The notes beneath the pieces are model-generated. The model saw only the letters and a list, made by a program, of their open reading frames with translations. It searched no databases and had not been told where the DNA came from. The position numbers and the translations under genes were made by a program. From Verrucomicrobiota bacterium (lineage in GTDB: Bacteria > Verrucomicrobiota > Verrucomicrobiia > Limisphaerales > CAIMTB01), in assembly GCA_963205105.1 (NCBI GenBank), contig CAUJJW010000274.1, forward strand, positions 2,377-66,376: a stretch of DNA of 64,000 bases. The letters are read 5' to 3'. Shown here piece by piece: positions 1-64,000 of this stretch. Within the stretch, counting starts at the first letter, position 1, and each line of letters opens with the position of its first letter.

Positions 1-744
1 GCCGGTCAGTCCAACTCCGCCAATCACGGGGAAGAAAAGCTGAAGCCCGAATCCGGCAAAGTCGTGACCTTCACCGGAACCGAATGGGTGCCGAGTCACG
101 ATCCTCAGCCGGGCGCCAGCGGCGGTGGCGGCAGCTTCATCCCGCCCTTCGGCGATGCCCTCGCCGCCCGATTCCAGGTGCCCGTGGGCATCCTCGCGAT
201 CGGCGTCGGCGCCACCAGCGTGCGCGAATGGCTTCCGCGCGGCACCCGCTTCCCCAACCCGCCCACCTTGACCGGGAATGTCACCCAACTCGCCCCCACC
301 GAATGGGAAAGCAAAGGAACCCTCTTCGACCGGTTCACCCAACGCACCGCCGCACTGGGACCCCAGGGATTCCGGGCCGTGCTCTGGCATCAGGGCGAGT
401 CGGACGCGAATCAGAAGGACACGACCCGAACCCTTTCGGGCGAACTCTACCGCCAGCACATGGAACTGCTGATCCACGAGAGCTCCCGTGCGATGGGTTG
501 GAACCCACCCTGGTTTGTTGCCCTGGTCAGTTACCACACCCCCGACGATGCCGGCTCCCCGGACATCCGCGCGGCTCAGAAGGCTCTCTGGACGTCAGGC
601 GTTGCGTTGGAAGGGCCGGATTCCGACGCCCTGACCGGCGACCTCCGCGACGGTGGAGGTCAGGGGGTGCATTTCAGCGGAAAAGGCCTGCGCGAACATG
701 GCGCGCGTTGGGCGGAGAAAGTGGGGGCGTGGTTGAGTCGCTGA
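1..744 (+). CDS. Sialate O-acetylesterase / SASA (SGNH, CE6-like) domain protein, 5'-truncated by window edge
   Basis: Frame 1 is open from base 1 (AGQSNSANHGEEK...), giving the GQSN catalytic motif. It also has WHQGESD and a C-terminal D..G.H motif (DGGGQGVHF). The ORF track start at 64 is internal. Confidence 0.8.
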   Translation, partial: AGQSNSANHGEEKLKPESGKVVTFTGTEWVPSHDPQPGASGGGGSFIPPFGDALAARFQVPVGILAIGVGATSVREWLPRGTRFPNPPTLTGNVTQLAPTEWESKGTLFDRFTQRTAALGPQGFRAVLWHQGESDANQKDTTRTLSGELYRQHMELLIHESSRAMGWNPPWFVALVSYHTPDDAGSPDIRAAQKALWTSGVALEGPDSDALTGDLRDGGGQGVHFSGKGLREHGARWAEKVGAWLSR

Positions 745-747
745 ACG

Positions 748-1746
748 TCAGGCCCCGCCCGTCTCCTGGGCCAGGGCTCTGGCGGCGCGGCGCCGGACCG
801 CATACCGCTTCACCAGCTCGTCGGCAATCACGCCGATCAGAATCACCGCACCGATGATCGCGAACTCGATGTTGTTCCGGGTGGTGACCAGCGTGATCAT
901 GTTGCGCAGCACCTGCATCAGGGCGGTTCCGATGATCACCCCCAGGATGGTCGCTTCCCCGCCGCGCAGACTGCACCCACCCAGCACGGCGGCGGCAATG
1001 GCGTACAATTCGTAGAAATTCCCGAAATCGACCGGTTGCGCCGAGTTGACGTCGAGCACGAAGAGCAATCCGCCAAAGCCGGCCAGGGTGGAACTGATCA
1101 CATACGCGAGAATGGTCATCCGCTCGGTATTGATGCCGCTGTACCGGGCCGCCTCCTCGTTGCGACCCAACGCCAGCAGGTACCTGCCGTAAATCGTGCG
1201 GTTCAGGAAGATCGCCGCCGCCACCGCGACCACGAAGAGGAACACCCAGGGCGCCGGCAGCGCGAACCCGTCGATGAACGGCAGCTTGATCTGCCCGGTC
1301 GCCAATGTGCGCAGGCTTCGAAACTCCATGCCGAAGCCGACCGTTTGGTCGTTGGTGAACCCGCGCGCGATGCCGCGGTAGAGCAGCAACCCGCACAACG
1401 TGACCACGAACGGCTGAAGCTTGAGCTTCGTGATGAGCAACCCGTGACCCAACCCGATGCCCGCCGACACTCCCATGACCGCAATCACGGCCGCTGGTAC
1501 CGACCACCCGTGCTTGGTCAGAAGCCAGGGCAGACCGCACCCCACCAGACAGACCACCGATCCAATGGAAAGATCGATGCCGCCGGTCACGATGACGAAC
1601 GTCACCCCGACGCTGATGATGCCGAACAACGCGGTGCGGCGGACGAGGTTCTCCAGGTTGTAGCCGCTCAGGAAACTGTCGCTGGCCATCGCGGTGACCA
1701 TGCAGACGACCGCCAGGAGGATGGAGATGCCAAGAATCTTCTTCAT
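748..1746 (-). CDS. Sugar (ribose/xylose-type) ABC transporter permease
   Basis: Very hydrophobic, with GGIDLSIGS and YELYAIAAAVLGGCSLRGG motifs typical of RbsC-type permeases. ATG at 1746 lies just after the ATPase stop. Confidence 0.9.
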   Translation of the reverse strand: MKKILGISILLAVVCMVTAMASDSFLSGYNLENLVRRTALFGIISVGVTFVIVTGGIDLSIGSVVCLVGCGLPWLLTKHGWSVPAAVIAVMGVSAGIGLGHGLLITKLKLQPFVVTLCGLLLYRGIARGFTNDQTVGFGMEFRSLRTLATGQIKLPFIDGFALPAPWVFLFVVAVAAAIFLNRTIYGRYLLALGRNEEAARYSGINTERMTILAYVISSTLAGFGGLLFVLDVNSAQPVDFGNFYELYAIAAAVLGGCSLRGGEATILGVIIGTALMQVLRNMITLVTTRNNIEFAIIGAVILIGVIADELVKRYAVRRRAARALAQETGGA

Positions 1747-1750
1747 GGGT

Positions 1751-3253
1751 TTACGCCGCCAAACGTTCACTGCCGGTGGCGAGGTGCATCACCGCCTCCT
1801 CGCTCAAGGCGCCCCGGGCCAATTCACCGGCCAACCGTCCTTCATGCAGGACCAAGGCCCGGTCGGACATGCCGAGGATCTCTTCCATTTCACTGGAGAC
1901 AAACAGGATGGCCACTCCCTGGTCGGCCAGTTCCTCCATCAACCGGTAAATCTCCTGCTTGGCCCCGATATCCACACCCCGGGTCGGCTCATCCAGCAAC
2001 AAGACCTTGGGCTTCAGAGCCAGCCACTTTCCCAGGACCACCTTCTGCTGGTTGCCACCGGACAGGAACTGAACCACCTGCCGGTCATGCGGGGTCTTGA
2101 TGCGCAACGCCGCCACCATGTCCGCACTCAACCGGGCCATGCCGGTCGGACTGAGGAACCCAAAGCGCTGGTCCCGTCGCAGACGCGCCAGACACAGGTT
2201 CTCCCGCACCGCCATCTCCAGGATCACCCCCTGCTTCTTCCGGTCCTCGGGCACCAACGCCAATCCGGCCGCGATTGCCTCCTTCGGCGACCGGGGTGCC
2301 AGGGCACAACCGCCAATCCGCATCACGCCACCCACCGCTGGCAGCACGCCAAACAGCGCCTCCAGCAATTCGGTGCGCCCGGCCCCCACCAACCCGGCGA
2401 CTCCCACGATTTCCCCCGCGCGCACTTCGAAACTCAGCGCATGCCGCGGGTGGGCCCGGGTCTGCAACCGTTCGACCTTCAAAACCACCTCGCCCGGCTT
2501 CCGTGGCACGTGCGGGTAAAACTGAGAAAGATCCCGACCCACCATCAGCTTCACCATCCGGGAATGATCAATCTCGGTCTTCTCCAGGTTCCCCGCGTTC
2601 TCACCGTCGCGCAGCACCGTCACCCGATCCGCCAACGCCCTCACTTCACCCAATCGATGAGACACATAAACTAGGCTCACCCCCCGGGATCGCAGATCCC
2701 GGATCACCTTGAACAGATTTTCCGCCTCGTGACTGGAGAGGCTTGAGGTCGGCTCGTCCATGATCAGAACCCGGGCGTTCACCGACAACGCCTTGGCGAT
2801 CTCGACCAACTGCTGATGACCGATGGTCAGGGTGCTCACCAGGGTCGCCGGATCCACCACCAGTCCCACCGCCTCCAGAAACTGCCGCGCTTCCCGCCGC
2901 ATCCGCGCCGTGTCAATCAACCCGCCCTTGAGCGGTTCGCGCCCCAGGAAGATGTTGGCGGCCACGTCCAGGTTGTCCGCCAGGTTCAGTTCCTGGTGAA
3001 TCAGGGCGATGCCCGCCCGCAGGGAATCGTGGACATTCCGAAGTTCAACCGTAGTCCCATCCAGGGCGATCTCCCCGGAATCCGGGCGCTGCACCCCCGC
3101 GAGAATCTTCATCAGGGTGCTCTTGCCCGCCCCGTTCTCGCCGATCACCGCCAGGAGTTCACCCCGCCCCAGCGAGAGACTCACGCCCTTCAGGGCGCGG
3201 ACCCCGGGGAAGGACTTGATCAGCTTCCGAACCTCCAGCAGCGGCGCGGTCAT
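1751..3253 (-). CDS. Sugar ABC transporter ATP-binding protein (two ABC domains, RbsA/MglA type)
   Basis: Walker [18 protein letters not shown]-type Walker B (VLIMDEPT), second domain [15 protein letters not shown] and [10 protein letters not shown]. Start taken at MTAPLLEV (ATG 3253). Confidence 0.92.
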
Positions 3254-3270
3254 GTCGACGCACGCCCCCG

Positions 3271-4320
3271 TTAGTTCGCCGGCACAACCTTGGCCTTCAG
3301 ATCCGCCCAGAACTCGTCGACGTTGTCCTTGCGAATCTGGCGAGCGGGGATGTCCATGAACTTCGAGGGCGGGATCACTCCCATGTTGCCCCTGGCGAGT
3401 TCCGCCAGAATCTCCACCGACTTGTAGCCGTACATGTAGGGGTTCTGGACCACCGTTCCGTGGACCGCACCACTTTTGACGCCAGCCAGCGTCGCGTCGT
3501 CCTCGTCGAAAGCCACGCACTTCACCACTCCAAGCTTGTTGGCTTGCCCCAGAGCCTCCAGCAGCAGCGGCGGGTTGTACGCAAACATCCCCACCATGCA
3601 GCCGATGTCGGGGAACTTCGCCAGGGTGTCCTCCGCGTTGGCCTTGCCCTTGGCCCGGTCGAACTGGTCGGTCAGCGTGCCCACGATCTTGAATCCGTTC
3701 GCACTCACCACGTCCGAGGGAGGATCGAACCGGGTCGGGTCTTCGGTGCGCCCCAGGATCGCGTCGATCACCCCCTGGCGGCGCCGTTTGGCGTTGTCCT
3801 GTTCCAACCGACCAATGAACAGCATCACCGAACCGCCCTTCGGCATGGATTCACGCACCAATTCGCCGCACAGCCGCCCCGCCTTGTAGTTGTCCATGCC
3901 AATGTACAACAAGCGGTCGCTTTCAGGCGCGTCGGAGTCGTGCGTGATCAGTTTTGTCCGCTTCGCCGCCTCGTTCAGGATGTCCCGCTGGTTGGCCGGA
4001 TCGATCGGACTCACGGCGATGCCATCGATGCCGCGGGTCAGCAGATCCTCGATCATCCGCTTCTGGTCGCTGATGCCTTCCACCGGCATGAGGGTCGAGG
4101 CGTCGACATCGTACTTCTCGCCAGCCGCCTTCACCCCGGCGGCGGCGATGGTCCAGAACGAGGCCACGCCGTTGGTCACGAAGGCCACCCGCTTGCGCTT
4201 GCCGGCCGCGGGAGCAGCGGCTGAATCGGCGGGCCCATTGGACGGTTTGCAACCCGGCAACAGGGCGGCAGCGATGGGCAGGGGCAGGGAAGCCAGGAAT
4301 TCGCGCTTGGTGAGTTTCAT
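3271..4320 (-). CDS. Sugar ABC transporter substrate-binding lipoprotein (type I periplasmic binding fold)
   Basis: N-terminal TKREFL (Tat-like) plus lipobox LLPGC. It has RbsB-like segments ([27 protein letters not shown]) and sits in the ABC operon. Confidence 0.88.
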
Positions 4321-4388
4321 GATGCGAAAAGGATTCGGGTTGCAGGGACTTCGGAAAGGGATTTGGGGTCGGATCGGTGAACCTCAAC

Positions 4389-5162
4389 TCAATGAACAGT
4401 CATGCCGCCGTTCACATGAAGGTTCTGCGCGGTGACAAACGAGGAGGCGTTGCTCGCCAGAAACACAATCGCTCCGCTCAGGTCGTCCGGAATACCCCAG
4501 CGCCCTGCCGGAATCAGCGCCCGATAGCCTTCCTTCACGTCCGCGGGATCGTTCTCGTGCCGTTCCACCGGAATCCAACCCGGCGCAATCATGTTCACCG
4601 TGATGCCCCACGGGGCAACTTCGGTCGCCAATCCCCGGTTGAAACCATTCTGCGCTCCCTTGGCGGCGATGTAGGCCGTGAAGTTGGGCACCCCGCGCGC
4701 GACCACCTCCGAACCGATGTTGATGATCCGACCCCAACGCTGCGCCTTCATGTGCGGCAGGCAGGCACGGCTCAGCAGGTAGGGGCTCTTGACGAAGAAA
4801 TCCAGCATCTGCTGGTAGAAGGCCCAGTCGTACTCCTCGATAGGCTTCAGCGGCTGCGCCGGCGTCGCATTCAACACCAGGATGTCCACCGCACCGATCC
4901 CCTGCGTCACCTCCCCCACGATCCGGTCCACTTCCACCGGGTCGGTGACATCGCCCCGTACCAGCATCCCGTCACAACCGGCTGCGCGGAAGTCCGCGAG
5001 CGCCTTCTCAGCGCGTCCCACGTTGTTCTGGTAGTTCAGGGCCACTTTCGCCCCAGCCCGCCCCAGCGCCACCGCCATGCTGCGCCCCAAACCCGTGGTG
5101 CTGCCTGTCACCAAGGCCACCCGGCCCGCCAGGGAAAAGCTTTCAAGTGAGGCGTTCGGCAT
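4389..5162 (-). CDS. Short-chain dehydrogenase/reductase (SDR)
   Basis: TGSTTGLG Rossmann motif, YIAAK catalytic YxxxK and VNMIAPG. Start taken at MPNASLE. Confidence 0.9.
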   Translation of the reverse strand: MPNASLESFSLAGRVALVTGSTTGLGRSMAVALGRAGAKVALNYQNNVGRAEKALADFRAAGCDGMLVRGDVTDPVEVDRIVGEVTQGIGAVDILVLNATPAQPLKPIEEYDWAFYQQMLDFFVKSPYLLSRACLPHMKAQRWGRIINIGSEVVARGVPNFTAYIAAKGAQNGFNRGLATEVAPWGITVNMIAPGWIPVERHENDPADVKEGYRALIPAGRWGIPDDLSGAIVFLASNASSFVTAQNLHVNGGMTVH

Positions 5163-5265
5163 GGATCGGCAGTCGGTTCGTGTCGCGGTCAAGGGTGAAC
5201 ACCGCGGAACCTAGACAAGCCGATAGCGCACGACAATGCCGCAGCGCGAAAAGCTCCACCTTCCA

Positions 5266-5292
5266 GAAGACCTTGAAGACCAAGAAGAACTA
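5266..5292. repeat. Three tandem degenerate 9-mers (GAAGACCTT GAAGACCAA GAAGAACTA)
   Basis: Read directly from the sequence. The run abuts the left end of the MITE-like element. Confidence 0.6.
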
Positions 5293-5495
5293 AGCGGAAC
5301 GATTCAGATGAGATCCATGGAGTTCACGCAAAGACGCTGAGACGCCAAGAAATGGGACGAACAAGATGAGCCGGGAGCACTCCGACACCCACACCTTTTG
5401 GTTCGCGATTCCTTCTGGGCGCGAGCCGCTTTCTCGGCCGCTCCGCCTTTGAGTCTTCGCGTCTTGGCGTGAGATGCAAAGGAAGCGTTCCGCTA
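5291..5495. mobile_element. MITE-like / ERIC-like non-autonomous element, copy 1 (~205 bp)
   Basis: Imperfect terminal inverted repeats (TAAGCGGAACGATTCAG ... GCGTTCCGCTA) and inner inverted 8-mer arrays (CACGCAAAGACGC ... GCGTCTTGGCGTGAG). A 42-bp core matches 48781-48822 at 40/42 positions. Confidence 0.7.
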
Positions 5496-8400
5496 CGCCC
5501 CCGCCGGGGCCGGCATCGGGGGCGCCATGTGCGGCGCCTCCGTGGTGGCCTGGCGCCGACTCGTCAGCAGCACATACATCGCCGGAATCACGAACAGCGT
5601 CAGCGCCCCCCCGAACACCAGCCCACCAATCACCGCGATGCCCATGGATACCCGGCTCTCCGAGCCCGCCCCCAGCGCCAAAGCAATCGGCAGAATCCCA
5701 AGAATCGTCGCCAGGGTGGTCATCAGGATCGGACGCAACCGAGCCGTCGCCGCTTCCTGAACCGCCGCCAGGGCGCTGCCCACACCCGCTTCACGCCGTT
5801 GATTGGCGAATTCGACGATGAGAATGCCGTTCTTGGTCACCAAACCGATCAGCATGATTAACCCGATCTGCGAAAAGACATTCAGGGTCTGCCCAAACCA
5901 CGACAACGCCCACAGCGCCCCCGCCAGGGCCAGCGGCACGGTCAGCAGAATCACCAAGGGGTCCATGAAGCTCTCGAACTGCGCCGCCAGCACCAGGTAG
6001 ATCAACACCAGCGCCAGCAGAAAGACGTACCCCAGGGAGGATGAACTCTCGACGAAGTCCAGCGCCGCACCCGTCAGCGACGTGGTGAACCGATCGTCCA
6101 GGGTGGTCTTGGCCACTTCGCGCAACGCCGTAATCCCGTCTCCCATCGTCTTACCCCGCGCCAGTGTCCCCGAGATCGTCGCGGAACTGTAGCGGTTGTA
6201 CCGGTAGAGTTCCGGAGGCGAACTGCTCTCGGACATCGTCACCAGGTTGTCGAGCTGCACCATCTCACCCCCCGCCGCCGGCACCGCGATCCCGGTCAAA
6301 TCACCCGGCCTCGACCGGAATTGCCGGGTCAACTGACCGATCACGTCGTACTGCTTGTCGTGAAGAATGAAGTACCCGAACCGTTGCCCGCTCAGGGATG
6401 CCTGAAGGGTCTGGGCAATGTCCAACGCGGTCACGCCGAGCGTCTGTGCCTTGTCCCGATCCAGCGAAACGCGAACCTCCGGCTTGCTGAATTTCAGGTC
6501 GCTGTCCACGAAGCTGAACGCAGGGCTCTTCCTCGCCTCTTCCAGGAATTTGGGAAGAACTTCCTGCAGGGTGCTGAGGTCGGGCGCCTGAATCACGAAC
6601 TGCACACCGCTCTGACCCGAACGTCGTTCACCAATGCTCGCCTCCTGCGTCACATTGACCCGCGCACCGGTCAGTTCGCGCTGAAGACTCTGCAAGTCCG
6701 CAGCGATCTCCTGCTGGGTCCGGTCCCGCAGCTGTTTGTCGGGCAGAAACACACGCACAAAACCTGAGTTGATCGCCCCCTGCACCCCCTGCGCACCTCC
6801 CGATCCCGGCACCTGGGTCATCATCAGCCTTGCTTCCGGCACTCGGTCCGCCGCCGCCTTCGCCAGGTCATCGATGAAGTTCTGCATGTAATCGTAACTC
6901 ACCCCCTCGGCGGCCGTCGCCCTCAGCCACAATCGCGCCCGATCCTCCAGCGGTGACAGTTCTCGTGGCAGTTGACCCAGAAAGAACTGAATCGCGACAG
7001 CTGCCACCGCCAAAACCCCCACCGCCAGCCATCGCATCCGCAGAAAGTTCGCCAACCCCCTCGCATACCCGGATTCCATCCCGGCAAAGAACGGCTCCGT
7101 CTTCCGGAAGAGCCAGCCCTGCCCCGCATGGGCCTTCAGCATGCGAGAACTCAGCATCGGCGTCAGCGTCAGCGCCACCACCGCCGAGATCAGCACCGCC
7201 CCCGCAATGGTCACCCCGAATTCCCGGAACAACCGGCCCGACAACCCGCCCATGAACAACAACGGCAGAAACACCACCGCCAGCGTGATGGTCGTCGACA
7301 CCACCGCCGTGAAAATCTCCTTGGTGCCTTCGATGCCCGCCGTCATGGGGGCCATCCCGCCTTCCACCTTCTTGTAGATGTTCTCCAGCACGACGATCGC
7401 GTCATCCACCACCAGTCCGATCGCCAGCACGATCCCCAACAGGGTCAGTGTGTTGCTCGAGAACCCGGCCGCCGCCATGATCGCGAACGTCCCCACAATC
7501 GACACCGGAATCGCGATCACCGGAATCAACGTGGTCCGCCATTCACGCAGGAAGGCAAACACCACCAGCACCACCAGGCCGAAGGCGATGAAGATCGTTT
7601 CTGTCACCTCCAGGAGTGAGCGACGCACATAGGCCGTGTTGTCATAAGCCACTTCCAGGGAAATGTCCGCCGGCAGTTCCTGCCGGATTCGGTCCAGCCG
7701 CCGCATGATTTCGTCGACGATCTCAATCTGGTTCGCGCCCGGTTGCGGCCGGAAATACAGGCCCGCAATCGGACGTCCGTCCACCTTGAGAGCTCCACGT
7801 TCATTCTGCGGACCAAGCTCCGCGTAACCCACGTCCCGGAAGCGCACGATCCGATCGCCCTCCCGCTTCACAATCATCGCGTTGAAATCGGACGGCGTGT
7901 TCAGCCGCGACATCGTCTTCACCGGAAGTTCCACCGACTCACCCTCGATCCGGCCCGAAGGAAGCTCGATGTTCTCCCGCGCCAACGCCCGACGCACATC
8001 CATCGGCGACAGCCCATAGGCCGACAGTTTCTCCGGGTCCATCCACAGCCGCATCGCGTAGCGCTTTTCCGCCGGCTGATCCACCGACGCGATCCCTGGA
8101 ACGGTCTGGAGGCGTTCCCGCAACGAGTCGGCGAATGCCGACAATTCCAATTGGGGACGGCGCTCACTGCGCAAAGCGAGACCCAGAATCGGGCTCGAAT
8201 CCGCGAAGGCTTTGTTGAGCACGGGAGGATTGGAGTCCGGCGGAAGATTCCGGACCGCCCGGCTCAATTGGTCGCGGACATCACTGGCGGCGGTGTCCAG
8301 GTCGGTATCGAGGGTGAACTCGACGGTGATCTGGCTCACGCCCTCGCGGCTGGTGGAGGTGAGAGTGCGAATGCCGGCGACGGTGTTCACCGCCTCCTCA

Positions 8401-8600
8401 ATGGGTTCGGTGATCTGCGCCTGAACCACTTCCGCCGCCGCTCCCGGATAGGTCGTGGCGATGGAAATGGTCGGTGGATCCACCGCCGGATATTCCCGCA
8501 CGCCCAACCGCGACAGGGACAACGCCCCGAAGATCGTGATCAGGAGAGAGATCACCACGGTCAGGACCGGCCGCCGTACACTCGTTTCAGCAAGGCTCAT
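5493..8600 (-). CDS. RND efflux transporter permease subunit (AcrB/AcrD/AcrF family)
   Basis: About 1035 aa. Starts SVRRPVLTVV and has GVREYP, proton-relay GLVVDDAIVVLEN, TKNGILIVEFA and RLRPILMTT. Start taken at MSLAETS. Confidence 0.95.
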   Translation of the reverse strand: MSLAETSVRRPVLTVVISLLITIFGALSLSRLGVREYPAVDPPTISIATTYPGAAAEVVQAQITEPIEEAVNTVAGIRTLTSTSREGVSQITVEFTLDTDLDTAASDVRDQLSRAVRNLPPDSNPPVLNKAFADSSPILGLALRSERRPQLELSAFADSLRERLQTVPGIASVDQPAEKRYAMRLWMDPEKLSAYGLSPMDVRRALARENIELPSGRIEGESVELPVKTMSRLNTPSDFNAMIVKREGDRIVRFRDVGYAELGPQNERGALKVDGRPIAGLYFRPQPGANQIEIVDEIMRRLDRIRQELPADISLEVAYDNTAYVRRSLLEVTETIFIAFGLVVLVVFAFLREWRTTLIPVIAIPVSIVGTFAIMAAAGFSSNTLTLLGIVLAIGLVVDDAIVVLENIYKKVEGGMAPMTAGIEGTKEIFTAVVSTTITLAVVFLPLLFMGGLSGRLFREFGVTIAGAVLISAVVALTLTPMLSSRMLKAHAGQGWLFRKTEPFFAGMESGYARGLANFLRMRWLAVGVLAVAAVAIQFFLGQLPRELSPLEDRARLWLRATAAEGVSYDYMQNFIDDLAKAAADRVPEARLMMTQVPGSGGAQGVQGAINSGFVRVFLPDKQLRDRTQQEIAADLQSLQRELTGARVNVTQEASIGERRSGQSGVQFVIQAPDLSTLQEVLPKFLEEARKSPAFSFVDSDLKFSKPEVRVSLDRDKAQTLGVTALDIAQTLQASLSGQRFGYFILHDKQYDVIGQLTRQFRSRPGDLTGIAVPAAGGEMVQLDNLVTMSESSSPPELYRYNRYSSATISGTLARGKTMGDGITALREVAKTTLDDRFTTSLTGAALDFVESSSSLGYVFLLALVLIYLVLAAQFESFMDPLVILLTVPLALAGALWALSWFGQTLNVFSQIGLIMLIGLVTKNGILIVEFANQRREAGVGSALAAVQEAATARLRPILMTTLATILGILPIALALGAGSESRVSMGIAVIGGLVFGGALTLFVIPAMYVLLTSRRQATTEAPHMAPPMPAPAGA

Positions 8601-8622
8601 GGGTTCGGTTGGTTGACCCGGT

Positions 8623-9819
8623 TCAGCGCAACGTAGTACCCGCCCCATCGGCGGCCCCCCCGCCGGGCGCGGTTCCACCACTTCCCACCGCAGCGACAGG
8701 CGGACTTTCACGCCCCTTTTCCCGGGCCATGCCGCTCGAATCGTCTCTTCCCACGGTGGTGAACACCGGCTCCACCGCCAACCCGACCCGCATCTGCTGC
8801 AATCCCGAGGTGATCACCACATCGCCGACTTTCAGCCCCGAAAGCACCTGAACCATCGTCTCCGTCCGCGTTCCGGTCTCCACCACCCGCCGCACCACCT
8901 TGCCTTCGGAGGCCACGAACACGTTGCGGTCGGTCACCCCCGGAACCACTGCCACCGACGGCACCAGGATCGCCTCCTCCAGCCGGGAGAGCGTGATCTC
9001 CACGCTCGCGAAAGTCCCCGGCAACAACCGACCCTCCGGGTTCGGACAAATCGCGCGGACCAGAAGGGTTCGGGTGCTGGCATCAATGCGGGGATCGGTC
9101 GCCTGAACCTGACCGGTGAACTTGCGTTCGCCCCCGGCCACCGTGAAGGCCACCGGACTGCCCACTCCCACCTTGCCCGCATAGCGCTCGGGCACCGAGA
9201 AATCGACCTTCAGATGATCCAAACGCTGCAAGGTGGCGATCCGTGTCGAAGCGTTCACGAAGGCGCCCTCACTGACAAAGCGAAGCCCGACGACCCCGTC
9301 AAATGGGGCCCGTATCTCGGTCTTGCCGATCTGGGCCTGCATCAACTCGATCTCGGCCTCCTGGACCGCCACCTCGTTCAGAACGGCATCGTATTCGTCC
9401 TGGTTCGCGATGCCGTCCTTGAAGAGTTGCTCGATCCGCACCTCCCGCCGTTTGGCCAGTTCACGCCGGCTTGTCGCCCGGGCGAGGGTCGCCTTGAGGT
9501 CGGCATCGTTCAGTTTGACCAGGAGATCGCCTTTTTTGACACGGCTCCCTTCGGTAAAGGGAATGGCAACGATCTTGCCATTGATCTCGGCCTGCAATTC
9601 CACGCCTTCCTCAGCCCGCAATGTGCCCGTGGAGACCACCGTCTCTAGGAACGGCTCGGGGGCAACCACCACCGCCGACACCTTCAATGGCGCGACGGGT
9701 TTGGTGGAACCCCCTCCACCCTTGGCCGCAGCCGCCGGTTTGGATCGGCTCTGCGACAGCCACCAGCCGCCGCCAGCCAGGATTCCCAGGATCACCACCC
9801 ACTTGACGATGTACTTCAT
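8623..9819 (-). CDS. RND efflux periplasmic adaptor (membrane fusion protein)
   Basis: N-terminal TM, lipoyl-like G.IV.I.F.EG..VKKGDLLVKL, TEIRAPFDGVVG and DPRIDASTRT. Adjacent to the RND gene. Confidence 0.93.
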   Translation of the reverse strand: MKYIVKWVVILGILAGGGWWLSQSRSKPAAAAKGGGGSTKPVAPLKVSAVVVAPEPFLETVVSTGTLRAEEGVELQAEINGKIVAIPFTEGSRVKKGDLLVKLNDADLKATLARATSRRELAKRREVRIEQLFKDGIANQDEYDAVLNEVAVQEAEIELMQAQIGKTEIRAPFDGVVGLRFVSEGAFVNASTRIATLQRLDHLKVDFSVPERYAGKVGVGSPVAFTVAGGERKFTGQVQATDPRIDASTRTLLVRAICPNPEGRLLPGTFASVEITLSRLEEAILVPSVAVVPGVTDRNVFVASEGKVVRRVVETGTRTETMVQVLSGLKVGDVVITSGLQQMRVGLAVEPVFTTVGRDDSSGMAREKGRESPPVAAVGSGGTAPGGGAADGAGTTLR

Positions 9820-9853
9820 TCGAGGATGCGAAGGTCTTCCGATAAATGTTGGA

Positions 9854-11632
9854 TCAATGCGTGTCGAAGATCGCCTGGTAGGCCTTCACCTTCGCCCGGA
9901 TCGCCGACAGTTCGTCGGTCGTGGGCTTGGCTGGGTCCTTGGCCGGAGGCAGCGCGCCCAATTTGAGCAGAGAAGCCATTAAGAGCAAACGGGCCTTGGT
10001 CGCGGTCAGGTTGTTGCCTTCGATGATCAAGTCTTCCTCGTTGCGCCGCATAAAACCCTGGGGATTCCCACGGTTCACTTTCACCACCGGAAACCCGGTC
10101 AGTGCCGCGAGCCGCAACGAATCCTCCACCGGCGCCGTGAGTCCCCCGCCGGTCACGCCTTCCTGAACAAACCCCGCCAGGGGTTCTTCCTTCAGGTTCG
10201 CCTCCACCCGGGCCATCACATCGACTTCGGTTTCCCCTGACGCGAAGGGGTCCGTGTCCCGCCAGCGGGAGGCCTTTACGATGCCGACAAAAGGCATCGC
10301 CTCCGGCCGCAGCGTCCCATCCGGCTCCTTCACCAACACTTCCACCGTTTGAATCCCCGCACCCTCCCGTTTCACCCCGGTCACTTTCGCAGGCAACGCC
10401 GTGACCCGGACATCCGAGAGGTAGGTGTGCTTCCGGTTGGGAATGAAGGTGACCACCGTGTCGTAACCCACGGCACCCAGGATGCCGCCGAAGCCGCCAC
10501 TCGCCACATAGCCACCCGGGCGAGCGTCGCCCTTCTGCACTTCCCGCCCTGAGAACACCACCTGATCGACGATCAACACGCCACCCAGACGGTTCCGGCC
10601 CGCATCGTCCGCCCATTTCTTGGAGAGAATGTACTGCACGCCATGGACGATGTTGCCATCGCCGTCCGCGCTGATGTAACCGCGTGCCCGCTGGGCACTG
10701 TGACACACCAACGGGTACGTGGTGTCGATCAGCAGATGGAGCCAGTAGGTGGTTTCCTCCACGTTCGGACTGCCTTCCAGCCAGACACCTCCAGCGTACT
10801 CACCGCTCGCCATGGCCTTCTGGATCATCATCGTCGCCAAAGCCAAACGCCCCCGTGGCGCATCGGCCCGATGCTCCCCGTAGCGGAAGAAATCCTTCCC
10901 TCTCGTCTCCGGAGGAATGTCGCCGGTCCCATGGTCCGTGCGTTTCGACGCCGACAGCCCCTTGGTGTAGCCACCCGAAGGAGCCGCCCGATAGAAATCG
11001 AAATCCGCCAGGCCCAGAATCTTCCCGCCATTGCGCTCGATCTCTTCCACAATGCGCGAGGCATCGGGATAGAACGTCTGACGGGATTGTTCGAAAGGTG
11101 CCCCCTTGTAAGCGCCCGCTTCGTCCCACGGCTTGCCATCCTTCTGAACCGCCATGTAGGGCAGCGGGTACAGACCATCTTCAGGCTTCAGCTGAATGGC
11201 GTAAACGGGTCGGTCTGTCGCTGCCACCCAGTTGGTCCGGAACGCGCCGCTCGCGTCCAGATAACCGTCCGGTGGACCGTACAGTTCCGCGACATCCGCT
11301 TCCAACGGGTGCGCTGAAAACGCCTCGACGTACACCGTCGCCGGCGCCGCCAGACGTTGCGGATAGAGCCGATCGAACGGCAGCGGCTTGCCGTCCGCTC
11401 CCTTGAGAAGCTCCAAGCCGCGCTCGCGGCGTGCCTTGTTGCTGGTGATCAGCGCATAGGAGTTCTGAATCGTCGCCGTCGGCCCCGAGAAGATGGCGAT
11501 CTTCGGTTTCGGACCGGTTGCCGCCGGCTTCGACTCAGCTGCGCCAGCCACCGATGCGGTGAAGGAGAGGGCGGCCACCGCCGCCGCCCACAACCATTGA
11601 CCAGTTCTCTCCGGCGCCGCTCGCCTGTCCAT
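9854..11632 (-). CDS. Exported, divergent asparaginase-fold protein (~590 aa, large insertion)
   Basis: Signal-like N-terminus (MDRRAA...WLWAAAVAALSFTASVAGA). It has IFSGPTATIQNS where GGTI is expected, WLEGSPNVEET where HGTDT is expected, VQKGDA (conserved Lys) and a C-terminal NNLTATKARLLLMASL. The ORF-track extension to 11866 overlaps the upstream gene and a repeat. Confidence 0.72.
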   Translation of the reverse strand: MDRRAAPERTGQWLWAAAVAALSFTASVAGAAESKPAATGPKPKIAIFSGPTATIQNSYALITSNKARRERGLELLKGADGKPLPFDRLYPQRLAAPATVYVEAFSAHPLEADVAELYGPPDGYLDASGAFRTNWVAATDRPVYAIQLKPEDGLYPLPYMAVQKDGKPWDEAGAYKGAPFEQSRQTFYPDASRIVEEIERNGGKILGLADFDFYRAAPSGGYTKGLSASKRTDHGTGDIPPETRGKDFFRYGEHRADAPRGRLALATMMIQKAMASGEYAGGVWLEGSPNVEETTYWLHLLIDTTYPLVCHSAQRARGYISADGDGNIVHGVQYILSKKWADDAGRNRLGGVLIVDQVVFSGREVQKGDARPGGYVASGGFGGILGAVGYDTVVTFIPNRKHTYLSDVRVTALPAKVTGVKREGAGIQTVEVLVKEPDGTLRPEAMPFVGIVKASRWRDTDPFASGETEVDVMARVEANLKEEPLAGFVQEGVTGGGLTAPVEDSLRLAALTGFPVVKVNRGNPQGFMRRNEEDLIIEGNNLTATKARLLLMASLLKLGALPPAKDPAKPTTDELSAIRAKVKAYQAIFDTH

Positions 11633-11643
11633 GAACCGGTCGT

Positions 11644-11699
11644 CCGTAGCGGCGGGCGTCTCGCCTGCCGTAGAGGGGGGCGTCTCGCCCCCCGGAATC
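11644..11699. repeat. 56-bp REP-like palindromic element, copy 1
   Basis: The reverse complement matches 52725-52780 with 3 mismatches. Internal hairpin GGGGGGCGTCTCGCCCCCC plus a second GGCGGGCGTCTCGCCTGCC unit. Confidence 0.8.
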
Positions 11700-11787
11700 A
11701 ACGATGCATGAGCGGAGGGCATAGCTCCGAAACCCAAGTGTCTGCCCATGATCCCAGGGTGCACCGTTCGCATCGGGGTTCGCATGT

Positions 11788-13425
11788 TCAGATCGGTACG
11801 GGTTGATAGCCGCCCAACGCCTTTTCGAGATGCGCCATCGCCGCAAAGACCACGTGCTCGGTCCACGGCCGTCCCACCACCTGGACCCCGATGGGAAGCT
11901 TGTTCTTGCAGGAGCCTCCCCGGACGACGCCCGCCGGGTATCCCGTGATGTTGTAGATGGACGTGAAGCTCGCTCCGGGCAGTTCGGTCACCTTGTCCGG
12001 ATCACCGATCATCGGGAGCGGGGTGGAACGAACGGGCGAGATCAGGAGGTCATACTTCTCCATGAAGGTGAGAATCTCTGTTTTGATCGCGTCCTGCGTC
12101 TCCAGCATCGCGATGTACTCGGCCACCGGCACCTGCGGTTGGTCGAATTTGCGCGCCGGTCCCGGAACAATGGTCTTGTACCGCTCCGTCAGGCGCTTCT
12201 GCCATGCGTTGCCGTCGCCGGTCGTCAACTTTCGGCGCAGTTCGTTGGCCTCCATGATCCGGGGCGGAACATCTTCCGCCATGGAACAGCCAGCCGCTTC
12301 CAGTGCCTTGGCCGCGGCCTGGATCACCGCCACCACTTCGCTCGCGGAACCAGCCGCCCCGGGTCCCTGCTGCGTGTAGAACGCCACCCGAAGCCCCCCG
12401 ATCTTCACCACTTTCATGTCCTCCAACGGCACGGCCTGAATTGCCGCGTCGATGTAGTCAGGACCGCTGATGATCGGCAGAATCGTCGCCAAATCCTCCA
12501 CCCGCCGCGCCATCGGCCCCAGCTGCTGGTAGCTGTCGAATGTACCACCGTAGTCGATGATGTGACCCGTGCGAGGAACCCGGCCCGAAGTGGGCTTGAT
12601 CCCGGCAATCCCGCAGGCATGCGACGGACCCCGGATGCTGCCACCAAAGTCCGATCCGATGTCGAACGAAGCACCACCCGCAGCGACAATCGCTCCCGCC
12701 CCACCGCTGGACCCATAGACCGTGTAGCGCGGGTCGTAGGGGTTTCGGGTCATCCCGTAGAGGATATTGGCCGTGGTTCCCAGACCGGAAACACCGCCGG
12801 TGGTGAACTCCGGGGTGTTGGTCTTGCCCAACAAAATGGCACCGGCGGCACGCAGGCGGGCGACAACGGTCGCGTCTCGTGGAGGAACGTAATGCGAGCG
12901 ACCCTGCGTGCCACCGGTGGAAATCACACCTTCCGTCTCAATGGAGTCCTTAATGGTCATCGGCACCCCGTGCAGCGGGCCCTTGACCTGACCTTTCGAA
13001 AGCGCTTCATCCGCCGACTTCGCCTCGGCGAGCGCCCGTTCGAAGCACGGCATCACCACCGCGTTCAGCATCGGATCGACCTTCTGGATCCGATCGATGT
13101 GCAGCTTCACGACTTCCGTCGACGATATCTTCTTTTCCCGAATCATCTGGGCCAGACGCGTCGCCGACATGAACAACGGGTTGTCCGAGGTGTCGGCCGA
13201 CGCGCGATAGGTCCCCGCGGCCAGAGCGCCGCCGATGACGCCGCTCACCGAAGCCACGGCGGAGGGGCGGGTGCGGGTGCGGCGGCGGAAGAGGTCGCGA
13301 CGTGAGATCCCCGGCCGGGATTCGGCGGTGCGCGGCGTGGAACCAACGGCAGGACTTACGGTTTCAGGAGAGGTGTGCATGGGTTGAGGAGGAGGAAAGG
13401 GTTTCGGTGATCGGGACCAGGGCAT
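11788..13425 (-). CDS. Amidase-signature (AS) family amidase, Tat-type clade
   Basis: PMTIKDS (Lys), GSSGGAGA (cis-Ser) and GSDFGGSIRGP (nucleophile Ser). Twin-Arg motif SRRDLF. ATG overlaps the upstream TGA (TGATG). Confidence 0.93.
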   Translation of the reverse strand: MPWSRSPKPFPPPQPMHTSPETVSPAVGSTPRTAESRPGISRRDLFRRRTRTRPSAVASVSGVIGGALAAGTYRASADTSDNPLFMSATRLAQMIREKKISSTEVVKLHIDRIQKVDPMLNAVVMPCFERALAEAKSADEALSKGQVKGPLHGVPMTIKDSIETEGVISTGGTQGRSHYVPPRDATVVARLRAAGAILLGKTNTPEFTTGGVSGLGTTANILYGMTRNPYDPRYTVYGSSGGAGAIVAAGGASFDIGSDFGGSIRGPSHACGIAGIKPTSGRVPRTGHIIDYGGTFDSYQQLGPMARRVEDLATILPIISGPDYIDAAIQAVPLEDMKVVKIGGLRVAFYTQQGPGAAGSASEVVAVIQAAAKALEAAGCSMAEDVPPRIMEANELRRKLTTGDGNAWQKRLTERYKTIVPGPARKFDQPQVPVAEYIAMLETQDAIKTEILTFMEKYDLLISPVRSTPLPMIGDPDKVTELPGASFTSIYNITGYPAGVVRGGSCKNKLPIGVQVVGRPWTEHVVFAAMAHLEKALGGYQPVPI

Positions 13426-15002
13426 CACTTCGACGCGAACATTGTTCCGGGCGGTTTCCAGCCACCGGTCTTTTCGAGGTGATGAGCGGCGGCCAGGATG
13501 ACGTCTTCTTTCCAGGGTTGGCCCACGATTTGAATGCCGAGGGGCAAGCCTTCAGCGGAGGTTCCATAGCGCACCACGACGGCGGGCCAGGTGGTCAGGT
13601 TGTAGATGGAGGTGTACCCGGCGTTCTGCGGGACCGGCTTGGCATGCGCCGGGGCCGGGAACGCGTTCGTCGGGCAGAGAATCAAGTCGTAGTCCTTCAT
13701 CCAGCCCAGCAACCGACTGCGCAGCGCATCCTGACGCTCCATATAATCGGTGAATTCCGAGGTCGGGATGGTGATCCCGGTCAGGTTGTCCTTGATGCCT
13801 GGCGACGGCTCCTTCGTTCCGGCGCGATCGAGCAGCCGCTGGTACCAGGCGCCGCCATCGGCCTTGGTCAGTTTGTTCCGGATCTGGTTGCCAAGGGCGT
13901 CTCCCCCATGGAAGTCCTCCTTCACCCGGGCACCCAGTTCCGCGAAGACCTTCGCAGCCGCGCGGACCATCGCCTGCGTCTCCGGGGTGGGAGTGACCAC
14001 CTGATTGTCCACGTAGTAGGCCACCCGCAGCCCCTTCAGATCGACGGACGCCGGGTCGCCCAACGGCGCGGGAACTGCGGCTGCGTCCCGGAAATCCGGC
14101 CCCGAAATGATCGGAAGGATGGTGACGATATCCTCCACCCAGCGCGCCAGAGGCCCGAGCTGCTGGTAGGAGTCGAACGCACCTCCGTACCCCGGCCAAT
14201 GGCCCGTGCGAGGCACCCGGCCCGTGGTCGGTTTCAAACCCACGATGCCGCAGGCATGGGCTGGCGACCGGATGCTACCACCGAAATCGGACCCGATATC
14301 GAACGCCGAACCGCAGGCCGACACAATGGCGCCGGCGCCACCGCTCGAACCCCGAGGCGTGTGTGCCGTGTTGTAAGGGTTGTTGGTCTGTCCGTAGACC
14401 AGGTTGTAGGTGCCGCGCGTGCCGCCGCCCAAGGTGAATTCAGGGGTGTTGCTCTTTCCCAGCAGGATCGCCCCGCCTTTCCTGAGTCGCGCCACCACCG
14501 TCGCGTCCTTCGAAGGAATGTACTTCTTCAGTCCAAGCGAACCCGCGGTGCTCAGCACACCCTCGGTTTCCAGCGAGTCCTTGATGGTGAACGGGACGCC
14601 ATGGAGCGGACCCGCCACCTCACCCCGGGCCAGCTTGGCATCCGCCGCTTTCGCCTCGGCCTTGGCGCGGTCGGCGCACAAGGCCACCACCGCGTTGATC
14701 CGTGGATTCACCACCTCAATCTGCTTCAGGTAGGCTTCCACCACTTCCACCGACGACACCTGCTTCTCCCGAATCATCCGGCCGAGTTCGGTCGCTGATT
14801 TCGACACGAGATCGGAACCGGTGGGTACTGCGAAACCCGACGGCGTGAAGCGCGTCATCGCCATCGCGCCACCCGCTACGGCCGCGGCTCCGATGAATCG
14901 CCGACGAGAAACGGACGACCGGGCTCCCTGCGTGCGGCCTTCCAGGGAGGGTTCAGGTGGGACGGAGGGATCAAGAGGCTGATGGGACATGGCAGGATGC
15001 AT
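13425..15002 (-). CDS. AS family amidase, Tat-type clade
   Basis: PFTIKDS, RGSSGGAGA and GSDFGGSIRSP. SRRRFIGAAAVAGG twin-Arg signal. Alternative start at 14990. Confidence 0.94.
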   Translation of the reverse strand: MHPAMSHQPLDPSVPPEPSLEGRTQGARSSVSRRRFIGAAAVAGGAMAMTRFTPSGFAVPTGSDLVSKSATELGRMIREKQVSSVEVVEAYLKQIEVVNPRINAVVALCADRAKAEAKAADAKLARGEVAGPLHGVPFTIKDSLETEGVLSTAGSLGLKKYIPSKDATVVARLRKGGAILLGKSNTPEFTLGGGTRGTYNLVYGQTNNPYNTAHTPRGSSGGAGAIVSACGSAFDIGSDFGGSIRSPAHACGIVGLKPTTGRVPRTGHWPGYGGAFDSYQQLGPLARWVEDIVTILPIISGPDFRDAAAVPAPLGDPASVDLKGLRVAYYVDNQVVTPTPETQAMVRAAAKVFAELGARVKEDFHGGDALGNQIRNKLTKADGGAWYQRLLDRAGTKEPSPGIKDNLTGITIPTSEFTDYMERQDALRSRLLGWMKDYDLILCPTNAFPAPAHAKPVPQNAGYTSIYNLTTWPAVVVRYGTSAEGLPLGIQIVGQPWKEDVILAAAHHLEKTGGWKPPGTMFASK

Positions 15003-15053
15003 GGATTCGCTTGGGGTTGGATGAGGTTGGAGTTGGAGGTTGTTGGGCTCGCC

Positions 15054-16142
15054 CTACGGGACGCGGGTGGTCGGAGTGAACCAATACGGCTTGGAATCCT
15101 GGGTGAAGGCCCGCTTCGGGATCATGCCATGGATGCCTTTGGTGCCATCCACGACCTGTGTCACCCGGAAATCCACGCCGATGCTGGAGAAGGTGAATGA
15201 CTTGAAGAAATCCCAGCCACGCCATTCACCGAGAAAATCCACCGTTTCGAGAATGGCCATGCGCATGGCGTCGTCGAGGTCGGGATCCAGGCCGAAAGTC
15301 AGGTAGTGGGTCGCCGTCTCGGCGCGCGGCGCCTTGAGGGTTCGCCCCTTGTGGAGAAAGAACTGAAGCACCGCGGTATTGGCGGTTTCGATGGCGTTGA
15401 CCGTCACTTCGCCATCGCCCTGCGCGGCGTGGGCATCCCCGGTGAAAAACAGTCCGCCCTTGTGGAAGACCGGCAGATACAGCGTTGCGCCCGTGGTGAG
15501 TTCCTTGCAGTCCAGGTTGCCACCGAACCGTCCGGGAGGACCGCTTCGGCGGTTTGCACCTTCCTCGGCCGGGGGCAGAGTTCCCATCACACCCATGAAG
15601 GGCCCCAGGGGGATCTCCACACCGGGCTCGAAAAGGCCCACGTTCCGTTCCAAGTCCAGGTGCACCACCTTGGTGAACGGCCGCGGCACTTTATCCGGGA
15701 TACCACCCCGCCCCGGCATGGTCCCCACCGTCCCGTAAGGGATGCGCGGCACCACTGAAAGAATCCGAACCTCAATCGAATCTCCCGGTTCAGCCCCTTC
15801 GATGGCCACAGGCCCGACCAGGAGATGGCCATTGGTGATGCCAGCATAGCGCGGCGTCTCCGCCAGCACCCGGATCGTCTCGGCAAGACAGGCCTGATTC
15901 GTCGTGATCGCGACTCCATTGTCCTTCAACCACTCCGTCGGCCCCTTGTCGGTGGTCCAGCGAGCACCCCCGCCCGTGTCGAACGTCACGGTATCCCCCG
16001 AGCGAACCGTTAGGATGGGCTGCTTCTGCGACGGGAAGTTGCCAATGGCCGAGTTCTCGGGGGTGAGCGCCACGTGGTGCTCAGCCGCCCCAGAACTCAC
16101 AAGAGTGGCTGCCAGCACCAGAATAAGACGAAGTAGGGTCAT
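15054..16142 (-). CDS. Acetamidase/formamidase (FmdA/AmdA) family protein with signal peptide
   Basis: GHLLVGPVAIEGAEPGD, PFMGVMG, GRFGGNLD and GDAHAAQGDGEV..AIET family motifs. N-terminus MTLLRLILVLAATLVSSGAA is Sec-like. Confidence 0.88.
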   Translation of the reverse strand: MTLLRLILVLAATLVSSGAAEHHVALTPENSAIGNFPSQKQPILTVRSGDTVTFDTGGGARWTTDKGPTEWLKDNGVAITTNQACLAETIRVLAETPRYAGITNGHLLVGPVAIEGAEPGDSIEVRILSVVPRIPYGTVGTMPGRGGIPDKVPRPFTKVVHLDLERNVGLFEPGVEIPLGPFMGVMGTLPPAEEGANRRSGPPGRFGGNLDCKELTTGATLYLPVFHKGGLFFTGDAHAAQGDGEVTVNAIETANTAVLQFFLHKGRTLKAPRAETATHYLTFGLDPDLDDAMRMAILETVDFLGEWRGWDFFKSFTFSSIGVDFRVTQVVDGTKGIHGMIPKRAFTQDSKPYWFTPTTRVP

Positions 16143-16181
16143 GGAAAGAGTGGGTGGGAGACTGTGATGAAGGAGACTATG

Positions 16182-16272
16182 ATAGGACGCATGAGACCAA
16201 TGGGACCTATAGTGAGTGCGCTCGGGGCTGAGTGACGGTCGACATAGGTCCCATAGGTCGTATTGGTCCCAT
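16182..16272. repeat. Inverted pair of 9-bp periodic arrays (ATRGGACCW x3 ... inverse x3)
   Basis: Left arm ATAGGACGC ATGAGACCA ATGGGACCT AT and right arm ATAGGTCCC ATAGGTCGT ATTGGTCCC AT form an intergenic, potentially long stem-loop. Confidence 0.75.
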
Positions 16273-16288
16273 TCCCCATTCCCCAGCC

Positions 16289-17869
16289 TCAGTACTCAAA
16301 GTCCTCCCCGGGCAGTGCCGGCGTCGTGGCTGGCACCCGGCGTTGCGGGTACACCGCCTCAAAGCCCGCCGCGACCCGGAGCAGTTTTGGCTCGGTCCAG
16401 GGACGCCCGAGGATCTCGAGCCCGATCGGTAGTCCTGCCGGCGTAAAGCCCGCCGGGACAATGAACGCCGGCAAGCCGGTCACCGGGCTCGTCTGGTTCG
16501 GCTGATACTTGCTCGTCGGAGCATCCCGATGGCCGATCAGCAGAGGACCATGGAGCTTGTGCGGGTAGATGAGGGCATCCAGCCGGTAGCGGTCCATGAG
16601 TTCGATCAACATCTCCTTGAGCGCAGCCTTCGCCTCCAAAGCGGCGCGATACTCAGGGTCACGGTTCAGATCACGCGGTTTCGCCGCCGCCTGGATGATT
16701 TCCGGCCGCACCGGGTGGATGGTGTTGGCGATCATTTCCTGCACGTTCTTGAACTTGGCCGTCGGACCCTGCCTCGCCAGATACCGGTTGATCGCATCCA
16801 CCCGCTCGTAGCGACTGGGCGAGGCATTGGTGAGATATCGAGGGAGATCAATGCCCAGGCTGACACCACGCACGACCTGCGCGCCGGCCTTCTCGATGGC
16901 GGCGTACGCCTTGTCGAAAAGTTCCACAGCGCCATCCTCCACGGGCTTGAAGTCGTAGGCTTCCTTCAACACACCCAGACGCGCCCCTCGCAGACCGTTG
17001 GTCACCACAAAACTCGTGTACGGCTCCAGCGGCATCTTTCCCAGACTCTGGGCGGTCCAAAGATCCGCCGAATCGAATCCCGCAATCACATCCAACATGG
17101 CGGCGACGTCGTACACCGATCTCGCCATCGGGCCACCGCGCTCACCGGTGATGTAGCTCCACATCTGACCGTCGCGGCTGATCAGACCGGAGGTGGTGGA
17201 AATGCCGCACAGATTCCCATCCGAGGTCGGCGTCCGTATCGAGAATCCGGTTTCGCTGCCCAGGCCGACCGGGGCGAAATAAGCGGCCAATCCGGCCGAA
17301 GTCCCGCTGCTGGACCAGCCTGGAGTGCGATCCAAGGCATGCGGGTTGAGCGAGGATCCCCCCAGGCTGCTGCTGGCGATGATGTCCGTCGCCCCGTACC
17401 AGTCGCTCTGGTTCACCTTCGCCAAAATGATCGCACCGGCTTCCCGCAGCTTCGCGATGATGAAGGCATCCTTGGTCGGTTGCGCATCCGCCATCGCCTT
17501 GAACCCGCCGCTGGTCGGCATGTCGGCCGTGTCGAACACATCTTTGGCGATCACCGGAACCCCATGCAGCGGACTCCGGGGCCCCTTGGCTCGACGCTCC
17601 GCATCCAAGGCTCTGGCCGTCTCCAGGGCCTTGGGATTCAGAGCCAGAACCGCCTTGATCGTTGGTCCCTTCTGATCGTAGGCCTCGATCCGGTTCAGGT
17701 AGAGCTGCACGAGCTTCTCCGACGTCAGCGCTCCTGCCTCGAAGGCAGCCTGAATGTCTCGAAGCGAAGCGTTGCGAAGTTGAAATTGGGCCGCCCCAGC
17801 GCTCAGCACCGCCAGCGTCAGGGCCGCACTCGCGAGCGAAAAACTCTTCCACCAGGTTCGGTAAGTCAT
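16289..17869 (-). CDS. AS family amidase, Sec-type (peptide-amidase-like) clade
   Basis: PVIAKDVFD, GWSSSGTSA and GSETGFSIRTP. Signal ...AALTLAVLSAGA, then LRNASLRDIQAAF. Start taken at MTYRTWW. Confidence 0.92.
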   Translation of the reverse strand: MTYRTWWKSFSLASAALTLAVLSAGAAQFQLRNASLRDIQAAFEAGALTSEKLVQLYLNRIEAYDQKGPTIKAVLALNPKALETARALDAERRAKGPRSPLHGVPVIAKDVFDTADMPTSGGFKAMADAQPTKDAFIIAKLREAGAIILAKVNQSDWYGATDIIASSSLGGSSLNPHALDRTPGWSSSGTSAGLAAYFAPVGLGSETGFSIRTPTSDGNLCGISTTSGLISRDGQMWSYITGERGGPMARSVYDVAAMLDVIAGFDSADLWTAQSLGKMPLEPYTSFVVTNGLRGARLGVLKEAYDFKPVEDGAVELFDKAYAAIEKAGAQVVRGVSLGIDLPRYLTNASPSRYERVDAINRYLARQGPTAKFKNVQEMIANTIHPVRPEIIQAAAKPRDLNRDPEYRAALEAKAALKEMLIELMDRYRLDALIYPHKLHGPLLIGHRDAPTSKYQPNQTSPVTGLPAFIVPAGFTPAGLPIGLEILGRPWTEPKLLRVAAGFEAVYPQRRVPATTPALPGEDFEY

Positions 17870-17873
17870 GGAA

Positions 17874-19016
17874 TCAGTACTGTTCAAAAACCCGCCGCAC
17901 ACCGTTCAGATCCGCACCCTTCGCCAAGGCCATCTGCAGCAACATCCGCGCTTTCTCAGGTTGGAAGTTGTCGCCGGGGACGATGGACGATTCGCGCCGA
18001 CGCGGGGTGTCCTGCACCCGACCGCTCCGAGTCCGGGTGGTCGCCACAACAATGACTCCCTTTTCCTGAGCTCGCTTTACCGCCTCGGATTGCCCACCGG
18101 CCAGGGCGCCGGCCCCTGTCCCGTCAATCACCACGCCCTTCGCCCCATTCGAAACCATCGCATCCAGCAAATAGCCGGGGGCATCGGTGTAGCCGTAAAG
18201 AATCTCCACCGCGGGGAGTGCTTCCGGCAGACCCGCCAAATGGAACTCCGAGGCATGGGTGTGCCGCCTGAGTGGTGCGGTGTGGAACACCACACGATCC
18301 GGATCCACCACCCCGAGAATCCCAAGGTCCGGACTGCGAAACGCCTCCACGCGGTAGGCGCTCATCTTCATCACGTCCCGGGCGGCGTTGATGTTCTGGT
18401 TCATCACGTGAAGAACCCCCATTCCCTCCGCGGACGGCGTCGCCGCCACCCGAACCGCATTGAAGAGATTCAAGGGACCATCGCCGCTCAACCCGGACCA
18501 GGGCCGCTGGGAACCCACAAAAACAATGGGCTTCCGGGTGTTCACCGCCAGGTTCATGAACCAGGCAGTCTCCGCCATGGTGTTGGTCCCGTGGGTCACC
18601 ACCACGCCGTCCACGGTCGGATCATTGACCAGTTCCTGAACACGGGCCGTCACCTTGCGAATATGTGCCGTGGTCATCCCGCCCGCCGACCGTCCCGCCA
18701 CGTCTTCGGGCGCTCGCTGGTCGTCCGGTGTCACGCGGGCCACCAGGGCAAGTTCCGGCAAGGCATCCACCCAATCCTGGGGCGCCACCCGATTGCCGGG
18801 GCCGCCGTAGTTGTTCAGGTTCATCCGGCTCGTCGCCTTGCTGGCGATCGTGCCCCCCATGGACACCAACATCACCCGCGGGAGATTCAGACCCGGAGGC
18901 AAAACCTTTGGGATCTCCTGACCTCGTACACTGCGGCCAATACCCGCCAACACTGCCCCTCCGAGCAGCGCCTGACGCAACGCCGACCGTCGATTCATGG
19001 TTCGTTCAAGGCTCAT
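17874..19016 (-). CDS. Type II asparaginase/glutaminase-fold protein with Tat signal
   Basis: SMGGTIAS, VVTHGTNTMAET, VFVGSQRP, RDVMK and PEKARMLL. NRRSALRQALLGG twin-Arg signal. Alternative start at 18998. Confidence 0.88.
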   Translation of the reverse strand: MSLERTMNRRSALRQALLGGAVLAGIGRSVRGQEIPKVLPPGLNLPRVMLVSMGGTIASKATSRMNLNNYGGPGNRVAPQDWVDALPELALVARVTPDDQRAPEDVAGRSAGGMTTAHIRKVTARVQELVNDPTVDGVVVTHGTNTMAETAWFMNLAVNTRKPIVFVGSQRPWSGLSGDGPLNLFNAVRVAATPSAEGMGVLHVMNQNINAARDVMKMSAYRVEAFRSPDLGILGVVDPDRVVFHTAPLRRHTHASEFHLAGLPEALPAVEILYGYTDAPGYLLDAMVSNGAKGVVIDGTGAGALAGGQSEAVKRAQEKGVIVVATTRTRSGRVQDTPRRRESSIVPGDNFQPEKARMLLQMALAKGADLNGVRRVFEQY

Positions 19017-19025
19017 GGTCGTGTT

Positions 19026-20093
19026 TCAGTACTCGTTGAAGATCCGTTGCAGTTCCCGCGGCTCCTTGGTCTTGGTCAGGGCCACCCTCAGAAGAATCCG
19101 CGCCTTTTGGGCGTTCAGGCTGTCAGCCGTCACCACACCGCGTCCGGCCTGGCGTTCGCTGAGCAACACCCGGCCCGATCCCTTTCGATCGCTCTGAACC
19201 ACAGCCACTCCCTTGGAAACCGCACCCAAAAGGGCCTGGGTCACCGCTGGCGACCCGTCCGCCAGCACGATCCCAGCCGCACCCGCCGTCACCAGTGCCT
19301 TCAGAGGTTCGGCCGATGCCTCCTGGTACCCGTAGACCACGTCCACGGGCGGCAGGTTGGTCAGGGTGCTGACATCAAACTCGGACTTCGCGGTGTGCCG
19401 GGTCAGCGGGGTTCGGTAAAACACCACCTTGTCGGCATCCGCATATCCCAGGGGGCCGATTTCCCTCGAAACGAAGGTCTCCACGCGGGTGGTGTTTCCC
19501 TTGGTCACCCAGCGCGCCGAATGAATGGTGTCGTCGAGCAGGACGAAGACCCCCTTCCCCACCGCCTCGGGCGTCACCGCCGTGCGCACGGCATTGTAGA
19601 GATTCAACGGGCCGTCACGGCTGATCGCCGACCAAGGACGCATGGCGCCGACCACGACCACCGGCTTTTCCGAACGTACGACCAAGTGCAGGAAATAGGC
19701 TGTTTCCTCCAGGGTGCCCGTTCCATGAGTGACCACCGCGCCGGCGACATCCGGACGGGACAAGGCTTCGTTGATGCCCTTGGCCAGTTTCAGCTGGAGT
19801 TCGGTGGTCATGTTGCCACTGCCGAGGTTGCTGACCTCGCGCACCTCCACCCGGGCGATCTCGCTCAATTCCGGGAGATCGGCCAACAACTCCAGGGGAG
19901 TCACCCGGCCGTCGCTGTATTCCGAGAGCTTCTGACGGTGCGCTCCCTTGCTCTGAATCGTCCCGCCCGTGGTGAAGACCACCACTCCAGGCAGCGACTC
20001 CGCCGCTTGCGCCGGAGAACCCGGGCCGGTTAGTCCCATCAGAACGGTCGCGCAGACCGTGCCCAACCATCGCTGGATCATCGTGCGTCGCAT
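19026..20093 (-). CDS. Type II asparaginase/glutaminase-fold protein, exported
   Basis: TTGGTIQS, VVTHGTGTLEET, VVVGAMRP, RWVTKGNTT and LNAQKARILL. Signal peptide ending ...PAQA. Confidence 0.9.
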   Translation of the reverse strand: MRRTMIQRWLGTVCATVLMGLTGPGSPAQAAESLPGVVVFTTGGTIQSKGAHRQKLSEYSDGRVTPLELLADLPELSEIARVEVREVSNLGSGNMTTELQLKLAKGINEALSRPDVAGAVVTHGTGTLEETAYFLHLVVRSEKPVVVVGAMRPWSAISRDGPLNLYNAVRTAVTPEAVGKGVFVLLDDTIHSARWVTKGNTTRVETFVSREIGPLGYADADKVVFYRTPLTRHTAKSEFDVSTLTNLPPVDVVYGYQEASAEPLKALVTAGAAGIVLADGSPAVTQALLGAVSKGVAVVQSDRKGSGRVLLSERQAGRGVVTADSLNAQKARILLRVALTKTKEPRELQRIFNEY

Positions 20094-20099
20094 GGTGTG

Positions 20100-21692
20100 T
20101 CAGTAGTCCAAGGTTTCTCCGGGAAGCGCCGGCGTGGTGGCCGGGGTCTTTCGATGTTTCGTTTGCTGTTCGTAGGCGTAGGCGAGACCGATGACCGTCG
20201 GCTCGGCGTAAAGACGCCCCGTGAATTCGAGACCCAGGGGAAGCCCATCCGGTGTGTAGCCACAGGGAACAATAACCGTCGGGTAACCTGTCACCGTGCT
20301 CAACCGCGCGGAACTGCCGCGGGAACGCTGCTCCGCCACCGGCGTGTTGCCGTTGTTGGGCGCCGCCTCAGCAATGGTGGGAATGGGTTGGGTGCGATGC
20401 GGGTAGACCAGGGCGTCCAACCCGTAGCGATCCATCATCCCGGTCACCACCTCACGGGCCACGGCACGTCCCCGCACCTTGGCAGCGTATTCGGGATTCT
20501 CCTCCATCCGGGGCTCCGCATCGCACGCGATGTAGCGGGTCTTCAATCGTCCCAGGTACTTCCCGGTCGCAATCAGTTCGGTGAGGCTCTTGACCGGTAC
20601 CGTCCCGCGACGTGTCGCCAGATAGGCGTTCAAGCCCCACTTGTACTCGTCGTCGCTCATGTTGACGTCCCGCAGGAGGGCCCAGAGATCGGTGTCCGGA
20701 GCCACCGGGTCCACCAGGACGGCTCCCGCCTTCTTGAGATCCGCCAACGCCTTCTTGAAGAGGTTCAGTGCCGCCTGATGCTCCGGCCCTTCCCCGTTCA
20801 ACTGCCACAACACACCCAGTCGGGCCCCTTTCAATCGTTGCGCGTCCAGAAACGGGAGGTAACCGCCCGCCGGTTTCTTGCCGGCCGACTTCAAGGTGAC
20901 CAGGTCCGCCGCATCGACACCCGACATCGCCGACAGCAACGCCGCGGCATCCGTCACGTTGCGGGCCATCGGCCCCACCCGATCCAGGGTCAGCGAAATC
21001 GGAATCACCCCATCCCGGCTCACCAAACCCTCCGACGGCGAGATGCCCACCAGTCCGTTGTTGTTGCTTGGACTGCGCACCGAGGAGCCCGTCTCCGTAC
21101 CCAAACCGCCCTGGGCGAGCACGCCGCTCACCGCTGCTCCAGTGCCGGCGCTGGACCCACCGGGAATGTGGTCGAGTTGATAGGGGTTCTTCGTCTGTCC
21201 GCCCAGGGAACTGGTGCCGGAACCGCCCCGTGCAAATTCGTCCAGATTCACCGCAGCGAGAATGATCGCTCCGGCATCCCGAAGGCGCGCGACGGTGAAG
21301 GCATCATCGGGAGGCAGGCAGTCCTTGAGGGCCAGTGAACCGCCGGTGGTCGGGAGATCCACCACATCAATGTTGGCTTTGATCACCACCGGCACCCCGT
21401 GAAGCACCGAGCGGGGTCCCTTCTGCTTGCGTTCCGCATCGAGCGCTTTTGCCACCTCCAGCGCGCGGGCGTTGAGCGAGAGAACAGAGTTGAGGGCCGG
21501 TCCCTTCTGATCATAGGCGTCAATCCGCGCGAGGTAGAGCCGGGTCAGTTGCTCGGCCGAAAGTTTCCCCGAATCCATCGCCGCCTGGATGTCCAGCACG
21601 GTGGAACTCCCCAGATCAAAGGACGCCGCTCCAGACGAGACGGACAACGAAACAGCAAGCCAACCTGCCATCCACCGGATCGTTCTGTTCAT
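20100..21692 (-). CDS. AS family amidase, Sec-type clade
   Basis: PVVIKAN, GGSSAGTGA and GTETGSSVRSP. Signal MNRTIRWMAGWLAVSLSVSSGA. Start uncertain (21692/21698). Confidence 0.92.
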   Translation of the reverse strand: MNRTIRWMAGWLAVSLSVSSGAASFDLGSSTVLDIQAAMDSGKLSAEQLTRLYLARIDAYDQKGPALNSVLSLNARALEVAKALDAERKQKGPRSVLHGVPVVIKANIDVVDLPTTGGSLALKDCLPPDDAFTVARLRDAGAIILAAVNLDEFARGGSGTSSLGGQTKNPYQLDHIPGGSSAGTGAAVSGVLAQGGLGTETGSSVRSPSNNNGLVGISPSEGLVSRDGVIPISLTLDRVGPMARNVTDAAALLSAMSGVDAADLVTLKSAGKKPAGGYLPFLDAQRLKGARLGVLWQLNGEGPEHQAALNLFKKALADLKKAGAVLVDPVAPDTDLWALLRDVNMSDDEYKWGLNAYLATRRGTVPVKSLTELIATGKYLGRLKTRYIACDAEPRMEENPEYAAKVRGRAVAREVVTGMMDRYGLDALVYPHRTQPIPTIAEAAPNNGNTPVAEQRSRGSSARLSTVTGYPTVIVPCGYTPDGLPLGLEFTGRLYAEPTVIGLAYAYEQQTKHRKTPATTPALPGETLDY

Positions 21693-21759
21693 GCGCATAC
21701 AGGGAAATTCCGCCACCGTATTCACCGATCTCCGACCGAGCCACAGGGACCCGCGCCGA

Positions 21760-23376
21760 TCACATCCCGAGCGCTTCACCCGCCAGAGCGGGAGTGCTCT
21801 TGGGGGACTTGCGGTGTCCCGTCTTGGCTTCGAAACCCGAGGCCACCTTGATCAAGGTCGGTTCACTGAACGGCCGTCCAAGGAACTGGACCGCGAAGGG
21901 CATTCCGTCGGCGGCAAAGAAACCACCAGGAACGATGATCGTGGGAAGACCGGTGTAGGAACTGAGGTTGTTGCGGATGTCCGGAGGCCGGTCCGCGCCC
22001 ACCGGAATGTCCTCCGTGAGAAAAGTACGGAAGGGAAGAATGATTCCGTCCAACTGGTACTTGTCCATCAGCCCGACCAGGGCGGCCACCAGCACTTGCT
22101 TTTGGCGAATGGCAGCGAACAAGGGCTTGTGATGATCCAGCGACTCGATTTTGGCCGCCTCGATGATGGTCGGCTTCACGATATCGCGGGCCTTGGCGAT
22201 CATTTCTTCCACGGTCCGGATGGGCGCGTTGGGTCCCAGGCCCGCGAGGTAGTGGTTGATCGCGAACGCCCTCTCGTAAGTCGCCGATCCGGCGTCGGCC
22301 TGAGCTTCAATCAGATTCAGACCGGTGAGCACCGGATCGACCAGAATGGCGCCTGCAGCCTTCATGTCCTTCATGGCTTGTTCCATCAGCGCCAGTCCCT
22401 GCTCGTGCTTGGGGCCCTTTCGGAACATTTCCCGAAGCACACCCAGCCGGGCCCCAGAGAGGCCGTTGGTGGAAACGAAGGAGGTGTAGGGGTGGTCGGG
22501 CATCTTCCCGAGCCCCTCCAGGGTCACCAAGTCCGCGGCGTCAAACCCGGCAATCACATCCAGCACCGCCGCACAATCGTACACCGAGCGACCCATGGGC
22601 CCACCGTTCTCCTGAAATGGCGAACTCCACATCATGCCGGAGCGACTCACCAACCCGTGGCTGGCGGAAATTCCCACGATGTTGTTCAACGTGCTGGGAA
22701 TGACAATCGACCCACCCGTGTCCGACCCCAGGCCCACGGTTCCCAGCCAGGCAGCCATCGCGGCTCCAGTACCGGAGCTGGAGCCACCGGGAAATTTCTT
22801 CGCGTTGTACGGACTTAGTACCTGCCCGCCCAGGGTGCTGCCACCCGTCGGCGCCGTCCCGTACCAGTCGGATTGATTCAGTTTCGCCAGTATGATCGCG
22901 CCCGCCTTCCGGAGCCGGTCGATGACGAACGAATCCTTCAGCGGTTGGGAGGTTGCCATCGGCTTGAAACCACCCGTCGTCGGCATGTCCGACGTGTCGA
23001 ACACGTCCTTCGCCATGACCGGGATCCCGTGCAGCACCGAACGCGGCCCCTTCTCCTTGCGCTCCTGATCCAGAGCGCGCGCGGTCTCCAGCGCCTTGGC
23101 GTTCAGGGTGATCACCGTGTTCAGCGCTGGCCCCTTCTTGTCGTAGGCCTCAATCCGCGCCAGATACAACTGCACCAAACGTTCCGCGGTGAGCGTTCCC
23201 TGGGTCATCGCCGCCTGAAGATCGGCAATGGTGGCTGTTTCCAACGCCAGCGGCGCCGCCCCCGAGGAACGCGCCACCAGCATCCCGGGCAACGCCATCA
23301 GGATGGCGAGCCCGATCCCACCCGCCGAACCGGACAAAGGCCGGGTGGGACGCGGCCGGGGCCATAAATGTCGCAC
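21760..23376 (-). CDS. AS family amidase, Sec-type clade (start uncertain; frame open to 23592)
   Basis: PVMAKDVFD, GGSSSGTGA and GSDTGGSIVIP. Hydrophobic signal GIGLAILMALPGMLVA. The in-frame GTG at 23376 was chosen; the upstream stretch is low-complexity Arg/Gly. Confidence 0.9.
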   Translation of the reverse strand: MRHLWPRPRPTRPLSGSAGGIGLAILMALPGMLVARSSGAAPLALETATIADLQAAMTQGTLTAERLVQLYLARIEAYDKKGPALNTVITLNAKALETARALDQERKEKGPRSVLHGIPVMAKDVFDTSDMPTTGGFKPMATSQPLKDSFVIDRLRKAGAIILAKLNQSDWYGTAPTGGSTLGGQVLSPYNAKKFPGGSSSGTGAAMAAWLGTVGLGSDTGGSIVIPSTLNNIVGISASHGLVSRSGMMWSSPFQENGGPMGRSVYDCAAVLDVIAGFDAADLVTLEGLGKMPDHPYTSFVSTNGLSGARLGVLREMFRKGPKHEQGLALMEQAMKDMKAAGAILVDPVLTGLNLIEAQADAGSATYERAFAINHYLAGLGPNAPIRTVEEMIAKARDIVKPTIIEAAKIESLDHHKPLFAAIRQKQVLVAALVGLMDKYQLDGIILPFRTFLTEDIPVGADRPPDIRNNLSSYTGLPTIIVPGGFFAADGMPFAVQFLGRPFSEPTLIKVASGFEAKTGHRKSPKSTPALAGEALGM

Positions 23377-23588
23377 CCAGGCCAGGAGTTTCCCTCCCGC
23401 TTTTCCCGGATGAAACGGGGTTGACCCGCCAACCGCACCGACGCCCAACCATCCGCCAACGCCACCACGGGACCGACCGGGACGATGAACGCCGTGCTTT
23501 CGGGATCCCGCCCGTTGGTTCCGGCGGGTCGGCCGGACTGCCGGAGCGGTATGGGTCCTCGGGGATCTTCGGGGGGCGGGGCGCATGG

Positions 23589-25181
23589 TCACTTGGAGCT
23601 GAGGGTTCGCTCGAAAGTTTCCCCCGGGAGGGCCGGCGTGCTTTCCGGTGGTTTCCGTCGGCGGGTGGCCTGTTCGACGCCGTAGGCCACCTGCAATAGC
23701 TTCAGGTCGTCGAAGGATTTCCCGACCAACTGGATACCCACCGGAAGGTTCTGGCTGGTGTAGCCTCCCGGAAGAATGATGCCCGGCAACCCTGTCGTGG
23801 ACGTCAGGTTGTTCAGGGAACTGGCCGGTCCCGGGCTCGACGGTTCACCGTTCTTCGGCGGCGTCGAACGATAGAGCAGGACCAGGGCGTCAAGATCGTG
23901 ACGAACGATGAGGGAATCGATCAGGTCGCGGATGGATTTGCGGCTGCGGTAACGCGCTTCAAATTCCGGGTTCTTGTCAGCCGGCGGATACGTGAGGCCC
24001 TTGATGTAGCGTTCACTGAACTTCTCAGGGCCAACCTTCGCGATCATCTCCTCCATGGTCTTGTAGGGACGGTTCGGTCCGAGGCGTGAGAGGTACACGT
24101 TGCCGGCAGAAATCACTTCAAACTCCGCAACGCCGCTGAAGGCGCTGGAAGACTGACGTCGCAGATCAATGCCGGTGAGGATCGGGTCCATCACCTGGGC
24201 GCCCGCTTTCACCATGTCCGAAAGGAACGATTCAAACACCGCCTTGGCGGGAGCGTCTTCAGGAGCGGTGCTCACCATCTCGCGCAGAACACCGATCCGG
24301 CGCCCCCTGAGGGATCCGGAACCCAGTTGTTCCGCCCATTCCATCTTCGGGAACCGGCCGATGCCTTGGTAAGTGTCGAGGTCCTCGGGATCCCAACCGG
24401 CCATGCAGCCCAGCAGAACCGTCATGTCATACACATTTCGCGCCATCGGACCTGCCCGGTCCTGGGTGGGACCGCGCGGCACAATGCCGGTGCGGGTGAG
24501 CAAACCCTGGGTGGCCACCATGCCAGCCAGACTGCAAAAGGCGGAAGGGTTCTGCACCGAACCACCGGTGTCCGTGCCCACACCCACCGTCGCGAACCAG
24601 CAGGCAATGGCCGCACCCACCCCGTTGCTGGAACCGCCTGGTTGGTAGTCTTCGTTGTAGGGGTTCTCGGTGGCCCCAATCGGATGGGTCTCACCGAAGC
24701 CGTCCGCGCCGAACCAGTTCACCGTCGCCACCTTGGCGATGATGACCGCTCCCGCTTCCCGGAGGCGTGCCACCACACCCGCGTCGCGTTCGGGCATAGG
24801 ACTACCGAACGGCTTGAACCCAGCCGTGGTGGGAAGGCCTTCCATGTCGATCAGATCCTTGATCACGACGGGAATGCCGTGCATCGGGGATCGGCGACCT
24901 TTGGCGCGGCGTTCCGCATCCAACAGACGGGCCTCCTCCAACGCCTTGGGATTGGCGGTGATGACCGAGTTGATCTTGGGTCCTTGTTTGTCGTAGGCGT
25001 CGATGCGCGCGAGGTACATCTTCACCAGTTTTTCCGACGACAAAGTTCCCCCATCCATCGCCGCTTGAAGATCGGCGATGGTGGCGTTGGAGAGGTCCAC
25101 GGCCGCGGCATGGGCTTTGGAAGCCGCACACGTGAGCACAAGGAGGGCGATTAACCGCAGAAGCAAGGGGCAGGCGTTCAT
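23589..25181 (-). CDS. AS family amidase, Sec-type clade
   Basis: PVVIKDLID, GGSSNGVGA and GTDTGGSVQNP. Signal ...LLRLIALLVLTCAASKAHA. Confidence 0.93.
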   Translation of the reverse strand: MNACPLLLRLIALLVLTCAASKAHAAAVDLSNATIADLQAAMDGGTLSSEKLVKMYLARIDAYDKQGPKINSVITANPKALEEARLLDAERRAKGRRSPMHGIPVVIKDLIDMEGLPTTAGFKPFGSPMPERDAGVVARLREAGAVIIAKVATVNWFGADGFGETHPIGATENPYNEDYQPGGSSNGVGAAIACWFATVGVGTDTGGSVQNPSAFCSLAGMVATQGLLTRTGIVPRGPTQDRAGPMARNVYDMTVLLGCMAGWDPEDLDTYQGIGRFPKMEWAEQLGSGSLRGRRIGVLREMVSTAPEDAPAKAVFESFLSDMVKAGAQVMDPILTGIDLRRQSSSAFSGVAEFEVISAGNVYLSRLGPNRPYKTMEEMIAKVGPEKFSERYIKGLTYPPADKNPEFEARYRSRKSIRDLIDSLIVRHDLDALVLLYRSTPPKNGEPSSPGPASSLNNLTSTTGLPGIILPGGYTSQNLPVGIQLVGKSFDDLKLLQVAYGVEQATRRRKPPESTPALPGETFERTLSSK

Positions 25182-25186
25182 GAGGG

Positions 25187-26860
25187 TTAGCGGGTCGAGG
25201 TGAGCAGATCCAAGGTGAGGGTCTCTCCAGGCAGAGGAGGCGTGAGGGGCGGTGACTTGCGGTGCTGGGTCACGGCTTCATAGCCGCTCGCCACTTTGAT
25301 CAAGGTGGGCTCCGAGAAGGGTCTCCCGATAACTTGCATCGCGAACGGCATGCCGTCCGAGGGGAAGAATCCGCCGGGAACAATGATCGTCGGCAGTCCG
25401 GTGAAGGAGTGGAGCGTGTTGCGGGTCTCATTGCTGATGCCGCTGCTGCCGTTCACCCGAACATCGGTCGTGTAATCTTGGGGAATGGCTGTTCGGTACG
25501 GCAGCACCAGACAGTCCAGGCGATGTTTGTCCATCAGACCCACCAGGGCTGCCTTCAGCATTTCCTGGTGTTCCTTGATGGCCGCAAACCCGGCATGCCG
25601 GTCCAGCGTCTTGATCTTCGCGGTCTCGATGATCACCGGCTTCACCAGACTCCCACCCTTCGCGATCATTTCCTCAACGCTCCGGATCGGCGCATCCGCC
25701 GGCAGTCCCGCAAGGTAGGCATCAATAGCCAGGGCGCGTGAGTACTTGGCCTCGCCGCCGTCGTTCTGGGTTTCGACCAGATTCAGTCCCGTGAGCACCG
25801 GATCCACGATGACGGCGCCCGCTTCCTTCATGTCGGCCAGCGCCTTTTCAGCCAGGGCTAGGCCTTCGGTATGGATGGGGCCGCTTCGGAACATCTCGCG
25901 CAGCACACCGACCCGCGCTCCGGCCAGCCCCTTTGGGTCCACAAAACTGGTGTACGGACGGTCCGGTAGTTTCCCGATGGACGATTCCGTGATCAGGTCG
26001 CCCGGGTCATAGCCCGCGATGGCATCCAGAACGGCGGCGCAGTCATAGACGCTGCGACCCATGGGCCCGCCCTTCTCCTGGCCTGGCGAACTCCACATCA
26101 TGCCGCGACGGCTGATCAGCCCCTCGGTCATGGCGAAACCGACCAGATTTCCGTGAGCGCTGGGATTGACGATCGAACCGCTGGTGTCGCTGCCGAGTCC
26201 AACCGTGCCGAACCACGCAGCCATGGCGGCGCCAGTACCGGAACTCGATCCACCGCCGTATTTCTTCGGGTTGTACGGGCTCACCACCGGCCCCATCCAG
26301 GTGCTCCCACCTGGAGCCGCCACCCCGTACCAATCCGACTGGTTCAATTTGGCGAGAATGATCGCGCCCGCCTGGCGCAGACGCTCGATCACGAACGCGT
26401 CCCGGGAGGGCTGCGACGTCGCCATCGGTTTGAACCCACCGCTGGTCGGCATGTCTTTCGTGTCGAAGACGTCCTTGGCCATGACCACGATCCCGTGCAA
26501 CGGCGACCGAGGACCCTTCACCCGTCGTTCCGCATCGAGCGCACGCGCCTCTTCCAGGGCCTTCGAGTTCAGCGTCAAAACGGTGTTCAGCTTGGGACCC
26601 TTCTGGTCGTAGGCCTCGATTCGCGCCAGGTAGAGCTGCACCAGCTTCTCAGCCGTCAGCCCACCCGACTCCATCGCCTTCTGCAGTTCCGCCACCGTGG
26701 CGGTCCCCAGGTCGATGGAAACCACGCCATAGGCCGGCAGCGCCATGCCGATCGCCGCAGCAAGGGCCAAAGCCCACCCGTGCGAGCGTCGGGGCGATGG
26801 GGCACGTGACGCCAACCGGTGTTCCGAGGGGATACTCTTGGGGTGAATCGTCGATTTCAT
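25187..26860 (-). CDS. AS family amidase, Sec-type clade
   Basis: VVMAKDVFD, GGSSSGTGA and GSDTSGSIVNP. Signal ...WALALAAAIGMALPAYG. ATG at 26860 overlaps the upstream TGA (ATGA). Confidence 0.92.
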   Translation of the reverse strand: MKSTIHPKSIPSEHRLASRAPSPRRSHGWALALAAAIGMALPAYGVVSIDLGTATVAELQKAMESGGLTAEKLVQLYLARIEAYDQKGPKLNTVLTLNSKALEEARALDAERRVKGPRSPLHGIVVMAKDVFDTKDMPTSGGFKPMATSQPSRDAFVIERLRQAGAIILAKLNQSDWYGVAAPGGSTWMGPVVSPYNPKKYGGGSSSGTGAAMAAWFGTVGLGSDTSGSIVNPSAHGNLVGFAMTEGLISRRGMMWSSPGQEKGGPMGRSVYDCAAVLDAIAGYDPGDLITESSIGKLPDRPYTSFVDPKGLAGARVGVLREMFRSGPIHTEGLALAEKALADMKEAGAVIVDPVLTGLNLVETQNDGGEAKYSRALAIDAYLAGLPADAPIRSVEEMIAKGGSLVKPVIIETAKIKTLDRHAGFAAIKEHQEMLKAALVGLMDKHRLDCLVLPYRTAIPQDYTTDVRVNGSSGISNETRNTLHSFTGLPTIIVPGGFFPSDGMPFAMQVIGRPFSEPTLIKVASGYEAVTQHRKSPPLTPPLPGETLTLDLLTSTR

Positions 26861-28413
26861 GTCGTGAAGTCCTTGGGTTTCTGCCATCCGCCAAACCGCG
26901 TCTCCATCTCCTGCGCCACGGCGATCGACACATCTTCCCGCCACGGGCGGGCCACCACTTGCAGGCCGATGGGAAGTCCTTCCGGGGAGGTGCCAGCCCG
27001 CACCACCAAGGCCGGCCATCCCGTGACGTTGAAGAGGCTTCGGTAACTGGTCGTCTCAGGCGCCTTCTGACCAATCACCCGCGCGGGGGCGGCATCGGTC
27101 GGACACAGCAGCACGTCGTATTTGGAGAACCAGGTCAGCATCCGCGAACGGATTTCATCCTGTTGCTCCAGCGCCTCCTCAAACTCCGGCACCGACAGCG
27201 AAGGACCGTCGAAGACGCGTCCGGGAGAAGGCGGGTGGGTTCCCACACGCGCATTGACCCGGCCGATGAACGCGCCACCGTCCGCACTCCGCACCCGCGG
27301 TAGCAGACCATAGGCTTCCATGTATCCGGAGGGCGCCGATTCCTCGACCACGCAACCCAGGGATTCCATGGCCTTCGCCGCGGCCCGCACCATCGCCACG
27401 GTCTCTGCGGTCGGACCGTGGTAACCGTTCACGTCGGTGAAGAACGCGACGCGAAGCTTCTTGAGATCCACCTTCCACGGATCCAGCACCGGCATCGGCT
27501 TGATCGCGGCGTCCTGAAAGTCCGGCCCCGCCAGGATGGGAAGGAGCAGCGCGATGTCCTCCACCCGGCGCGCCATCGGCCCGATCTGCTGGTAGGCATC
27601 GTAGACGCCGCCGTAATCCACCACGTGACCGGTCCGGGGAACGCGACCTGAGGTGCCCTTCAAGCCGACAATCCCGTTGCAATGAGCCGGATTGCGGATG
27701 CTGCCGCCGAAATCACTGCCAATGTCGAAGGCCGCCCCGCCCGCAGCCACGATGGATCCCGCCCCACCGCTGCTGCCACCGCAGGACCGCGAGGGATCGT
27801 AGGGATTGCGGGTCACTCCGAAGAGGATGTTGACCGTGGTTCCCAGATCCCGAAGTCCAGGACTGCCCAGGGTGAACTCGGGCGTGTTGGTCTTGCCCAG
27901 GAGGATGGCGCCAGCAGCCCGGGCCCTCGCCACCGCGGTGGCGTCGGTGTCCGGAACGCGGGTCAACCACCCGAGAGTGCCACCCGTGGTCCGCACCCCG
28001 GCGGTGTCCAAGGAATCCTTGATGGTCATCGGAACCCCGTGCAGCGGCCCGAGAACTTCCCCTTTTGCCAGGCGTTCATCGGCGAGTTTGGCCTCCAACA
28101 GGGCACGGTCGCCGCACACGGTCACCACGGCATTCAAGATGGGGTTCACCTTGTCGATCTGCTTGAGGAAGGCTTGGACGGCTTCCACCGCCGAAACCTT
28201 CTTGGTCCGGATTTCCTGCGCCAACCGTGACGCCGACATGGAGGTGATCTCTGTCGAGGTGTCGCGCACCAGAGGGGCTACGACCGACGATGCGCGTGCG
28301 TGGACGGCCGTCGCGGACGCCAGAACCGCGGCGACCCGGGACATCGGCTTGAACAAGCTGCGGCGATTCATCGATCCGCGCCGCGTGGTGGAAGAGGTAG
28401 GAGGCATGCTCAT
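26857..28413 (-). CDS. AS family amidase, Tat-type clade
   Basis: PMTIKDS, GGSSGGAGS and GSDFGGSIRNP. NRRSLFK twin-Arg motif. Confidence 0.92.
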   Translation of the reverse strand: MSMPPTSSTTRRGSMNRRSLFKPMSRVAAVLASATAVHARASSVVAPLVRDTSTEITSMSASRLAQEIRTKKVSAVEAVQAFLKQIDKVNPILNAVVTVCGDRALLEAKLADERLAKGEVLGPLHGVPMTIKDSLDTAGVRTTGGTLGWLTRVPDTDATAVARARAAGAILLGKTNTPEFTLGSPGLRDLGTTVNILFGVTRNPYDPSRSCGGSSGGAGSIVAAGGAAFDIGSDFGGSIRNPAHCNGIVGLKGTSGRVPRTGHVVDYGGVYDAYQQIGPMARRVEDIALLLPILAGPDFQDAAIKPMPVLDPWKVDLKKLRVAFFTDVNGYHGPTAETVAMVRAAAKAMESLGCVVEESAPSGYMEAYGLLPRVRSADGGAFIGRVNARVGTHPPSPGRVFDGPSLSVPEFEEALEQQDEIRSRMLTWFSKYDVLLCPTDAAPARVIGQKAPETTSYRSLFNVTGWPALVVRAGTSPEGLPIGLQVVARPWREDVSIAVAQEMETRFGGWQKPKDFTT

Positions 28414-28435
28414 AGGGGGGTCAAGTGGCTGAGTT

Positions 28436-30031
28436 TCAAATGGCCGGGGGTTTCCAACCGCCAAGGACACTCTCGAGGTGTTCCGCGACTGCGAACGCCA
28501 CGTCTTCGCGAAATGGTCGGGCAACCACTTGCAGACCGATCGGCAGCCCTTCACCCGTGCCGCAGCGCACCACCACCGAAGGCCAGCCGGTCAGATTGTA
28601 GATCGTCGTGTAACCCGCACCCGACGGCGCGTCCTCGCCAATCAGACGGGCTGGCGAAGAATTGGTCGGACAAATCAGCACGTCGTAGTCCTTGAACCAC
28701 GCCAGATACTGTCGCTTGAGCAGATCGCGCTTCTCCACGATCTCGCTGAGTTCCGGCATCGAAAGCACCGGACTATCGAACTTGCGACCCGCCGCGGGGA
28801 ACGTTGTCCCCACCTTCTCCGCCAACCGCTTGATCCAAAGGCTGCTGTCGGCGAAACGCAGCTTCGGGTAGAGCGGCCAGATTTCGGTATAACCCGTCGG
28901 TGCAGATTCCTTGACGGACTGGCAGGCGGCCTCCAGCACCTTGGCCGCTGACGTCACCGTCTTCACCGTCTCCGCGGTCGGCTTGTGGTAGTTCTCCACA
29001 TCGGAGAAAAACGCCACCCGCAGCTTCTTGAGATCGACGTCGGCAGCGGACCGGAAAGGAGCCGGCACGATGGCGGCATCCAGGTAATCCTGTCCGGCGA
29101 TGATGGGCGTGATGAGGATCAGATCCTCGACCTTGCGGGCCATGGGTCCGATCTGCTGCTGGTTGTCGTAGATGCCACCGTAGTCGACGGCATGCCCGGT
29201 GCGAGGCACGCGCCCCGAGGTGGGTTTGATGCCGGCGATGCCGTTGTGATGGCATGGTGACCGGATGCTGCCGCCGAAATCGCTGCCGATATCGAACCCG
29301 GACCCGTAGGCGGCCACGATGGCCCCTGCCCCACCGCTGCTGCCGGCGCAGCTTCGCTTGGTGTCGTAGGGATTGCGGGTCAGCCCGAACACCAGGTTCA
29401 TCGTCGTTCCGATCGAGTAGGAACCGCTGCCGATGGTGAATTCCGGTGTGTTGGTCTTCCCCAGCAGGATGGCTCCCGCGGCGCGGGCCCTGCCGACCGA
29501 CGTGGCGTCGTGTTGGGGAATGAAATTGAAGCGACCCAGCGTGCCCCAGGTGGACCGGACACCCGCGGTGTCGAGCGAGTCCTTGATGGTCATCGGCACG
29601 CCATGAAGAGGACCCTTGAGCTTGCCTTGAGCCAGGAGTTCGTCGGCCGATTTGGCTTCCTTCAACGCCAGGTCGAAGGATTTGGTCACCACCGCGTTCA
29701 AATGCGGGTTCACCTGTTCAATCCGATCGATGTAGGCTTTCACCACCTCGGTCGCGGACACCTTCTTGGTCCGGATCAACTCCGCCAAACGTGTCGCGGA
29801 GCATTGGGTGAGGACTTCGGTCTTGTCCTTCGAAGCCATGAAGCCGCCGGCCGGGGCTGCGGCAGCCTTGGCGCGCATCGGACTTTGCAGCGCCAACACC
29901 GTCGGGGCCGCCCATGCCTTGGCGCGGGCGATGAATGCCCGCCGACTATCCACGGCGGGTGAGCGGCGTCCGGAGCGTTCCGGGCGCGAAGCGGAAGGTA
30001 CCATTCCTGATTGGGGTTCGGAATTGTGCAT
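28436..30031 (-). CDS. AS family amidase, Tat-type clade
   Basis: PMTIKDS, AGSSGGAGA and GSDFGGSIRSP. SRRAFIARA twin-Arg motif. Start taken at MHNSEPQ. Confidence 0.92.
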   Translation of the reverse strand: MHNSEPQSGMVPSASRPERSGRRSPAVDSRRAFIARAKAWAAPTVLALQSPMRAKAAAAPAGGFMASKDKTEVLTQCSATRLAELIRTKKVSATEVVKAYIDRIEQVNPHLNAVVTKSFDLALKEAKSADELLAQGKLKGPLHGVPMTIKDSLDTAGVRSTWGTLGRFNFIPQHDATSVGRARAAGAILLGKTNTPEFTIGSGSYSIGTTMNLVFGLTRNPYDTKRSCAGSSGGAGAIVAAYGSGFDIGSDFGGSIRSPCHHNGIAGIKPTSGRVPRTGHAVDYGGIYDNQQQIGPMARKVEDLILITPIIAGQDYLDAAIVPAPFRSAADVDLKKLRVAFFSDVENYHKPTAETVKTVTSAAKVLEAACQSVKESAPTGYTEIWPLYPKLRFADSSLWIKRLAEKVGTTFPAAGRKFDSPVLSMPELSEIVEKRDLLKRQYLAWFKDYDVLICPTNSSPARLIGEDAPSGAGYTTIYNLTGWPSVVVRCGTGEGLPIGLQVVARPFREDVAFAVAEHLESVLGGWKPPAI

Positions 30032-30039
30032 GGGGTTTG

Positions 30040-31572
30040 TCAGATCGAAGGTTTCTTCCAGCCGCCCGTCCGTTCCTCGATGAATTTGGCCACCGCCAGG
30101 GTCACATCGTCCTTCCAGGGTTGGCCGACGATTTGCAGTCCGATCGGGAGACCGTCGGGGCTGGTGCCGGCGCGCACGACCGATCCTGGCCAGCCCGTCA
30201 CGTTGTAGATCCGGGTGTAATTCGCATCGCGCGGTGCCGGCTGATCGAGCCGGGCCGCGGGCACGCCACTCACCGGGCAGAGAATCACATCGTAGTTCTT
30301 CACCCACTGAAGCATCCGGCTCCGCGCGTGATCGACCTCCTCCATGATCTCCAGGAAGTCCGGCGTCGCCGCGTACTTGCCGCTGATCCGCTGTTTGAGT
30401 CCGGGATCCGCCACGACCGTGCCGTAACGCTTGAGCAACCGAACCTGCCAGGCGCCACCCTCAGCTTCCCGCGCCTTATTGGAGATCTCGTAGTCCGACT
30501 TGTAGTTCGGGTGGATGTCCTCCCGCACTTCCGCCCCAGCTTCCCTCAGCCAGCCCGCGGCCGCTTTGACCGTGGCCTGGGTTTCCGGGGTCGGGGTGAA
30601 GACGCCGTTGTCGACGTAGAAGGCCACTCTCAGGCCCGAAAGCTTAACCAGGCTCGGATCCCCCAGTGGAACATCGTAACAAAACGCGTCCTCCATGTCC
30701 TCGCCGCAGATGATCGGCATCAACAGCGCCACATCCTCCACCCGGCGCGCCAATGGCCCGAGTTGCTGCCAGGAGTCGAACAACCCGCCATAGCCCGGGA
30801 CATGCCCCGTACGGGGCGTTCGCCCGGAGGTTGGCTTGATGCCCGCCACCCCGTTGGCGTGGCAGGGCATGCGCACACTGCCACCCAGATCGCTGCCGAT
30901 ATCGAACGCGGCACCGCCCGCGGCCACAATCGCTCCGGCTCCGCCCGAACTGCCCGCCGGCGAATGCGCCAGGTTGTACGGATTGTAGGTTTGCCCGTAG
31001 AGCAGATTCGAGGTGCCCCGGGAGCCTCCACCCATGGTGAACTCCGGCGTGTTCGACTTGCCCAAAAGGATCGCACCGGCCGCCCGCACCCGCGCCACCA
31101 CGGTCGCATCCTTGGCCGGCACATAAAAAGCCCGCCCCAAGGTGCCGGACGTGCTTCGAACTCCCGCAGTCTCCAGCGAATCCTTGATGGTGAACGGAAC
31201 TCCGTGCAGCGGTCCGAGTTTGGCGCCCTTGGCCACCGCTTCGTCCGCCGCCTTGGCTTCCGCCAGGGCCCGCTCAGCGCAGAGGGTCACCACCGCGTTG
31301 ATCTTGGGATTCACTTCGTCGATCCGGCGCAAGTAGGCCTGCACCGCCTCGACCGCTGACACCTTCTTCAGCCGAATGGCCGCGGCCAGCTTGGTCGCCG
31401 ACAGGTAGATCAGTTCATCCGTCGCCTCACCGACGGCTGGTGCTGCCCACGCGCCACCGCCCTTGCTGATGGCCATGGCCCCCAGGGCCGTGGCTCCTGC
31501 GGCGACGAAATGACGCCGGTTCACTGCCCAACCCGGTTGGCTGGGTTTCGAAGTTTTGCTGGAAGTCTTCAT
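30040..31572 (-). CDS. AS family amidase, Tat-type clade
   Basis: PFTIKDS, AGSSGGAGA and GSDLGGSVRMP. NRRHFVAAGATALG twin-Arg signal. Start at 31572 or 31596. Confidence 0.93.
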   Translation of the reverse strand: MKTSSKTSKPSQPGWAVNRRHFVAAGATALGAMAISKGGGAWAAPAVGEATDELIYLSATKLAAAIRLKKVSAVEAVQAYLRRIDEVNPKINAVVTLCAERALAEAKAADEAVAKGAKLGPLHGVPFTIKDSLETAGVRSTSGTLGRAFYVPAKDATVVARVRAAGAILLGKSNTPEFTMGGGSRGTSNLLYGQTYNPYNLAHSPAGSSGGAGAIVAAGGAAFDIGSDLGGSVRMPCHANGVAGIKPTSGRTPRTGHVPGYGGLFDSWQQLGPLARRVEDVALLMPIICGEDMEDAFCYDVPLGDPSLVKLSGLRVAFYVDNGVFTPTPETQATVKAAAGWLREAGAEVREDIHPNYKSDYEISNKAREAEGGAWQVRLLKRYGTVVADPGLKQRISGKYAATPDFLEIMEEVDHARSRMLQWVKNYDVILCPVSGVPAARLDQPAPRDANYTRIYNVTGWPGSVVRAGTSPDGLPIGLQIVGQPWKDDVTLAVAKFIEERTGGWKKPSI

Positions 31573-31628
31573 TGGAATGTTGCCGTCCCGCATCATATGT
31601 CCTTGGGATTCGCCACTAGGCCGCCGAC

Positions 31629-33161
31629 TCAAACTGCCGGTGGCTGCCAGCCGCCCGTCATTGCCTCAATCGCACCCATGACCGCGTAAACCACGTCTTC
31701 GCGCCATGGCCGCCCGATCACTTGGATGCCCATCGGCATGCCTTCCGGTGAAGTGCCCGCCCGAACCACACCAGCCGGCCAGCCGTTGAGGTTGTAGATG
31801 GTGCGATAACTCGCCGTGGAGGGATTGGGCGCGTCGTGGAACGGAGCCGAATACGCATGAACGGGGCAGATCACCACGTCGTACTTCTTCAGCCATCCCA
31901 ATTGCTGCTTCCGGATTCGGTCCTCTTCCTCGAGCAGGAAGGTGAATTCGCCCGCCTTCAGGGTCTTGCCGTTCACCCGGCTCTGGACCATGTGAAACAG
32001 CTTCTCCGTACCCGCCTTCTGGGCGGTGCGGGTGATGTGGCTCCCGCCGCCAGCCGACCGCGACTTCTGCATGATCGCCAACCCCTCGGCGATGGCGGGT
32101 GGTGCGCTCTCTTCGATCGAGGCGACTTCCCCTTCCATGCGGTGAAGAATGCCTCGAACCATCGCCACGGTTTCCGGCCGGGGTTGATGATACCCCTCGC
32201 TGTCGGTGTAGAAGGCCACTCGAAGTTCCTTCAGCTTCACCGCACCAACCGGCCCCAGGGGAACATCGACGACGTGGCTGTCGATCATGTCCGTTCCCTG
32301 AATCACCCGCAGCACCAAGTCGAGATCCTCGACCCGACGGGCGATGGGTCCCAGCTGGGTGCGGGTGTTGAAGATGCCATGCAGGTCCACGATGTGGCCC
32401 GTCCTAGGAACCCGGCAGTTGGTCGGTTTGATTCCAGCCACTCCGTTGAAGTGGCATGGCGACCGAATGCTCCCGCCTGTGTCCGAACCGATGTCGAACG
32501 GCGTGCCCGCCGCAGCCACCAGGGCACCGGAGCCGCCGCTGCTGCCGCCCGGAATCCGCGCGGTGTCGTAGGGATTGTTGGTGCGCCCGTACACGAGATT
32601 ATCCGTGAACGAGCCCATGGTGAATTCGGGGGTATTGGTTTTCCCGAGCAGGATGGCTCCGGCCGCCCTCAACCGAGCAGTCACCGTCGCATCCTCAGCA
32701 GGAACGAAACCCTTCCTGCCCAGGGTACAGCCGGTGCTGACCACCCCCGCGGTATCGATGGAGTCCTTCAACGTCATCGGAACTCCATGGAGCACGCCCA
32801 GTTTGCCGCCTTTGGCTCGGAGTTCATCCGCAGCCCGGGCTTCGGAACGAGCCCTGTCGAAACAGGGCATGACCAGCGCATTGAGACTTGGGTTCACCGA
32901 CTCGATCCGCCGGATGTAGGCCTCGACCACCTCGGTGGAGGAGACTTTGCCGGCACGAATCATCTCGGCGATCTTCACGGCGGACTGGCTCACCAGATCC
33001 CCGGGAGCAGCCGCCGCGGTCGCCCGCGACGCACCACCCCACGAGGCGGCAGCCATCACCGCCATGCCACCGCCCACCCGTGCCAGGAACTCACGCCGGC
33101 AACTCACTCCGGCTCCTGTCTCCGTTCCTACTTCCTGAGAATCTTGTTCGGTGATCGTCAT
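31629..33161 (-). CDS. AS family amidase, Tat-type clade
   Basis: PMTLKDS, GGSSGGSGA and GSDTGGSIRSP. CRREFLARVGGG twin-Arg signal. ATG is 1 nt after the TBDR stop. Confidence 0.93.
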   Translation of the reverse strand: MTITEQDSQEVGTETGAGVSCRREFLARVGGGMAVMAAASWGGASRATAAAAPGDLVSQSAVKIAEMIRAGKVSSTEVVEAYIRRIESVNPSLNALVMPCFDRARSEARAADELRAKGGKLGVLHGVPMTLKDSIDTAGVVSTGCTLGRKGFVPAEDATVTARLRAAGAILLGKTNTPEFTMGSFTDNLVYGRTNNPYDTARIPGGSSGGSGALVAAAGTPFDIGSDTGGSIRSPCHFNGVAGIKPTNCRVPRTGHIVDLHGIFNTRTQLGPIARRVEDLDLVLRVIQGTDMIDSHVVDVPLGPVGAVKLKELRVAFYTDSEGYHQPRPETVAMVRGILHRMEGEVASIEESAPPAIAEGLAIMQKSRSAGGGSHITRTAQKAGTEKLFHMVQSRVNGKTLKAGEFTFLLEEEDRIRKQQLGWLKKYDVVICPVHAYSAPFHDAPNPSTASYRTIYNLNGWPAGVVRAGTSPEGMPMGIQVIGRPWREDVVYAVMGAIEAMTGGWQPPAV

Positions 33162-33162
33162 G

Positions 33163-35844
33163 TCAGAAGGTCCTTCCAAGGGTGAACTCGAAGTTGATCG
33201 GCTGGCGCACGCCGACCATCATTCCGTTGTTGGCGCCGCGAACGTAGAACTGCTCGTCGGTCAGGTTGTTGACATCGAACTTCGCGCTCCAGGCTCCCTT
33301 GGCGTAGAAGAGTGAAGCGTTGAGAACCGTGGCCGATGGAAGATTCCAGATCAGAGTACGGTCAGCAGCGAATCCACCTTGGTGCGACACACCAAACGCG
33401 CCGCCCAGACCCGAGCTGTGATTGTAGGTGACGAAGAGGTTCAGGATTTTGTCCGGAATACCAGGAACCTCGGAGTACACGTCGCCGCCCAGGATGCGGA
33501 TCTGGGGAACACCACCCCAACCGAACGCTTCGGCAGGCGCGATGATTTCGCCGGTCGCCGGATCCCGCACGTCCGAGAAACCAGCGTACCGCCCATTGAT
33601 GCGCACGGTTTGGTCGGAGCCATCCAGGTACTCGGCTTTGCTGAATGAGCCGGAAGCGACAATGCTCACGCTGGGGATCGGCACATAGCGCAGTTCGACC
33701 TCGATGCCTCGGCTCTCGGTCTTGTCCACGGAGGCCTCGGCATCGCCTTGGGCGAACGAGATGCGGTTCTGTTCGAACACCGCGAAGGTTGCGAAGAGCT
33801 TGTTCTCCAAAAGCTGGGTCTTCACACCCACTTCCATGATTTGCGATTGCCCATAGGCACCGCCGCGCCAGGTGGCAGGGGCAATCGACGCATCCGAGGT
33901 GTCCACGATGAGCGCGGCTTGCTGGGCCATCGTGAAGTAGGGACGGATGTTCAGCGGGAGAGCGTAGCTCACACTCGCATTCCACGAGAGCGCCGAGTCA
34001 CTGCCGCGGGTGGTCGACGGACTGGTGGTGAGACGACTGTCCAAGGCGTCGGTCGTGCCAATGTTCGCGGCGTTCTTCCCAGCAAACACGCCCGCAGGTT
34101 GGGTATGATCGCCGTCCACATAGTCAAACCGGCCGCCCAGGATCAGGTTCACCTTCTCGAAGAAGGTCTGGTCCGTGAGCAAACCGACGCCCGCCTCGAT
34201 GTACTGGGAATCGTTGATCTGGGTGATGGCACTTCCATCCAGTCCCCGCTTCTCGAGGAAGCTGTAGAAGGTGTCGTTCGGGGTGAAGTTCCCGTTCGAG
34301 CCACCCATCAGATCGCGGCGCTGATCGAAGTCCGAATTGGTGGTGTTCTCGCGGAAGGTGTCGGTGTACCGAATGTTCGGTGAGGCCAGGATCTGACCTT
34401 CCCACCATTCCGGCAGGTAGTCCGCCTTGTGGGCTGCCGTGAATTTCTCCTCAAACAGTCGTGGCTTTTGGATCTGCGAGAAGGGATTCCGGCCGTCCTT
34501 GATCTGATTGTAGAAGTGATAATAGAGCTGGTTCTTGAGCGTGAGTTCCTCGTTCGAGTCGTTGATGACGTCGAAGAAGAAGTCATACACGTCCGCGTCG
34601 TAGTAATCTTCGCCCAAAGTCTTGGAGGTGTCCGCGTCCACCAGACGGAAGGAGGAGTAGTCCAGCTGCCAGGGTTCCGGCAGTCCGTTCAGTGCGGACG
34701 TTCCGGTGCCAATCGGCGCACCGGTCACGATGTTGACGAGGGGACCATTCGGCCGACCGTTGGCGTCCACGCTTTGTTTCTTCAGATTATTGACCTGATC
34801 GGGCGTGGAAATCGTCCCGAAGCTGACGAAGATCGGGTTGTAGGTGGCCGTCGCGGGACGGGACCCGAACAGTTCCCGTTCCGAGATCCGGCCGTTGCCG
34901 TCCGCGTCGAGCTGGTTGGCGAACCCGCCGCTCCAGTACTTCCCCTGGGTGAACAGTTCCTCGGTCACGCGGTTGATACCGCCGTTGAGGCCGCCCTTGG
35001 AGAACTGGGCCACTCCGCCGAATTCGGCGCGCCAGCTGTCGGTCAGCTCCGCCGAGACGGCGATCTGGTTGACGAAGTGTTTGTCGAAAGCGGTCTCGTA
35101 ATACGAACCCGAGTCTTCGAGGTAGCCGTAATAGTAAAAGCCGGCCTTGCGATCCCCGGGTAGACCCTTGATCGGGCCGCCGAAGTCAAAGGTCGCCACG
35201 CGCCGGTCCCAGGACCCGACACTGAGCGAGACCTTGCCCTCCGCCTTCTCCATGTATTTCCCGGTCACACTTCGGGAGGTCTTCGGATTGAAGTTCAGGT
35301 ACCCACCGATTCGGCCGCCGCCGAAGATCGGCGACGCGGGGCCGCGCACGACTTCGATGCTGTCGAAGGCGGTGAAGATGGTGCGGTAATTGCCCTGCGG
35401 ATCGGGCTTCTTCATGCCGCGGAAGTAATAGTCGCCCGCCTGGTTGCGGACGTTGATGCCGCCTTGCAGGCCGAAGCGGAAATTGGTGTAGGTGCTGGGA
35501 GCAACGCGGTAGAGGTCCTCCACGTTTTCCACGCCCGCCGCGTTCAGCAGTTCCGCGCTGAGCACCGTGACCGACCGCGGTGTCTCCAGCAGAGACTTGC
35601 CAAAACCGATGACGCTTTCGACCGGCGCCGTGGGCAGGATGAACGTCGGGTCGGTCCCGGCCGTCGACTCCAGCGCCTCGACCTCACCCGAGGGATCTTC
35701 GTTCATCGTGCCGGATGCCGGCAGCGACGATTGGGCCGGAGGCGTGCTGCTGGCCGCGGGAGTCTGGGACAACGCCCGGGTGGTGGTTGCGTCCGCGAGG
35801 GCGCCGAGGGCGACTAGGGTTCCGAGTGACTTAGGTAGGCTCAT
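33163..35844 (-). CDS. TonB-dependent receptor (893 aa)
   Basis: Signal peptide, plug-like LLETPRSVTVLSAELL...VEVVRGPASPIFG..GG.LNF..K, many amphipathic beta-strand patterns, C-terminal FDVNNLTDEQFY and a terminal Phe (..GRTF). Confidence 0.92.
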   Translation of the reverse strand: MSLPKSLGTLVALGALADATTTRALSQTPAASSTPPAQSSLPASGTMNEDPSGEVEALESTAGTDPTFILPTAPVESVIGFGKSLLETPRSVTVLSAELLNAAGVENVEDLYRVAPSTYTNFRFGLQGGINVRNQAGDYYFRGMKKPDPQGNYRTIFTAFDSIEVVRGPASPIFGGGRIGGYLNFNPKTSRSVTGKYMEKAEGKVSLSVGSWDRRVATFDFGGPIKGLPGDRKAGFYYYGYLEDSGSYYETAFDKHFVNQIAVSAELTDSWRAEFGGVAQFSKGGLNGGINRVTEELFTQGKYWSGGFANQLDADGNGRISERELFGSRPATATYNPIFVSFGTISTPDQVNNLKKQSVDANGRPNGPLVNIVTGAPIGTGTSALNGLPEPWQLDYSSFRLVDADTSKTLGEDYYDADVYDFFFDVINDSNEELTLKNQLYYHFYNQIKDGRNPFSQIQKPRLFEEKFTAAHKADYLPEWWEGQILASPNIRYTDTFRENTTNSDFDQRRDLMGGSNGNFTPNDTFYSFLEKRGLDGSAITQINDSQYIEAGVGLLTDQTFFEKVNLILGGRFDYVDGDHTQPAGVFAGKNAANIGTTDALDSRLTTSPSTTRGSDSALSWNASVSYALPLNIRPYFTMAQQAALIVDTSDASIAPATWRGGAYGQSQIMEVGVKTQLLENKLFATFAVFEQNRISFAQGDAEASVDKTESRGIEVELRYVPIPSVSIVASGSFSKAEYLDGSDQTVRINGRYAGFSDVRDPATGEIIAPAEAFGWGGVPQIRILGGDVYSEVPGIPDKILNLFVTYNHSSGLGGAFGVSHQGGFAADRTLIWNLPSATVLNASLFYAKGAWSAKFDVNNLTDEQFYVRGANNGMMVGVRQPINFEFTLGRTF

Positions 35845-35947
35845 GTTTGTGAGTCAGTCTGACAGTGTGGCGGGGGAGTGCCACGGAGTGGGTTCGATCG
35901 GCTGGGCACGTGGGGGTTGCCCGCCGCCTTCGGGAACGACTTCCCAA

Positions 35948-35963
35948 AGCACCGCTCATGCCA
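35948..35963 (-). promoter_or_regulatory. Putative sigma-54 (-24/-12) promoter for the TBDR-amidase arm
   Basis: The minus strand reads (C)TGGCATG-AGCG-GTGCT: correct GG-N10-GC spacing with 2 deviations from TGGCACG-N4-TTGCW. About 105 bp upstream of the TBDR ATG. Confidence 0.55.
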
Positions 35964-36353
35964 GCACTTCACCGGACCCATGAGGGCACCAACACCCGGC
36001 AGAGGCCATGAACCGACATGATGCCACCAGACCCTGTCTGTTCATTCTGCCGACGCACCCGCCCCCTCCAGGTCCATCCCTTCACGCCGGGGCCATCGAA
36101 TGAACCAATCCCATCCGGTGGCATGACTGGTGCTCATGAGTGGAGGCCGACCTGCTTCGCTTGCTTTGTCTCTTATTCGCCAATTTCTGGTACGCCTTTG
36201 CCCATGCTGACCAGATTGCTTCACCGGGGGAGGCTATTCCAAGGAGGGCATGGGTCAGGGAGGGTGGATAGCGGTCGTTCGTGCTGGGGTTCGCATACTT
36301 GAATAGAGGCACATCCCTGTCGGCGGCCTCATTCATGACCTCGACCCACCGAG

Positions 36354-36369
36354 TGGCACGTCGCTTGCT
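36354..36369 (+). promoter_or_regulatory. Putative sigma-54 (-24/-12) promoter for the DUF3450-exb-tonB operon
   Basis: TGGCACG-TCGC-TTGCT is a perfect match to the TGGCACG-N4-TTGCW consensus, 150 bp upstream of the ATG at 36520. Confidence 0.75.
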
Positions 36370-36519
36370 TGGGTGATGTGGTGGGGAATCGGGAGTTCCC
36401 ACAACCCGACCGGACCCATCGATCGGTCGTTACGCACCCCCTAGGCGGTCTGACTGCCGCTCCCGAATCCCCACCCTGCAACGCCACTGGTTGAATATTG
36501 TTCCTCCATCGTCGAACCC

Positions 36520-37299
36520 ATGAAGTCATTCACCTCAAGACTCCCCGCCCTGATCGCCACCGGATTTCTGGTGACCGCGATCACCCCATCGGTTACCAGC
36601 GCAACACCTCTGGAGGATCTCCGAAATCTCTGGAAGGAGTGGTCCAAGGTCAAAGGCACCATCTCGGAGGAAAAGAACAACTGGGCCCGCGAACAACAGT
36701 CCATTGCGGACTCCATCGCGGTTTCACGCCAGGAGGTGGAACTGCTGACCTCCCGGCTCAAGGAACTGAACAGCGGCACCACCGGGACCGAGAAGCAGCG
36801 CTCCGAGCTTCTCGACAAGATCGCGGCCTCCAAGACCAGCCTCGCCGTGTTCGCCGAGGCGATCGATAAGTACGAAACCAAGATGCGCGAACTGGTTCCG
36901 GTGATCCCACCCCAGTTGCGCACCGAGCTGTCCGCCCTACTGCAACGCCTGCCCGCCGAGGGCAAACCCACCGCGCTGCCGGTGTCGCAAAGAATTCAGA
37001 CGGTCATCGCCTTCCTCGCCCAGCTCGACAAGTTCAATGCCGGACCGACGTTGATCAGCGAAATCAAGGAGGTGGAACCCGGCAAGTCGCTGGAAGTCAA
37101 AACGCTCTACTTCGGCCTGGGTGCCGCCTACTTCACGGACGCAGCGGCCACCTATGCGGGCCACGGCTATCCGACGCTGGAAGGCTGGAAATGGACCTCG
37201 GTCGACGCGGCCACCGCCAAGCACATCGCGGAGGCGATCTCGATCTATCAAAACGAAAAGCAGCCCGCCTTTGTCTCCCTGCCCGCCCAAATCCGTTGA
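36520..37299 (+). CDS. DUF3450-family periplasmic coiled-coil protein (TtpB-like)
   Basis: Signal peptide, long heptad-rich helix, and a VKTLYFGLGAAYF beta motif followed by GWKW. First gene of the exb/tonB cluster. Confidence 0.75.
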   Translation: MKSFTSRLPALIATGFLVTAITPSVTSATPLEDLRNLWKEWSKVKGTISEEKNNWAREQQSIADSIAVSRQEVELLTSRLKELNSGTTGTEKQRSELLDKIAASKTSLAVFAEAIDKYETKMRELVPVIPPQLRTELSALLQRLPAEGKPTALPVSQRIQTVIAFLAQLDKFNAGPTLISEIKEVEPGKSLEVKTLYFGLGAAYFTDAAATYAGHGYPTLEGWKWTSVDAATAKHIAEAISIYQNEKQPAFVSLPAQIR

Positions 37300-37338
37300 T
37301 TCACGGCCCGCCGCTCCATTCCCAAACTTCTTCTCCCC

Positions 37339-38823
37339 ATGATCATGTCATCGAAACCCTCGCGCGTTCTTCTCACGCTGTCCCTCCTGGTGGCGCTGAG
37401 CCCCCTGTCCCGCCTCGGCGCCCAGGACATTTCCGGCAACACCACGGCTGCCCAAACTCAGCTCGTTCAAGCGCAGCAGGAGTTGTCCAAGCTGCGCGAC
37501 GAGATTACCGCCGCGAAAATCCCGCTCTCCACCGCGCTGCGGGAGGCCGAAACCGAACTCTTCGCCAAACGCCGCGAATCGGAACGCCTGCAACGCTTGG
37601 CCGACAACCGCAACGTTGACCTTCGCAACCTGGAGAACGAACAGAAGCTTCGCGCCGAGGAAGTCGACTACCTGTCGACGCTCCTCACCGACTACCTCAG
37701 CCGCCTCAATTCGACGGTGGACGCCTCCGAAATCCAGATCGTGGGCGAGTCGCTGACCAAGATGCTCAACGTCGGGGAAACGCCGGACATTGCGCGGGAG
37801 CAGATCTTCAAGACCAAACTGGGCTCCATCGACATGGGGTTTGATCGGATCAAGAACCTGCTCGGTGGCGCCAAGTTTGACGGCAAAGCCATCCTTCCCG
37901 GCGGCAGTCTCCAGGATGGAACCTTCCTTCTTCTTGGGCCGTTGTCTTATTTCGCCAGCAAGGACGGAAAAGTCGCGGGACTCGTCGAACGCGGCGCCGC
38001 CATGCACCCCAAGGTGACGGTGTTCTCCGAAAAGGAAATTCCTGCCATCGCAGCCCTGGCCAGCAAGGGCGAGGGACTGCTCTCCATCGACACCACCATG
38101 GGCAAGGCCAAGGCCATCGCCACCAGCAAGGAGTCGATTAGTGAACACATCAAGAAGGGTGGCATCTGGATGATTCCGATCATCGGTTTCGGCATCGCGG
38201 CGCTCTGCATGGCGCTCTTCAAGTTCGGCGAAATCAGCACCGTGAAAGCCCTGCCCGCCAACGTCCTGGAGAAGGTGCTCGCTCTCGTCAGCCAGGGAAA
38301 CATCCCGGAGGCGGCCAAAATGATCCGCACCCATCCAGGACCGGCGGCCAAGATGCTGTCCGAGGCAGTCAAGAATCTCCACCTGCCCAAGGAAGTCGTC
38401 GAAGAAATGATGTTCGAGACGATGCTCGAGACCCAGCCCAAGCTGGAGCGAGGTCTTTCCTTCATCTCGGTGACCGCTTCGGTGGCTCCGCTGCTCGGTC
38501 TGCTGGGCACCGTCACCGGCATGATGACCACCTTCAACCTCATCACCCTCTTCGGTACCGGCGATGCGAAGTCGCTCTCGTCCGGAATTTCCGAGGCACT
38601 CATCACCACCGAGTACGGCCTGATTGTCGCCATCCCTGCCCTCTTGCTCTACGGCTACCTATCCCGCCGAGTGAACGGCATGATGGGCGATTTGGAGCAG
38701 ATTTCCATCGCGTTCAGCAACGGCGTCTCGGCCATTCGCACGCCGGCTAGCGAACCCACCCTGAACCCGGAATCCGGCAAATCGTCTCCGCCGATGGGTT
38801 CGGGCCTGCCCTCCCCCGCGTGA
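37339..38823 (+). CDS. Long MotA/TolQ/ExbB proton-channel protein with periplasmic N-terminal domain (TtpC-like)
   Basis: Signal peptide and coiled coil, then KGGIWMIPI, APLLGLLGTVTGM and GISEALITTEYGLIVAIP. Confidence 0.88.
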   Translation: MIMSSKPSRVLLTLSLLVALSPLSRLGAQDISGNTTAAQTQLVQAQQELSKLRDEITAAKIPLSTALREAETELFAKRRESERLQRLADNRNVDLRNLENEQKLRAEEVDYLSTLLTDYLSRLNSTVDASEIQIVGESLTKMLNVGETPDIAREQIFKTKLGSIDMGFDRIKNLLGGAKFDGKAILPGGSLQDGTFLLLGPLSYFASKDGKVAGLVERGAAMHPKVTVFSEKEIPAIAALASKGEGLLSIDTTMGKAKAIATSKESISEHIKKGGIWMIPIIGFGIAALCMALFKFGEISTVKALPANVLEKVLALVSQGNIPEAAKMIRTHPGPAAKMLSEAVKNLHLPKEVVEEMMFETMLETQPKLERGLSFISVTASVAPLLGLLGTVTGMMTTFNLITLFGTGDAKSLSSGISEALITTEYGLIVAIPALLLYGYLSRRVNGMMGDLEQISIAFSNGVSAIRTPASEPTLNPESGKSSPPMGSGLPSPA

Positions 38824-38874
38824 ACGTGCTCCGAGAGTTCCCGCAACTCCAACTCCTCAGTCCTAAGCTCCCTT

Positions 38875-39588
38875 ATGCAAGCTGACTTCACCAAAGAGGT
38901 CCTGAAACTCTGGGCGGATGGCGGTTGGTGCATGGTGCCGCTCGCGTTTCAAGCCCTCGCCATTTACTACATCTCCTTCGCGCTCTTCTTCGAAATCCGC
39001 GGTCATCCCGCACTCCGAACGAGCGAAGACGAGTGGGGCCATTGGATCGATCGTCCCGACGACGCCAAAGGCGAGATCGCGCAGATCTTCCGTTTCACAC
39101 AGCAAGGTGTCACCTCCCTGGACACCATCCGCCAGCGGTTCGTGGAGGTCACCAAGGCTTACATTCCCGCCTTGGACCGTCGGATTCGGTTCGTTTTCAT
39201 GATTATTGGCACGGCTCCACTGACGGGCCTGCTCGGAACCGTCACCGGCATGTTGGCGACCTTCGACGGCATCGCCGGTGGTGCCGGCGGAGCGGACACC
39301 GTCGATGTCGTGGCTGGCGGCATCTCTGAGGCTTTGATCACCACGGAAACAGGTCTGGTCATCGCCATCCCTGCTTACGTCGTTCTCGCTCGCATCCGTC
39401 GGTTGCGGGATCAGCTCGAACTGTTCCTGCGCCGGGCGGAAACAATGACACTTCGGCGTTTTGCCCGCGCGCTGCCGGGCGATCCCGATGCCGCAGCTCT
39501 GCCCCCTCACGGGACACCTCCCCATTCGGGACCGACCACTCCCGACGACTTGCCACTACCCATCCCATCCATTCAGCCCGCCACCTAA
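38875..39588 (+). CDS. exbB: ExbB (MotA/TolQ/ExbB family)
   Basis: GGWCMVPL, APLTGLLGTVTGM and GISEALITTETGLVIAIP. Confidence 0.9.
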   Translation: MQADFTKEVLKLWADGGWCMVPLAFQALAIYYISFALFFEIRGHPALRTSEDEWGHWIDRPDDAKGEIAQIFRFTQQGVTSLDTIRQRFVEVTKAYIPALDRRIRFVFMIIGTAPLTGLLGTVTGMLATFDGIAGGAGGADTVDVVAGGISEALITTETGLVIAIPAYVVLARIRRLRDQLELFLRRAETMTLRRFARALPGDPDAAALPPHGTPPHSGPTTPDDLPLPIPSIQPAT

Positions 39589-39627
39589 CCCCACTTCCAG
39601 CAATCTCCCGAACCCGAATCCCCGCTT

Positions 39628-40038
39628 ATGGCCAGACGCTCCCTCTCCCGTGCCATCCAAGTCAGTGACGAGATCAACATCTCGCCCTTGATCGACATGG
39701 TCTTCATTCTGCTCATCTTCTTCATCGTCACCACGGTCTTCGTCGAGGAGACCGGGGTGAATGTGAACAAGCCCCAGGCCAGCGCGGCCATCCCGCTGGA
39801 AGCCAACAGCATCCTCCTCGCCATCACCGACCAGGGCAAGGTGGTGTACGGCGGTCGCGAGGTCGGCATCGCTGGTGTCCGTTCCATCGTCAAACGCCTG
39901 GTTCAGGGCAATGCCGACATGCCCACCATCGTTCAGGCGGACAAAGTCGTGCCTACCGAGCTATTGGTGAAGGTCATCGACGAAGCCAAGCTGGGTGGTG
40001 CCAAGGCCGTGAGCATCTCCACCGAGGGCAACCGCTAG
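39628..40038 (+). CDS. exbD: Biopolymer transporter ExbD
   Basis: [22 protein letters not shown] (conserved Asp in the TM), VQADK and [10 protein letters not shown]. Confidence 0.93.
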
Positions 40039-40053
40039 TCCCCATCACGCACC

Positions 40054-40740
40054 ATGGCATCCCCTTCTCCAACGCGTCTTGCTCCTTTCCGGGTACCGTC
40101 CCGGAGCCGACGGCGACTTGCGCCCACGGTCGCCATGCTCGTTTGCGGCGCCGCAACGTTCCTCCTGCTACCGTTCACCACCCTCATCACCGGAGCAGCC
40201 AGCAACAAGAGGGACCTCACGAGCATCGACCTTAGCCTGCCTCCTCCTCCTCCTCCTCCTCCGGAGATCGACAAACCACCGGAGGAACCACCGCCGCAGG
40301 AGGACACTCCCCCGCCCGACTCCCCCAACAACCAACTGTCACTCGCGCAGATGGATGTGGCTCTCAACGTCGGCTTCGGTGACGCCATGGCCGGTGGCTT
40401 TTCGGTGGAAGGCTTCGCCACCCAGTCCGAGGCCACCACCGTCGCCGACCTCGGGATCTTCGACATCAAGGACCTCGACAAACCCCCGACCCGCACCCGC
40501 ACGGTGACCCCGGTTTACCCCGCGGAACTCAAGCGGGCCCGGGTTCAAGGCAACGTGGTCCTGATGATCATCATCGACCAGAACGGCCGCGTCTCAGTCG
40601 ACAAGGTTGTCGAATCCAGCGCCCGTGAGTTCGAACAATCTGCCATCACGGCGGCTGAACAATGCATCTTCGAGCCTCCCATGAAAGGCGGCCAAGCCGT
40701 TCGCGCCCGTTACCGCATGCAAGTTCCCTTCCGTCTCTGA
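40054..40740 (+). CDS. tonB: Energy transducer TonB
   Basis: N-terminal TM, Pro-rich spacer, and a C-terminal PVYP..LKRARVQGNV...IDQNGRV...FEPPMKGG TonB domain. Confidence 0.9.
   Translation: MASPSPTRLAPFRVPSRSRRRLAPTVAMLVCGAATFLLLPFTTLITGAASNKRDLTSIDLSLPPPPPPPPEIDKPPEEPPPQEDTPPPDSPNNQLSLAQMDVALNVGFGDAMAGGFSVEGFATQSEATTVADLGIFDIKDLDKPPTRTRTVTPVYPAELKRARVQGNVVLMIIIDQNGRVSVDKVVESSAREFEQSAITAAEQCIFEPPMKGGQAVRARYRMQVPFRL
40240..40260 (+). repeat. (CCT)7 trinucleotide microsatellite encoding TonB poly-Pro
   Basis: Seven perfect CCT codons in a row, read directly. Confidence 0.85.
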
Positions 40741-40785
40741 TTTGATCTCATCCCCTGATTTCCAGCTCATCCCGTCTCCCATCCC

Positions 40786-42138
40786 ATGAAACTCAAAATC
40801 TTCGCCTCCAGTCTCGCGCTCGCCTTACTCCCCGCCTCGGGAGCTGACCCGTTGTTCGAAAATTCCTGGAATAATCCCCAGTTCGTCGCCCGTTTCGTCG
40901 GAACCTACGGGTTCGACACCGCCTTGAACCCGGGAATCACCCAGGAGGAGAAGCTGGTGTTCGACAAGTTGGTCCCTCTGATCCAATCCCAGCCCGCCCA
41001 GGCGATAACCGCCCTGAAAGCAGCGATCACCCCCACCAGCAGTGCGGCCCTCGATTTCACCCTGGGCAACCTCTACTTCCAGTCGAAGTCATTTCCCGAA
41101 GCCACCGCCGCCTACCAGGGTGCGCTCAAAAAATTCCCGAACTTCCTCCGGGTTCACAAGAACCTGGGTCGTCTCTTCGTGCAGCAGGGCGATGCCAAGT
41201 CCGCCTTGGCCCACCTCTTGCGCGTGATTGAACTCGGCGGCGCCGAAGGCGACATCTACGGGCTGGTCGGCTACTGCTACCTCCAGGGAGGAGCCGTCAC
41301 CAGCGCCCTCGACGCCTACCGATCCGCCCTCCTGTTCGCTCCCAAGAGCCGGGATTGGCGCATGGGCAAAATCCAGTGTCTGGTGAACCTGGGCGTGCAC
41401 AAAGAAGCCGCCGCCATGCTGGACGAACTCATCACCGAAAAACCCGACGACGCCGGTCTTTGGCTGCTGCAAGCCAACGCCTACGTGGCTTCGGGAAATT
41501 CGGCGGACGCCGCCGTCAATCTGGAGCTGGTGCGTCAGATGGGGAAAGCGACCCCGATCAGCCTTGCGCTCCTCGGCGACATTTACATCAACGCCAACCA
41601 ACCCGACCTCGCTCTCGCCGCCTATCAGGACCTGCTCAAGGGCGAACAAATCGACCAGGAACGAGCCCTCCGTGCCGCCCGCATTCTGGCCTCCCGCGGT
41701 GCTTGGACCGAAGCCGACGCCTACCTCAAGGAACTGAACCAACGCCTGAGCGCGAAACTGCCCGCCTCCGGTCAAAGCGAAGTGGCGTCCCTGCTGGCCA
41801 AAGTTGCTCTCGCCCGTGGTGAGGACGACAAGGCTGCCGCCATGCTCACCAAGGTGCTGGAAACCGACCCGCTCAACGGCAGGGCGCTCCTGCTTCTGGC
41901 CGATTATCACTGGAAAAAGAATGACCGCGAGCGAGCCGACCTCTACTACACTCGCGCCGCGACCGTGGAAGATGTGCGGGTCGAGGCGCTGCTCCAGCAC
42001 GCCCGCATGAATGTCGCCCTCAAGGAGTTTGCGGCCGCCACCAAGCTCCTCGCCCGGGCCCAGTCCATCAAACCCCAGGCCCACGTGGGTGATTTCCTCG
42101 CCAAAGTGGAAGCAGCAGCCCGTGCCACCCGGTTCTGA
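40786..42138 (+). CDS. Tetratricopeptide-repeat protein (TtpD-like), exported
   Basis: Signal peptide and multiple TPR-like helical repeats (LGNLYF..., LGRLFVQQG..., LLGDIYIN...). Last gene of the tonB cluster. Confidence 0.85.
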   Translation: MKLKIFASSLALALLPASGADPLFENSWNNPQFVARFVGTYGFDTALNPGITQEEKLVFDKLVPLIQSQPAQAITALKAAITPTSSAALDFTLGNLYFQSKSFPEATAAYQGALKKFPNFLRVHKNLGRLFVQQGDAKSALAHLLRVIELGGAEGDIYGLVGYCYLQGGAVTSALDAYRSALLFAPKSRDWRMGKIQCLVNLGVHKEAAAMLDELITEKPDDAGLWLLQANAYVASGNSADAAVNLELVRQMGKATPISLALLGDIYINANQPDLALAAYQDLLKGEQIDQERALRAARILASRGAWTEADAYLKELNQRLSAKLPASGQSEVASLLAKVALARGEDDKAAAMLTKVLETDPLNGRALLLLADYHWKKNDRERADLYYTRAATVEDVRVEALLQHARMNVALKEFAAATKLLARAQSIKPQAHVGDFLAKVEAAARATRF

Positions 42139-42163
42139 ATCCTTCCCGTTCGACTCCTGAATC

Positions 42164-43207
42164 ATGTCTGCTGATCCCGTGACCGTTCCTTCCGAAACCC
42201 TCGTCGAGGACGTCGCTGACACCACTCCGGTGGAGCAGTCGGCGTCCTCGACCCCGGCCCCCGAGGAACCCGCGAGCCCTTCGCACCGCTCGCAACAACC
42301 GCTGTTCGACACCCGCCAACTGCTGACCTTCTCCACGCTGGCGCAGACGGGAAGCTTCACCCAGACCGCCCGCGAGTTGCACGTGTCCCAATCCGCGGTC
42401 AGCCACGCCATTGGCGACCTCGAACGGAAGGTCGGCTGTCGGTTGTTCGAACGCACCAGCCGGCGGGTGCTGCTGACCCTCGCCGGCGAGCAACTGCTCC
42501 ATCACGCCGGCAAGATCAGCGCCGAAATGGCGGTAGCCTATGAAAGCCTCCAATCCCTGCGAAACTGGGGCCAGATCCAGCTAAGAATCTCCGCCCCGGC
42601 CTCCATCTGCGACGGCCTCCTGCCCCAATGCCTGCACCAGGTCCGGCGCAGTTACCCTCACGCACGCATCAGCATCGGGGTCGCCGACCGGCGGGAATCC
42701 CTCGCTGAACTCGGCGCCGGCCGGGTGGACGTCGCCGTGTGCCCAGGGTCTGAACCCGACGAGCGCTTCGATCGCATTCCTCTGTTCAACGACGAGCTGG
42801 TGTTCGTGATGGCGCCCTCCCATCCGTGGGCCTCCTCCCCGCCGACCGATCCCGCCGTGATCGGAGCGGAGCCGCTGCTCACCTACCGCCGCCAAACCTA
42901 CACTTGGCAGCTCATTCAGAACCATTTCACCGCGGACGGCATCCACCCAACGATCGCGCTGGACTGCGACAGTGTGGTCACGATCCGGGAGATGGCCCGG
43001 CTGGGCATGGGGGTGGCGGTGCTCGCCCGATGGGCCATCACCGCCGAAGTGGCTGCCGGACACCTTGCGTGGGCTCCGCTGGGAACCCGGCCGCTCGTTC
43101 GCAAGTGGGCCGCTTTCTCGCTGCGCACCCGGAGGCTGTCGCTTGCCCAGACTCTGTTCATCGAACAGCTCCGTCGCACGGCCCTGGACCGACTGGCAAC
43201 ATCCTGA
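42164..43207 (+). CDS. LysR-family transcriptional regulator
   Basis: HTH GSFTQTARELHVSQSAVSHAIGDLERKVGCRLFERTSRRVLLTLAGE and a substrate-binding domain (GRVDVAV, GMGVAVL). Has a ~45-aa acidic N-terminal extension, so the start is uncertain. Confidence 0.92.
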   Translation: MSADPVTVPSETLVEDVADTTPVEQSASSTPAPEEPASPSHRSQQPLFDTRQLLTFSTLAQTGSFTQTARELHVSQSAVSHAIGDLERKVGCRLFERTSRRVLLTLAGEQLLHHAGKISAEMAVAYESLQSLRNWGQIQLRISAPASICDGLLPQCLHQVRRSYPHARISIGVADRRESLAELGAGRVDVAVCPGSEPDERFDRIPLFNDELVFVMAPSHPWASSPPTDPAVIGAEPLLTYRRQTYTWQLIQNHFTADGIHPTIALDCDSVVTIREMARLGMGVAVLARWAITAEVAAGHLAWAPLGTRPLVRKWAAFSLRTRRLSLAQTLFIEQLRRTALDRLATS

Positions 43208-43222
43208 CCCGGCTTTGCGCAG

Positions 43223-44335
43223 TCAGGAAAAACGCGCGACAGCCTCCTGCATCGCCTCCTCCCGTTCGTTCATGGAGGCGATGAGTTTGAACTGCTTCCG
43301 GCAGCGGTCGAGGTTGTGCTGTTCGCGATGGATTCGGAAGTACGCATCCCCTTCCAGGTAATCGGTGAGAAAGCGGATGCCGATGGTGAAGGTGATGAGT
43401 TTGCCGGACAGGACGAGCAACCGCCGCTCGGCCGGCATCAGAAAGCTCCGGGTCGCCTCGAGATAACCCCGGACCAGCGCCTCAAACATCGGCAATTCCA
43501 GTTCCACCCGCTCCAGAAACTGCTCGTCCTCGGCCGTCCGACTCGTGGTGGTGCGCACCATGTCCCCGAAGTCGTACAGCACCAGCCCCGGCATCACGGT
43601 GTCCAAGTCGACCACGCACATGGCTTCGCCGGTGTGACCGTCGAGCATGACGTTGTTGAACTTGGTGTCGTTGTGGGTGACCCGGACCGGCACCTCGCCG
43701 CGGGCTTCCGCATCCACCAGGGCGGACACCAGCGACTTCATGCCGAGGGCGAAGTCGATCTCCTGGCGGGCCAGATCGCAGCGATGAAATTCATCCGACT
43801 CGATGGCCTGGAGCAGACGCTCGAATCGTTTGGGCGTGTGATGAAAGTCCGGAATCGTGGTCGCCAACTCGCCCGCCGGCAGGTCCGACAGCAGGCTTTG
43901 AAACTGCCCAAACGCGTGTCCGGCCTGGTAGGCCTGCCGGGGTGATTCCACGGCATCGTAGCTTCGCACATCATCCACGAAGACAAACGTCCGCCAGTAA
44001 CGTCCGGAGGCATCGACGTGATAAGGTGGCCCTTCCCGCGTCGGAATCACCTGCAAGGCCCGGCGATCCAGCTGATCCACCCCCTGGGCCTGAAGTTTCC
44101 GGCGCAGGTGTTCGGTCACGCGAACCACATTGGACATAAGGCCCACCGGCTCCCGGAACACCTGGGTGTTGATGGTCTGATGAATAACGCGGAACGGGCG
44201 CCCGCCGTCGTCGTAGGTCGCGGCAAATGTTTCGTTGATGTGCCCGATCTTGATCCGGTGTCCGTCCTGGAACCGTCCCGGAATGCAAAACTGCGCGCCA
44301 ATCTGCGTCAGCTTCTCCCGATCCTCTCGATTCAT
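43223..44335 (-). CDS. APH/choline-kinase-like phosphotransferase, N-acetylhexosamine 1-kinase-like
   Basis: GHINETF P-loop, HQTINTQVF, RVTHNDTKFNN (Brenner motif), VDLDTVMPG and YDFGDMVR. Confidence 0.8.
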   Translation of the reverse strand: MNREDREKLTQIGAQFCIPGRFQDGHRIKIGHINETFAATYDDGGRPFRVIHQTINTQVFREPVGLMSNVVRVTEHLRRKLQAQGVDQLDRRALQVIPTREGPPYHVDASGRYWRTFVFVDDVRSYDAVESPRQAYQAGHAFGQFQSLLSDLPAGELATTIPDFHHTPKRFERLLQAIESDEFHRCDLARQEIDFALGMKSLVSALVDAEARGEVPVRVTHNDTKFNNVMLDGHTGEAMCVVDLDTVMPGLVLYDFGDMVRTTTSRTAEDEQFLERVELELPMFEALVRGYLEATRSFLMPAERRLLVLSGKLITFTIGIRFLTDYLEGDAYFRIHREQHNLDRCRKQFKLIASMNEREEAMQEAVARFS

Positions 44336-44395
44336 GCTCCCATCATTCCCTCTCCCCTGCCCGCACCGGGCCTTCCCGGTCGCCTCCGCCCGGCG

Positions 44396-45166
44396 TTACA
44401 TCCCCATGATCTGATACCCGCAGTCGACGTAGATCACCTGCCCGGTGATGGCCGCGGCGCCGTCGCTGGCGAGGAAGGTGCCGGTGGCCCCCAACTCGTC
44501 GGGCACAACATTCCGGCGGAGAGGTGCATGGGCTTCGTAGTGCTTCATCATGTCGGTTAAGCCCGCGATGCCACGTGCGGCGAGCGTGTTCATCGGTCCG
44601 GCGCTGATGCAGTTCACGCGGATGCGTTTGGGACCGAGATCATAGGCCAGATAGCGCGTGCTGGCCTCGAGCGACGCCTTGGCGACACCCATGACGTTGT
44701 AATGAGGGACGACCTTTTCGGCGCCGTAATAGCTCATGGCCACGATGCTGCCGCCCTCGGTCATGAGTGGCTCGGCGGCCCGGGACAGCGCCACCAGCGA
44801 GTAGGCGCTGATGTCATGAGCCACGCGGAAGGCTTCGCGGCTGGTCGCCAGGAAGGTCCCTTCCAGTGCCTCGCGCGGGGCGAAGGCGACGCTGTGCAGC
44901 AGCAGATGCAGCTTCCCGTATTTCGCCCGGATCGCGTCGAACACCGACGCAATCTGGGCGTCGTTCGTGACATCACAGGGCAGGATCATGGTGTCCGGCC
45001 CGAAGGTTCCGGCCAGTTCCTCCACGTTTTCCTTCAGGCGATCGCCCTGGTAGGTGAACGCCAGGGTTGCGCCCGCCTGCTTCCAGGACTGAGCGATCGC
45101 CCAGGCGATCGACCGTTTGTTGGCGACTCCGAAAACCACGCCGATTTTTCCCGCGAGTGTAGACAT
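44396..45166 (-). CDS. fabI: Enoyl-ACP reductase (NADH)
   Basis: GVANKRSIAWAIA, HSVAFAP, YNVMGVAKASLE (Tyr/Lys catalytic pair) and NCISAGPMNTLAA. Confidence 0.95.
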   Translation of the reverse strand: MSTLAGKIGVVFGVANKRSIAWAIAQSWKQAGATLAFTYQGDRLKENVEELAGTFGPDTMILPCDVTNDAQIASVFDAIRAKYGKLHLLLHSVAFAPREALEGTFLATSREAFRVAHDISAYSLVALSRAAEPLMTEGGSIVAMSYYGAEKVVPHYNVMGVAKASLEASTRYLAYDLGPKRIRVNCISAGPMNTLAARGIAGLTDMMKHYEAHAPLRRNVVPDELGATGTFLASDGAAAITGQVIYVDCGYQIMGM

Positions 45167-45244
45167 GTTGATCACCGAATCGTTGGGGGACCCTGACCCA
45201 CCCACCGCTTCCCCTGCAAGCGCGTCGCTAGCCTCCAACAAGAC

Positions 45245-45281
45245 GAATCCCGGAGACGGCTCGTCGCCATCTCCGGGATTC
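45245..45281 (-). terminator. Strong hairpin, candidate intrinsic terminator after the small basic ORF
   Basis: GAATCCCGGAGA-C-GGC/loop/GCC-A-TCTCCGGGATTC stem, followed on the minus strand by GTCTTGTT (weak U tract). Confidence 0.5.
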
Positions 45282-45318
45282 TTGGGACGATTCCGCCCTG
45301 GGGCGGAGGCATCGTGCC

Positions 45319-45444
45319 CTACTTCTTCTTGGTCACCGTCTTCTGAGCAGCGGCCGCCTGCTTCTTCTTTTCAGCGGCGCTGGCGGACTTCACCTGCTTT
45401 TGCTTGCTCTGTTTATTGACGGACTTCGGTGATTTATCGCCCAT
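45319..45444 (-). CDS. Small Lys/Ala/Gln-rich basic protein (41 aa), below the ORF-track cutoff
   Basis: Hand translation gives MGDKSPKSVNKQSKQKQVKSASAAEKKKQAAAAQKTVTKKK*, with ATG...TAG. It occupies an otherwise empty intergenic gap and is followed by a hairpin. Confidence 0.7.
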   Translation of the reverse strand: MGDKSPKSVNKQSKQKQVKSASAAEKKKQAAAAQKTVTKKK

Positions 45445-45691
45445 GGTAGGATTGGTTTGGAGTTAGTTCTTCCGACCCGGGGACGGTGCTCACATTCAGC
45501 GATGACTGGCAACGTTGGCCGATAGGATTATAGTCCCCCGTTCCTCGCACCCGCCTACCTGGCTCCGGAAGGAGACCTTTGGGCATGTGGATCCGCGGAG
45601 CCGGAGAACCTGACCACCCCAGGAAAGAAATGAACCCATCGCATCCAGGCGGACTTCGGCGGTTGGCACGATCGGCCGGAGGAACCCCTTC

Positions 45692-48691
45692 ATGACCTCC
45701 GCCGCATGCCTGCCGGGGGTGGTGTCTCCGGCCGCGGCCTGGATCCTGGGAGCAACCATGTTGGCCCAGACCGCACTGAAGGGCGAAGAACAACACGGCC
45801 TTCATCTGGTGCTGGACGCTGCCGTGCTGGTCCTGTGCGCCACGATTGCCTGGATGCTTTGGCAGCTGGGCCGCCGGGCTCGGCATCCGTTCTCCATGAC
45901 ACTGTCCGTGACCTTCGCGATGGCTTCCGTCCTGATGCTCTACCATCTCGTCGTCAACGCTCAGTGGCCGGACGGCCAACCCACGGGGGAGCAGACTCCG
46001 GGGCCGCAGGCATCCGGCACCTGGGCTTCCGCGATGCATGTTCTGCCGATCGGGCTGAGCGCTGCGGCCTGGTTCAACCGGACTCCCGCCCCACTCCCGC
46101 ACCCACGGCTACTGCTGTTCGGGCTGATGGCGCTGACGGCCGGTCTTCTGACGTTGTTCCGATGGTTGCCCACCTATTCCCCAGCCAATGTGTGGGGCAT
46201 CACACGGCCGGCTCTGGCCTTCGCACCCCTGCTGTGGGCCCTTTGCCTTGGCATGGCGTGGCGCCGGCGCACCGCCCACCCGCTCATGGGCGTGCTCGTC
46301 CTGATCTCCGCCCTCCACATCCCGGCGACCCTGGCCCTGCTCTTCTCCAGCGGACCCCATGATGCCCCGGCTGTTGAAAGCCACCTGCTGTCCGTGTCAG
46401 GCAGCGCCATCTTCCTCGTGCTGTTGATTTCGATGTCCACAGCCGCAGCCGGCGAAGGTCAGCTCGCCTGGATCACCCCCCATCGGCTCGGCCCGCCACC
46501 GGAAGCCTCGCCACCCGCCAACGTCGCAGAACGTCCCGTCGTGACGCCCCCAGTCGACCCGCAGCTGGCATCGACCCTTCGGGAGCTAAGTGAACTGAAG
46601 ACCGCCCTGGACGAGCACGCGATCGTGGCCATCACCGATCCAGCGGGGCGCATCACGTTCGTGAATGCCAGGTTCTGCGCCATCTCGAAGTACAGCGCCG
46701 AGGAACTGCTCGGGCAGGACCATCGCATCATCAATTCCGGACATCATTCCAAGGAGTTCTTCCGGGACCTCTGGACAACCATCCGCCGTGGCCGGGTCTG
46801 GCACGGCGAAGTCAAGAACCGGGCCAAGGACGGCACCCTGTACTGGGTCGACACCACCATCGTGCCGTTCCTGAACGACGAGGGACACCCCCGCCAGTTC
46901 GTGGCGATCCGGGCGGATATCACGGAACGCAAATGGGCCGAGGAAAAGGCCCAGGCCCAATTGGCACGCCTGGATCTGCTCCACCACATCACCCGCGCCA
47001 TCGGGGAACGCCAGGACCTTCAAAGCATCCTGCAAGTCGTCGTCCAAAGCGTGGAAACCAACCTGCCCGTCGACTTCAGCTGCATGTGCCTATACGACGA
47101 AGCCTTTAATAACCTGAAGGTGGCGAGGATCGGCGTCCGCAGCGAATCACTTGCCGAGCAGCTGGGACTCACCTCCAACGCCAGGCTGCCCATCGACGCC
47201 AACGGCCTCTCGCGGAGCGTCGGCGGGGTGCTCGTCCACGAACCAGACGTGGCGGAGGTGCCCGCGGCGTTCCCCTCCCGCCTCGCCCGGGCCGGCATGC
47301 GCTCCCTCGTGATCGCACCGATGCTGGTGGAGAGCCGGGTGTTCGGCGTCCTGATCGTCGCCCGCCGTCAGCCCAACGCGTTCGTCAGCGCAGAATGCGA
47401 ATTCCTCAGGCAACTGTGCGAACACGTGGCTCTTGCCTCGCATCAGTCCCTCCTGCACAGCGCGCTTCAGCAGGCCTACGAGGACCTCCGGCAAACCCAG
47501 CAGGCCGTCGTCCAGCAGGAACGCCTGCGCGCCCTCGGTCAAATGGCCAGCGGCATCGCCCATGACATCAACAACGCCATCACCCCGATCTCCTTGTATG
47601 CGGAGTTGCTGCTGGAAGCGGAACCCGACCTGAGTCGACGCGGGCGGGAACAGCTTCAAACCATCTGCCACGCGATCAACGACGTGGCCCAAACCGTCGC
47701 CCGGATGCGGGAGTTCTACCGGCAGCGCGAGCAGCAATTGCAGCTGGCATCGGTGGACTTGAACCGTCTGGTCCAGCAGGTGATCGATCTCTCCAGGGCC
47801 CGGTGGCACGACATGCCCTTGATGCGGGGCGTCGTGATCCACATGTCCGCCGAACTTCTTCCCCATCTTCCACCCATCCAGGGAGTCGAGAGCGAAATCC
47901 GCGAAGCCCTCATCAACCTCGTCTTCAACGCGGTCGACGCGATGCCCGAGGGAGGCGTGCTCACCCTGCGTACTGCGTTCGACGAGGAACCGGCTCAGTC
48001 CATCGATGGAAAACCTGCCCGTCACGTCTCCATTGAAGTGACCGATTCCGGGATCGGCATGGACGAGGAAACACGCCGTCACTGCCTGGAACCGTTCTTC
48101 ACCACCAAAGGCGAGCGAGGCACCGGCCTGGGACTCGCCATGGTCTACGGAGTCGCCAAACGTCACGGGGCCGACCTTGAAATCGCCAGTGCGGAGGGCG
48201 AAGGGACGACCATCCGCATCACGTTCGACATCTCCGGCCCTGGCTCCGGCCAGACAACGGTCGAGGGTTACCCTGTCGCCACCCCGGGACGCATGCGCAT
48301 CCTCGTGATCGATGACGATCCGCTCCTGATCAAGTCCCTGCGGGACACCCTCGAAAGCGACGGCCACAGCGTGCAGACCCGCAACGGAGGTCAGGCCGGC
48401 ATCGACGCCTTCCGCGAATCCTTGCGTCGCGACGAAGCGTACGCCGTCGTCATCACCGACCTGGGAATGCCCCACGTCGATGGCCGAAAGGTCGCCGCCG
48501 AAATCAAAGCCATGTCGGCGAACACCCCGGTGATCCTCCTCACCGGTTGGGGCCAGCGGCTGGTCGCGGAAGGTGATATCCCTGCCCACGTCGACCGTGT
48601 CCTGAACAAGCCGCCGAAGCTGATCGAACTGCGCAGCGCCCTCAGCAGTGTGACGCGCCCCACGACAGACACCGATCCAAAGCCGGCTTAG
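45692..48691 (+). CDS. Hybrid sensor histidine kinase (multi-TM MASE3-like sensor, PAS, GAF, HisKA, HATPase, REC)
   Basis: About 7 hydrophobic segments, PAS (AIVAITDPAGRITFVN...W.GE.KNRAKDG..YWV), GAF, H-box IAHDINN, NAVDAMP, FFTTKGERGTGLGL and a receiver domain (IDDD, VITDLGMP, K). Start may be slightly downstream. Confidence 0.93.
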   Translation: MTSAACLPGVVSPAAAWILGATMLAQTALKGEEQHGLHLVLDAAVLVLCATIAWMLWQLGRRARHPFSMTLSVTFAMASVLMLYHLVVNAQWPDGQPTGEQTPGPQASGTWASAMHVLPIGLSAAAWFNRTPAPLPHPRLLLFGLMALTAGLLTLFRWLPTYSPANVWGITRPALAFAPLLWALCLGMAWRRRTAHPLMGVLVLISALHIPATLALLFSSGPHDAPAVESHLLSVSGSAIFLVLLISMSTAAAGEGQLAWITPHRLGPPPEASPPANVAERPVVTPPVDPQLASTLRELSELKTALDEHAIVAITDPAGRITFVNARFCAISKYSAEELLGQDHRIINSGHHSKEFFRDLWTTIRRGRVWHGEVKNRAKDGTLYWVDTTIVPFLNDEGHPRQFVAIRADITERKWAEEKAQAQLARLDLLHHITRAIGERQDLQSILQVVVQSVETNLPVDFSCMCLYDEAFNNLKVARIGVRSESLAEQLGLTSNARLPIDANGLSRSVGGVLVHEPDVAEVPAAFPSRLARAGMRSLVIAPMLVESRVFGVLIVARRQPNAFVSAECEFLRQLCEHVALASHQSLLHSALQQAYEDLRQTQQAVVQQERLRALGQMASGIAHDINNAITPISLYAELLLEAEPDLSRRGREQLQTICHAINDVAQTVARMREFYRQREQQLQLASVDLNRLVQQVIDLSRARWHDMPLMRGVVIHMSAELLPHLPPIQGVESEIREALINLVFNAVDAMPEGGVLTLRTAFDEEPAQSIDGKPARHVSIEVTDSGIGMDEETRRHCLEPFFTTKGERGTGLGLAMVYGVAKRHGADLEIASAEGEGTTIRITFDISGPGSGQTTVEGYPVATPGRMRILVIDDDPLLIKSLRDTLESDGHSVQTRNGGQAGIDAFRESLRRDEAYAVVITDLGMPHVDGRKVAAEIKAMSANTPVILLTGWGQRLVAEGDIPAHVDRVLNKPPKLIELRSALSSVTRPTTDTDPKPA

Positions 48692-48890
48692 CCAACGATT
48701 CAGTTGCAATTGATGGAGTTCACGCCAAGACGCAAACGCCAAGGAAAGCCATAAAATCGAGGGATCGCGAACCTTCCAATCACCCACACCTTTTGGTTCG
48801 CAAATCCTTCTGGGCGCGAGCCTCTTTCGCAGACGGTCCCTCTTTGCGTCTCTGCGTCTTGGCGTGAGCTCCAACTGAATCGCTCCGCTA
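48689..48890. mobile_element. MITE-like / ERIC-like element, copy 2 (~202 bp)
   Basis: TAGCCAACGATTCAGTTG ... CAACTGAATCGCTCCGCTA ends, with inner CACGCCAAGACGC/GCGTCTTGGCGTGAG inverted repeats. Shares its core with 5291-5495. It fills the whole gap between two convergent stop codons. Confidence 0.72.
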
Positions 48891-49661
48891 CGCGTGCATG
48901 ACCTGGCCACCGTCGATGTTGATCGTCTGACCGGTGATGTTCCCGGCCCGGTCCGAGGCGAGAAACACCGCCATGGACGCGATTTCTTCCGGCTGCTGCC
49001 ATCGGCCCAGGGGCGAAACCTTGCGAATCTTGGCCTCCGCCCACGCGGCGTATTCCTGCCGCTCCGCCTCGGGAAGCCCCTTCTGACTGGCAGCCCAAAC
49101 CGATTGGTTCAGGTCCGTGCGTACCATCCCGGGAGAGAGCGCGTTCGCGCGCACACCATGCGGCGCAAGGTCTTTCGCCGCACACTGCATGAAGTTGATC
49201 AACCCAGCTTTGGCCGCGCTGTAGGGCGGATCCGTCTGCGACCCGGTCTGGCCCGCCACCGACACGATGAACAACAGCGATCCGCGACCGCGCGAGGCCA
49301 GCCGCGGGGCGAAGGCATGCGCCACGTTCACGGCGCCAATCAAATTGACCTCCAGCACCCGCGGCCAGTCGGCGGGATCCAGGTTCCAAAAAGGAAAGCC
49401 GAACTTTCCAGAGCCGGCTCCCACCGAGTACACGACGTGATTCACCGGACCGGAGTCCTCAGCGAACGCCTTCACCGCGGCGAGCGATGTCACGTCGCCG
49501 GTGGTCATCGAAACCCCCGAATGAAGAGGGCGCGGGCTCGGATCCCGATCAAAGCAGCGCACCCGGCAGCCTTCCGCCGAGAATGCTTCCGCGATCGCTC
49601 GCCCAATCCCTTTCGCCGCGCCGAAGACCGCAACGGCCTGACCTTCCAGCTGCAATTGCAT
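48888..49661 (-). CDS. Short-chain dehydrogenase/reductase (SDR)
   Basis: FGAAKGIG, YSAAK and NALSPG. Start taken at MQLQLEG. Confidence 0.9.
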   Translation of the reverse strand: MQLQLEGQAVAVFGAAKGIGRAIAEAFSAEGCRVRCFDRDPSPRPLHSGVSMTTGDVTSLAAVKAFAEDSGPVNHVVYSVGAGSGKFGFPFWNLDPADWPRVLEVNLIGAVNVAHAFAPRLASRGRGSLLFIVSVAGQTGSQTDPPYSAAKAGLINFMQCAAKDLAPHGVRANALSPGMVRTDLNQSVWAASQKGLPEAERQEYAAWAEAKIRKVSPLGRWQQPEEIASMAVFLASDRAGNITGQTINIDGGQVMHA

Positions 49662-49710
49662 CAACCACCATACCAACCCGGCCAAAGCCCAAAGAAAAGG
49701 CTGCTGACGG

Positions 49711-51345
49711 TCACTGCTGCACCAATTGAATCCGATTCCCGCAGGTGTCCTCGAACACGGCCAGCACCGTCGGCCCCATGCGAGTGGGTTTCATGCTGAA
49801 GACCACCCCCTTCTTCACCAGCGCATCATGGGCCTTCTGCACGTCGCCCACCGACAGCGACGTCAGCGGAATCCCCTGGCGGAACAGCGCCGTCTGATAA
49901 GCCTTGGAAGCCGGGTTTTCATTGGGCTCCAGCACGAGCTGCATTCCTTCGGGATCGTCTGGCGCAACCAGGGTCAGCCATCGGAAGGCTCCCACCGGGA
50001 AGTCGAACTTTTTCTGCAGCCCGAGCACTTCGGTGTAGAACTTCAGGGCTTTCTCCTGGTTGTCGACGAGGATGCTGTTGAGGTCGACGGAGAGCCCGTT
50101 CGGGTCGGTGGCTCCGGACCGCGCCGGCCGCTGATGGAGTTGAATCAGGTTGCCACAGGTGTCCTGAAAGACCGCCAGGGTGGTGTCCCCGGCTTCGGTC
50201 GGTGCCTGGGTGAACACAACTCCAAGGGCTTTCAATCGTTCATAATCCCGCCGCACATCGGTCGTCCCCAGCGAGTTGAGCGGAATCCCCTGTTGAAAGA
50301 TGGCTTGCTGGAAGGCTCTGGCGTCGGGATGGGCGTTCGGCTCGAGCAACAGCTCCAGGTCGCTCCGATCCTTCGCCGCCACGGTGAGCCAGCGAAACGG
50401 ACCCGCAGGCATGTCGCGCTTGCGCTCGAACCCCAGCACTTCGGTGTAGAACTTCAAGGCCTTCTCCTGGTCATCAACCAGAACACTGCTCATTCGGATG
50501 TTCATCGAAAAGGGTCTCCCGGGCGGGGCAACTGGCGTGTCGGACAGGCCCGATGACTTCGGAGGTCTCAGGGCGTAATCACCCACGGCAAGGGCCACCA
50601 GAGCCAGGATCGCCACAATCACCGACTTGGCGGGCAACGGCAGACTGGCGGCCAGCCCGGCTCCGACCTCCGAAACCGCGGCCGAAGCCGCGGCCGGCAG
50701 GGTTCCTTGAGCCACCGAACCTGCCAGCGTCGCCGACCATCCGACAGGCGCCGCAGTGACCGGCATTTTGGCCAGGCCAGCGGCCAGGAGTGCCACGCTG
50801 ATGGTCACCCCCTGGCGCAGGAGCATGGATCGCATCCGTTCCAGGGCGCGTTGGACCCGCTTTTTGGCGGCCTCCTCGGTGGTCCCCAAGGCGACTGCCA
50901 CGTCACGCAGGCTTTTCTGCTGCAGGAACCGCAGCACGATCGCATCGCGGTCCGATTCGCCCAGTTCCGCCAGTGCCCCATCCATGCGCGGTAGCACCTC
51001 ATCGCTCAAGGCGCCTTCGTTGTCGTCCGTGTGGTTTGCCATGGCAGCCTCCTCCTCCCAGTGGCGTCGACGTGCCTCGGCCCGGCGAAGATTCCGCGCG
51101 GCGAAATGAACGGCGCGATGCAGCCAACCCGCGATCAGCGTGGCCCGGGGCAGTTGACCTGCCTTGGAGGCCAGAGTGAGGAATGCGGATTGAACGGCCT
51201 CCTGCGCGGCATGCGGATCGCGGAGTTGCCGGAGCGCCGCCGAGTAAACCACGTCGATGTGACGTTCAACGAGTTCCCGGAAGGCCTCTTCAGAATGCCG
51301 GTTGGCGTAGGCCTCCAGCAGCTCGATGTCGCTCAGTCCTTTCAC
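49711..51345 (-). CDS. ECF sigma-70 factor fused via a hydrophobic segment to two tandem VOC/glyoxalase domains
   Basis: Region 2 (AFRELVERH...AQEAVQSAFL...GWL), region 4 (DRDAIVLRFLQQKSLRDVAVALGTTEEAAKKRVQRALERMR) and a TM-like VIVAILALVALAVG. Two copies of LVD.QEKALKFYTEVLG...DTCGN.IQL follow. Confidence 0.88.
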   Translation of the reverse strand: MKGLSDIELLEAYANRHSEEAFRELVERHIDVVYSAALRQLRDPHAAQEAVQSAFLTLASKAGQLPRATLIAGWLHRAVHFAARNLRRAEARRRHWEEEAAMANHTDDNEGALSDEVLPRMDGALAELGESDRDAIVLRFLQQKSLRDVAVALGTTEEAAKKRVQRALERMRSMLLRQGVTISVALLAAGLAKMPVTAAPVGWSATLAGSVAQGTLPAAASAAVSEVGAGLAASLPLPAKSVIVAILALVALAVGDYALRPPKSSGLSDTPVAPPGRPFSMNIRMSSVLVDDQEKALKFYTEVLGFERKRDMPAGPFRWLTVAAKDRSDLELLLEPNAHPDARAFQQAIFQQGIPLNSLGTTDVRRDYERLKALGVVFTQAPTEAGDTTLAVFQDTCGNLIQLHQRPARSGATDPNGLSVDLNSILVDNQEKALKFYTEVLGLQKKFDFPVGAFRWLTLVAPDDPEGMQLVLEPNENPASKAYQTALFRQGIPLTSLSVGDVQKAHDALVKKGVVFSMKPTRMGPTVLAVFEDTCGNRIQLVQQ

Positions 51346-51391
51346 GTTCTACCGGTTAATAGCCGGTCGATCGGGAAAGGGACACCGGAGT

Positions 51392-52576
51392 TCAGGGCTT
51401 GGGGAGAGCCTGATTGGCTGCTTTTTGGAACGCGCGCCGAACGTCGCTGGCGTCGCTGTTCGGGAAGTTCGCGCGCTGGACCATCAGGACATAGGCCACG
51501 CCCTTCACCGGGTCGATCCAGGCCTGGGTACCCCATGCCCCGCCGTGGCCGAAGGTCCCGGCCGAAAGCACTTCGGCCACGCCATCGTGCGGCACCTTGA
51601 GCACACAGGTGCCGATGCCCCAGCCGTAGTTGGCACCGCGTTTCCCAAAGGTTTCGTTCTGGAAGAAACCCGTCGGCAACGCACCGGTCTGCGACGTGTT
51701 CAGAAACTTCAAACTCTCCGCCCCCAGGTAGCGCCGTCCGTCCAGCGTGCCGCCATGGAGGAGCATCTGGCAAAAACGCGCATAGTCAGGGGCCGTCGAG
51801 TACAACCCGCCATTGCCCTGGGGGGGACGATCGCGCGGACCAAACTCAGGGCGGGGCGGTACCGCATCTAGCATGCCCGTGTCCTTGTTCTTCGCGTAGG
51901 CGGTGACCCACCGGGCCCGTTGCGCCTCGGTCGGATAGAACGTCGTGTCCTTCATGCCGAGCGGGTCAAACAGGCGCTGTTGCAGGAAGGCGTCAAAACT
52001 CATTCCCGACACCACTTCAACGATTCGCCCGGCGGCGTTGATGCCGCTCTGGCAGTACTGCCACTTCGAGCCGGGTTCGAACTGCATGGGCGTCGCCAGC
52101 CAGATCGGCACCAGGTCCGCCAGGGTCTTGGCGCTTTGAGCCTTCGGGCCGCCAGCCTCCCCCAACCCCGAGGTGTGCGTGAGGATCTGCGAAATGGTCA
52201 GATTCGCGGACTTGCCCGAAGGCGTCTTGAGACCGGCGAACTCCGGCAGGTACTTGGCGACGGGATCACTGACATGAAGTTTTCCCTCGTCCTGCAGCAT
52301 CAGGATGGCAACGCCGGTAACCGGCTTGGTCATCGACGCGATCCAAAACAGGGTGTCGGGTGTCATGGGCCGTTTCGCCGCGATGTCCGCCAAGCCATTG
52401 GCTTCCACATGCAGGACACGATCCTTGGCCACCACAACCGTGACCGCCCCGGACACTTCGTTCCGCGAAATCATGTCGTCCATGGCGGCACCGATGCCGG
52501 GGAGCTTTGGGCTCTGGGCGATGACGGACATGGAGACAGCCAGGGTCATTCCGGAGAGCAGGCGTTGAAGTTTCAT
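51392..52576 (-). CDS. Exported serine hydrolase, class C beta-lactamase/esterase family
   Basis: WIASMTK (SxxK), LTHTSGL, PGSKWQY, LFDPLGM.DT, GGLYST and FGHGGAWGT. Has a signal peptide. Confidence 0.88.
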   Translation of the reverse strand: MKLQRLLSGMTLAVSMSVIAQSPKLPGIGAAMDDMISRNEVSGAVTVVVAKDRVLHVEANGLADIAAKRPMTPDTLFWIASMTKPVTGVAILMLQDEGKLHVSDPVAKYLPEFAGLKTPSGKSANLTISQILTHTSGLGEAGGPKAQSAKTLADLVPIWLATPMQFEPGSKWQYCQSGINAAGRIVEVVSGMSFDAFLQQRLFDPLGMKDTTFYPTEAQRARWVTAYAKNKDTGMLDAVPPRPEFGPRDRPPQGNGGLYSTAPDYARFCQMLLHGGTLDGRRYLGAESLKFLNTSQTGALPTGFFQNETFGKRGANYGWGIGTCVLKVPHDGVAEVLSAGTFGHGGAWGTQAWIDPVKGVAYVLMVQRANFPNSDASDVRRAFQKAANQALPKP

Positions 52577-52724
52577 AGCGCGGGAACGGGGGTGAGAATC
52601 CTCCAACGGGACGGCCTGGAAAGGACAGAATCAGGGAGAGGTCGGATTAGGATGACGATGACGAAGGGATGTCCATGGGAAGCCCCCTGTTCAAGAATGA
52701 CCTGCTCACGGGCCATGAACCGGG

Positions 52725-52780
52725 GATTCCAGGGGGCGAGACGCCCCCTTCTACGGCAGGCGGGACGCCCGCCGCTACGG
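52725..52780. repeat. 56-bp REP-like palindromic element, copy 2
   Basis: GATTCCAGGGGGCGAGACGCCCCCTTCTACGGCAGGCGGGACGCCCGCCGCTACGG matches the reverse complement of 11644-11699 at 53/56 positions. It lies 10 bp past a stop codon. Confidence 0.8.
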
Positions 52781-52789
52781 AGGCGAGGT

Positions 52790-54322
52790 TTACGGAGTCC
52801 GTCGTTGCACCGCGGAATTGGTGGAGACAGGCAGCGGCGTCACGGAGGCCGGGGGCGCGTTGGTCGCGGCCCGCGGCGGGGGAGGCGGAAGACCGAGGGC
52901 GGTCCGCAACTGCGCGGCCAGCGTCTCGTCCAGGTAGCCCGCGTCGGGGTTCAACATCTGGTCCAGCACCCGTTGTCGAATCAGCGGCATCGGATCGAGA
53001 TCCACCCGGTCGACGCGGACCTTTTCGTTGCCGCGCATGGTGGTGAAAGCGGTGCCCTTGGTGTACGTCTCCCAGATCTTGATCGCTAGCCTTTGATAGC
53101 CTTCGGCCTGATCGTCCTCGCCGATGGCCTGGTAGAAGAGTGAACGCTGGACCAGGCCCTCCACCATGAGGGTGGTCTTGTTGCGGGAGGTTTCGCCGGC
53201 GTACTCGGTGACCCGGGCGAGCGCATAATCGTCGAGCGTCATCTCGGATGGCACCGCATTGGTGTACGTGACCTTGAGCTTGGCAAACCACTTCTGGGCG
53301 TCGGTGATCCTGTTGTGGGTGTAGAGCGCCCAGGAGACGTCACGGAGGAAGTTTTTGTGCCCGGTCTGGATGTTTTGACGCATCTCGACGTCGTCCCGGA
53401 TCTGGTCTTCGTAAGCCTGGTCGGCCTTCTCGACGAGCGCCACGTTCGGGCTGATCTCGAACCGTTTTGTTTCGGTGTCGGCGGAGGCGATCGACAACAG
53501 GCGCCCGCGGACGCAGGCGAGATGCAGGGACTGGTAAATCACTCGGCGCAACTGGATGAGTTGCTCCCTGGTCTTGGCGTTTTCGAGGCCCAGCATGGCC
53601 CAGTAAATCGCGTGGGTCTCGGGCAGGCGCCACTCCAGCGGACCGTACTTGCCGTCGACTTTCCGCATGAACGTCGGGTCGAGCTTGTAGTCCTCACGGA
53701 GCATCCGGGACTTGGCCTTTTGCTCGTCGGTCTTGGGCTGGATCAGGGCATCCCAGTCGGGTCGTCCGTCGCCGAGCAGGAACGACATTTCATAGGCCCA
53801 CTGGCGCTTGTAGATCCAGTGCGCGTCGTCGAGGTCCTGACCCATCTTGTGTTGGAAGTGCCAGGCGAGTTCCCGGTAGATGAGGATGTCGTGCGGGTTG
53901 TAACGCAGTCCTTCGTCCCGCAGGAGCTCGATGCCGCGCCGGACCCAGGGCCAGCGGGCCGCGAGGTCCGGGATCTGCACCGAGACGTTGTAGGACATGT
54001 TCCAGGCCAGATGCACCCAGGCCTGCGGTGCGGTGGGCTGGAGTTTGCTGATCCAATCGGCGAGTTGGACCATTTCGAAGTACTTCCCCTCCTGTTGAAG
54101 CTCGTCCATCCGGATCCAGAGGGCGTTGGCGATCAGTCCCCGGAACCCGCCCAAAGCGACCGTGGTGAAGGCAAGGACCGGCGGCGCATTCTCCAGCGGC
54201 GTGGCCCGGGTCAACCCGATCACTTCGCGGTCGCGGTTGAGCCGTTCCTGCATCCACGAGGAACCCAGCAAACCCAGGAGGATCAGCGCCACCAGGAACC
54301 CATGTAAAATGCGGCCGTGCAT
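52790..54322 (-). CDS. Membrane-anchored helical protein of unknown function (510 aa)
   Basis: N-terminal TM, with LGGFRGLIANALW and AWVHLAWNMSYNVS segments and a mostly helical, TPR-like character. ATG at 54322 lies 11 nt after the permease stop. It resembles a family I recall next to ABC permeases in PVC genomes (unverified). Confidence 0.75.
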   Translation of the reverse strand: MHGRILHGFLVALILLGLLGSSWMQERLNRDREVIGLTRATPLENAPPVLAFTTVALGGFRGLIANALWIRMDELQQEGKYFEMVQLADWISKLQPTAPQAWVHLAWNMSYNVSVQIPDLAARWPWVRRGIELLRDEGLRYNPHDILIYRELAWHFQHKMGQDLDDAHWIYKRQWAYEMSFLLGDGRPDWDALIQPKTDEQKAKSRMLREDYKLDPTFMRKVDGKYGPLEWRLPETHAIYWAMLGLENAKTREQLIQLRRVIYQSLHLACVRGRLLSIASADTETKRFEISPNVALVEKADQAYEDQIRDDVEMRQNIQTGHKNFLRDVSWALYTHNRITDAQKWFAKLKVTYTNAVPSEMTLDDYALARVTEYAGETSRNKTTLMVEGLVQRSLFYQAIGEDDQAEGYQRLAIKIWETYTKGTAFTTMRGNEKVRVDRVDLDPMPLIRQRVLDQMLNPDAGYLDETLAAQLRTALGLPPPPPRAATNAPPASVTPLPVSTNSAVQRRTP

Positions 54323-54333
54323 GGTGGGCGGGG

Positions 54334-56130
54334 TCAGTGATTCGACTGCGCGGTCGCCAGTTCGCGGCGGGTGAAGGCGGTGATCCCCAAGGCGGCAAAC
54401 AACCCGCCCATCACTCCAATCACCAAAAACGTCGACCGGGCCACGTCCGCCCAGGTCACGCTCCGACCGCTGCTCACGGCGTCGATGGGCGAAAACTGGT
54501 GCACCAGGTTGACCGTCTTCAGCAGCAACTCGAAAAGCGGCACCATGACGGCGTCGACCACGGGATAGAGCTGGGTGTTGGTGTCGTGCTCGAAGCCCAT
54601 CACGGTCCGGTCCTCCACCACGGACTTCAAGGTCCCGGACGAGAGACCCAGGATCAGCACGGTGGTGGCGAGGAATGCGGCGACTGGGAACGAGAGAAAA
54701 CTGGCGGCGAACAACCCGATGGCGGCCAGAAGACCGAGGGCACATCCCAGCACGATGACCGCCCGGATGTAGTTCAGACCGAACCCGCCTTCGCGATAGA
54801 GCACCTCAAACCCATCCTCCATGGGGAAGATCAGCGGTGTGTCGCTTCGATTGGCGATTTCGACGATCAGAAAACCGCGCGCGTCCAGGACGGCGTTCCC
54901 AAGCTCAATCTCATGGGAGGCCTCCGCCGCCAGGCTGCGATAAGCACCCACCCGTTGAGGGCTTTCGGGAGGTCCGGCGACCACTTCAATGTCGTAGGGG
55001 CGTTTGGCGCTCAGCTCGGGCGTATGAAACTTCACCCGCACGAAGATCGGGTTCTTTTTCAGCACCTCCTGGGCGCCCCGAAAATCGAGTTCGAACCGGC
55101 GGAAGTACGAGGGCGGCACGACCTGCTCGCGGGCCTTGATCATCTCGCGGGCCTGGGCCCGGAAGGTGCGCAGGTCCACTCCCTTGGCCTCCAATTCCGC
55201 CCGGCGGGTGGCCAGCATGTCCTCGACTTTGGCATCCAGGTCGGGGTCCGTTTCGCGACCCGAGGCCCGTGCCGTCAAAACGTTGCTGCGCAGCGCTTCC
55301 TGAACCTCCATGGGAAGCTGGGTGGCCCTCCATTGCAACAGGAGGAACACCGCCCCGCTCGATACCGACAACAGGATGGCGTTCAGCAGCATCACTCCCA
55401 GCCACTTCCCGAGCCAGATCTGCCAGCGGGGGATCGGTTTGGTGGCCACGACCTGCATCTGGCATTCATCGACATCCCGCGCCAGCGTTCCGCAGGCCAG
55501 CCAAAGGGTCACCAGGCTGAGCAAGGCGGTGATCACCCCCAAGGTGTAGGTCAGCAAAATCTGGGTGAATCCCTGGGCCGTGCCGTCGTGCTTGATCACC
55601 ATCGGCAGCACCACCACCGCCCCCACCAGCAACGCCATCAGCACCACCACCAAACGATAGCGAAACGCCGCCCGCACCGTCAGCCAGGCCACCGACCACA
55701 TCGGCCGGAAGGACGCCGGTGGAAATGCCCAGGGCGACGACTCACGCCGCGGCCGGCGGTCCGAAGGAATCACGCCCCCCGCCCGCGCCGTGTGAGCGAT
55801 CGCGTCGGATTTGGAAGCGCCCACAATCTCGCCGAGGTACTCCCAACCCCGGTTCTCACAGGCCTCGGCGACCCAGGCATGTCCGCGACTCAGGCAGATC
55901 AGACGGGGCACCAGCAGCACGAGTCCGAGCGCCATCGGTTGCGTTCCCAACAATGAGGGCACCAGCACCGCGACCAATCCGTCGACCGCCAGCATGGCCA
56001 GACCGCGAAACCAGAGTCCCTGGGCAAACGCCCAGAGCCAGGGCAGCGGCAAGCTGGCCCAGGCAGCCCCCGTGCCAACGGCATGGAGCGCCGCATCGCT
56101 TTTGCGGAAAATCTGGAAGACGCGCGTCAT
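54334..56130 (-). CDS. ABC-2-type permease with N-terminal DUF2628-like domain and large extracytoplasmic domain
   Basis: N-terminal PWLWAFAQGLW...RGWEYLGEIVGA (DUF2628-like), then a TM core with VVATKPIPRWQIWLGKWLG, a soluble insert and a C-terminal FTRRELA. Confidence 0.78.
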   Translation of the reverse strand: MTRVFQIFRKSDAALHAVGTGAAWASLPLPWLWAFAQGLWFRGLAMLAVDGLVAVLVPSLLGTQPMALGLVLLVPRLICLSRGHAWVAEACENRGWEYLGEIVGASKSDAIAHTARAGGVIPSDRRPRRESSPWAFPPASFRPMWSVAWLTVRAAFRYRLVVVLMALLVGAVVVLPMVIKHDGTAQGFTQILLTYTLGVITALLSLVTLWLACGTLARDVDECQMQVVATKPIPRWQIWLGKWLGVMLLNAILLSVSSGAVFLLLQWRATQLPMEVQEALRSNVLTARASGRETDPDLDAKVEDMLATRRAELEAKGVDLRTFRAQAREMIKAREQVVPPSYFRRFELDFRGAQEVLKKNPIFVRVKFHTPELSAKRPYDIEVVAGPPESPQRVGAYRSLAAEASHEIELGNAVLDARGFLIVEIANRSDTPLIFPMEDGFEVLYREGGFGLNYIRAVIVLGCALGLLAAIGLFAASFLSFPVAAFLATTVLILGLSSGTLKSVVEDRTVMGFEHDTNTQLYPVVDAVMVPLFELLLKTVNLVHQFSPIDAVSSGRSVTWADVARSTFLVIGVMGGLFAALGITAFTRRELATAQSNH

Positions 56131-56170
56131 CCGGCTTGGACGTTCTCGTTCAACGGTGCGGAAACGACGC

Positions 56171-57460
56171 TCACTTTTTGCCGTCCCCACCGAGCAGCGA
56201 GGAAAGCTTGTCGTCGGCTTTGGCCAGATCCGCCGCAGAAGGTGTCGGAGCGGGGACCGGTCCCTGGGTGGGCGTGGGCCGAGGTGTTGGTGTGGCCGTG
56301 TTGGGCACGGCCCGGGTCAGGGCATCCAGGCGTTGGGAATCGGCAGCGGCGGCGGGTTCAACCTGTGAGGCACCCGCAGCAGGTTCCACCACCGGCGCGG
56401 CGGAAGGCATCGCGAGCCGTTCCAGGACGTTCTCGCCCGCTTCGGCATGCGCCTCGGCGTCTCCTTTGAGATAGGCCGCCACCCGCCCACCCGACGTGGC
56501 GCCGGAGGTCTTGGCTTCCGCGGCCCGGGCTCGCTGAACCACGCTGAGGAAATAGCTCTCCAGATTCTGTGTCGGGGAATCGACCCGGATCGAGTCGGCG
56601 CCCATTTCGGCCCGGAGGATTTCCAGGACGCGTTCGAGAATTCGCGGGGGCAGGACCGGCGAAGTGATCTGGACCGAATCGCGTTCGGTCAGCAGTTCCC
56701 CCAGCGACCCCATGGCTTGGATGCGACCGCCGTAATAGATGACAACGCGGTCGCAGACGTCCTGAACATCGGCAAGCAGGTGACTGCTGAGAATCACGGT
56801 CTTGCCGCGCCTGGCGAGGGCGAGAATGAGGTCCTTCACCTCGCGGCATCCAATCGGGTCCAACCCCGCGGTCGGTTCGTCGAGAATGACCAAGTCGGGG
56901 TCGTTGATCAGGGCCTGGGCCAGACCGATGCGGCGCTGCATGCCCTTGGAGAACTCGCCCACCACCCGGCGCTGCACATTCTTGAGCCCCACCATTTCGA
57001 GCAGTTGCTCGGTGCGATCCTTCCGCTTGTCGCTCGGCAACTGGAACAGGTTGCCGAAGAACTCCAGAGTCTCGCGGGAGTCGAGGTAGCGATACAGGTA
57101 GCTCTCTTCGGGCAGGTAACCGATGCGCGCCTTGGTGGCCACATGGCGCGGGGACCGTCCAAAGACCTCCACCACCCCCTTGGTCGGGTACAACAGGCCG
57201 AGCAGCATCTTGACCGTGGTCGACTTGCCGGAACCGTTGGGTCCCAGCAGGCCGAAGACTTCACCCCGCTTGACCTCGAAGCTGACGCCCTCGACCGCGC
57301 GAGCCTTGGGTCGTCCCCAGAAATCCTTGAACACCTTGCCCAGGCCCGAGACCCGCACCACCGACTCGGCGGCAGCCAGGTTCATCGCCCGTCCGCTGGA
57401 ACCCGGCCCGGACGCCGCGGAAGGCAGGGGCGCTTGGAGATCGCTCAGGGAAGTTGCCAT
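56171..57460 (-). CDS. ABC transporter ATP-binding protein with Pro/Ala-rich C-terminal tail
   Basis: GPNGSGKST, FSKGMQRRIGLAQAL, VILDEPTAGLD and SSHLL. Alternative start at 57385. Confidence 0.92.
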   Translation of the reverse strand: MATSLSDLQAPLPSAASGPGSSGRAMNLAAAESVVRVSGLGKVFKDFWGRPKARAVEGVSFEVKRGEVFGLLGPNGSGKSTTVKMLLGLLYPTKGVVEVFGRSPRHVATKARIGYLPEESYLYRYLDSRETLEFFGNLFQLPSDKRKDRTEQLLEMVGLKNVQRRVVGEFSKGMQRRIGLAQALINDPDLVILDEPTAGLDPIGCREVKDLILALARRGKTVILSSHLLADVQDVCDRVVIYYGGRIQAMGSLGELLTERDSVQITSPVLPPRILERVLEILRAEMGADSIRVDSPTQNLESYFLSVVQRARAAEAKTSGATSGGRVAAYLKGDAEAHAEAGENVLERLAMPSAAPVVEPAAGASQVEPAAAADSQRLDALTRAVPNTATPTPRPTPTQGPVPAPTPSAADLAKADDKLSSLLGGDGKK

Positions 57461-57490
57461 GGGAGGGTAAGGCTCGGGGAATCGGGAACA

Positions 57491-59590
57491 CTAGGCCGGC
57501 GTGGTCGCCAGCCGCGGACGGCCCACGGGAGCCTCGCTGGGGGCCGCTCCACCCGCGGCGTCCGCGTGGGGTGCGGTCTGGATGAACGGCTCCAGCTCCT
57601 CGCCCTGGCGGACCAATCGGAAGCTGTTGAAGACCACCAAAAGCGCACCCAGGACATGCATGATGGCCGCCACAATAGGCGAGATGATCTTCATCGCCGC
57701 CAGCACCAGGCCGCCGATCACGAAAATCACGCCGATCAGGAAGTTCTGGTTGATGACCGCGCGGGTCATGCGCGACAGCCGGATGAGGAACGGCAAACGC
57801 CGCAGGTCATTGTTCATGAGCGCGATCGAGGCGCTGTTGATGGCCACTTCACTGCCCGCGGCTCCCATCGCCACGCCCAGATCGCCGGCTGCCAGCGCCG
57901 GCGCGTCGTTCACACCGTCGCCGACCACCGCCACCCGATAGCCCTTGCTGCGAACGGCCTTCACAAATTCGACCTTGTTTTGCGGCAGGCACTCGCCGAC
58001 GACCTCATCGCAGCCGACTTCCGCACCCACGCGACGCGCCACGGGTGCGCGGTCACCGCTGACCATGGCCAGGCGACGCACCCCAATGGCCTTCAATTCT
58101 GCCAGCGCTTCCTTGGCCTCGGCCCGGGTCTGGTCCTGCAGCCCCACCCAGCCGATGCAGTGGCCGTCCACCGCCACGAAGACCAGACTAAATCCCTCGG
58201 TCTCGTTGAGGTCCACCGAGCCCTGAAAATCCTGGGGAACACCGTTGTCCACCAGCCACTGGGCACGGCCGACATGCACCCGGCGACCGTCCACGGTGGC
58301 GCTCACGCCGCGCCCGGCTGTTTCCGCAAAATCGGCGGGTTCCGCCATCGGCACGCCGGCCTCACCGGCGAGCGAGGACAGCGCCTTGGCCGTCGGGTGA
58401 TTGCTGTAGCGTTCAGCCGAAGCCGCGATCCGCAGCAATTCCGCCGGTTTGGTCGATCCCAGCGGGGCAAGTCGGCTGACCACCAGGCGTCCGTGGGTCA
58501 ACGTCCCGGTCTTGTCGAACACGAAGGCGTTGATCCGGGCCGCGAGTTCGATGTTGGCCACGTTCTTGATCAGGATGCCCAGTCGCGCCGCGGCGGACAG
58601 GGCGGCGACCATGGCGGTCGGGGTCGCGAGAATGAAGGCGCACGGACAGGCGACGATGAAGACCGCGATCACCCGGCTGAGTTCGTGGGTGAAGGTCCAC
58701 ACCAGGGCGCCGATCACCAGCACCAGGGGCGTGTAAAAGCCCATGTACTGATCGACGATCCGCATGATGGGGAGCTTGGTCTGCTCGGCCGCCAGGATCA
58801 GGGAACGCACCCGTCCCAGGGTGGTGTCCTGGCCTGCCCGACTGACTTTCACCTCCAGCACGCCGGTCAGGTTCTGGGTGCCGGCGAACACTTCGTCGCC
58901 GACCTTTTTATCCACGGGCAGCGATTCACCCGTGATGTTGGCCTGATTGAGTGAGGTCTGGCCGGACTGAATAATGCCGTCTGCCGAGACGTTGTCACCG
59001 GGGCGCACCCGGATGACGTCGTTGATCTGGAGATCGGCGACGGCGACCTCCTCTTCCTTGCCATCGGGCCGGATGCGGCGGGCCTTGGTCGGAGTGAGCT
59101 TGATCAGGGATTCGATCGACTTGCGGGCGCCGTCGGCGGTGCGCGTCTCGATGATTTCGCCCATGAGCATGAAGAACGCCACCATGCCGGCTTCGCGGTA
59201 ATTGCCGGACGCAAAGGAGGCGATGACAGCGAGGGCGACGAGCTCGTTGGTGCTCAACCGTCCGGCGCGCAGGTCCTTCATCGCGGTCATGACGATCGGC
59301 CAGCCGAGGATGACGGCGCCGATCATGGCGGAAGCGTCGGCCGCCATGGTGCCCTTCTCGAAGAACCACTCCACGAGAAAGCCGTTGATGACAAAGAGCA
59401 GGCCGAGAACGACCTGGGTCAGCTTCACCTCGGAATGGGAATGGTCGTGCCCGCAGGACGAACACGATTCACCGGCCCCATGGTGGTGGTGATCATGATC
59501 GTGATCATGGTGGTGGCCGTGATCGTGCGAGTGCCCGGCGTCGTGACCGGGCTTCGGCTCCTGCCGGTTCAAGAGAGAGGTGACTTGCAT
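57491..59590 (-). CDS. Heavy-metal P1B-type ATPase with His-rich N-terminus
   Basis: TGES, CPC, DKTGT, SNHP and GDGVNDAPAL motifs. The N-terminus has 16 His plus CSSC. Confidence 0.93.
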   Translation of the reverse strand: MQVTSLLNRQEPKPGHDAGHSHDHGHHHDHDHDHHHHGAGESCSSCGHDHSHSEVKLTQVVLGLLFVINGFLVEWFFEKGTMAADASAMIGAVILGWPIVMTAMKDLRAGRLSTNELVALAVIASFASGNYREAGMVAFFMLMGEIIETRTADGARKSIESLIKLTPTKARRIRPDGKEEEVAVADLQINDVIRVRPGDNVSADGIIQSGQTSLNQANITGESLPVDKKVGDEVFAGTQNLTGVLEVKVSRAGQDTTLGRVRSLILAAEQTKLPIMRIVDQYMGFYTPLVLVIGALVWTFTHELSRVIAVFIVACPCAFILATPTAMVAALSAAARLGILIKNVANIELAARINAFVFDKTGTLTHGRLVVSRLAPLGSTKPAELLRIAASAERYSNHPTAKALSSLAGEAGVPMAEPADFAETAGRGVSATVDGRRVHVGRAQWLVDNGVPQDFQGSVDLNETEGFSLVFVAVDGHCIGWVGLQDQTRAEAKEALAELKAIGVRRLAMVSGDRAPVARRVGAEVGCDEVVGECLPQNKVEFVKAVRSKGYRVAVVGDGVNDAPALAAGDLGVAMGAAGSEVAINSASIALMNNDLRRLPFLIRLSRMTRAVINQNFLIGVIFVIGGLVLAAMKIISPIVAAIMHVLGALLVVFNSFRLVRQGEELEPFIQTAPHADAAGGAAPSEAPVGRPRLATTPA

Positions 59591-59615
59591 GGCGGTGCGG
59601 GGTTGAGGGTCCGGA

Positions 59616-60890
59616 TCAGGGCAACATCTTCTTCTCCGGCTTGGCCGGTTCGCGGTTCAACAGCAGCCGGAGTTCGTCGCCCGACCCCAGCGGCGCAAAG
59701 AACTTGTCCTGGGCGTTCGTATACACCCGGCGCACGGTTTCCACCAGAAGCCGGTCCCGGAAGAATTCCGGGTTCTTGCGGTACTCGGGGAGCAGGCTGG
59801 TGAATTTCTGGGCCTCCGAGGACACCGCCTGGACCATGCGATTCCGGTCGGTCTCACCGGAGTTGACGATGGCGGTGGCCTGGCCGCGGGCCTCATTCAC
59901 CACCCGGTTCGCATAGCCCTGGGCTTCGCTGATGGCCTTGGACCGTTCGGCTTCAGCCGAGAGCACGGCATCGAAGTCCGTCTTCACCTGACGGGGAGGC
60001 GCCACCAGGATGTCGCTGGGCTCAATGGTCACCCCCAGATCATGGGCCACGACCAGATCATTCACCCGGCGCATCACGACTTCCTTGAACCCGGCCACAT
60101 CGCGACGCAGGGCGTCGTCCACCCGATACCGCGCCGCAGCGAAGGTGAGCGCGTTGTCCAAAACGTTGGTCATCACCGCCGCGCCTTCGCGGTGGTTGAG
60201 GAAGAATTTCAGCGGTTCCGTGATGCGATACCGGACGATGGCGCGGGCATGGATGATGTTGCCGTCACCCGAAATCGCGTAGCCCTCCGACGCCGGATTC
60301 AGCGAGCCACCGGCGTCAGGAACGATTCCCGCCGCCTCTTCCTCCGCGGAAACCGCGTACCAGCCCACCGACGACTGGACGTTCTGCAGTTGGGCAACCG
60401 GCATCTTGATGACCTCGTCGATCGGATACGGGTAGGCCCAATGGAGTCCGGGACCGACCTCCACCTGACCGGCGGTGCGGACCGGCTTGCCGAAGCGCAA
60501 GACGATGGCGCGCTCCTGGGAGGTCACGGTGAAGACGCCGCTGGCAAGAAAGTAGATGACCAACGCGGCGAGCAGGACCCGGACGATGACGAAGCTGCTC
60601 TGGAGCGCTTCCGCCAGGGCGACGGAACCGGCGTCCTCCGAGGCGCTGGCATGCGCCGGGGGCGTGGGCTCCGTGGGAGCGGCCTTGGGGATTAGACCCA
60701 GCCCTGCCTCAGGCCCGGTAGGGGGGTGCGAGTGACCGTGATCATGATCATGATCATGGTCATGCCCGTGGGCGTGAGCATGGTCATGATGGTGACCATG
60801 GTCATGCGGGTGATCATGCCCGTGGGCGTGGCTGTCGCCACCCTGGGGACCCGACCCGGAACCGGGCTTTTTGGGATTGTCGGAGCTCAT
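59616..60890 (-). CDS. hflK: HflK-like SPFH/band-7 protein with His-rich N-terminus
   Basis: Single TM, then ERAIVLRFGK, GLHWAYPYPID, SGDGNII and a coiled coil AEAERSKAISEAQGYAN. There are 19 His in residues 21-55. Confidence 0.85.
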   Translation of the reverse strand: MSSDNPKKPGSGSGPQGGDSHAHGHDHPHDHGHHHDHAHAHGHDHDHDHDHGHSHPPTGPEAGLGLIPKAAPTEPTPPAHASASEDAGSVALAEALQSSFVIVRVLLAALVIYFLASGVFTVTSQERAIVLRFGKPVRTAGQVEVGPGLHWAYPYPIDEVIKMPVAQLQNVQSSVGWYAVSAEEEAAGIVPDAGGSLNPASEGYAISGDGNIIHARAIVRYRITEPLKFFLNHREGAAVMTNVLDNALTFAAARYRVDDALRRDVAGFKEVVMRRVNDLVVAHDLGVTIEPSDILVAPPRQVKTDFDAVLSAEAERSKAISEAQGYANRVVNEARGQATAIVNSGETDRNRMVQAVSSEAQKFTSLLPEYRKNPEFFRDRLLVETVRRVYTNAQDKFFAPLGSGDELRLLLNREPAKPEKKMLP

Positions 60891-60897
60891 CGCGGGC

Positions 60898-61812
60898 TCA
60901 GTGGGTTCCGTGATCGTCGTTGCCCGATCGTTTCTCCGGCTGGACGAGCAGGTCGAAGGGCGGCGTGCGCGGGTCGACGATCAGGGTGGCGCGCTCCTTC
61001 AGGGTGCCTTCCAAGGCATTGAGCTTCAGGATCAGGATCGCCAGTTCGGGGTTCTGCTGAAAGACCGAGAAGGACTTGGCGGCCTCGGCGTCGCCGTCAC
61101 CACGGATGCGGGTGGCCTGGGCGTCGGCTTCAGCCAGCAGCTTGTCCCGTTCAAGATCGGCCGCCGACCGGATAGTGATGGCTTCCTTTTCGCCTTCGGC
61201 CTTGAGTCGGGCGACTTCCTTGGCGCGCTCGGCACGCATGCGATCGAACACCTTTTCAGTGACGCTTTCGGGAATGCCGAGGCGCTTGATGCGGGCGATT
61301 TCGACGAGGATTCCCTGGGTTTTGGCGTCTTTTTGGACGCCTTCGAGGATCTCCTTCTCGATCTCGTCGAACTTGAGATCGCCGGACTGGGTGGAGATGA
61401 AGTCGGCGAAGTTGTGGCGGCCCACGGCGGCGTTCTTATGGTTCCGCACGATGTTATCGAGGCTGCGTTCGGCCTCGATCATCGAGCCACCGGCGAAACG
61501 GCTGTAGAACAGGGCCGGATCCTCGATGCGCCAACCGGTGAAGACCATGATGAGCAGGTTGCGGGAATCGCGGGTGAAGGTCTCCTCGAACTTGCCTTCA
61601 AAGGGCTGAAGCCGGCGGTCGAGTTTGGTGACCTTCTGCACCGGCCAGGGCCACTTCAGATAGAGCCCGGGCTCGGTGATCGGCCGGGTGGCCTTGCCGA
61701 AGGTCGTGACCACGGCCACTTCGGTCTGGCGGACCTGGAAGAGGAACAGGAGCAGCAGGAAGAGGCCCAGCAGCAGGGTGCCGATGATGAGGTTCAGTCG
61801 ACTGGTCTTCAT
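60898..61812 (-). CDS. hflC: HflC-like SPFH protein
   Basis: N-terminal TM, AVVTTFGK, PGLYLKWPWPVQ, VFDRMRAER...GEKEA..IRS.AD and IRGDGDAEAA. Confidence 0.88.
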   Translation of the reverse strand: MKTSRLNLIIGTLLLGLFLLLLFLFQVRQTEVAVVTTFGKATRPITEPGLYLKWPWPVQKVTKLDRRLQPFEGKFEETFTRDSRNLLIMVFTGWRIEDPALFYSRFAGGSMIEAERSLDNIVRNHKNAAVGRHNFADFISTQSGDLKFDEIEKEILEGVQKDAKTQGILVEIARIKRLGIPESVTEKVFDRMRAERAKEVARLKAEGEKEAITIRSAADLERDKLLAEADAQATRIRGDGDAEAAKSFSVFQQNPELAILILKLNALEGTLKERATLIVDPRTPPFDLLVQPEKRSGNDDHGTH

Positions 61813-61849
61813 GTCGTTGCGGTGCGGATGGAGTCGGGAAAAGGGCAGC

Positions 61850-63718
61850 CTAGCGTTTCGGTTCGACGACGGCGTCCAGGAGGTCGGGGCGCAGCTTGTC
61901 TTCGAGATTGAGCTGCAGGACTTGTTGGGCGTTGGTGGAGGTCAGCACGATCTTGCGGGCCTGGCTGCTGCCGAGGGCCAGCGAGGTCAGGTAGGCGCGT
62001 TCCGAAAACACGCGGGGCGACTGCTGGTAGGCGAGGAACTGGTTGGTGAACTGGGCGGCGCGGGCGAACTGATCGGCGATCACCCGGGTCCGGTAGGCCT
62101 CGGCCTTGCGCACCCGCTGGGTGGCTTCCGCCCGGGCGAGAATGACATTCGTCAGCGCGTAGGTTCTGGAATGCTCAATGATGGCCTCCTTTTCCTGAAT
62201 GGCGGCCACCACGGAATTGAAATCTTTCCCGACCTTCACCGGGGGGTGCACGTCCTGAAGCCCCACGAACAGGATTTCAGCGCCCAGATTGCGTGCGTCC
62301 GCCTCCTTTTGAATGCGCTCCTTAAGATCCATGGCCGCCTTGTCCCGGCCCACGGACATCATTTCGAAGAAATCGACCCCCACCAGGTAGAGGACCACTT
62401 CGCGGCTGGCGATCTTCTCCAGGAGGTTGGTGGCGTTGGCGTGCTGGGTGGCCCAGGCGCGGAGGTCCTTGATCTGGTACTGCACCGGGATGCTGACCGT
62501 GAGCAGGTTGACCGGAGGAGCCTGTTCCTGGCCGTCGGCGCTGGGGGCGGAGGTTTCCCGGCTGGCGACCAGCAGGTTGTACTCCTCCTCGTAGTGGCTG
62601 ACCGTCCACAGCACCGTGCGTTCGTTCTCCTTCTTCGGATCCGGCACGATGCCGATGGTGAAACTGCGCACCTCCAGAGTCCGTTCCCGGTAGATTTCAT
62701 CGACCGGCCACGGGAGCTTGAAATGGATGCCCGGCCCGAGGACTTCGCGGCCGGCGACCGGCTTGCCGTTTCGCTCCAACAGAGCCTCTTCGCCGGCATC
62801 GATGAACACCACACACGTCGAGAGCAGAAGCACGGCGAGTTGTCCGAGAACCATGGCCCCGGCGGCACGCTGCACGAACTGGTAGAACCACGTGTCGGAG
62901 ACCTTGAACCCGAATTGGTAATCCAAGGCCTGAGCCATGGTCTTGAACAGGCCTGCCGGTTGACCGAGCAGACCGACCAGTCGGCTCTCGTAGATGACCC
63001 GGGTGTCCACCCTGCCCTTCACCCGCGGCCGGTACACTTCGAGAACCAACGTCACCAGCGTCTCCACGGCGGCCACTCCGGCCAGAATTGAAAACGCCCG
63101 GGCCAGATAGAGATCCACCCGTGGGAAACCGGCTTCCACCGCCCCGATTCCCAACGCGATGAGGAAGGAGACCGCCGATCCCAGCAGCACATACGCGGAG
63201 CCGGGACGCAGCAGGCGCTGGTTGTCCAATTGCGCCAGTTTTACCCCGTACTTGCCGATCAACAGCAGCACCAGGGAGAACATGCCGAAGAGCGCCATCA
63301 GCAGCATCGGCTGGCTCAGCCTGGCCGGCAGTTCGTTCTGCAACCACCACCAGACCCCCACCGACCCCGCCGCCTGCAACAGAAACAGAACCACCGTCGC
63401 CGCCGGCACAATGAACCGCTCGAATTGCTCACGCGCCCGCTGGGCCGGAAAAATCTCGGCATCGCCCGTGTCAAATAGCGTCGAGCCCTTCGCCGAACGG
63501 GCCAATTCGTCGAGCTCCAGCTTCTCGAGGCGCTCGCGCTCCTCCAGACGCATCTGGAACCAGCTCAAGATGGCGACCAGCAGGCCGGTGCCGACGAAGA
63601 CCATTCCCGCCTGACCGGCGAAGGATCCCCCCTGGCGCGCCAGATAAAGGCCCGACGCACCGGCGATGAGAAGCATCACCAGATTCACCAACCCGATCCG
63701 TGTGAGATTCCGCTGCAT
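61850..63718 (-). CDS. Polytopic membrane domain fused to HflK-like SPFH domain (622 aa)
   Basis: About 7 hydrophobic segments in the first ~300 aa, then GEEALLERNGK, GPGIHFKLPWPVD, DVHPP and a coiled coil A..EKEAII..ARAEA. Confidence 0.82.
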   Translation of the reverse strand: MQRNLTRIGLVNLVMLLIAGASGLYLARQGGSFAGQAGMVFVGTGLLVAILSWFQMRLEERERLEKLELDELARSAKGSTLFDTGDAEIFPAQRAREQFERFIVPAATVVLFLLQAAGSVGVWWWLQNELPARLSQPMLLMALFGMFSLVLLLIGKYGVKLAQLDNQRLLRPGSAYVLLGSAVSFLIALGIGAVEAGFPRVDLYLARAFSILAGVAAVETLVTLVLEVYRPRVKGRVDTRVIYESRLVGLLGQPAGLFKTMAQALDYQFGFKVSDTWFYQFVQRAAGAMVLGQLAVLLLSTCVVFIDAGEEALLERNGKPVAGREVLGPGIHFKLPWPVDEIYRERTLEVRSFTIGIVPDPKKENERTVLWTVSHYEEEYNLLVASRETSAPSADGQEQAPPVNLLTVSIPVQYQIKDLRAWATQHANATNLLEKIASREVVLYLVGVDFFEMMSVGRDKAAMDLKERIQKEADARNLGAEILFVGLQDVHPPVKVGKDFNSVVAAIQEKEAIIEHSRTYALTNVILARAEATQRVRKAEAYRTRVIADQFARAAQFTNQFLAYQQSPRVFSERAYLTSLALGSSQARKIVLTSTNAQQVLQLNLEDKLRPDLLDAVVEPKR

Positions 63719-63719
63719 A

Positions 63720-64000
63720 TCAGCTCAATTCCCGATTCTCGAACAAGAGCAACGCCAGCGCCAGTGCCGCGGCCAGATAGCACGCCATGTACACAAACGC
63801 CCGCAACACATACGCCGTCGGAATGGTGTTGGTGCCCTTCAGGGCGTCCGCCATCCAAAACAGCTGCCAGTTCGGCACCACCGTGTAGATCAACCGCGCC
63901 GACCACGACCCGCTCAGGCCGGCGGCTTTCAACGACCGCAAATCCTCCGCGGTCAACGAGCTTTCCTCGCCCGGTTCCAACCGCCCCGATTCGTTCTTGT
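63720..64000 (-). CDS. C-terminal part of an ABC-2-type permease (5' end outside the window)
   Basis: The frame is open to the window edge. It ends VVPNWQLFW...YMACYLAAALALALLLFENRELS, a typical permease C-terminus. The stop is 1 nt before the next ATG. Confidence 0.7.
   Translation of the reverse strand, partial: KNESGRLEPGEESSLTAEDLRSLKAAGLSGSWSARLIYTVVPNWQLFWMADALKGTNTIPTAYVLRAFVYMACYLAAALALALLLFENRELS

Follow-up and report, generated by a model that had tools for sequence, protein, structure and literature searches.

Metal chelates, cobalamin and carbohydrates are the established cargo of TonB-dependent receptors, along with a small number of aromatics and peptides. In some systems the importer is encoded beside an exported hydrolase of the imported molecule. 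For example, in PfeA-PfeE, IroN-IroE and CfrA-Cee, a receptor is paired with a single periplasmic esterase that acts on an enterobactin-type trilactone. These pairs are under Fur control, and the esterases PfeE, IroE and Cee cut enterobactin to free the metal. The TonB-dependent loci for carbohydrates, including the Xanthomonas CUT loci with SuxA, Caulobacter MalA and NagA, and the SusC/D PULs of Bacteroidota, combine a receptor with a regulator and with enzymes for degradation in the periplasm; some also have an energiser of their own. They are regulated by substrate or nutrient, not by iron. Amidases form a separate body of knowledge. The peptide amidase Pam of Stenotrophomonas maltophilia (PDB 1m21/1m22, 5ac3) has been solved, and we know of no natural role established for it.

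We describe here a locus from a Verrucomicrobium from soil or freshwater in which a TonB-dependent receptor heads an array encoding 15 amidohydrolases with predicted export signals. The locus lies in a 64,000-nucleotide stretch of DNA (the window). It resembles the enterobactin systems in that the importer is encoded beside exported hydrolases. It differs from them in having 15 amidohydrolases of four families instead of one esterase, a sigma-54-type promoter, and no iron signature. It resembles the carbohydrate loci in its overall composition, but it has amidohydrolases where those have glycoside hydrolases. It encodes no SusD-like lid or glycoside hydrolase, and it ends in an RND exporter, with no inner-membrane importer encoded within the unit. 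A full-text literature search found no published description of receptor-amidase loci and no link between Pam and any TonB-dependent receptor. The passages on a bile-salt amidase and on TonB in one article (PMC8399759) concern other proteins.

The receptor protein and its predicted fold

The receptor gene (33163-35844, minus strand) is a complete ORF encoding an 893-residue TonB-dependent transporter (P0001). The protein begins with a predicted signal peptide (roughly residues 1-19), followed by a disordered Pro/Ser/Thr linker to about residue 63. A family-conserved DPxxILPxxP stretch at residues 64-74 is a candidate TonB box only. Pfam finds the Plug domain (PF07715) at residues 85-181, with 43.3 bits against a cut-off of 23.9, and no Pfam barrel model matches. 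In an AlphaFold2 model (pLDDT 84.4, pTM 0.83), the barrel consists of about 22 long strands. A Foldseek comparison aligned this model over its whole length with FhuA, FoxA, PiuA and FpvA at E ~1e-36 (over ~870-900 columns for FhuA, FoxA and FpvA). Thus the assignment as a TonB-dependent receptor, made earlier from the sequence alone, is borne out by domain and fold.

Like FhuA, FoxA, FpvA and PiuA (PDB 1by3, 6i96, 2o5p and 5fp1), the receptor is predicted to be a TonB-dependent plug in a ~22-strand barrel, and it ends in an aromatic residue (Phe, in ...GRTF). In contrast to these receptors, it is some 170-200 residues longer, with large extracellular insertions in the model, and has conserved amidase neighbours, a sigma-54-type promoter, and neither Fur box nor iron genes. 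Its identity to solved receptors is 12-16%, and a profile search matched the plug region alone (E 1e-9). The sequence-only reading had named close homology to proven siderophore or B12 receptors as evidence that would count against it, and such homology was not found. Among the siderophore, haem and other receptor models that it matches in NCBIfam, the receptor falls under every curated cut-off. It scores 102.1 against 223.5 for the TonB-dependent siderophore receptor model (TIGR01783), 47.7 against 1300 for FoxA and 37.1 against 803 for FhuA, and none of the equivalog models FoxA, FhuA and FauA is reached. The SusC/RagA model is absent from its NCBIfam matches, and the adjoining downstream gene is an amidase. 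There is no match to the STN domain (PF07660), and no sigma or FecR gene adjoins the receptor gene. The genome encodes six Plug-domain receptors, this one included, none of which is a detectable paralogue of it. This speaks against its being one of many.

Layout of the receptor-amidase-pump unit

The receptor is the head of about 18 genes on the minus strand that span ~30 kb, down to position 5493. They encode 11 amidase-signature enzymes, three asparaginase-like enzymes, one formamidase-like (FmdA/AmdA-like) enzyme and an MFP-RND efflux pair. The receptor stop codon (33163-33165) is 1 nt from the ATG of amidase A1 at 33161 (TTC TGA c ATG), and gaps are short throughout the array. A1 (31629-33161) has the Tat signal SCRREFLARVGG and is followed by the Tat-clade amidases A2 (30040-31596, NRRHFV), A3 (28436-30031, SRRAFI) and A4 (26857-28413, NRRSLF). 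The next four genes encode amidases of a peptide-amidase-like clade with Sec signals. These are A5 (25187-26860), whose start overlaps the A4 stop, A6 (23589-25181), A7 (21760-23337) and A8 (20100-21698). The start of A7 is uncertain; a TTG at 23337 gives a signal peptide, and the ORF is open up to 23592. Two asparaginase-like enzymes come next, one with a Sec signal (19026-20093) and one with a Tat signal, NRRSAL (17874-19016). They precede the Sec-clade amidase A9 (16289-17869), the acetamidase/formamidase-family (FmdA_AmdA) protein with a Sec signal (15054-16142), and the Tat-clade amidases A10 (13425-15002, SRRRFI) and A11 (11788-13425, SRRDLF, with its start at ATG 13425 or 13380). A divergent asparaginase-like protein of ~592 residues with a signal peptide (9854-11632) is the last of the enzymes. 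The RND periplasmic adaptor (MFP, 8623-9819) begins 34 nt past it, and an HAE1/Mdt-type RND permease (5493-8600) is the final gene. The locus encodes no outer-membrane factor for the pump.

The array has no enrichment of sigma-70 promoter-like or terminator-like sites, and we infer from the sequence that the entire 30 kb unit is transcribed as one. The sequence-only reading had the receptor 1 nt from the first amidase and at the head of an amidase operon, without iron- or sugar-related genes nearby. Each of these points holds, although the array is far larger than "amidase operon" implies. The unit itself contains no gene related to iron or sugars. Neither the window nor the sampled flanks showed any iron gene, whether for a ferric reductase, a PepSY protein, a siderophore ABC importer or another function. 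Two neighbours are outside the unit: a sugar-type ABC system (748-4320) past the pump and, ~20 kb off on the other side, a metal P-type ATPase.

The enzymes of the array

All 11 amidases match PF01425 (E 1e-72 to 1e-106) and have an intact Lys/cis-Ser/Ser triad (the K, GGSS-type and nucleophile-Ser positions). Their pairwise identity of 25-62% marks them as old paralogues. Export signals, Tat or Sec, are predicted on 15 of the 15 enzymes. The nearest solved structures to A6 are the amidase 5ewq and the peptide amidase Pam (1m21, 5ac3), which it matches over its full length at E ~1e-62. A5, A6 and A9 share PRK08137 as their best NCBIfam amidase model. The Sec-clade enzymes keep the Ser-cisSer-Lys triad of Pam and have predicted signal peptides. 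They differ in that no NCBIfam amidase model matches them above its curated cut-off, and in that three of them lack the Arg after the nucleophile. The battery spans four enzyme families, and the clearest product that these have in common is ammonia.

Conservation of the receptor-amidase linkage

A neighbourhood analysis of homologues, which the sequence-only reading had suggested as a check, was made with 77 homologous receptor loci drawn from genome collections. An amidase, asparaginase or formamidase gene lies within the 10 kb flanks at 59 of these 77 loci, which come from Verrucomicrobiota and Gammaproteobacteria. As background, only ~3% of the genome lies within 10 kb of any amidase-signature gene. 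Where at least 2 kb of downstream sequence was available, a same-strand enzyme gene lies downstream at 49 of 68 loci. The enzyme-linked loci are scattered across several clades of both groups, and the linkage is retained across two phyla although receptor identity has fallen to 31-41%. Orthologues in four congeneric genomes share the arrangement of receptor, amidases, MFP and RND. An MFP-RND pair is found again as the last element of related arrays, and the Mdt-type pump is a constant partner in both phyla. In the family to which the window belongs, 5 of 15 genomes encode the receptor orthologue, and these 5, and no others, encode the Tat-clade amidases. None of the other five TonB-dependent receptors of the genome is on a contig with an amidase-signature gene. 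Many apparent clusters of recurrent flank ORFs were rejected as off-frame ORFs of GC-rich genes, and a Pfam search of recurrent unannotated flank ORFs gave mostly no match.

Promoters, regulators and a TonB2-type energiser

A sigma-54-type -24/-12 element, TGGCATGAGCGGTGCT, lies ~120 nt upstream of the receptor ATG (35948-35963, minus strand) and is predicted to drive the receptor unit. A second element, TGGCACGTCGCTTGCT (36354-36369, plus strand), faces an operon that is divergent from the receptor and encodes DUF3450, a long ExbB, ExbB, ExbD, TonB and a TPR protein (36520-42138, plus strand). In its six-gene order by domain this operon is like the TonB2-type energiser of Vibrio (TtpB-TtpC-ExbB-ExbD-TonB-TtpD). 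It differs in being head to head with a single receptor, with paired sigma-54 motifs. The energiser adjoins the receptor in three further genomes (G002, G010 and G004) and at several Opitutaceae loci. Another genome (G011) has none beside its receptor, which indicates that the locus can do without it in some relatives. A LysR-family regulator (42164-43207, plus strand) travels with the locus.

The sigma-54 motif has a consistent place in the family. TGGCAY-N5-GTGCT is found upstream of the receptor, in the same orientation, at seven of eight orthologous loci. Of its 46 same-strand matches across 1.35 Mb of locus sequence, 22 are just upstream of a receptor gene. The motif is present at 20 of 42 verrucomicrobial loci compared with one of 35 from Pseudomonadota, and a copy stands before each of the genome's two further amidase arrays, which have no receptor (contigs C299 and C212). 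Genome-wide, the strict pattern occurs 34 times compared with ~29 expected from base composition, a count that is not significant alone. The argument for the promoter therefore rests on position, orientation and conservation. The genome has genes for at least 16 Sigma54_activat proteins; the receptor's contig carries none for an enhancer-binding protein. A dyad search of 26 loci preceded by the motif found only CATGA-N7-TCATG, in three close orthologues, and nothing NtrC-like. Sigma-54 by itself does not imply nitrogen control.

Regulation by Fur or iron had also been named as evidence that would count against the sequence-only reading. We scanned the window's intergenic region and the sequences upstream of 27 gammaproteobacterial ECF sigma genes with the 19-mer Fur-box consensus. 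The best sites matched at 9-13 of 19 positions, no better than in shuffled sequence; a Fur motif for Verrucomicrobia is not established.

Discussion

Our results support a functional coupling of the receptor and the amidase battery, as predicted from synteny in two phyla, exact co-occurrence, a shared compartment, the lack of a Fur box and a shared sigma-54 promoter. The sequence-only reading had held that the ligand is probably the common substrate class of the battery. The tie between receptor and battery is supported, and the cargo may be of the non-metal, non-carbohydrate kind that this reading supposed. With four enzyme families in the battery, a single common substrate class is perhaps too simple a notion. 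Importer and amidases are kept side by side in two phyla, and amide compounds, not iron or sugars, may thus be taken up by a route that has yet to be described.

The reading we lean towards is that amide-bearing organic molecules are imported, hydrolysed in the periplasm with release of ammonia, and their acid products effluxed. The adjacent TonB2-type ExbB/ExbD/TonB system would energise the receptor and so bring the cargo into the periplasm. There the 15 exported amidohydrolases of four kinds (Tat-clade amidase-signature, Sec-clade peptide-amidase-like, type-II-asparaginase-like and one FmdA-like) would cleave its amide groups. The freed ammonia or amine could be assimilated as nitrogen, and the de-amidated acids could be expelled by the MFP-RND pump of the same transcription unit. 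Transcription would start from the sigma-54 promoter, with the activator encoded elsewhere in the genome. Amides of the peptide or acyl type, a few hundred daltons in mass, are the most plausible candidates for the cargo. We infer the identity of the cargo, the nitrogen-scavenging purpose and the role of the pump. Several points speak against amide import. By sequence as well as by fold, every one of the nearest characterised relatives is a siderophore receptor, and the gammaproteobacterial members of the family are preceded by genes for an ECF sigma factor and FecR. TonB-dependent receptors are normally specific, and one that feeds four enzyme families would be unusual. Lastly, porins could admit small amides without such a receptor.

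The same enzymes could instead let lipophilic acyl amides serve as carbon sources, for example amides of fatty acids, N-acylated amino acids or amines, or synthetic oligo-amides and urethanes. The receptor would then bring in amphiphilic amides, their splitting would be FAAH-, NylA- or urethanase-like, the RND pump would protect against or redistribute fatty or aromatic acids, and the gain of nitrogen would be secondary. The nearest solved structures to A1 do include urethanases, 6-aminohexanoate cyclic-dimer hydrolase and FAAH, but structure-database neighbours at E 1e-45 do not define a substrate. In one sister clade, from Opitutaceae, three secreted alpha/beta-hydrolases take the place of the amidases; their folds match lipases and esterases, as this alternative would have it, but weakly (TM 0.3-0.44). 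The constancy of the Mdt-type pump would also fit, as would carriers such as Hydrocarboniphaga, Solimonas and Steroidobacteraceae. However, the unit has no beta-oxidation, CoA-ligase or other carbon-catabolic gene, and its three asparaginase-like enzymes and one formamidase-like enzyme are more in keeping with ammonia release. We consider carbon catabolism unlikely.

Piracy of foreign siderophores or metallophores strikes us as decidedly improbable. Ferric siderophores with amide linkages (peptidic or hydroxamate) would be imported, the amidases would cut the backbone to free the metal, and the pump would expel the fragments. This would account for the best sequence and fold matches, which are to FhuA-, FoxA-, PiuA-, FpvA- and FptA-type receptors, and a receptor with a periplasmic hydrolase and efflux resembles the logic of siderophore pathways. 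The gammaproteobacterial homologues also have an STN domain, and their association with ECF sigma and FecR genes is most familiar from iron-siderophore systems. However, no Fur-box-like site was found at the 27 ECF sigma genes of these bacteria or in the window's intergenic region, and iron genes are missing from the window and the sampled flanks. The sigma-54-type promoter is common to the amidase arrays without a receptor, and at 102 bits the receptor is well below the siderophore-receptor cut-off. Furthermore, the substrates of asparaginase- and formamidase-like enzymes are primary amides, and such enzymes play no part in iron release. The replacement hydrolases of the sister clade resemble lipases or esterases, and there is no siderophore esterase among the 50 matches listed for the sister-clade hydrolase. 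Finally, we give almost no credence to mere co-location, with a receptor cargo (such as a cofactor or metal) that is unrelated to the co-transcribed amidases, since nothing specific favours it for a receptor that is one of only six in the genome, and the linkage in two phyla, the exact match of presence and absence within the family, and the 1-nt gap all speak against it.

Returning to amide import, we tentatively extend it to the family, with somewhat less confidence that the whole of this larger proposal will hold. The receptors may be the outer-membrane gate of an unrecognised amide-nitrogen utilisation locus, a nitrogen counterpart of polysaccharide utilisation loci, in which amides enter, diversified periplasmic amidohydrolases strip the nitrogen, and RND pumps discard the carbon skeletons. 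Such loci would be common to Verrucomicrobiota, with sigma-54, and Gammaproteobacteria, with ECF sigma/FecR surface signalling. An RND pump as the last gene of the operon points to a strategy of stripping the nitrogen and discarding the skeleton, and we know of no documented TonB-dependent case of it.

The locus offers a context for peptide-amidase-like enzymes, and cultured carriers include Solimonas soli DSM 21787, S. flava DSM 18980, S. aquatica DSM 25927, Hydrocarboniphaga effusa AP103 and Opitutaceae strain MBA3-11. If our reading is true, a receptor family devoted to amides would be an additional cargo class for TonB-dependent transporters. Amide nitrogen is a large part of organic nitrogen, and such a family would help explain how soil and freshwater bacteria gain access to it.

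A TonB-dependent receptor heads an array of exported amidases

The receptor, P0001 (893 residues; open reading frame at 33163-35844, minus strand), belongs to the TonB-dependent transporter superfamily. The Plug domain is its sole Pfam match (43.3 bits; cut-off 23.9). An AlphaFold2 model made with 78 homologues (mean pLDDT 84.4, pTM 0.83) predicts a disordered N-terminus (residues 1-63), then a plug and about 22 long strands. In Foldseek searches this model aligns end to end with FhuA, FoxA, PiuA, FpvA and Fiu (E about 1e-36), at only 12-16% identity in those alignments. The C-terminal residue is Phe, and there is a candidate TonB box. Tests of P0001 for membership among siderophore receptors, SusC-type transporters and STN transducers were all negative. 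A single base separates the receptor stop codon from the following gene's ATG (TTC TGA c ATG). The sequence-only reading, a TonB-dependent receptor one nucleotide from the first amidase, was thus correct, as the Plug match, the fold and the stop/ATG sequence agree.

Counting the receptor, the same-strand unit that it heads contains 18 genes with short gaps between them. There are eleven amidase-signature genes (A1-A11), two type-II-asparaginase-like genes plus a highly divergent third (9854-11632), one FmdA/AmdA-family gene, and pump genes for an RND adaptor (8623-9819) and an Mdt-type RND permease (5493-8600). All 15 enzymes have N-terminal export signals, with twin-arginine motifs in seven (for example, SCRREFLARVGG in A1) and Sec-type signals in eight; A7 and A11 have uncertain start codons. 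The Lys/cis-Ser/Ser triad is kept in all eleven amidases. Identity is 46-59% within the Tat clade (A1-A4, A10, A11), 40-62% within the Sec clade (A5-A9) and 25-31% between clades, which indicates that the amidases are old, diversified paralogues rather than products of recent amplification. After the nucleophile, A5, A6 and A7 (21760-26860) read SIVNP, SVQNP and SIVIP, and the other eight read S(I/V)R. The closest solved structures to A6 are amidase 5ewq and Pam, a periplasmic peptide amidase (E about 1e-62, full length). Those closest to A1 are generic amidases, GatA, urethanases, biuret hydrolase, FAAH and NylA, a nylon-oligomer hydrolase.

Sigma-70-like promoters and intrinsic-terminator-like sites are no commoner inside the array than in shuffled sequence, and we infer that the 30-kb unit is transcribed as one. 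Divergently upstream is a six-gene TonB2-type energiser (DUF3450, long ExbB, ExbB, ExbD, TonB and TPR; 36520-42138, plus strand), followed by a LysR regulator (42164-43207). A second TonB2-type energiser (DUF3450, long ExbB, ExbD, TonB) lies on another contig of this genome (C275:2532-8919) and adjoins a different receptor (open frame, 1078 aa). Pairing of a receptor with its own energiser may be usual in this organism.

Linkage of receptor and amidases

The source genome (8.18-Mb assembly, 412 contigs), which the names of its matches assign to Verrucomicrobiota near Opitutaceae, encodes just six Plug-domain receptors; no paralogue of P0001 is detectable in it. Eleven of its 24 amidase-signature genes are in the window array. 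None of the other five receptors has such a gene on its contig, and the regions within 10 kb of one add up to only about 3% of the genome. P0001 has an orthologue (65-74% identity) in 5 of 15 genomes of the same taxonomic family, and each of these, where the contig allows, has the gene order receptor, A1, A2 (etc.), adaptor, permease. Tat-clade amidases occur in exactly these five genomes and in none of the ten others (first-amidase search, E<=1e-120), four of which have a completeness of 92% or more.

A profile search across species-representative genomes gave 77 family loci (receptor identity 31-75%). One or more amidase, asparaginase or formamidase genes are present in the flanks of 59 of the 77. 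Among the 68 loci whose downstream sequence spans 2 kb or more, 49 have such a gene downstream on the same strand; related genomes are non-independent samples in these counts. In a FastTree phylogeny of 105 receptors, amidase-linked members fall in several Opitutaceae clades and in Nevskiaceae (Solimonas, Hydrocarboniphaga), Steroidobacteraceae, other Gammaproteobacteria and one Devosia MAG. The association covers two phyla and receptors that have diverged to about a third identity.

Variants of the module

The adaptor-permease pair recurrently closes arrays in both phyla. Compared to gammaproteobacterial copies (L045, L050, L051, L057, L087), the window permease is 72-77% identical, the adaptor 56-67%, the divergent asparaginase-like protein about 60% and some Sec-clade amidases 69-75%, whereas the receptor is only about 33% identical. 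This disparity between receptors and enzymes or permease (59-77% overall) suggests that the enzyme-pump module has moved between phyla.

Gammaproteobacterial loci (L044-L091) have receptors in conserved tandem pairs drawn from two paralogous clades, some with an STN domain. ECF sigma and FecR/DUF4880 genes lie upstream of the pairs, ExbD pairs and a TPR protein are often downstream, and a recurrent ORF of about 611 aa lacking a Pfam match (e.g., L050:12387-14222) separates receptors from amidases. In one Opitutaceae sister clade (L047, L058, L060, L062, L063, L069, L073, L081), amidases are missing from the locus. Here the receptor is followed instead by three secreted proteins encoded in tandem (about 470 aa each; e.g., L047:12595-16922), which belong to no Pfam family and have a GHSTSG nucleophile-elbow motif, with an RND pump close by. 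The AlphaFold model of one is an alpha/beta-hydrolase (pLDDT 79); lipases and esterases give its best, though weak, fold matches, and the 50 matches listed include no siderophore esterase. Across these variants, what stays constant in the module is the receptor together with exported acyl-hydrolases and an RND pump. Flanks beyond this core differ among loci. For instance, the genes directly upstream of the Opitutus sp. GAS368 receptor, on the same strand, encode a 2379-aa FG-GAP/MBG/HYR-repeat protein and a SIS-domain protein (L036:1292-8431).

Promoters and regulation

The receptor ATG is preceded, at a distance of about 120 nt, by a sigma-54-type element (TGGCATGAGCGGTGCT; 35963-35948), and a second one (36354-36369) points towards the TonB2 operon. 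Midway between these divergent promoters lies a third, sigma-54-like element (TGGCATGACTGGTGCT; 36119-36134, plus strand), which overlaps a CATGA-N7-TCATG dyad. This dyad is also present in a related genome (G002) and at locus L015, and the site could be either an activator site or an extra promoter. The receptor-upstream element is present in the same orientation at 7 of 8 orthologous loci, and at 20 of 42 Verrucomicrobial versus 1 of 35 Pseudomonadota family loci. Of the 46 same-strand motif matches in 1.35 Mb of loci, 22 fall in the short stretches just ahead of receptor genes.

The strict pattern has 34 occurrences in the whole genome, a number close to the approximately 29 that base composition predicts. 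Four of the 34, all correctly oriented, precede the receptor, the TonB2 operon and two receptor-less, same-strand Sec-clade amidase arrays (six genes, C299:28606-39632; three genes, C212:61258-66206) by 120-170 nt; for the first genes of the two arrays the distance is 120-145 nt. This arrangement suggests that both arrays and the window locus form one regulon. At least 16 genes for sigma-54 enhancer-binding proteins are present in the genome, all of them on contigs other than the window's, and no shared activator site was found. Neither the window's intergenic region nor the sequence ahead of the 27 gammaproteobacterial ECF sigma genes has a conspicuous Fur-box-like site; the top scores there (9-13 of 19) are in the range of shuffled sequence.

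A possible role in nitrogen scavenging

The window locus resembles receptor-centred nutrient-utilisation loci in function but differs in having amidohydrolases and an exporter. A full-text literature search found no published description of a receptor-amidase locus. The most economical reading, which we hold with slightly more belief than doubt, is an uptake-and-hydrolysis system for amide-bearing molecules. The TonB2-energised receptor would carry these into the periplasm, where the enzyme battery would hydrolyze them; ammonia or amines would be retained and the acids expelled by the pump. The RND pump and the lipase-like replacement in the sister clade hint at possibly lipophilic acyl parts. 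A carbon-catabolic variant of the system, for lipophilic amides, seems unlikely to us; there are no carbon-catabolic genes within the unit. The main true rival, hydrolytic exploitation of amide-linked siderophores, would fit the receptor's nearest relatives and the FecIR-type control in Gammaproteobacteria, but the lack of any iron signature, the sigma-54 promoter, the primary-amide enzymes and the receptor's scores against curated models make it quite improbable.

Within the uptake-and-hydrolysis reading, we favor nitrogen scavenging as the purpose: ammonia is the clearest product common to the four enzyme families, the receptor-amidase-pump unit encodes neither carbon catabolism nor an inner-membrane importer, and its sigma-54 promoter is common to the genome's other amidase arrays.

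Follow-up and report, generated by a model that had tools for sequence, protein, structure and literature searches.

The locus described here raises the question of how two divergent gene arms, one headed by a TBDR gene and the other encoding a TonB2-type energiser, are controlled from the 675-bp gap that separates them. An earlier note on this DNA had proposed that two back-to-back sigma-54 promoters in the gap drive both arms. The sigma-54 holoenzyme forms a closed complex at -24/-12 promoters, which opens only through an AAA+ activator (EBP) bound at a distance; canonical promoters of this type (TGGCACG-N4-TTGCW) include E. coli glnAp2, Pseudomonas Pu and Klebsiella nifH. Verrucomicrobiota are degraders that abound in soils, waters and wastewater biofilms, and their transcriptional wiring is almost unmapped; our literature searches turned up no paper in which TonB systems or TBDRs of Verrucomicrobia are placed under sigma-54 control. 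We analysed the whole stretch of 64,000 nucleotides (hereafter, the window), which corresponds to positions 2377-66376 of contig C274 in the host assembly (G000; 8.18 Mb, 63.6% GC, 412 contigs). The DNA runs with matches to this stretch were biofilm and wastewater metagenomes.

Gene content of the two arms

The divergent gap (35845-36519) is bounded by the ATG of the TBDR gene (35844, minus strand) and the ATG of the DUF3450 gene (36520, plus strand). The genes on either side were assigned as follows.

11788-33179, minus strand: amidase/asparaginase array downstream of the TBDR gene (Pfam, PF01425 genome search, ORF spacing)
33163-35844, minus strand: TBDR of 893 aa with a Plug domain, heading the minus arm (Pfam)
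36520-42138, plus strand: genes for DUF3450, a long ExbB-like protein (494 aa), ExbB, ExbD, TonB and a TPR protein (Pfam)
42164-43207, downstream on the plus arm: LysR gene (Pfam)

Eleven amidase-signature genes were detected on the contig by the PF01425 search, eight of which were confirmed by the Pfam domain scan, and the array also holds at least two asparaginase-fold genes (Pfam). The minus-arm genes are co-directional, with small gaps or overlaps, down to at least position 11788; the TBDR gene and the array are presumed to form one long transcription unit, read from the site named P1 below. The plus arm follows the TonB2/Ttp gene order, namely DUF3450 (TtpB), the long ExbB-like protein (TtpC), ExbB, ExbD, TonB and the TPR protein (TtpD).

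Three sigma-54-type sites in the divergent gap

Motif scanning, combined with the conservation analysis given below, located three putative sigma-54 promoters in the gap.

35963-35948, minus strand: P1, TGGCATGAGCGGTGCT (TGGCATG-AGCG-GTGCT), from motif scan and conservation
36119-36134, plus strand: P2, TGGCATGACTGGTGCT, from mismatch-tolerant scan and conservation
36354-36369, plus strand: P3, TGGCACGTCGCTTGCT (TGGCACG-TCGC-TTGCT), perfect consensus and conservation

P3 and P1 are the two motifs that the earlier note had named, and both were present as described: P3 matches the TGGCACG-N4-TTGCW consensus at 12/12 positions and faces the tonB arm, and P1 faces the TBDR with two mismatches (10/12) and its GG-N10-GC spacing intact. 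P2, which also matches at 10/12 positions, had been missed. The GG-N10-GC core (-24/-12, exactly one helical turn) is intact in P1, P2, P3 and all 15 orthologous sites (GGCAY-N6-TGCT). P2 is a near-inverted copy of P1, lies back-to-back with it at a distance of 155 bp, and is found 235 bp upstream of P3, so that P2 and P3 stand in tandem, facing the DUF3450-ExbB-ExbB-ExbD-TonB-TPR operon. The proposed pair was right in that both motifs appear to be real, but the gap holds three sites, and the true back-to-back partner of P1 is P2. The ~390 bp between the two named motifs, where the note placed a bound activator, in fact contains this equally conserved sigma-54 site.

Transcription start sites (TSSs) are predicted from the motifs near 35937 for P1 (93 nt ahead of the TBDR ATG), near 36145 for P2 (with 385 bp from P2 to the DUF3450 ATG, and P3 between) and near 36380 for P3 (140 nt ahead of the DUF3450 ATG). 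Scanning the gap for sigma-70-type promoters revealed none. An Rfam scan of 35500-36900 (E <= 1) gave no match, and known riboswitches or sRNAs are accordingly absent from the gap. The single RNA-labelled metagenome run consisted only of shallow contigs from relatives (85-95% identity), which carried neither strand nor end information.

Enrichment of the motif in the host genome

We then considered how often such motifs occur by chance. With up to two mismatches, the 64-kb window contains six matches, compared with 10.9 expected from shuffled sequences, which is not above chance; three of these six, however, fall inside the 675-bp gap, or ~1% of the window. Perfect consensus matches numbered four in 8.18 Mb, and all four are intergenic and gene-facing, a class that makes up ~7% of the search space. 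On these two grounds, the sigma-54 motif in the gap is present as described and beyond chance.

A relaxed pattern, TGGCAYG-N5-TGCW, gave 24 genomic matches: 14 in promoter position (three of them in the studied gap), nine in coding DNA and one intergenic but wrongly oriented. The corresponding densities were 12.5, 0.65 and 1.0 per Mb, a 12-19 times enrichment at promoter positions, based on gene calls from our own crude caller (84.5% coding). Spacing controls with one base fewer or more (N4 and N6) showed no enrichment at promoter positions. Among the 10 genomic matches to TGGCATG-N5-TGCW, all eight intergenic ones are promoter-oriented, the other two being coding, and the variant carried by P1 and P2 (TGGCATG-N4-GTGCW) occurs four times in the genome, in promoter position each time. 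Judged from these matches, the local sigma-54 consensus reads TGGCAYG-N4-NTGCW, tolerating TGGCATG and any base at -15.

The genome also encodes the matching machinery. An intact rpoN, the presence of which the earlier note had offered as a check, was found as a 488-aa ORF with a PF04552 match (E = 7e-53), region I and the RpoN box ARRTVAKYR, reaching the contig end; in addition, 16-17 strong PF00158 matches represent EBP genes. The other promoter-position matches precede flgF/G (flagellar rod), a Ro60/TROVE-vWA gene, a gene for a PRC/BON protein and genes for secreted CTERM proteins, and a probable glnK/amtB-like locus also has a sigma-54 site. These genes fit a sigma-54 regulon, with flgF/G, Ro60/TROVE and glnK/amtB counting among its classic targets.

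By motif, sigma-54 promoters are present at each of the four amidase arrays in the genome. Outside the window, sigma-54 sites head arrays of six amidase-signature genes (C299:28693-39632, TGGCATGGCCGGTGCT), three such genes (C212:61243-66206, TGGCACATCGAGTGCT) and at least one (C140:531-2195, TGGCATGCGGGCTGCT). The three additional arrays suggest a genome-wide sigma-54 'amidase regulon'.

A second TonB2-type cluster (C275:345-8994; DUF3450 identity 30%) was observed within a long co-directional gene run, and no sigma-54-like site was found upstream of it. Sigma-54 control therefore seems specific to the TonB2-type copy that faces the receptor.

Conservation in orthologous loci

Footprinting in relatives, another check put forward in the earlier note, was performed on five orthologous loci in which the motifs proved to be kept. 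Three are from genus-level genomes (L024, L025 and L026, with DUF3450 identities of 62, 53 and 72%, respectively), and two from metagenome contigs (L056, 90%; L055, 77%). Of 14 genomes of the genus, four (G000, G003, G005 and G008) carry the locus. Together with the window they form a six-locus alignment (DUF3450 identity 53-90%); a further short contig (L057, 87%) provided 170 bp of upstream DNA, in which a single GGCAY-N6-TGCT (P3) is present. In the orthologous loci, the DUF3450 gene lies opposite a divergent gene across 480-700 bp, and the 5' ends of the divergent genes, where read, resemble the start region of the window TBDR (a resemblance read from the sequence).

Exactly three GGCAY-N6-TGCT sites were found per locus in 6/6 loci, in the strand order minus, plus, plus. 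Invariant positions in the six-way alignment amounted to 28/36 of the specified motif positions vs 48/627 elsewhere (Fisher p = 4e-22), with 9/12 for P1, 10/12 for P2 and 9/12 for P3; the N4 spacers are variable, with 3/12 spacer positions invariant. P1 and P2 are 154-156 bp apart in four of the six loci and 177-187 bp apart in the other two, and the P2-P3 distance ranges from 233 to 270 bp. Across loci, 80-122 bp separate P1 from the start of the divergent gene, and 117-167 bp separate P3 from the DUF3450 ATG. The combination of conserved specified positions with free spacers and fixed spacing is what sigma-54 recognition elements are expected to show, and by enrichment and orthologue conservation alike, both motifs of the earlier note behave as genuine sigma-54 promoters would. 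The three-site pattern was absent from all ~25 loci of distant DUF3450 homologues (24-38% identity), for which 1.5 kb upstream of each was searched. We also considered conserved small ORFs in the P2-P3 interval and rejected them, as their start codons are unconserved and the alignment is full of indels.

Candidate enhancers and search for an activator

Two conserved elements outside the promoters are candidate EBP-binding enhancers.

36006-36106, no strand assigned: ATGA-type boxes, candidate enhancer for P1/P2, inferred from the alignment only; box A, CCATGAACC, 36006-36014; box B, inverted, 36038-36045; box C, GAATGAACC, 36098-36106
36198-36217, no strand assigned: U2 block, TTGCCCATGCTGACCAGATT, candidate enhancer for P3, from six-way conservation

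The ATGA boxes, flanked by the back-to-back pair of P1 and P2, are held at fixed offsets, and their flanks co-vary within species (ATGAAC here, ATGAATCG in L056 and ATGAGTC in L026). The motif statistics for the boxes are weak: k-mer tests for a motif shared by the four amidase promoters were topped by CATG-containing 8-mers, with nothing surviving multiple testing, and the CATG density of the gap ranks a modest 25th of 712 intergenic regions. The presence of CCATGAACC alone says little, because this 9-mer also terminates a dispersed repeat present in ~1000 copies.

The 20-nt U2 block is as conserved as the promoters, holds the 12-nt window of highest identity outside them and is centred ~170 bp upstream of the predicted P3 TSS. 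The U2 pattern TTGCCCANNCTGACCAGNTT (17 specified bases) has its sole other exact genomic match on contig C180, ~85 bp upstream of a sigma-54 site; weaker matches are dispersed, and most of them lie within coding DNA. Both enhancer candidates, which come from six related sequences and one paralogous match, are leads and not proofs.

The statement in the earlier note that no activator is encoded in the window was borne out and can be extended, as no PF00158 match was found on the window or elsewhere on the 68-kb contig C274. In two relatives, no EBP gene lies beside the orthologous locus; the nearest is 33 kb away in one (G003) and on another contig in the other (G005). An E. coli-type NtrC site (TGCACCA-N3-TGGTGCA) was not found in the gap, where the best match has 4/14 mismatches and 0.25 such matches are expected (chance level); a verrucomicrobial NtrC site may differ from this dyad, which was likewise not found at the other amidase promoters.

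Transcript leaders and special features of P2

The predicted P3 transcript begins with a possible long-range stem.

36380-36475, plus strand: P3 leader stem, 36380-36395 pairing with 36460-36475 (fold prediction)

This stem (16 nt, 94% complementary) begins at the predicted +1, and the leader has an MFE of -52.2 kcal/mol (z -2.7). The stem is identical in L056 and, by eye, kept in L055 via changes on both sides. RNAalifold across the six loci did not support it and gave only weak consensus structures for the P3 and P1 leaders; as a predicted structure, the stem is convincing in the closer relatives only. In the TBDR leader (window 35869-35925, minus-strand transcript), we observed an imperfect inverted repeat and two blocks conserved across orthologues (35879-35890 and 35919-35930), for which RNAalifold found no convincing common structure.

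P2 has features of its own. An invariant CAT, outside the sigma-54 consensus, follows its -12 element (TGCT), and the site contains a CATGA-N7-TCATG dyad, which in L024 becomes a perfect 9-1-9 palindrome (GCATGAGCA-G-TGCTCATGC). With this extra invariant CAT and the dyad, P2 could have a second role.

Proposed control of the locus and alternative explanations

P1, P2 and P3 read as ordinary sigma-54 promoters by every sequence-level criterion tested. We favour, with a probability of roughly 75%, the explanation that all three are functional, P1 serving the TBDR and amidase array and P2/P3 the TonB2-type operon, with activation by one or more EBPs encoded in trans. P1 would transcribe the TBDR gene together with the amidase/asparaginase array behind it, and the tandem P2 and P3, 235 bp apart on the plus strand, the TonB2-type energiser operon. 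Since the sigma-54 closed complex needs remodelling by an EBP, both arms would stay silent until at least one trans-encoded EBP is activated, probably when combined nitrogen runs short or an amide substrate becomes available. The EBP, bound some 80-250 bp away, would then loop over and remodel the closed complex, and receptor, enzymes and motor would appear together. With three conserved sigma-54 promoters in the gap, both arms are thus probably switched on together by an activator encoded elsewhere; a single activator shared by both arms, as the earlier note inferred, may be involved. A nitrogen link is plausible, given the amidase/asparaginase battery on the minus arm and the sigma-54 sites at four amidase arrays and at the glnK/amtB-like locus.

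Three other explanations were weighed against this one. That the motifs are chance matches in GC-rich intergenic DNA, with the operons using other promoters, would agree with the window count, which does not exceed the shuffle expectation; yet the three sites cluster within 675 bp, the motif is biased in orientation and position genome-wide, the sites are kept across orthologues of 53-90% identity while their flanks diverge, and the scan of the gap revealed no sigma-70-like site. We regard this explanation as highly improbable. A narrower alternative accepts P1 and P3 as working promoters and takes P2 as unproductive. P2 would then be either a sigma-54-like sequence that is also, or is solely, an operator whose palindrome (CATGA-N7-TCATG) binds a dimeric regulator, or a 'parking' site at which a closed complex influences P1 and P3. 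The non-consensus CAT and the L024 palindrome would suit an operator, as would the recurrence of CATGA-type boxes within the P1-P2 spacer and the position of P2, 385 bp from the ATG with P3 intervening. The conservation of P2 is asymmetric, however, and suits GG-N10-GC instead: GG is invariant on the left only and TGCT on the right only, and the dyad partners vary. Moreover, the spacing is unchanged in six loci, and the eight intergenic genomic matches to TGGCATG-N5-TGCW are all promoter-oriented, which makes an unproductive P2 unlikely.

More weight, short of an even chance, is due to the possibility that the promoters are real but answer to separate EBPs (e.g., P1 to a general nitrogen regulator and P3 to a different EBP) through separate enhancers, the ATGA boxes and U2, respectively. 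The gap does hold two different conserved non-promoter elements, one of which (U2) recurs on C180 beside an unrelated sigma-54 promoter without amidase or TonB genes; there are ~16 EBPs in the genome to choose from, and the tandem arrangement of P2 and P3 suggests more than one input. Against this, conservation extends to the divergent architecture, to the P1-P2 spacing and to the gene content, nothing points to two regulators, and the receptor needs its motor; the conserved divergent layout and this need together argue for coordinated control.

Comparison with known systems

The gap resembles canonical sigma-54 systems in its GG-N10-GC core with extended consensus, and the genome in its rpoN with RpoN box, its AAA+ EBPs, its gene-facing intergenic sites and a regulon with flagellar, nitrogen-related and Rtc/Ro60-type genes. 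It differs from them in that the host is an uncultured Verrucomicrobiota MAG, in which the sites are predicted from sequence, and in the looser consensus TGGCAYG-N4-NTGCW. The E. coli zraP/zraSR and hyc/hyp loci are divergent sigma-54 promoter pairs that share an intervening enhancer, and the EBP genes zraR and fhlA lie in or beside them. P1 and P2 are similarly placed back-to-back ~155 bp apart with conserved boxes between, an arrangement from which co-induction would be expected; unlike the E. coli loci, however, neither the 68-kb contig nor the surroundings of the orthologous loci contain an EBP gene, and an extra tandem promoter (P3) and the U2 block are present here.

The Vibrio TonB2 and TonB3 systems consist of six genes, ttpB-ttpC-exbB-exbD-tonB-ttpD, described in an iron-transport context (PMC6957404), and the plus arm has the same gene order. 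The window cluster, in contrast, lies opposite a TBDR-amidase operon, with no iron-related genes in its vicinity. It carries tandem sigma-54 promoters, and the comparison with Vibrio is one of gene order. NtrC-dependent nitrogen-scavenging operons offer a third parallel, as the locus encodes ammonia-releasing hydrolases and the genome has a glnK/amtB-like locus with a sigma-54 site; in contrast to such operons, the gap has no E. coli-type NtrC site.

These results provide a clean, conserved sigma-54 promoter set, and a consensus (TGGCAYG-N4-NTGCW) usable for regulon annotation in this group. They also suggest that organic amide uptake and hydrolysis are under sigma-54 control with the TonB motor included, a motor usually regarded as housekeeping or iron-regulated. 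As an element type this is textbook material and offers no new mechanism; its worth is for annotation and for framing hypotheses about an apparent amide-utilisation locus. In the most extended reading, the locus would form the heart of something like a polysaccharide-utilisation locus, but one geared to nitrogen. A sigma-54/EBP circuit working via conserved enhancers (candidates being the ATGA boxes and U2, the latter shared with a candidate sigma-54-driven small RNA on C180) would co-switch the receptor, putatively exported amidases/asparaginases and a private TonB2-type motor, P2/P3 would let two signals, nitrogen status and substrate, act jointly on the motor, and the same logic would govern all four amidase arrays. 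We offer this model tentatively and think it doubtful as a whole.

Other sigma-54 sites and repeats in the genome

Further sigma-54 sites were observed during the genome-wide scan. On C180 (11660-11927; locus L060), a strong site, TGGCACGGCTGATGCT (minus strand, 11809-11824), lies in a convergent intergenic region and points at ~140 nt of non-coding DNA ending in a GC-rich hairpin and a T-run. This segment is a candidate sigma-54-dependent small RNA; it has no Rfam match and a fold z-score of only -1.1. Two perfect sites on the same strand of C133 (29148-29163 and 29899-29914), 751 bp apart, lie upstream of a gene for a secreted protein of unknown family, representing either a second tandem case or a missed small gene between them. 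On C27 (28079-29681), a perfect site precedes a Ro60/TROVE-vWA gene by 33 bp, and the same contig carries an EBP gene ~8 kb off, a layout that recalls the RtcR-controlled rsr-rtc operons of enterobacteria. An identical 16-mer, TGGCACGTGTCGTGCT, occurs at C190:97612-97627, 17 bp upstream of flgF/G, and at C47:6411-6426, in a 3.8-kb stretch without a gene by the crude caller.

The dispersed intergenic repeat mentioned above consists of short variable cassettes between inverted ends (GGTTCATGG ... CCATGAACC) and is perhaps REP/MITE-like. Often 5-10 units are arrayed in tandem, for the most part at the 3' ends of genes, with examples at C206:2120-3024, C156:27281-28063 and C163:40635-41476, and in the window near 11629 and 52713. 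The 9-mer CCATGAACC has ~1000 genomic copies (615 intergenic), compared with 100-300 for most of the single-base variants tested.

Follow-up and report, generated by a model that had tools for sequence, protein, structure and literature searches.

Among sigma factors, ECFs that carry a fused extension are seen as the counterpart of one-component systems. To our knowledge, the input is established for very few of them, and we know of no membrane-tethered ECF from the PVC superphylum that has been tested experimentally. Among the closest described systems, IutY of Pseudomonas putida is a sigma/anti-sigma hybrid assigned to ECF243 (PMC5411451, PMC8999054), which is cut sequentially by Prc and then by RseP, its truncation resulting in constitutive activity (PMC5411451). 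In ECF52, represented by SCO4117 of Streptomyces coelicolor, and in ECF48/ECF53, the sigma part is followed by one or more membrane spans and an extracytoplasmic ligand-binding domain, in this case for carbohydrates, and proteolytic activation has been proposed (PMC8999054). ECF41, ECF42 and ECF56 are one-protein regulators whose fused extension adopts a small-molecule-binding-type fold and is presumed to provide the input (PMC3426412, PMC7826278). ECF57, formerly ECF01-Gob, harbours WD40-like repeats and two conserved Cys linking sigma2 and sigma4 (PMC8999054). The protein described here combines a predicted membrane-tethered ECF with a double-VOC module. Full-text literature searches yielded no description of an ECF–glyoxalase/VOC fusion or of this PVC family.

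The gene, from a soil-type member of the Verrucomicrobiota, is located at positions 49711..51345, on the minus strand of the window, i.e., the whole stretch of 64,000 nucleotides that was analysed. It consists of a single uninterrupted ORF with a GTG start and a stop codon at 49711-49713, and codes for a protein of 544 residues composed, in this order, of sigma2, sigma4, a juxta-sigma4 segment, a transmembrane (TM) helix and two VOC domains. Sigma-70 region 2 (residues 25-93; 51067..51273, minus strand) matches PF04542 with 28.7 bits and is modelled by AlphaFold2 as helices with a pLDDT of ~90, while region 4 (residues 122-177; 50815..50982, minus strand), harbouring the recognition helix EEAAKKRVQRALERMR, is covered by PF08281 and PF04545, with Pfam placing Sigma70_r2 at residues 25-93 and Sigma70_r4_2 at residues 122-171. 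All three profiles exceed their cut-offs, as does TIGR02937, the sigma70-ECF model of NCBIfam (66.3 vs 42.9), whereas no profile for a sigma3 or sigma1 domain matches the 544-residue protein, which thus belongs to the ECF class (group 4). The intact ECF core noticed in the initial annotation is therefore borne out by these profiles.

Directly after the sigma core lies a juxta-sigma4 segment (residues 178-215; 50701..50814, minus strand) with the motif RGVxxSxxxLxxxLxxxxVxAAPxGL, which is conserved in 15 paralogues and 62 orthologues, P200 being invariant among the latter. AlphaFold2 predicts two helices in this segment (184-192 and 203-214, pLDDT ~77-84), which lies outside all Pfam and NCBIfam matches, and a dedicated HMM retrieves from the genome only the ECF-fused paralogues. 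Further, no anti-sigma domain of the FecR, RskA or zf-HC2 type is recognised by Pfam or NCBIfam in residues 178-262. Next come a poorly conserved low-complexity spacer rich in Ala, Ser and Gly (residues 216-238; 50632..50700, minus strand), a single TM helix (residues 239-259; 50569..50631, minus strand) and a Pro/Ser-rich tether (residues 260-280; 50506..50568, minus strand), a candidate region for site-1 cleavage. The Ala-rich linker and hydrophobic segment had already been pointed out; over 19 residues from residue 241 onwards, the Kyte-Doolittle hydropathy averages 2.32 (2.36 on average among the 62 orthologues), and the AlphaFold2 helix spans residues 239-259 between two predicted disordered stretches, the pLDDT falling below 50 at residues 214-237 in the spacer and 260-275 in the tether. 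Hydropathy, AlphaFold2 secondary structure and the domain types of the paralogues all suggest that a sigma domain, a single span and an extracytoplasmic domain are combined in one chain, the sigma part being probably cytoplasmic and the VOC pair probably facing the periplasm.

The two VOC domains, A (residues 281-406; 50128..50505, minus strand) and B (residues 419-544; 49714..50091, minus strand), share 56% identity, in line with the earlier claim of two complete and mutually similar domains. PF00903 (Glyoxalase) is found twice, at residues 288-403 and ~425-523, its score of 134.5 bits far exceeding the cut-off of 20.6, and membership of the VOC superfamily is further indicated by a fitting AlphaFold2 secondary structure and by Foldseek matches. 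Both domains contain the DTCGN motif, and its cysteines, Cys397 and Cys535, are the only ones in the protein, with none in residues 1-280. Together with DDQ, FYT, RW and LEP, this motif places the domains in the YurT/GlxB-like family. Each is ~55% identical to a protein of the Bacillus subtilis group named methylglyoxalase, whose gene lies in the vicinity of frlB/yurQ/yurR and which therefore corresponds to YurT, and identities with free homologues from many phyla range from 50% to 64% among the matches listed. In Bacillus, yurT null mutants are sensitive to methylglyoxal (PMC5790435). The YurT family retains ~55% identity across phyla, a strong conservation that would also suit an enzyme.

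With regard to structure, sequence and Foldseek searches designate 4g6x, TnmS2, UcmS2 and TnmS1 as the nearest relatives. Domain A matches 4g6x with E = 2e-33 and a TM-score of 0.98, the VOC identity to this protein being 46%, and the VOC pair can be superposed on the two-domain maize glyoxalase I (GloI) with a TM-score of 0.69. YurT (GlxB) and 4g6x have the same length as each VOC domain and share DTCGN, RW, FYT and LEP, but they are free proteins of ~127 residues, without signal peptide and presumably cytoplasmic homodimers, whereas the domains described here occur in tandem and are tethered to a sigma factor. The functionally named structures nearest to the VOC domains are the enediyne-binding TnmS1 and TnmS2; with UcmS2 (PDB 5umq, 5umw, 6cky), they show TM-scores of ~0.8 and 33-38% identity, a likeness of fold and sequence to proteins acting by binding and not by metal catalysis (PMC9854587). 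TnmS proteins sequester enediynes (PMC9854587). They and UcmS2 differ from our protein in being soluble self-resistance proteins of biosynthetic clusters, unlinked to transcription. As for the glyoxalase I metal site, an alignment with GloA of E. coli indicates that, of the ligands His5, Glu56, His74 and Glu122, only Glu56 is kept in both domains and in the YurT-like family, the equivalent positions reading Met/Leu, Glu, no His and Gln. Consistently, the score for glyoxalase I TIGR00068 (52.3) lies well below the cut-off of 120, which sets the domains apart from metal-dependent lactoylglutathione lyases.

Most free YurT-like homologues have no signal peptide and are therefore probably cytoplasmic. 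Among the single-domain relatives are some with a TM anchor or with a signal of the Sec, Tat or lipoprotein type, making an extracytoplasmic VOC domain feasible, and in another protein (P0191) this VOC type is joined to an ArsR-type HTH, i.e., it serves as a regulator input elsewhere. The first VOC domain starts at Met281 (MNIRMSS), at coordinates that we verified, and the initial annotation took this residue as a hint of gene capture. In alignments, it coincides with the initiator Met of the free ~127-residue homologues, including 4g6x and Bacillus YurT, which fits the derivation of the module from a captured free-standing gene. However, Met is kept at this position in only 26 of 62 orthologues and the SD-like GGGAGA preceding it is not conserved, so that an internal start is not a conserved feature. 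When domains A, B and free VOC proteins are compared, every A domain has another A domain as its nearest neighbour; the deep branches of a tree of these domains lack resolution.

The fusion is genuine. It occurs at full length, with 44-91% identity and an identical Pfam architecture, in at least 60 metagenomic clusters, which stem from JGI, ENA, Logan and NCBI, and a genome of the same genus encodes a full-length copy at 72% identity. The alignment of 62 orthologues reveals invariant residues in both the sigma and the VOC parts, and in five relative loci (L011, L012, L013, L015 and L097) the fusion ORF reads through without stops. Across 1.84 billion representatives, the double-VOC module of this family was found only linked to an ECF or in N-truncated form. 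Matches resembling separate ECF-less double-VOC or single-VOC architectures were rejected, as they correspond to N- or C-truncated gene calls. A sequencing or assembly error, or a recent frameshift, that would have joined an ECF gene to VOC genes had been named as the case to be feared, and both the fragmentation of the assembly into 412 contigs and the resemblance of Met281 to a start codon could be read in this way; the number of independent clusters and the five intact loci refute it, and its probability is negligible. An ECF sigma factor is thus really joined, via one membrane helix, to tandem VOC domains.

Like IutY, this ECF–VOC protein would combine a cytoplasmic ECF, a single span and a periplasmic part in one chain, with an orientation that is here a predicted one. 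It differs in that IutY possesses a FecR-type anti-sigma/periplasmic domain, for which Pfam gives no match in the ECF–VOC protein, and is signalled by a TonB-dependent receptor, whereas no receptor gene adjoins the ECF–VOC gene. The juxta-sigma4 segments are also different, the ectodomain here is a VOC pair of the ligand-binding type, and proteolysis, seen experimentally for IutY, is proposed by analogy for the ECF–VOC protein. The ECF52 and ECF48/ECF53 proteins are actinobacterial and carry a zinc-finger ZAS-like anti-sigma domain, none being detected in the ECF–VOC protein by Pfam or NCBIfam. In ECF41, ECF42 and ECF56, there is no span and a SnoaL-like or TPR extension touches the sigma domains, whereas the two parts of the ECF–VOC protein are separated by the TM helix and disordered stretches. 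ECF57 resembles the present family by its occurrence in the PVC superphylum, its multiple copies and its long variable extensions (PMC7826278, PMC8999054), and one of the paralogues considered below has a beta-propeller extension. Nevertheless, the ECF–VOC protein lacks the hallmarks of ECF57, with no Cys in residues 1-280 and no WD40 match in Pfam, and the PVC-specific NCBIfam models remain below cut-off (TIGR02989, 44 vs 124.6; TIGR02984, 40 vs 183.8).

The initial annotation treated the fusion as a singular case, a view that has to be given up. The gene is one of 15 paralogues in the genome, and of many such tethered sigma factors across the order; common to the 15 are the sigma core, the linker, the TM helix and, with one exception, the promoter motif described below. 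In the paralogue alignment, the recognition helix of sigma4 is near-invariant, while the C-terminal domains are unrelated to one another and include Ig/CarboxypepD_reg (CarboxypepD_reg/Big_1), HEAT, DUF5122 beta-propeller and AhpC/TSA domains according to Pfam, i.e., types usually found in exported proteins. Further, on a contig of a relative, an alpha/beta hydrolase is the domain attached to an ECF. No anti-sigma gene was found beside the ECF–VOC gene in the ORF list and Pfam matches of the neighbouring genes.

Upstream of the paralogues, Gibbs sampling revealed a shared motif with the consensus TGTCnnnTTT-N10-CGGC-ATT, ~38 nt before the start codon, with a score of 209 compared with 162-170 in shuffled sequences. 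Leave-one-out p-values are below 0.05 in 14 of the 15 paralogues. For the ECF–VOC gene, the promoter-like motif TGTCCCTTTCCCGATCGACCGGCTATT (27 nt; 51358..51384, minus strand) starts 39 nt upstream of the GTG, with a region-corrected leave-one-out p of 7e-4, and when this site is left out of the matrix, it is still the top match on either strand of the 64-kb window. The motif is borne by every ECF–VOC orthologue examined: five independent orthologue loci have it between -34 and -42, as do 10 out of 10 paralogues from other genomes, and it is conserved in L097, L011, L012, L013 and L015. Its fixed position fits autoregulation by these sigma factors, although a different sigma factor could also read it, and the predicted target promoter of the sigma core of the gene under study is TGTCCC-N9-CGACCGGCTATT. 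In other respects, exact two-block k-mer enumeration gave nothing above shuffled controls, and no second motif site was found in the orthologue loci. When the genome was scanned for a regulon, the gene's own site was the only convincing occurrence of the orthologue-specific motif, the pattern being elsewhere no more frequent than expected by chance; the general matrix, with 15.7 bits, holds too little information for this purpose, and its top non-family matches precede spurious ORFs.

Taken with the analogy to IutY, these features lead us to propose, with a probability of roughly 55%, that the protein is a single-pass tethered ECF whose outward-facing VOC pair senses a small ligand and whose sigma part is freed by proteolysis. 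The tethered sigma would be kept inactive at the membrane, possibly with the help of the juxta-sigma4 segment. The VOC pair would behave as a one-chain pseudo-dimer, the free ~127-residue homologues being presumably homodimers, and would thereby endow a monomeric membrane protein with complete ligand pockets. With only Glu56 left of the glyoxalase I metal ligands, it may represent a binding module, or a metal-independent module using its conserved Cys, and the ligand could be a small electrophile or an antibiotic-like compound. Ligand binding would trigger cleavage of the tether, followed by intramembrane cleavage by a site-2 protease, as for IutY; Peptidase_M50 homologues number at least five in this genome, but are also present in 14 out of 14 control genomes. 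The freed sigma would then transcribe its own promoter, thus establishing a positive feedback, and probably also the SDR gene located behind it in this genome. The earlier suggestion of a one-component sensor therefore survives in part: an electrophile or antibiotic-like ligand is plausible in view of the YurT/GlxB, TnmS1 and TnmS2 relationships and of the lost metal ligands, but the tether does not fit a soluble regulator.

Other arrangements of the same parts can be envisaged. The VOC pair might be the effector, i.e., an anchored periplasmic enzyme or sequesterer ensuring detoxification, with sigma being controlled by envelope stress or turnover. The YurT family, with its ~55% identity across phyla and invariant DTCGN, RW, FYT and LEP, does look enzyme-like, yurT mutants of Bacillus are sensitive to methylglyoxal (PMC5790435), some single-domain relatives are exported in the absence of a sigma factor, and the fused domains include an enzyme-like AhpC/TSA in a paralogue and the alpha/beta hydrolase of the relative. 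We nevertheless regard this role as unlikely, since the metal site is largely missing, the closest structures with a named function are those of binding proteins, the genome contains no stand-alone version of this YurT-type VOC, and 15 unrelated ectodomains on sigma factors are hard to explain unless they provide an input.

Another possibility is that the stretch following sigma4 forms a two-span hairpin with the TM helix, leaving the VOC pair in the cytoplasm, where it would control sigma by contact, in the manner of the SnoaL-like or TPR extensions of ECF41 and ECF42, and sense a cytoplasmic electrophile, for example methylglyoxal. This is quite doubtful: the first AlphaFold2 helix comprises nine residues only (184-192), followed by the conserved Pro195 and AAP200, and is too short to cross a membrane, the equivalent paralogue segment, with its Glu, His, Ser and Thr residues, lacks hydrophobic character, the paralogue C-terminal domains are of exported types, and two disordered stretches part the VOC pair from the sigma core. 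The hairpin would accommodate the scarcity of signal peptides among free YurT-like proteins, the borderline hydropathy after sigma4 (1.62-1.65 for residues 174-192 here; mean 1.52 and maximum 2.03 in orthologues) and the weak positive-inside bias (K+R 1.9 vs 1.5), and the extensions that have been studied best are C-terminal ones working through contact (PMC7826278, PMC8999054). Finally, the tethered sigma might never be released, acting as a decoy or partner switch that titrates RNA polymerase or a regulator, or transcribing in the membrane in a ToxR-like manner. Although the lack of an anti-sigma domain recognisable by Pfam or NCBIfam would agree with this, and the conserved juxta-sigma4 segment could dock a common partner, it appears very improbable: sigma2 and sigma4 residues are strongly conserved, with invariant columns in orthologues, the position-fixed motif of 14 out of 15 paralogues and of the orthologues suits an active, autoregulating sigma factor, and a flexible reach of ~60 residues may be too short for a holoenzyme to engage chromosomal promoters.

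Extending the proposal of a tethered, proteolytically freed sigma to the whole family, we tentatively suggest, as a possibility rather than an expectation, a plug-in repertoire in this order, in which a constant cassette (promoter, sigma core, juxta-sigma4 segment and TM helix) has received captured domains. A YurT-type VOC, once cytoplasmic and since captured and duplicated, would now be a periplasmic receptor of a reactive electrophile or an antibiotic, directly licensing sigma release, with ligand binding possibly occurring through the one conserved Cys of each VOC domain. As the paralogues have the sigma4 helix and the -35-like promoter half in common but not the -10-like half, such sensors could be partly cross-wired. 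The VOC module is of a small, well-folded and crystallisable type, its relatives bind antibiotics or protect from methylglyoxal, hence a short list of candidate ligands, and the 27-nt predicted promoter is usable as a reporter. The gene thus offers a tractable entry to the signalling of the family, and could help establish what the widespread YurT/GlxB-type VOC proteins recognise.

As initially annotated, the gene sits between a serine hydrolase gene and an SDR gene in the same orientation. The beta-lactamase-family (PF00144) serine hydrolase gene (51392..52606, minus strand) ends 46 nt upstream, and the SDR gene (48888..49685, minus strand) begins 25 nt downstream and is possibly co-transcribed. 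The detox regulon then suggested for these neighbours is doubtful: the hydrolase gene is syntenic only in the two close relatives L011 and L097 and the SDR gene is conserved only in L011. The region preceding the hydrolase gene showed no conserved promoter, and as the promoter motif of the ECF gene lies between the two genes, it is preceded, not followed, by the hydrolase gene. In five other orthologue loci, the neighbours are unrelated.

The ORF singled out in the initial annotation was found again at exactly the same coordinates and on the same strand (49711..51345, minus strand), with the sigma2 and sigma4 regions, the Ala-rich and hydrophobic stretch and the two similar VOC domains described there. 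It codes for a 544-aa protein with a GTG start, in which Pfam places Sigma70_r2 at residues 25-93, Sigma70_r4_2/r4 at 122-172, and two Glyoxalase/VOC stretches (134.5 bits); the NCBIfam ECF superfamily model TIGR02937 scores 66.3 against a cut-off of 42.9. An Ala-rich region follows sigma4 and leads to the strongly hydrophobic SVIVAILALVALAVGDYAL (hydropathy 2.32). VOC domains A (281-406) and B (419-544) share 56% identity, and re-translation was used to verify the coordinates of the parts. The concern that a sequencing or assembly error had fused two genes, betrayed by a stop in relatives, is ruled out: among 5.8 billion proteins searched, more than 60 clusters (JGI, ENA, Logan and NCBI sources) match over the full length at 44-91% identity and have the identical domain set. 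End-to-end alignment of 62 of these clusters revealed positions that never vary, in sigma2 and sigma4 as well as in each VOC domain, and five orthologue loci translate without stops. Matches suggestive of ECF-less or single-VOC architectures are truncated gene calls, starting inside the linker or stopping at contig ends. When the full set of 1.84 billion representatives was passed through HMMER, this double-VOC type turned up in ECF-linked or N-truncated proteins only, all others being single domains of ~130 aa.

With regard to distribution, one of 13 same-genus genomes (G411) carries the gene, with 72% identity, and it was absent from all 46 further genomes of the order that were searched, and from all 400 sampled across the phylum. 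The gene is thus real and conserved, yet patchy among genome representatives.

The N-terminal part belongs to a family. Counting this gene, the window's genome (412 contigs, 8.2 Mb in total) has 15 ORFs, 384-1134 aa long, whose shared similarity is confined to residues 1 to ~255. They have in common the ECF core, a post-sigma4 segment RGVxxSxxxLxxxLxxxxVxAAPxGL and, ~45-60 residues further on, one hydrophobic helix, beyond which the alignment diverges completely. The C-termini carry CarboxypepD_reg/Big_1, HEAT repeats, a DUF5122 beta-propeller, an AhpC/TSA thioredoxin-like domain, or coiled-coil/unknown regions. A linker HMM matched these 15 proteins only and no stand-alone protein in this genome, and no Pfam or NCBIfam model covers the segment. 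Relatives of the same order possess up to 23 cassette genes per genome, and named matches are from Verrucomicrobiota, such as Pedosphaera parvula. On the contig of one database match (P0019), a gene located two genes ahead of ECF-VOC (locus coordinates 1089-3596) codes for an 835-aa ECF sigma factor with a fused alpha/beta-hydrolase domain, a further enzyme-like ectodomain on a cassette of the same kind.

The paralogues also share a promoter-like motif. Gibbs sampling of the 150 nt upstream of each of the 15 genes yielded TGTC[CG]GATTT-N~10-CGGCGG-N-ATT (score 209 vs 162-170 in shuffled sets), starting 28-47 nt ahead of the aligned start codon in most of them. Leave-one-out testing against the genome background gave a region-corrected p < 0.05 in 14 of the 15, including the ECF-VOC gene (p = 7e-4, position -39), whose site at 51384-51358 (minus strand) is the top one on both strands of the entire 64-kb window with a matrix built without that gene. 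The motif precedes 10/10 paralogues from other genomes of the order, and is present at -36 to -42 of ECF-VOC orthologues at loci L011, L012, L013/L014, L015 and L097 despite differing upstream genes, in an orthologue-specific form, TGTCCC-N9-CGACCGG[CG]TATT (spacer N8 in L097). In the alignment of the paralogous proteins, the recognition helix of sigma4 hardly changes and the -10-reading sigma2 region is variable, a pattern that would parallel the common -35-like and variable -10-like halves of the motif. Its end lies ~12 nt ahead of the GTG and thus implies a very short leader. Overlapping the -10-like half is an inverted repeat, ACCGG-N7-CCGGT (51351-51367, minus strand), whose end lies 5 nt ahead of the GTG. 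G411 retains part of this repeat (ACCGG...TCGGT) and L011 preserves it weakly; it may represent an operator or form a 5' hairpin.

The initial annotation placed the gene between a serine hydrolase and an SDR of the same orientation, and both Pfam-supported neighbours are indeed on the minus strand, the PF00144 hydrolase upstream (46-nt gap) and the SDR downstream (25-nt gap). Because the motif sits inside the 46-nt gap behind the hydrolase gene, only the SDR could share the ECF-VOC transcript. No anti-sigma gene adjoins at this locus. Among the orthologue loci examined, the hydrolase-ECF-SDR order recurs in L011 only, where the ECF-VOC protein (6001-7641) is 56% identical to that of the window compared with 77-84% for its syntenic neighbours (SDR 77%, hydrolase 77%, large upstream protein 84%), and thus diverges much faster. 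G411 retains the hydrolase, with a gene read by eye as FabI in place of the SDR, and neighbours are unrelated at five other loci. Convergent with the SDR gene is a 999-aa hybrid histidine kinase (45692-48691, plus strand), in which inspection by eye recognised a long hydrophobic stretch at the N-terminus, then regions resembling PAS, GAF and kinase domains and, at the C-terminus, one resembling a receiver; the kinase gene is missing at the G411 locus, where the FabI-like gene directly follows the ECF-VOC gene.

Free-standing proteins of ~127 aa, occurring in organisms that range from Bacillus to Chloroflexota and archaea, share 50-64% identity with each VOC domain. One of these, a Bacillus subtilis-group protein named methylglyoxalase (55% identity), has gene neighbours that match FAD-oxidoreductase, GIY-YIG and FrlB models; we take these neighbours to be yurR, yurQ and frlB, and on that basis the protein is YurT/GlxB. 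Null mutants of yurT are methylglyoxal-sensitive (PMC5790435). The closest matches among solved structures are 4g6x (46% identity, TM-score 0.98) and the enediyne-binding TnmS2, UcmS2 and TnmS1 (PMC9854587). When aligned to E. coli glyoxalase I, whose ligand numbering proved self-consistent, both VOC domains and the entire YurT-like family keep Glu56 alone among the metal ligands, the His5, His74 and Glu122 positions being Met/Leu, no His, and Gln. Motifs DDQ, FYT, RW, LEP and DTCGN are invariant in this family, and the only two cysteines of the ECF-VOC protein each lie inside a DTCGN motif. The model of the two VOC domains can be superposed on maize glyoxalase I, a monomer with two domains (TM-score 0.69, about 295 columns), so that, most simply, the tandem would take the place of the homodimer formed by single-domain proteins. 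An SD-like GGGAGA (50506-50523, minus strand), 9 nt upstream of the Met281 ATG, is not kept in L097, L015 and L013 and is therefore probably a coincidence. The same VOC type is fused to SRPBCC/AHSA1 domains in P0177 and P0118, the latter with a Tat-like RRELLKY motif separating the two parts, and to an ArsR-type winged helix in P0191; this last fusion shows the VOC type serving regulators elsewhere.

The AlphaFold2 model (mean pLDDT 84.7) is confident for the sigma core and both VOC domains. It resolves the conserved post-sigma4 segment into two short helices (184-192 and 203-214, pLDDT about 77-84), and places a 21-residue helix at 239-259 between disorder at 214-237 and 260-275. Given one membrane span, we infer that the VOC pair would lie outside the cytoplasm, a placement which the domain types of the paralogue C-termini fit. 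A rival, less likely two-span hairpin would instead leave the pair cytoplasmic, and draws on a weak positive-inside bias and on the borderline hydrophobicity of the post-sigma4 stretch in some orthologues. Single-domain relatives that bear an export signal (Sec, Tat or lipoprotein) or are TM-anchored show that part of this YurT-like family is exported in other lineages. A single-domain Vicinamibacterales YurT-like protein (locus L028, about 4980-5438, plus strand) bears the twin-arginine signal MRRRDFVTGGAGALSLTL..., and P0162, P0226, P0246, P0141 and P0143 have a TM anchor or a signal of the Sec or lipoprotein type.

With the VOC pair outside, it may act as the ligand-binding part of a sigma factor inhibited through tethering and freed by proteolysis, for which IutY offers a model (PMC5411451, PMC8999054); site-2 protease homologues are present in the genome, but are ubiquitous. 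Membrane-tethered ECF sigma factors with a regulatory C-terminal extension are an already known category, to which this protein belongs; no description of a VOC extension was found in the literature searched. The protein differs from IutY in lacking a FecR domain, from ECF52/53 in lacking a zinc finger, and from ECF57, a group described as having a Cys pair and WD40 repeats, in lacking both. Four more ECF-like proteins of another clade in the same genome (C277:7492-10272 and C355:9943-12801, plus strand; C203:968-2602 and C405:44518-46287, minus strand) are devoid of the RGV...AAP linker; their fused C-terminal parts are polytopic, each with some 4-7 hydrophobic segments, resembling the multi-TM extensions described for ECF263.
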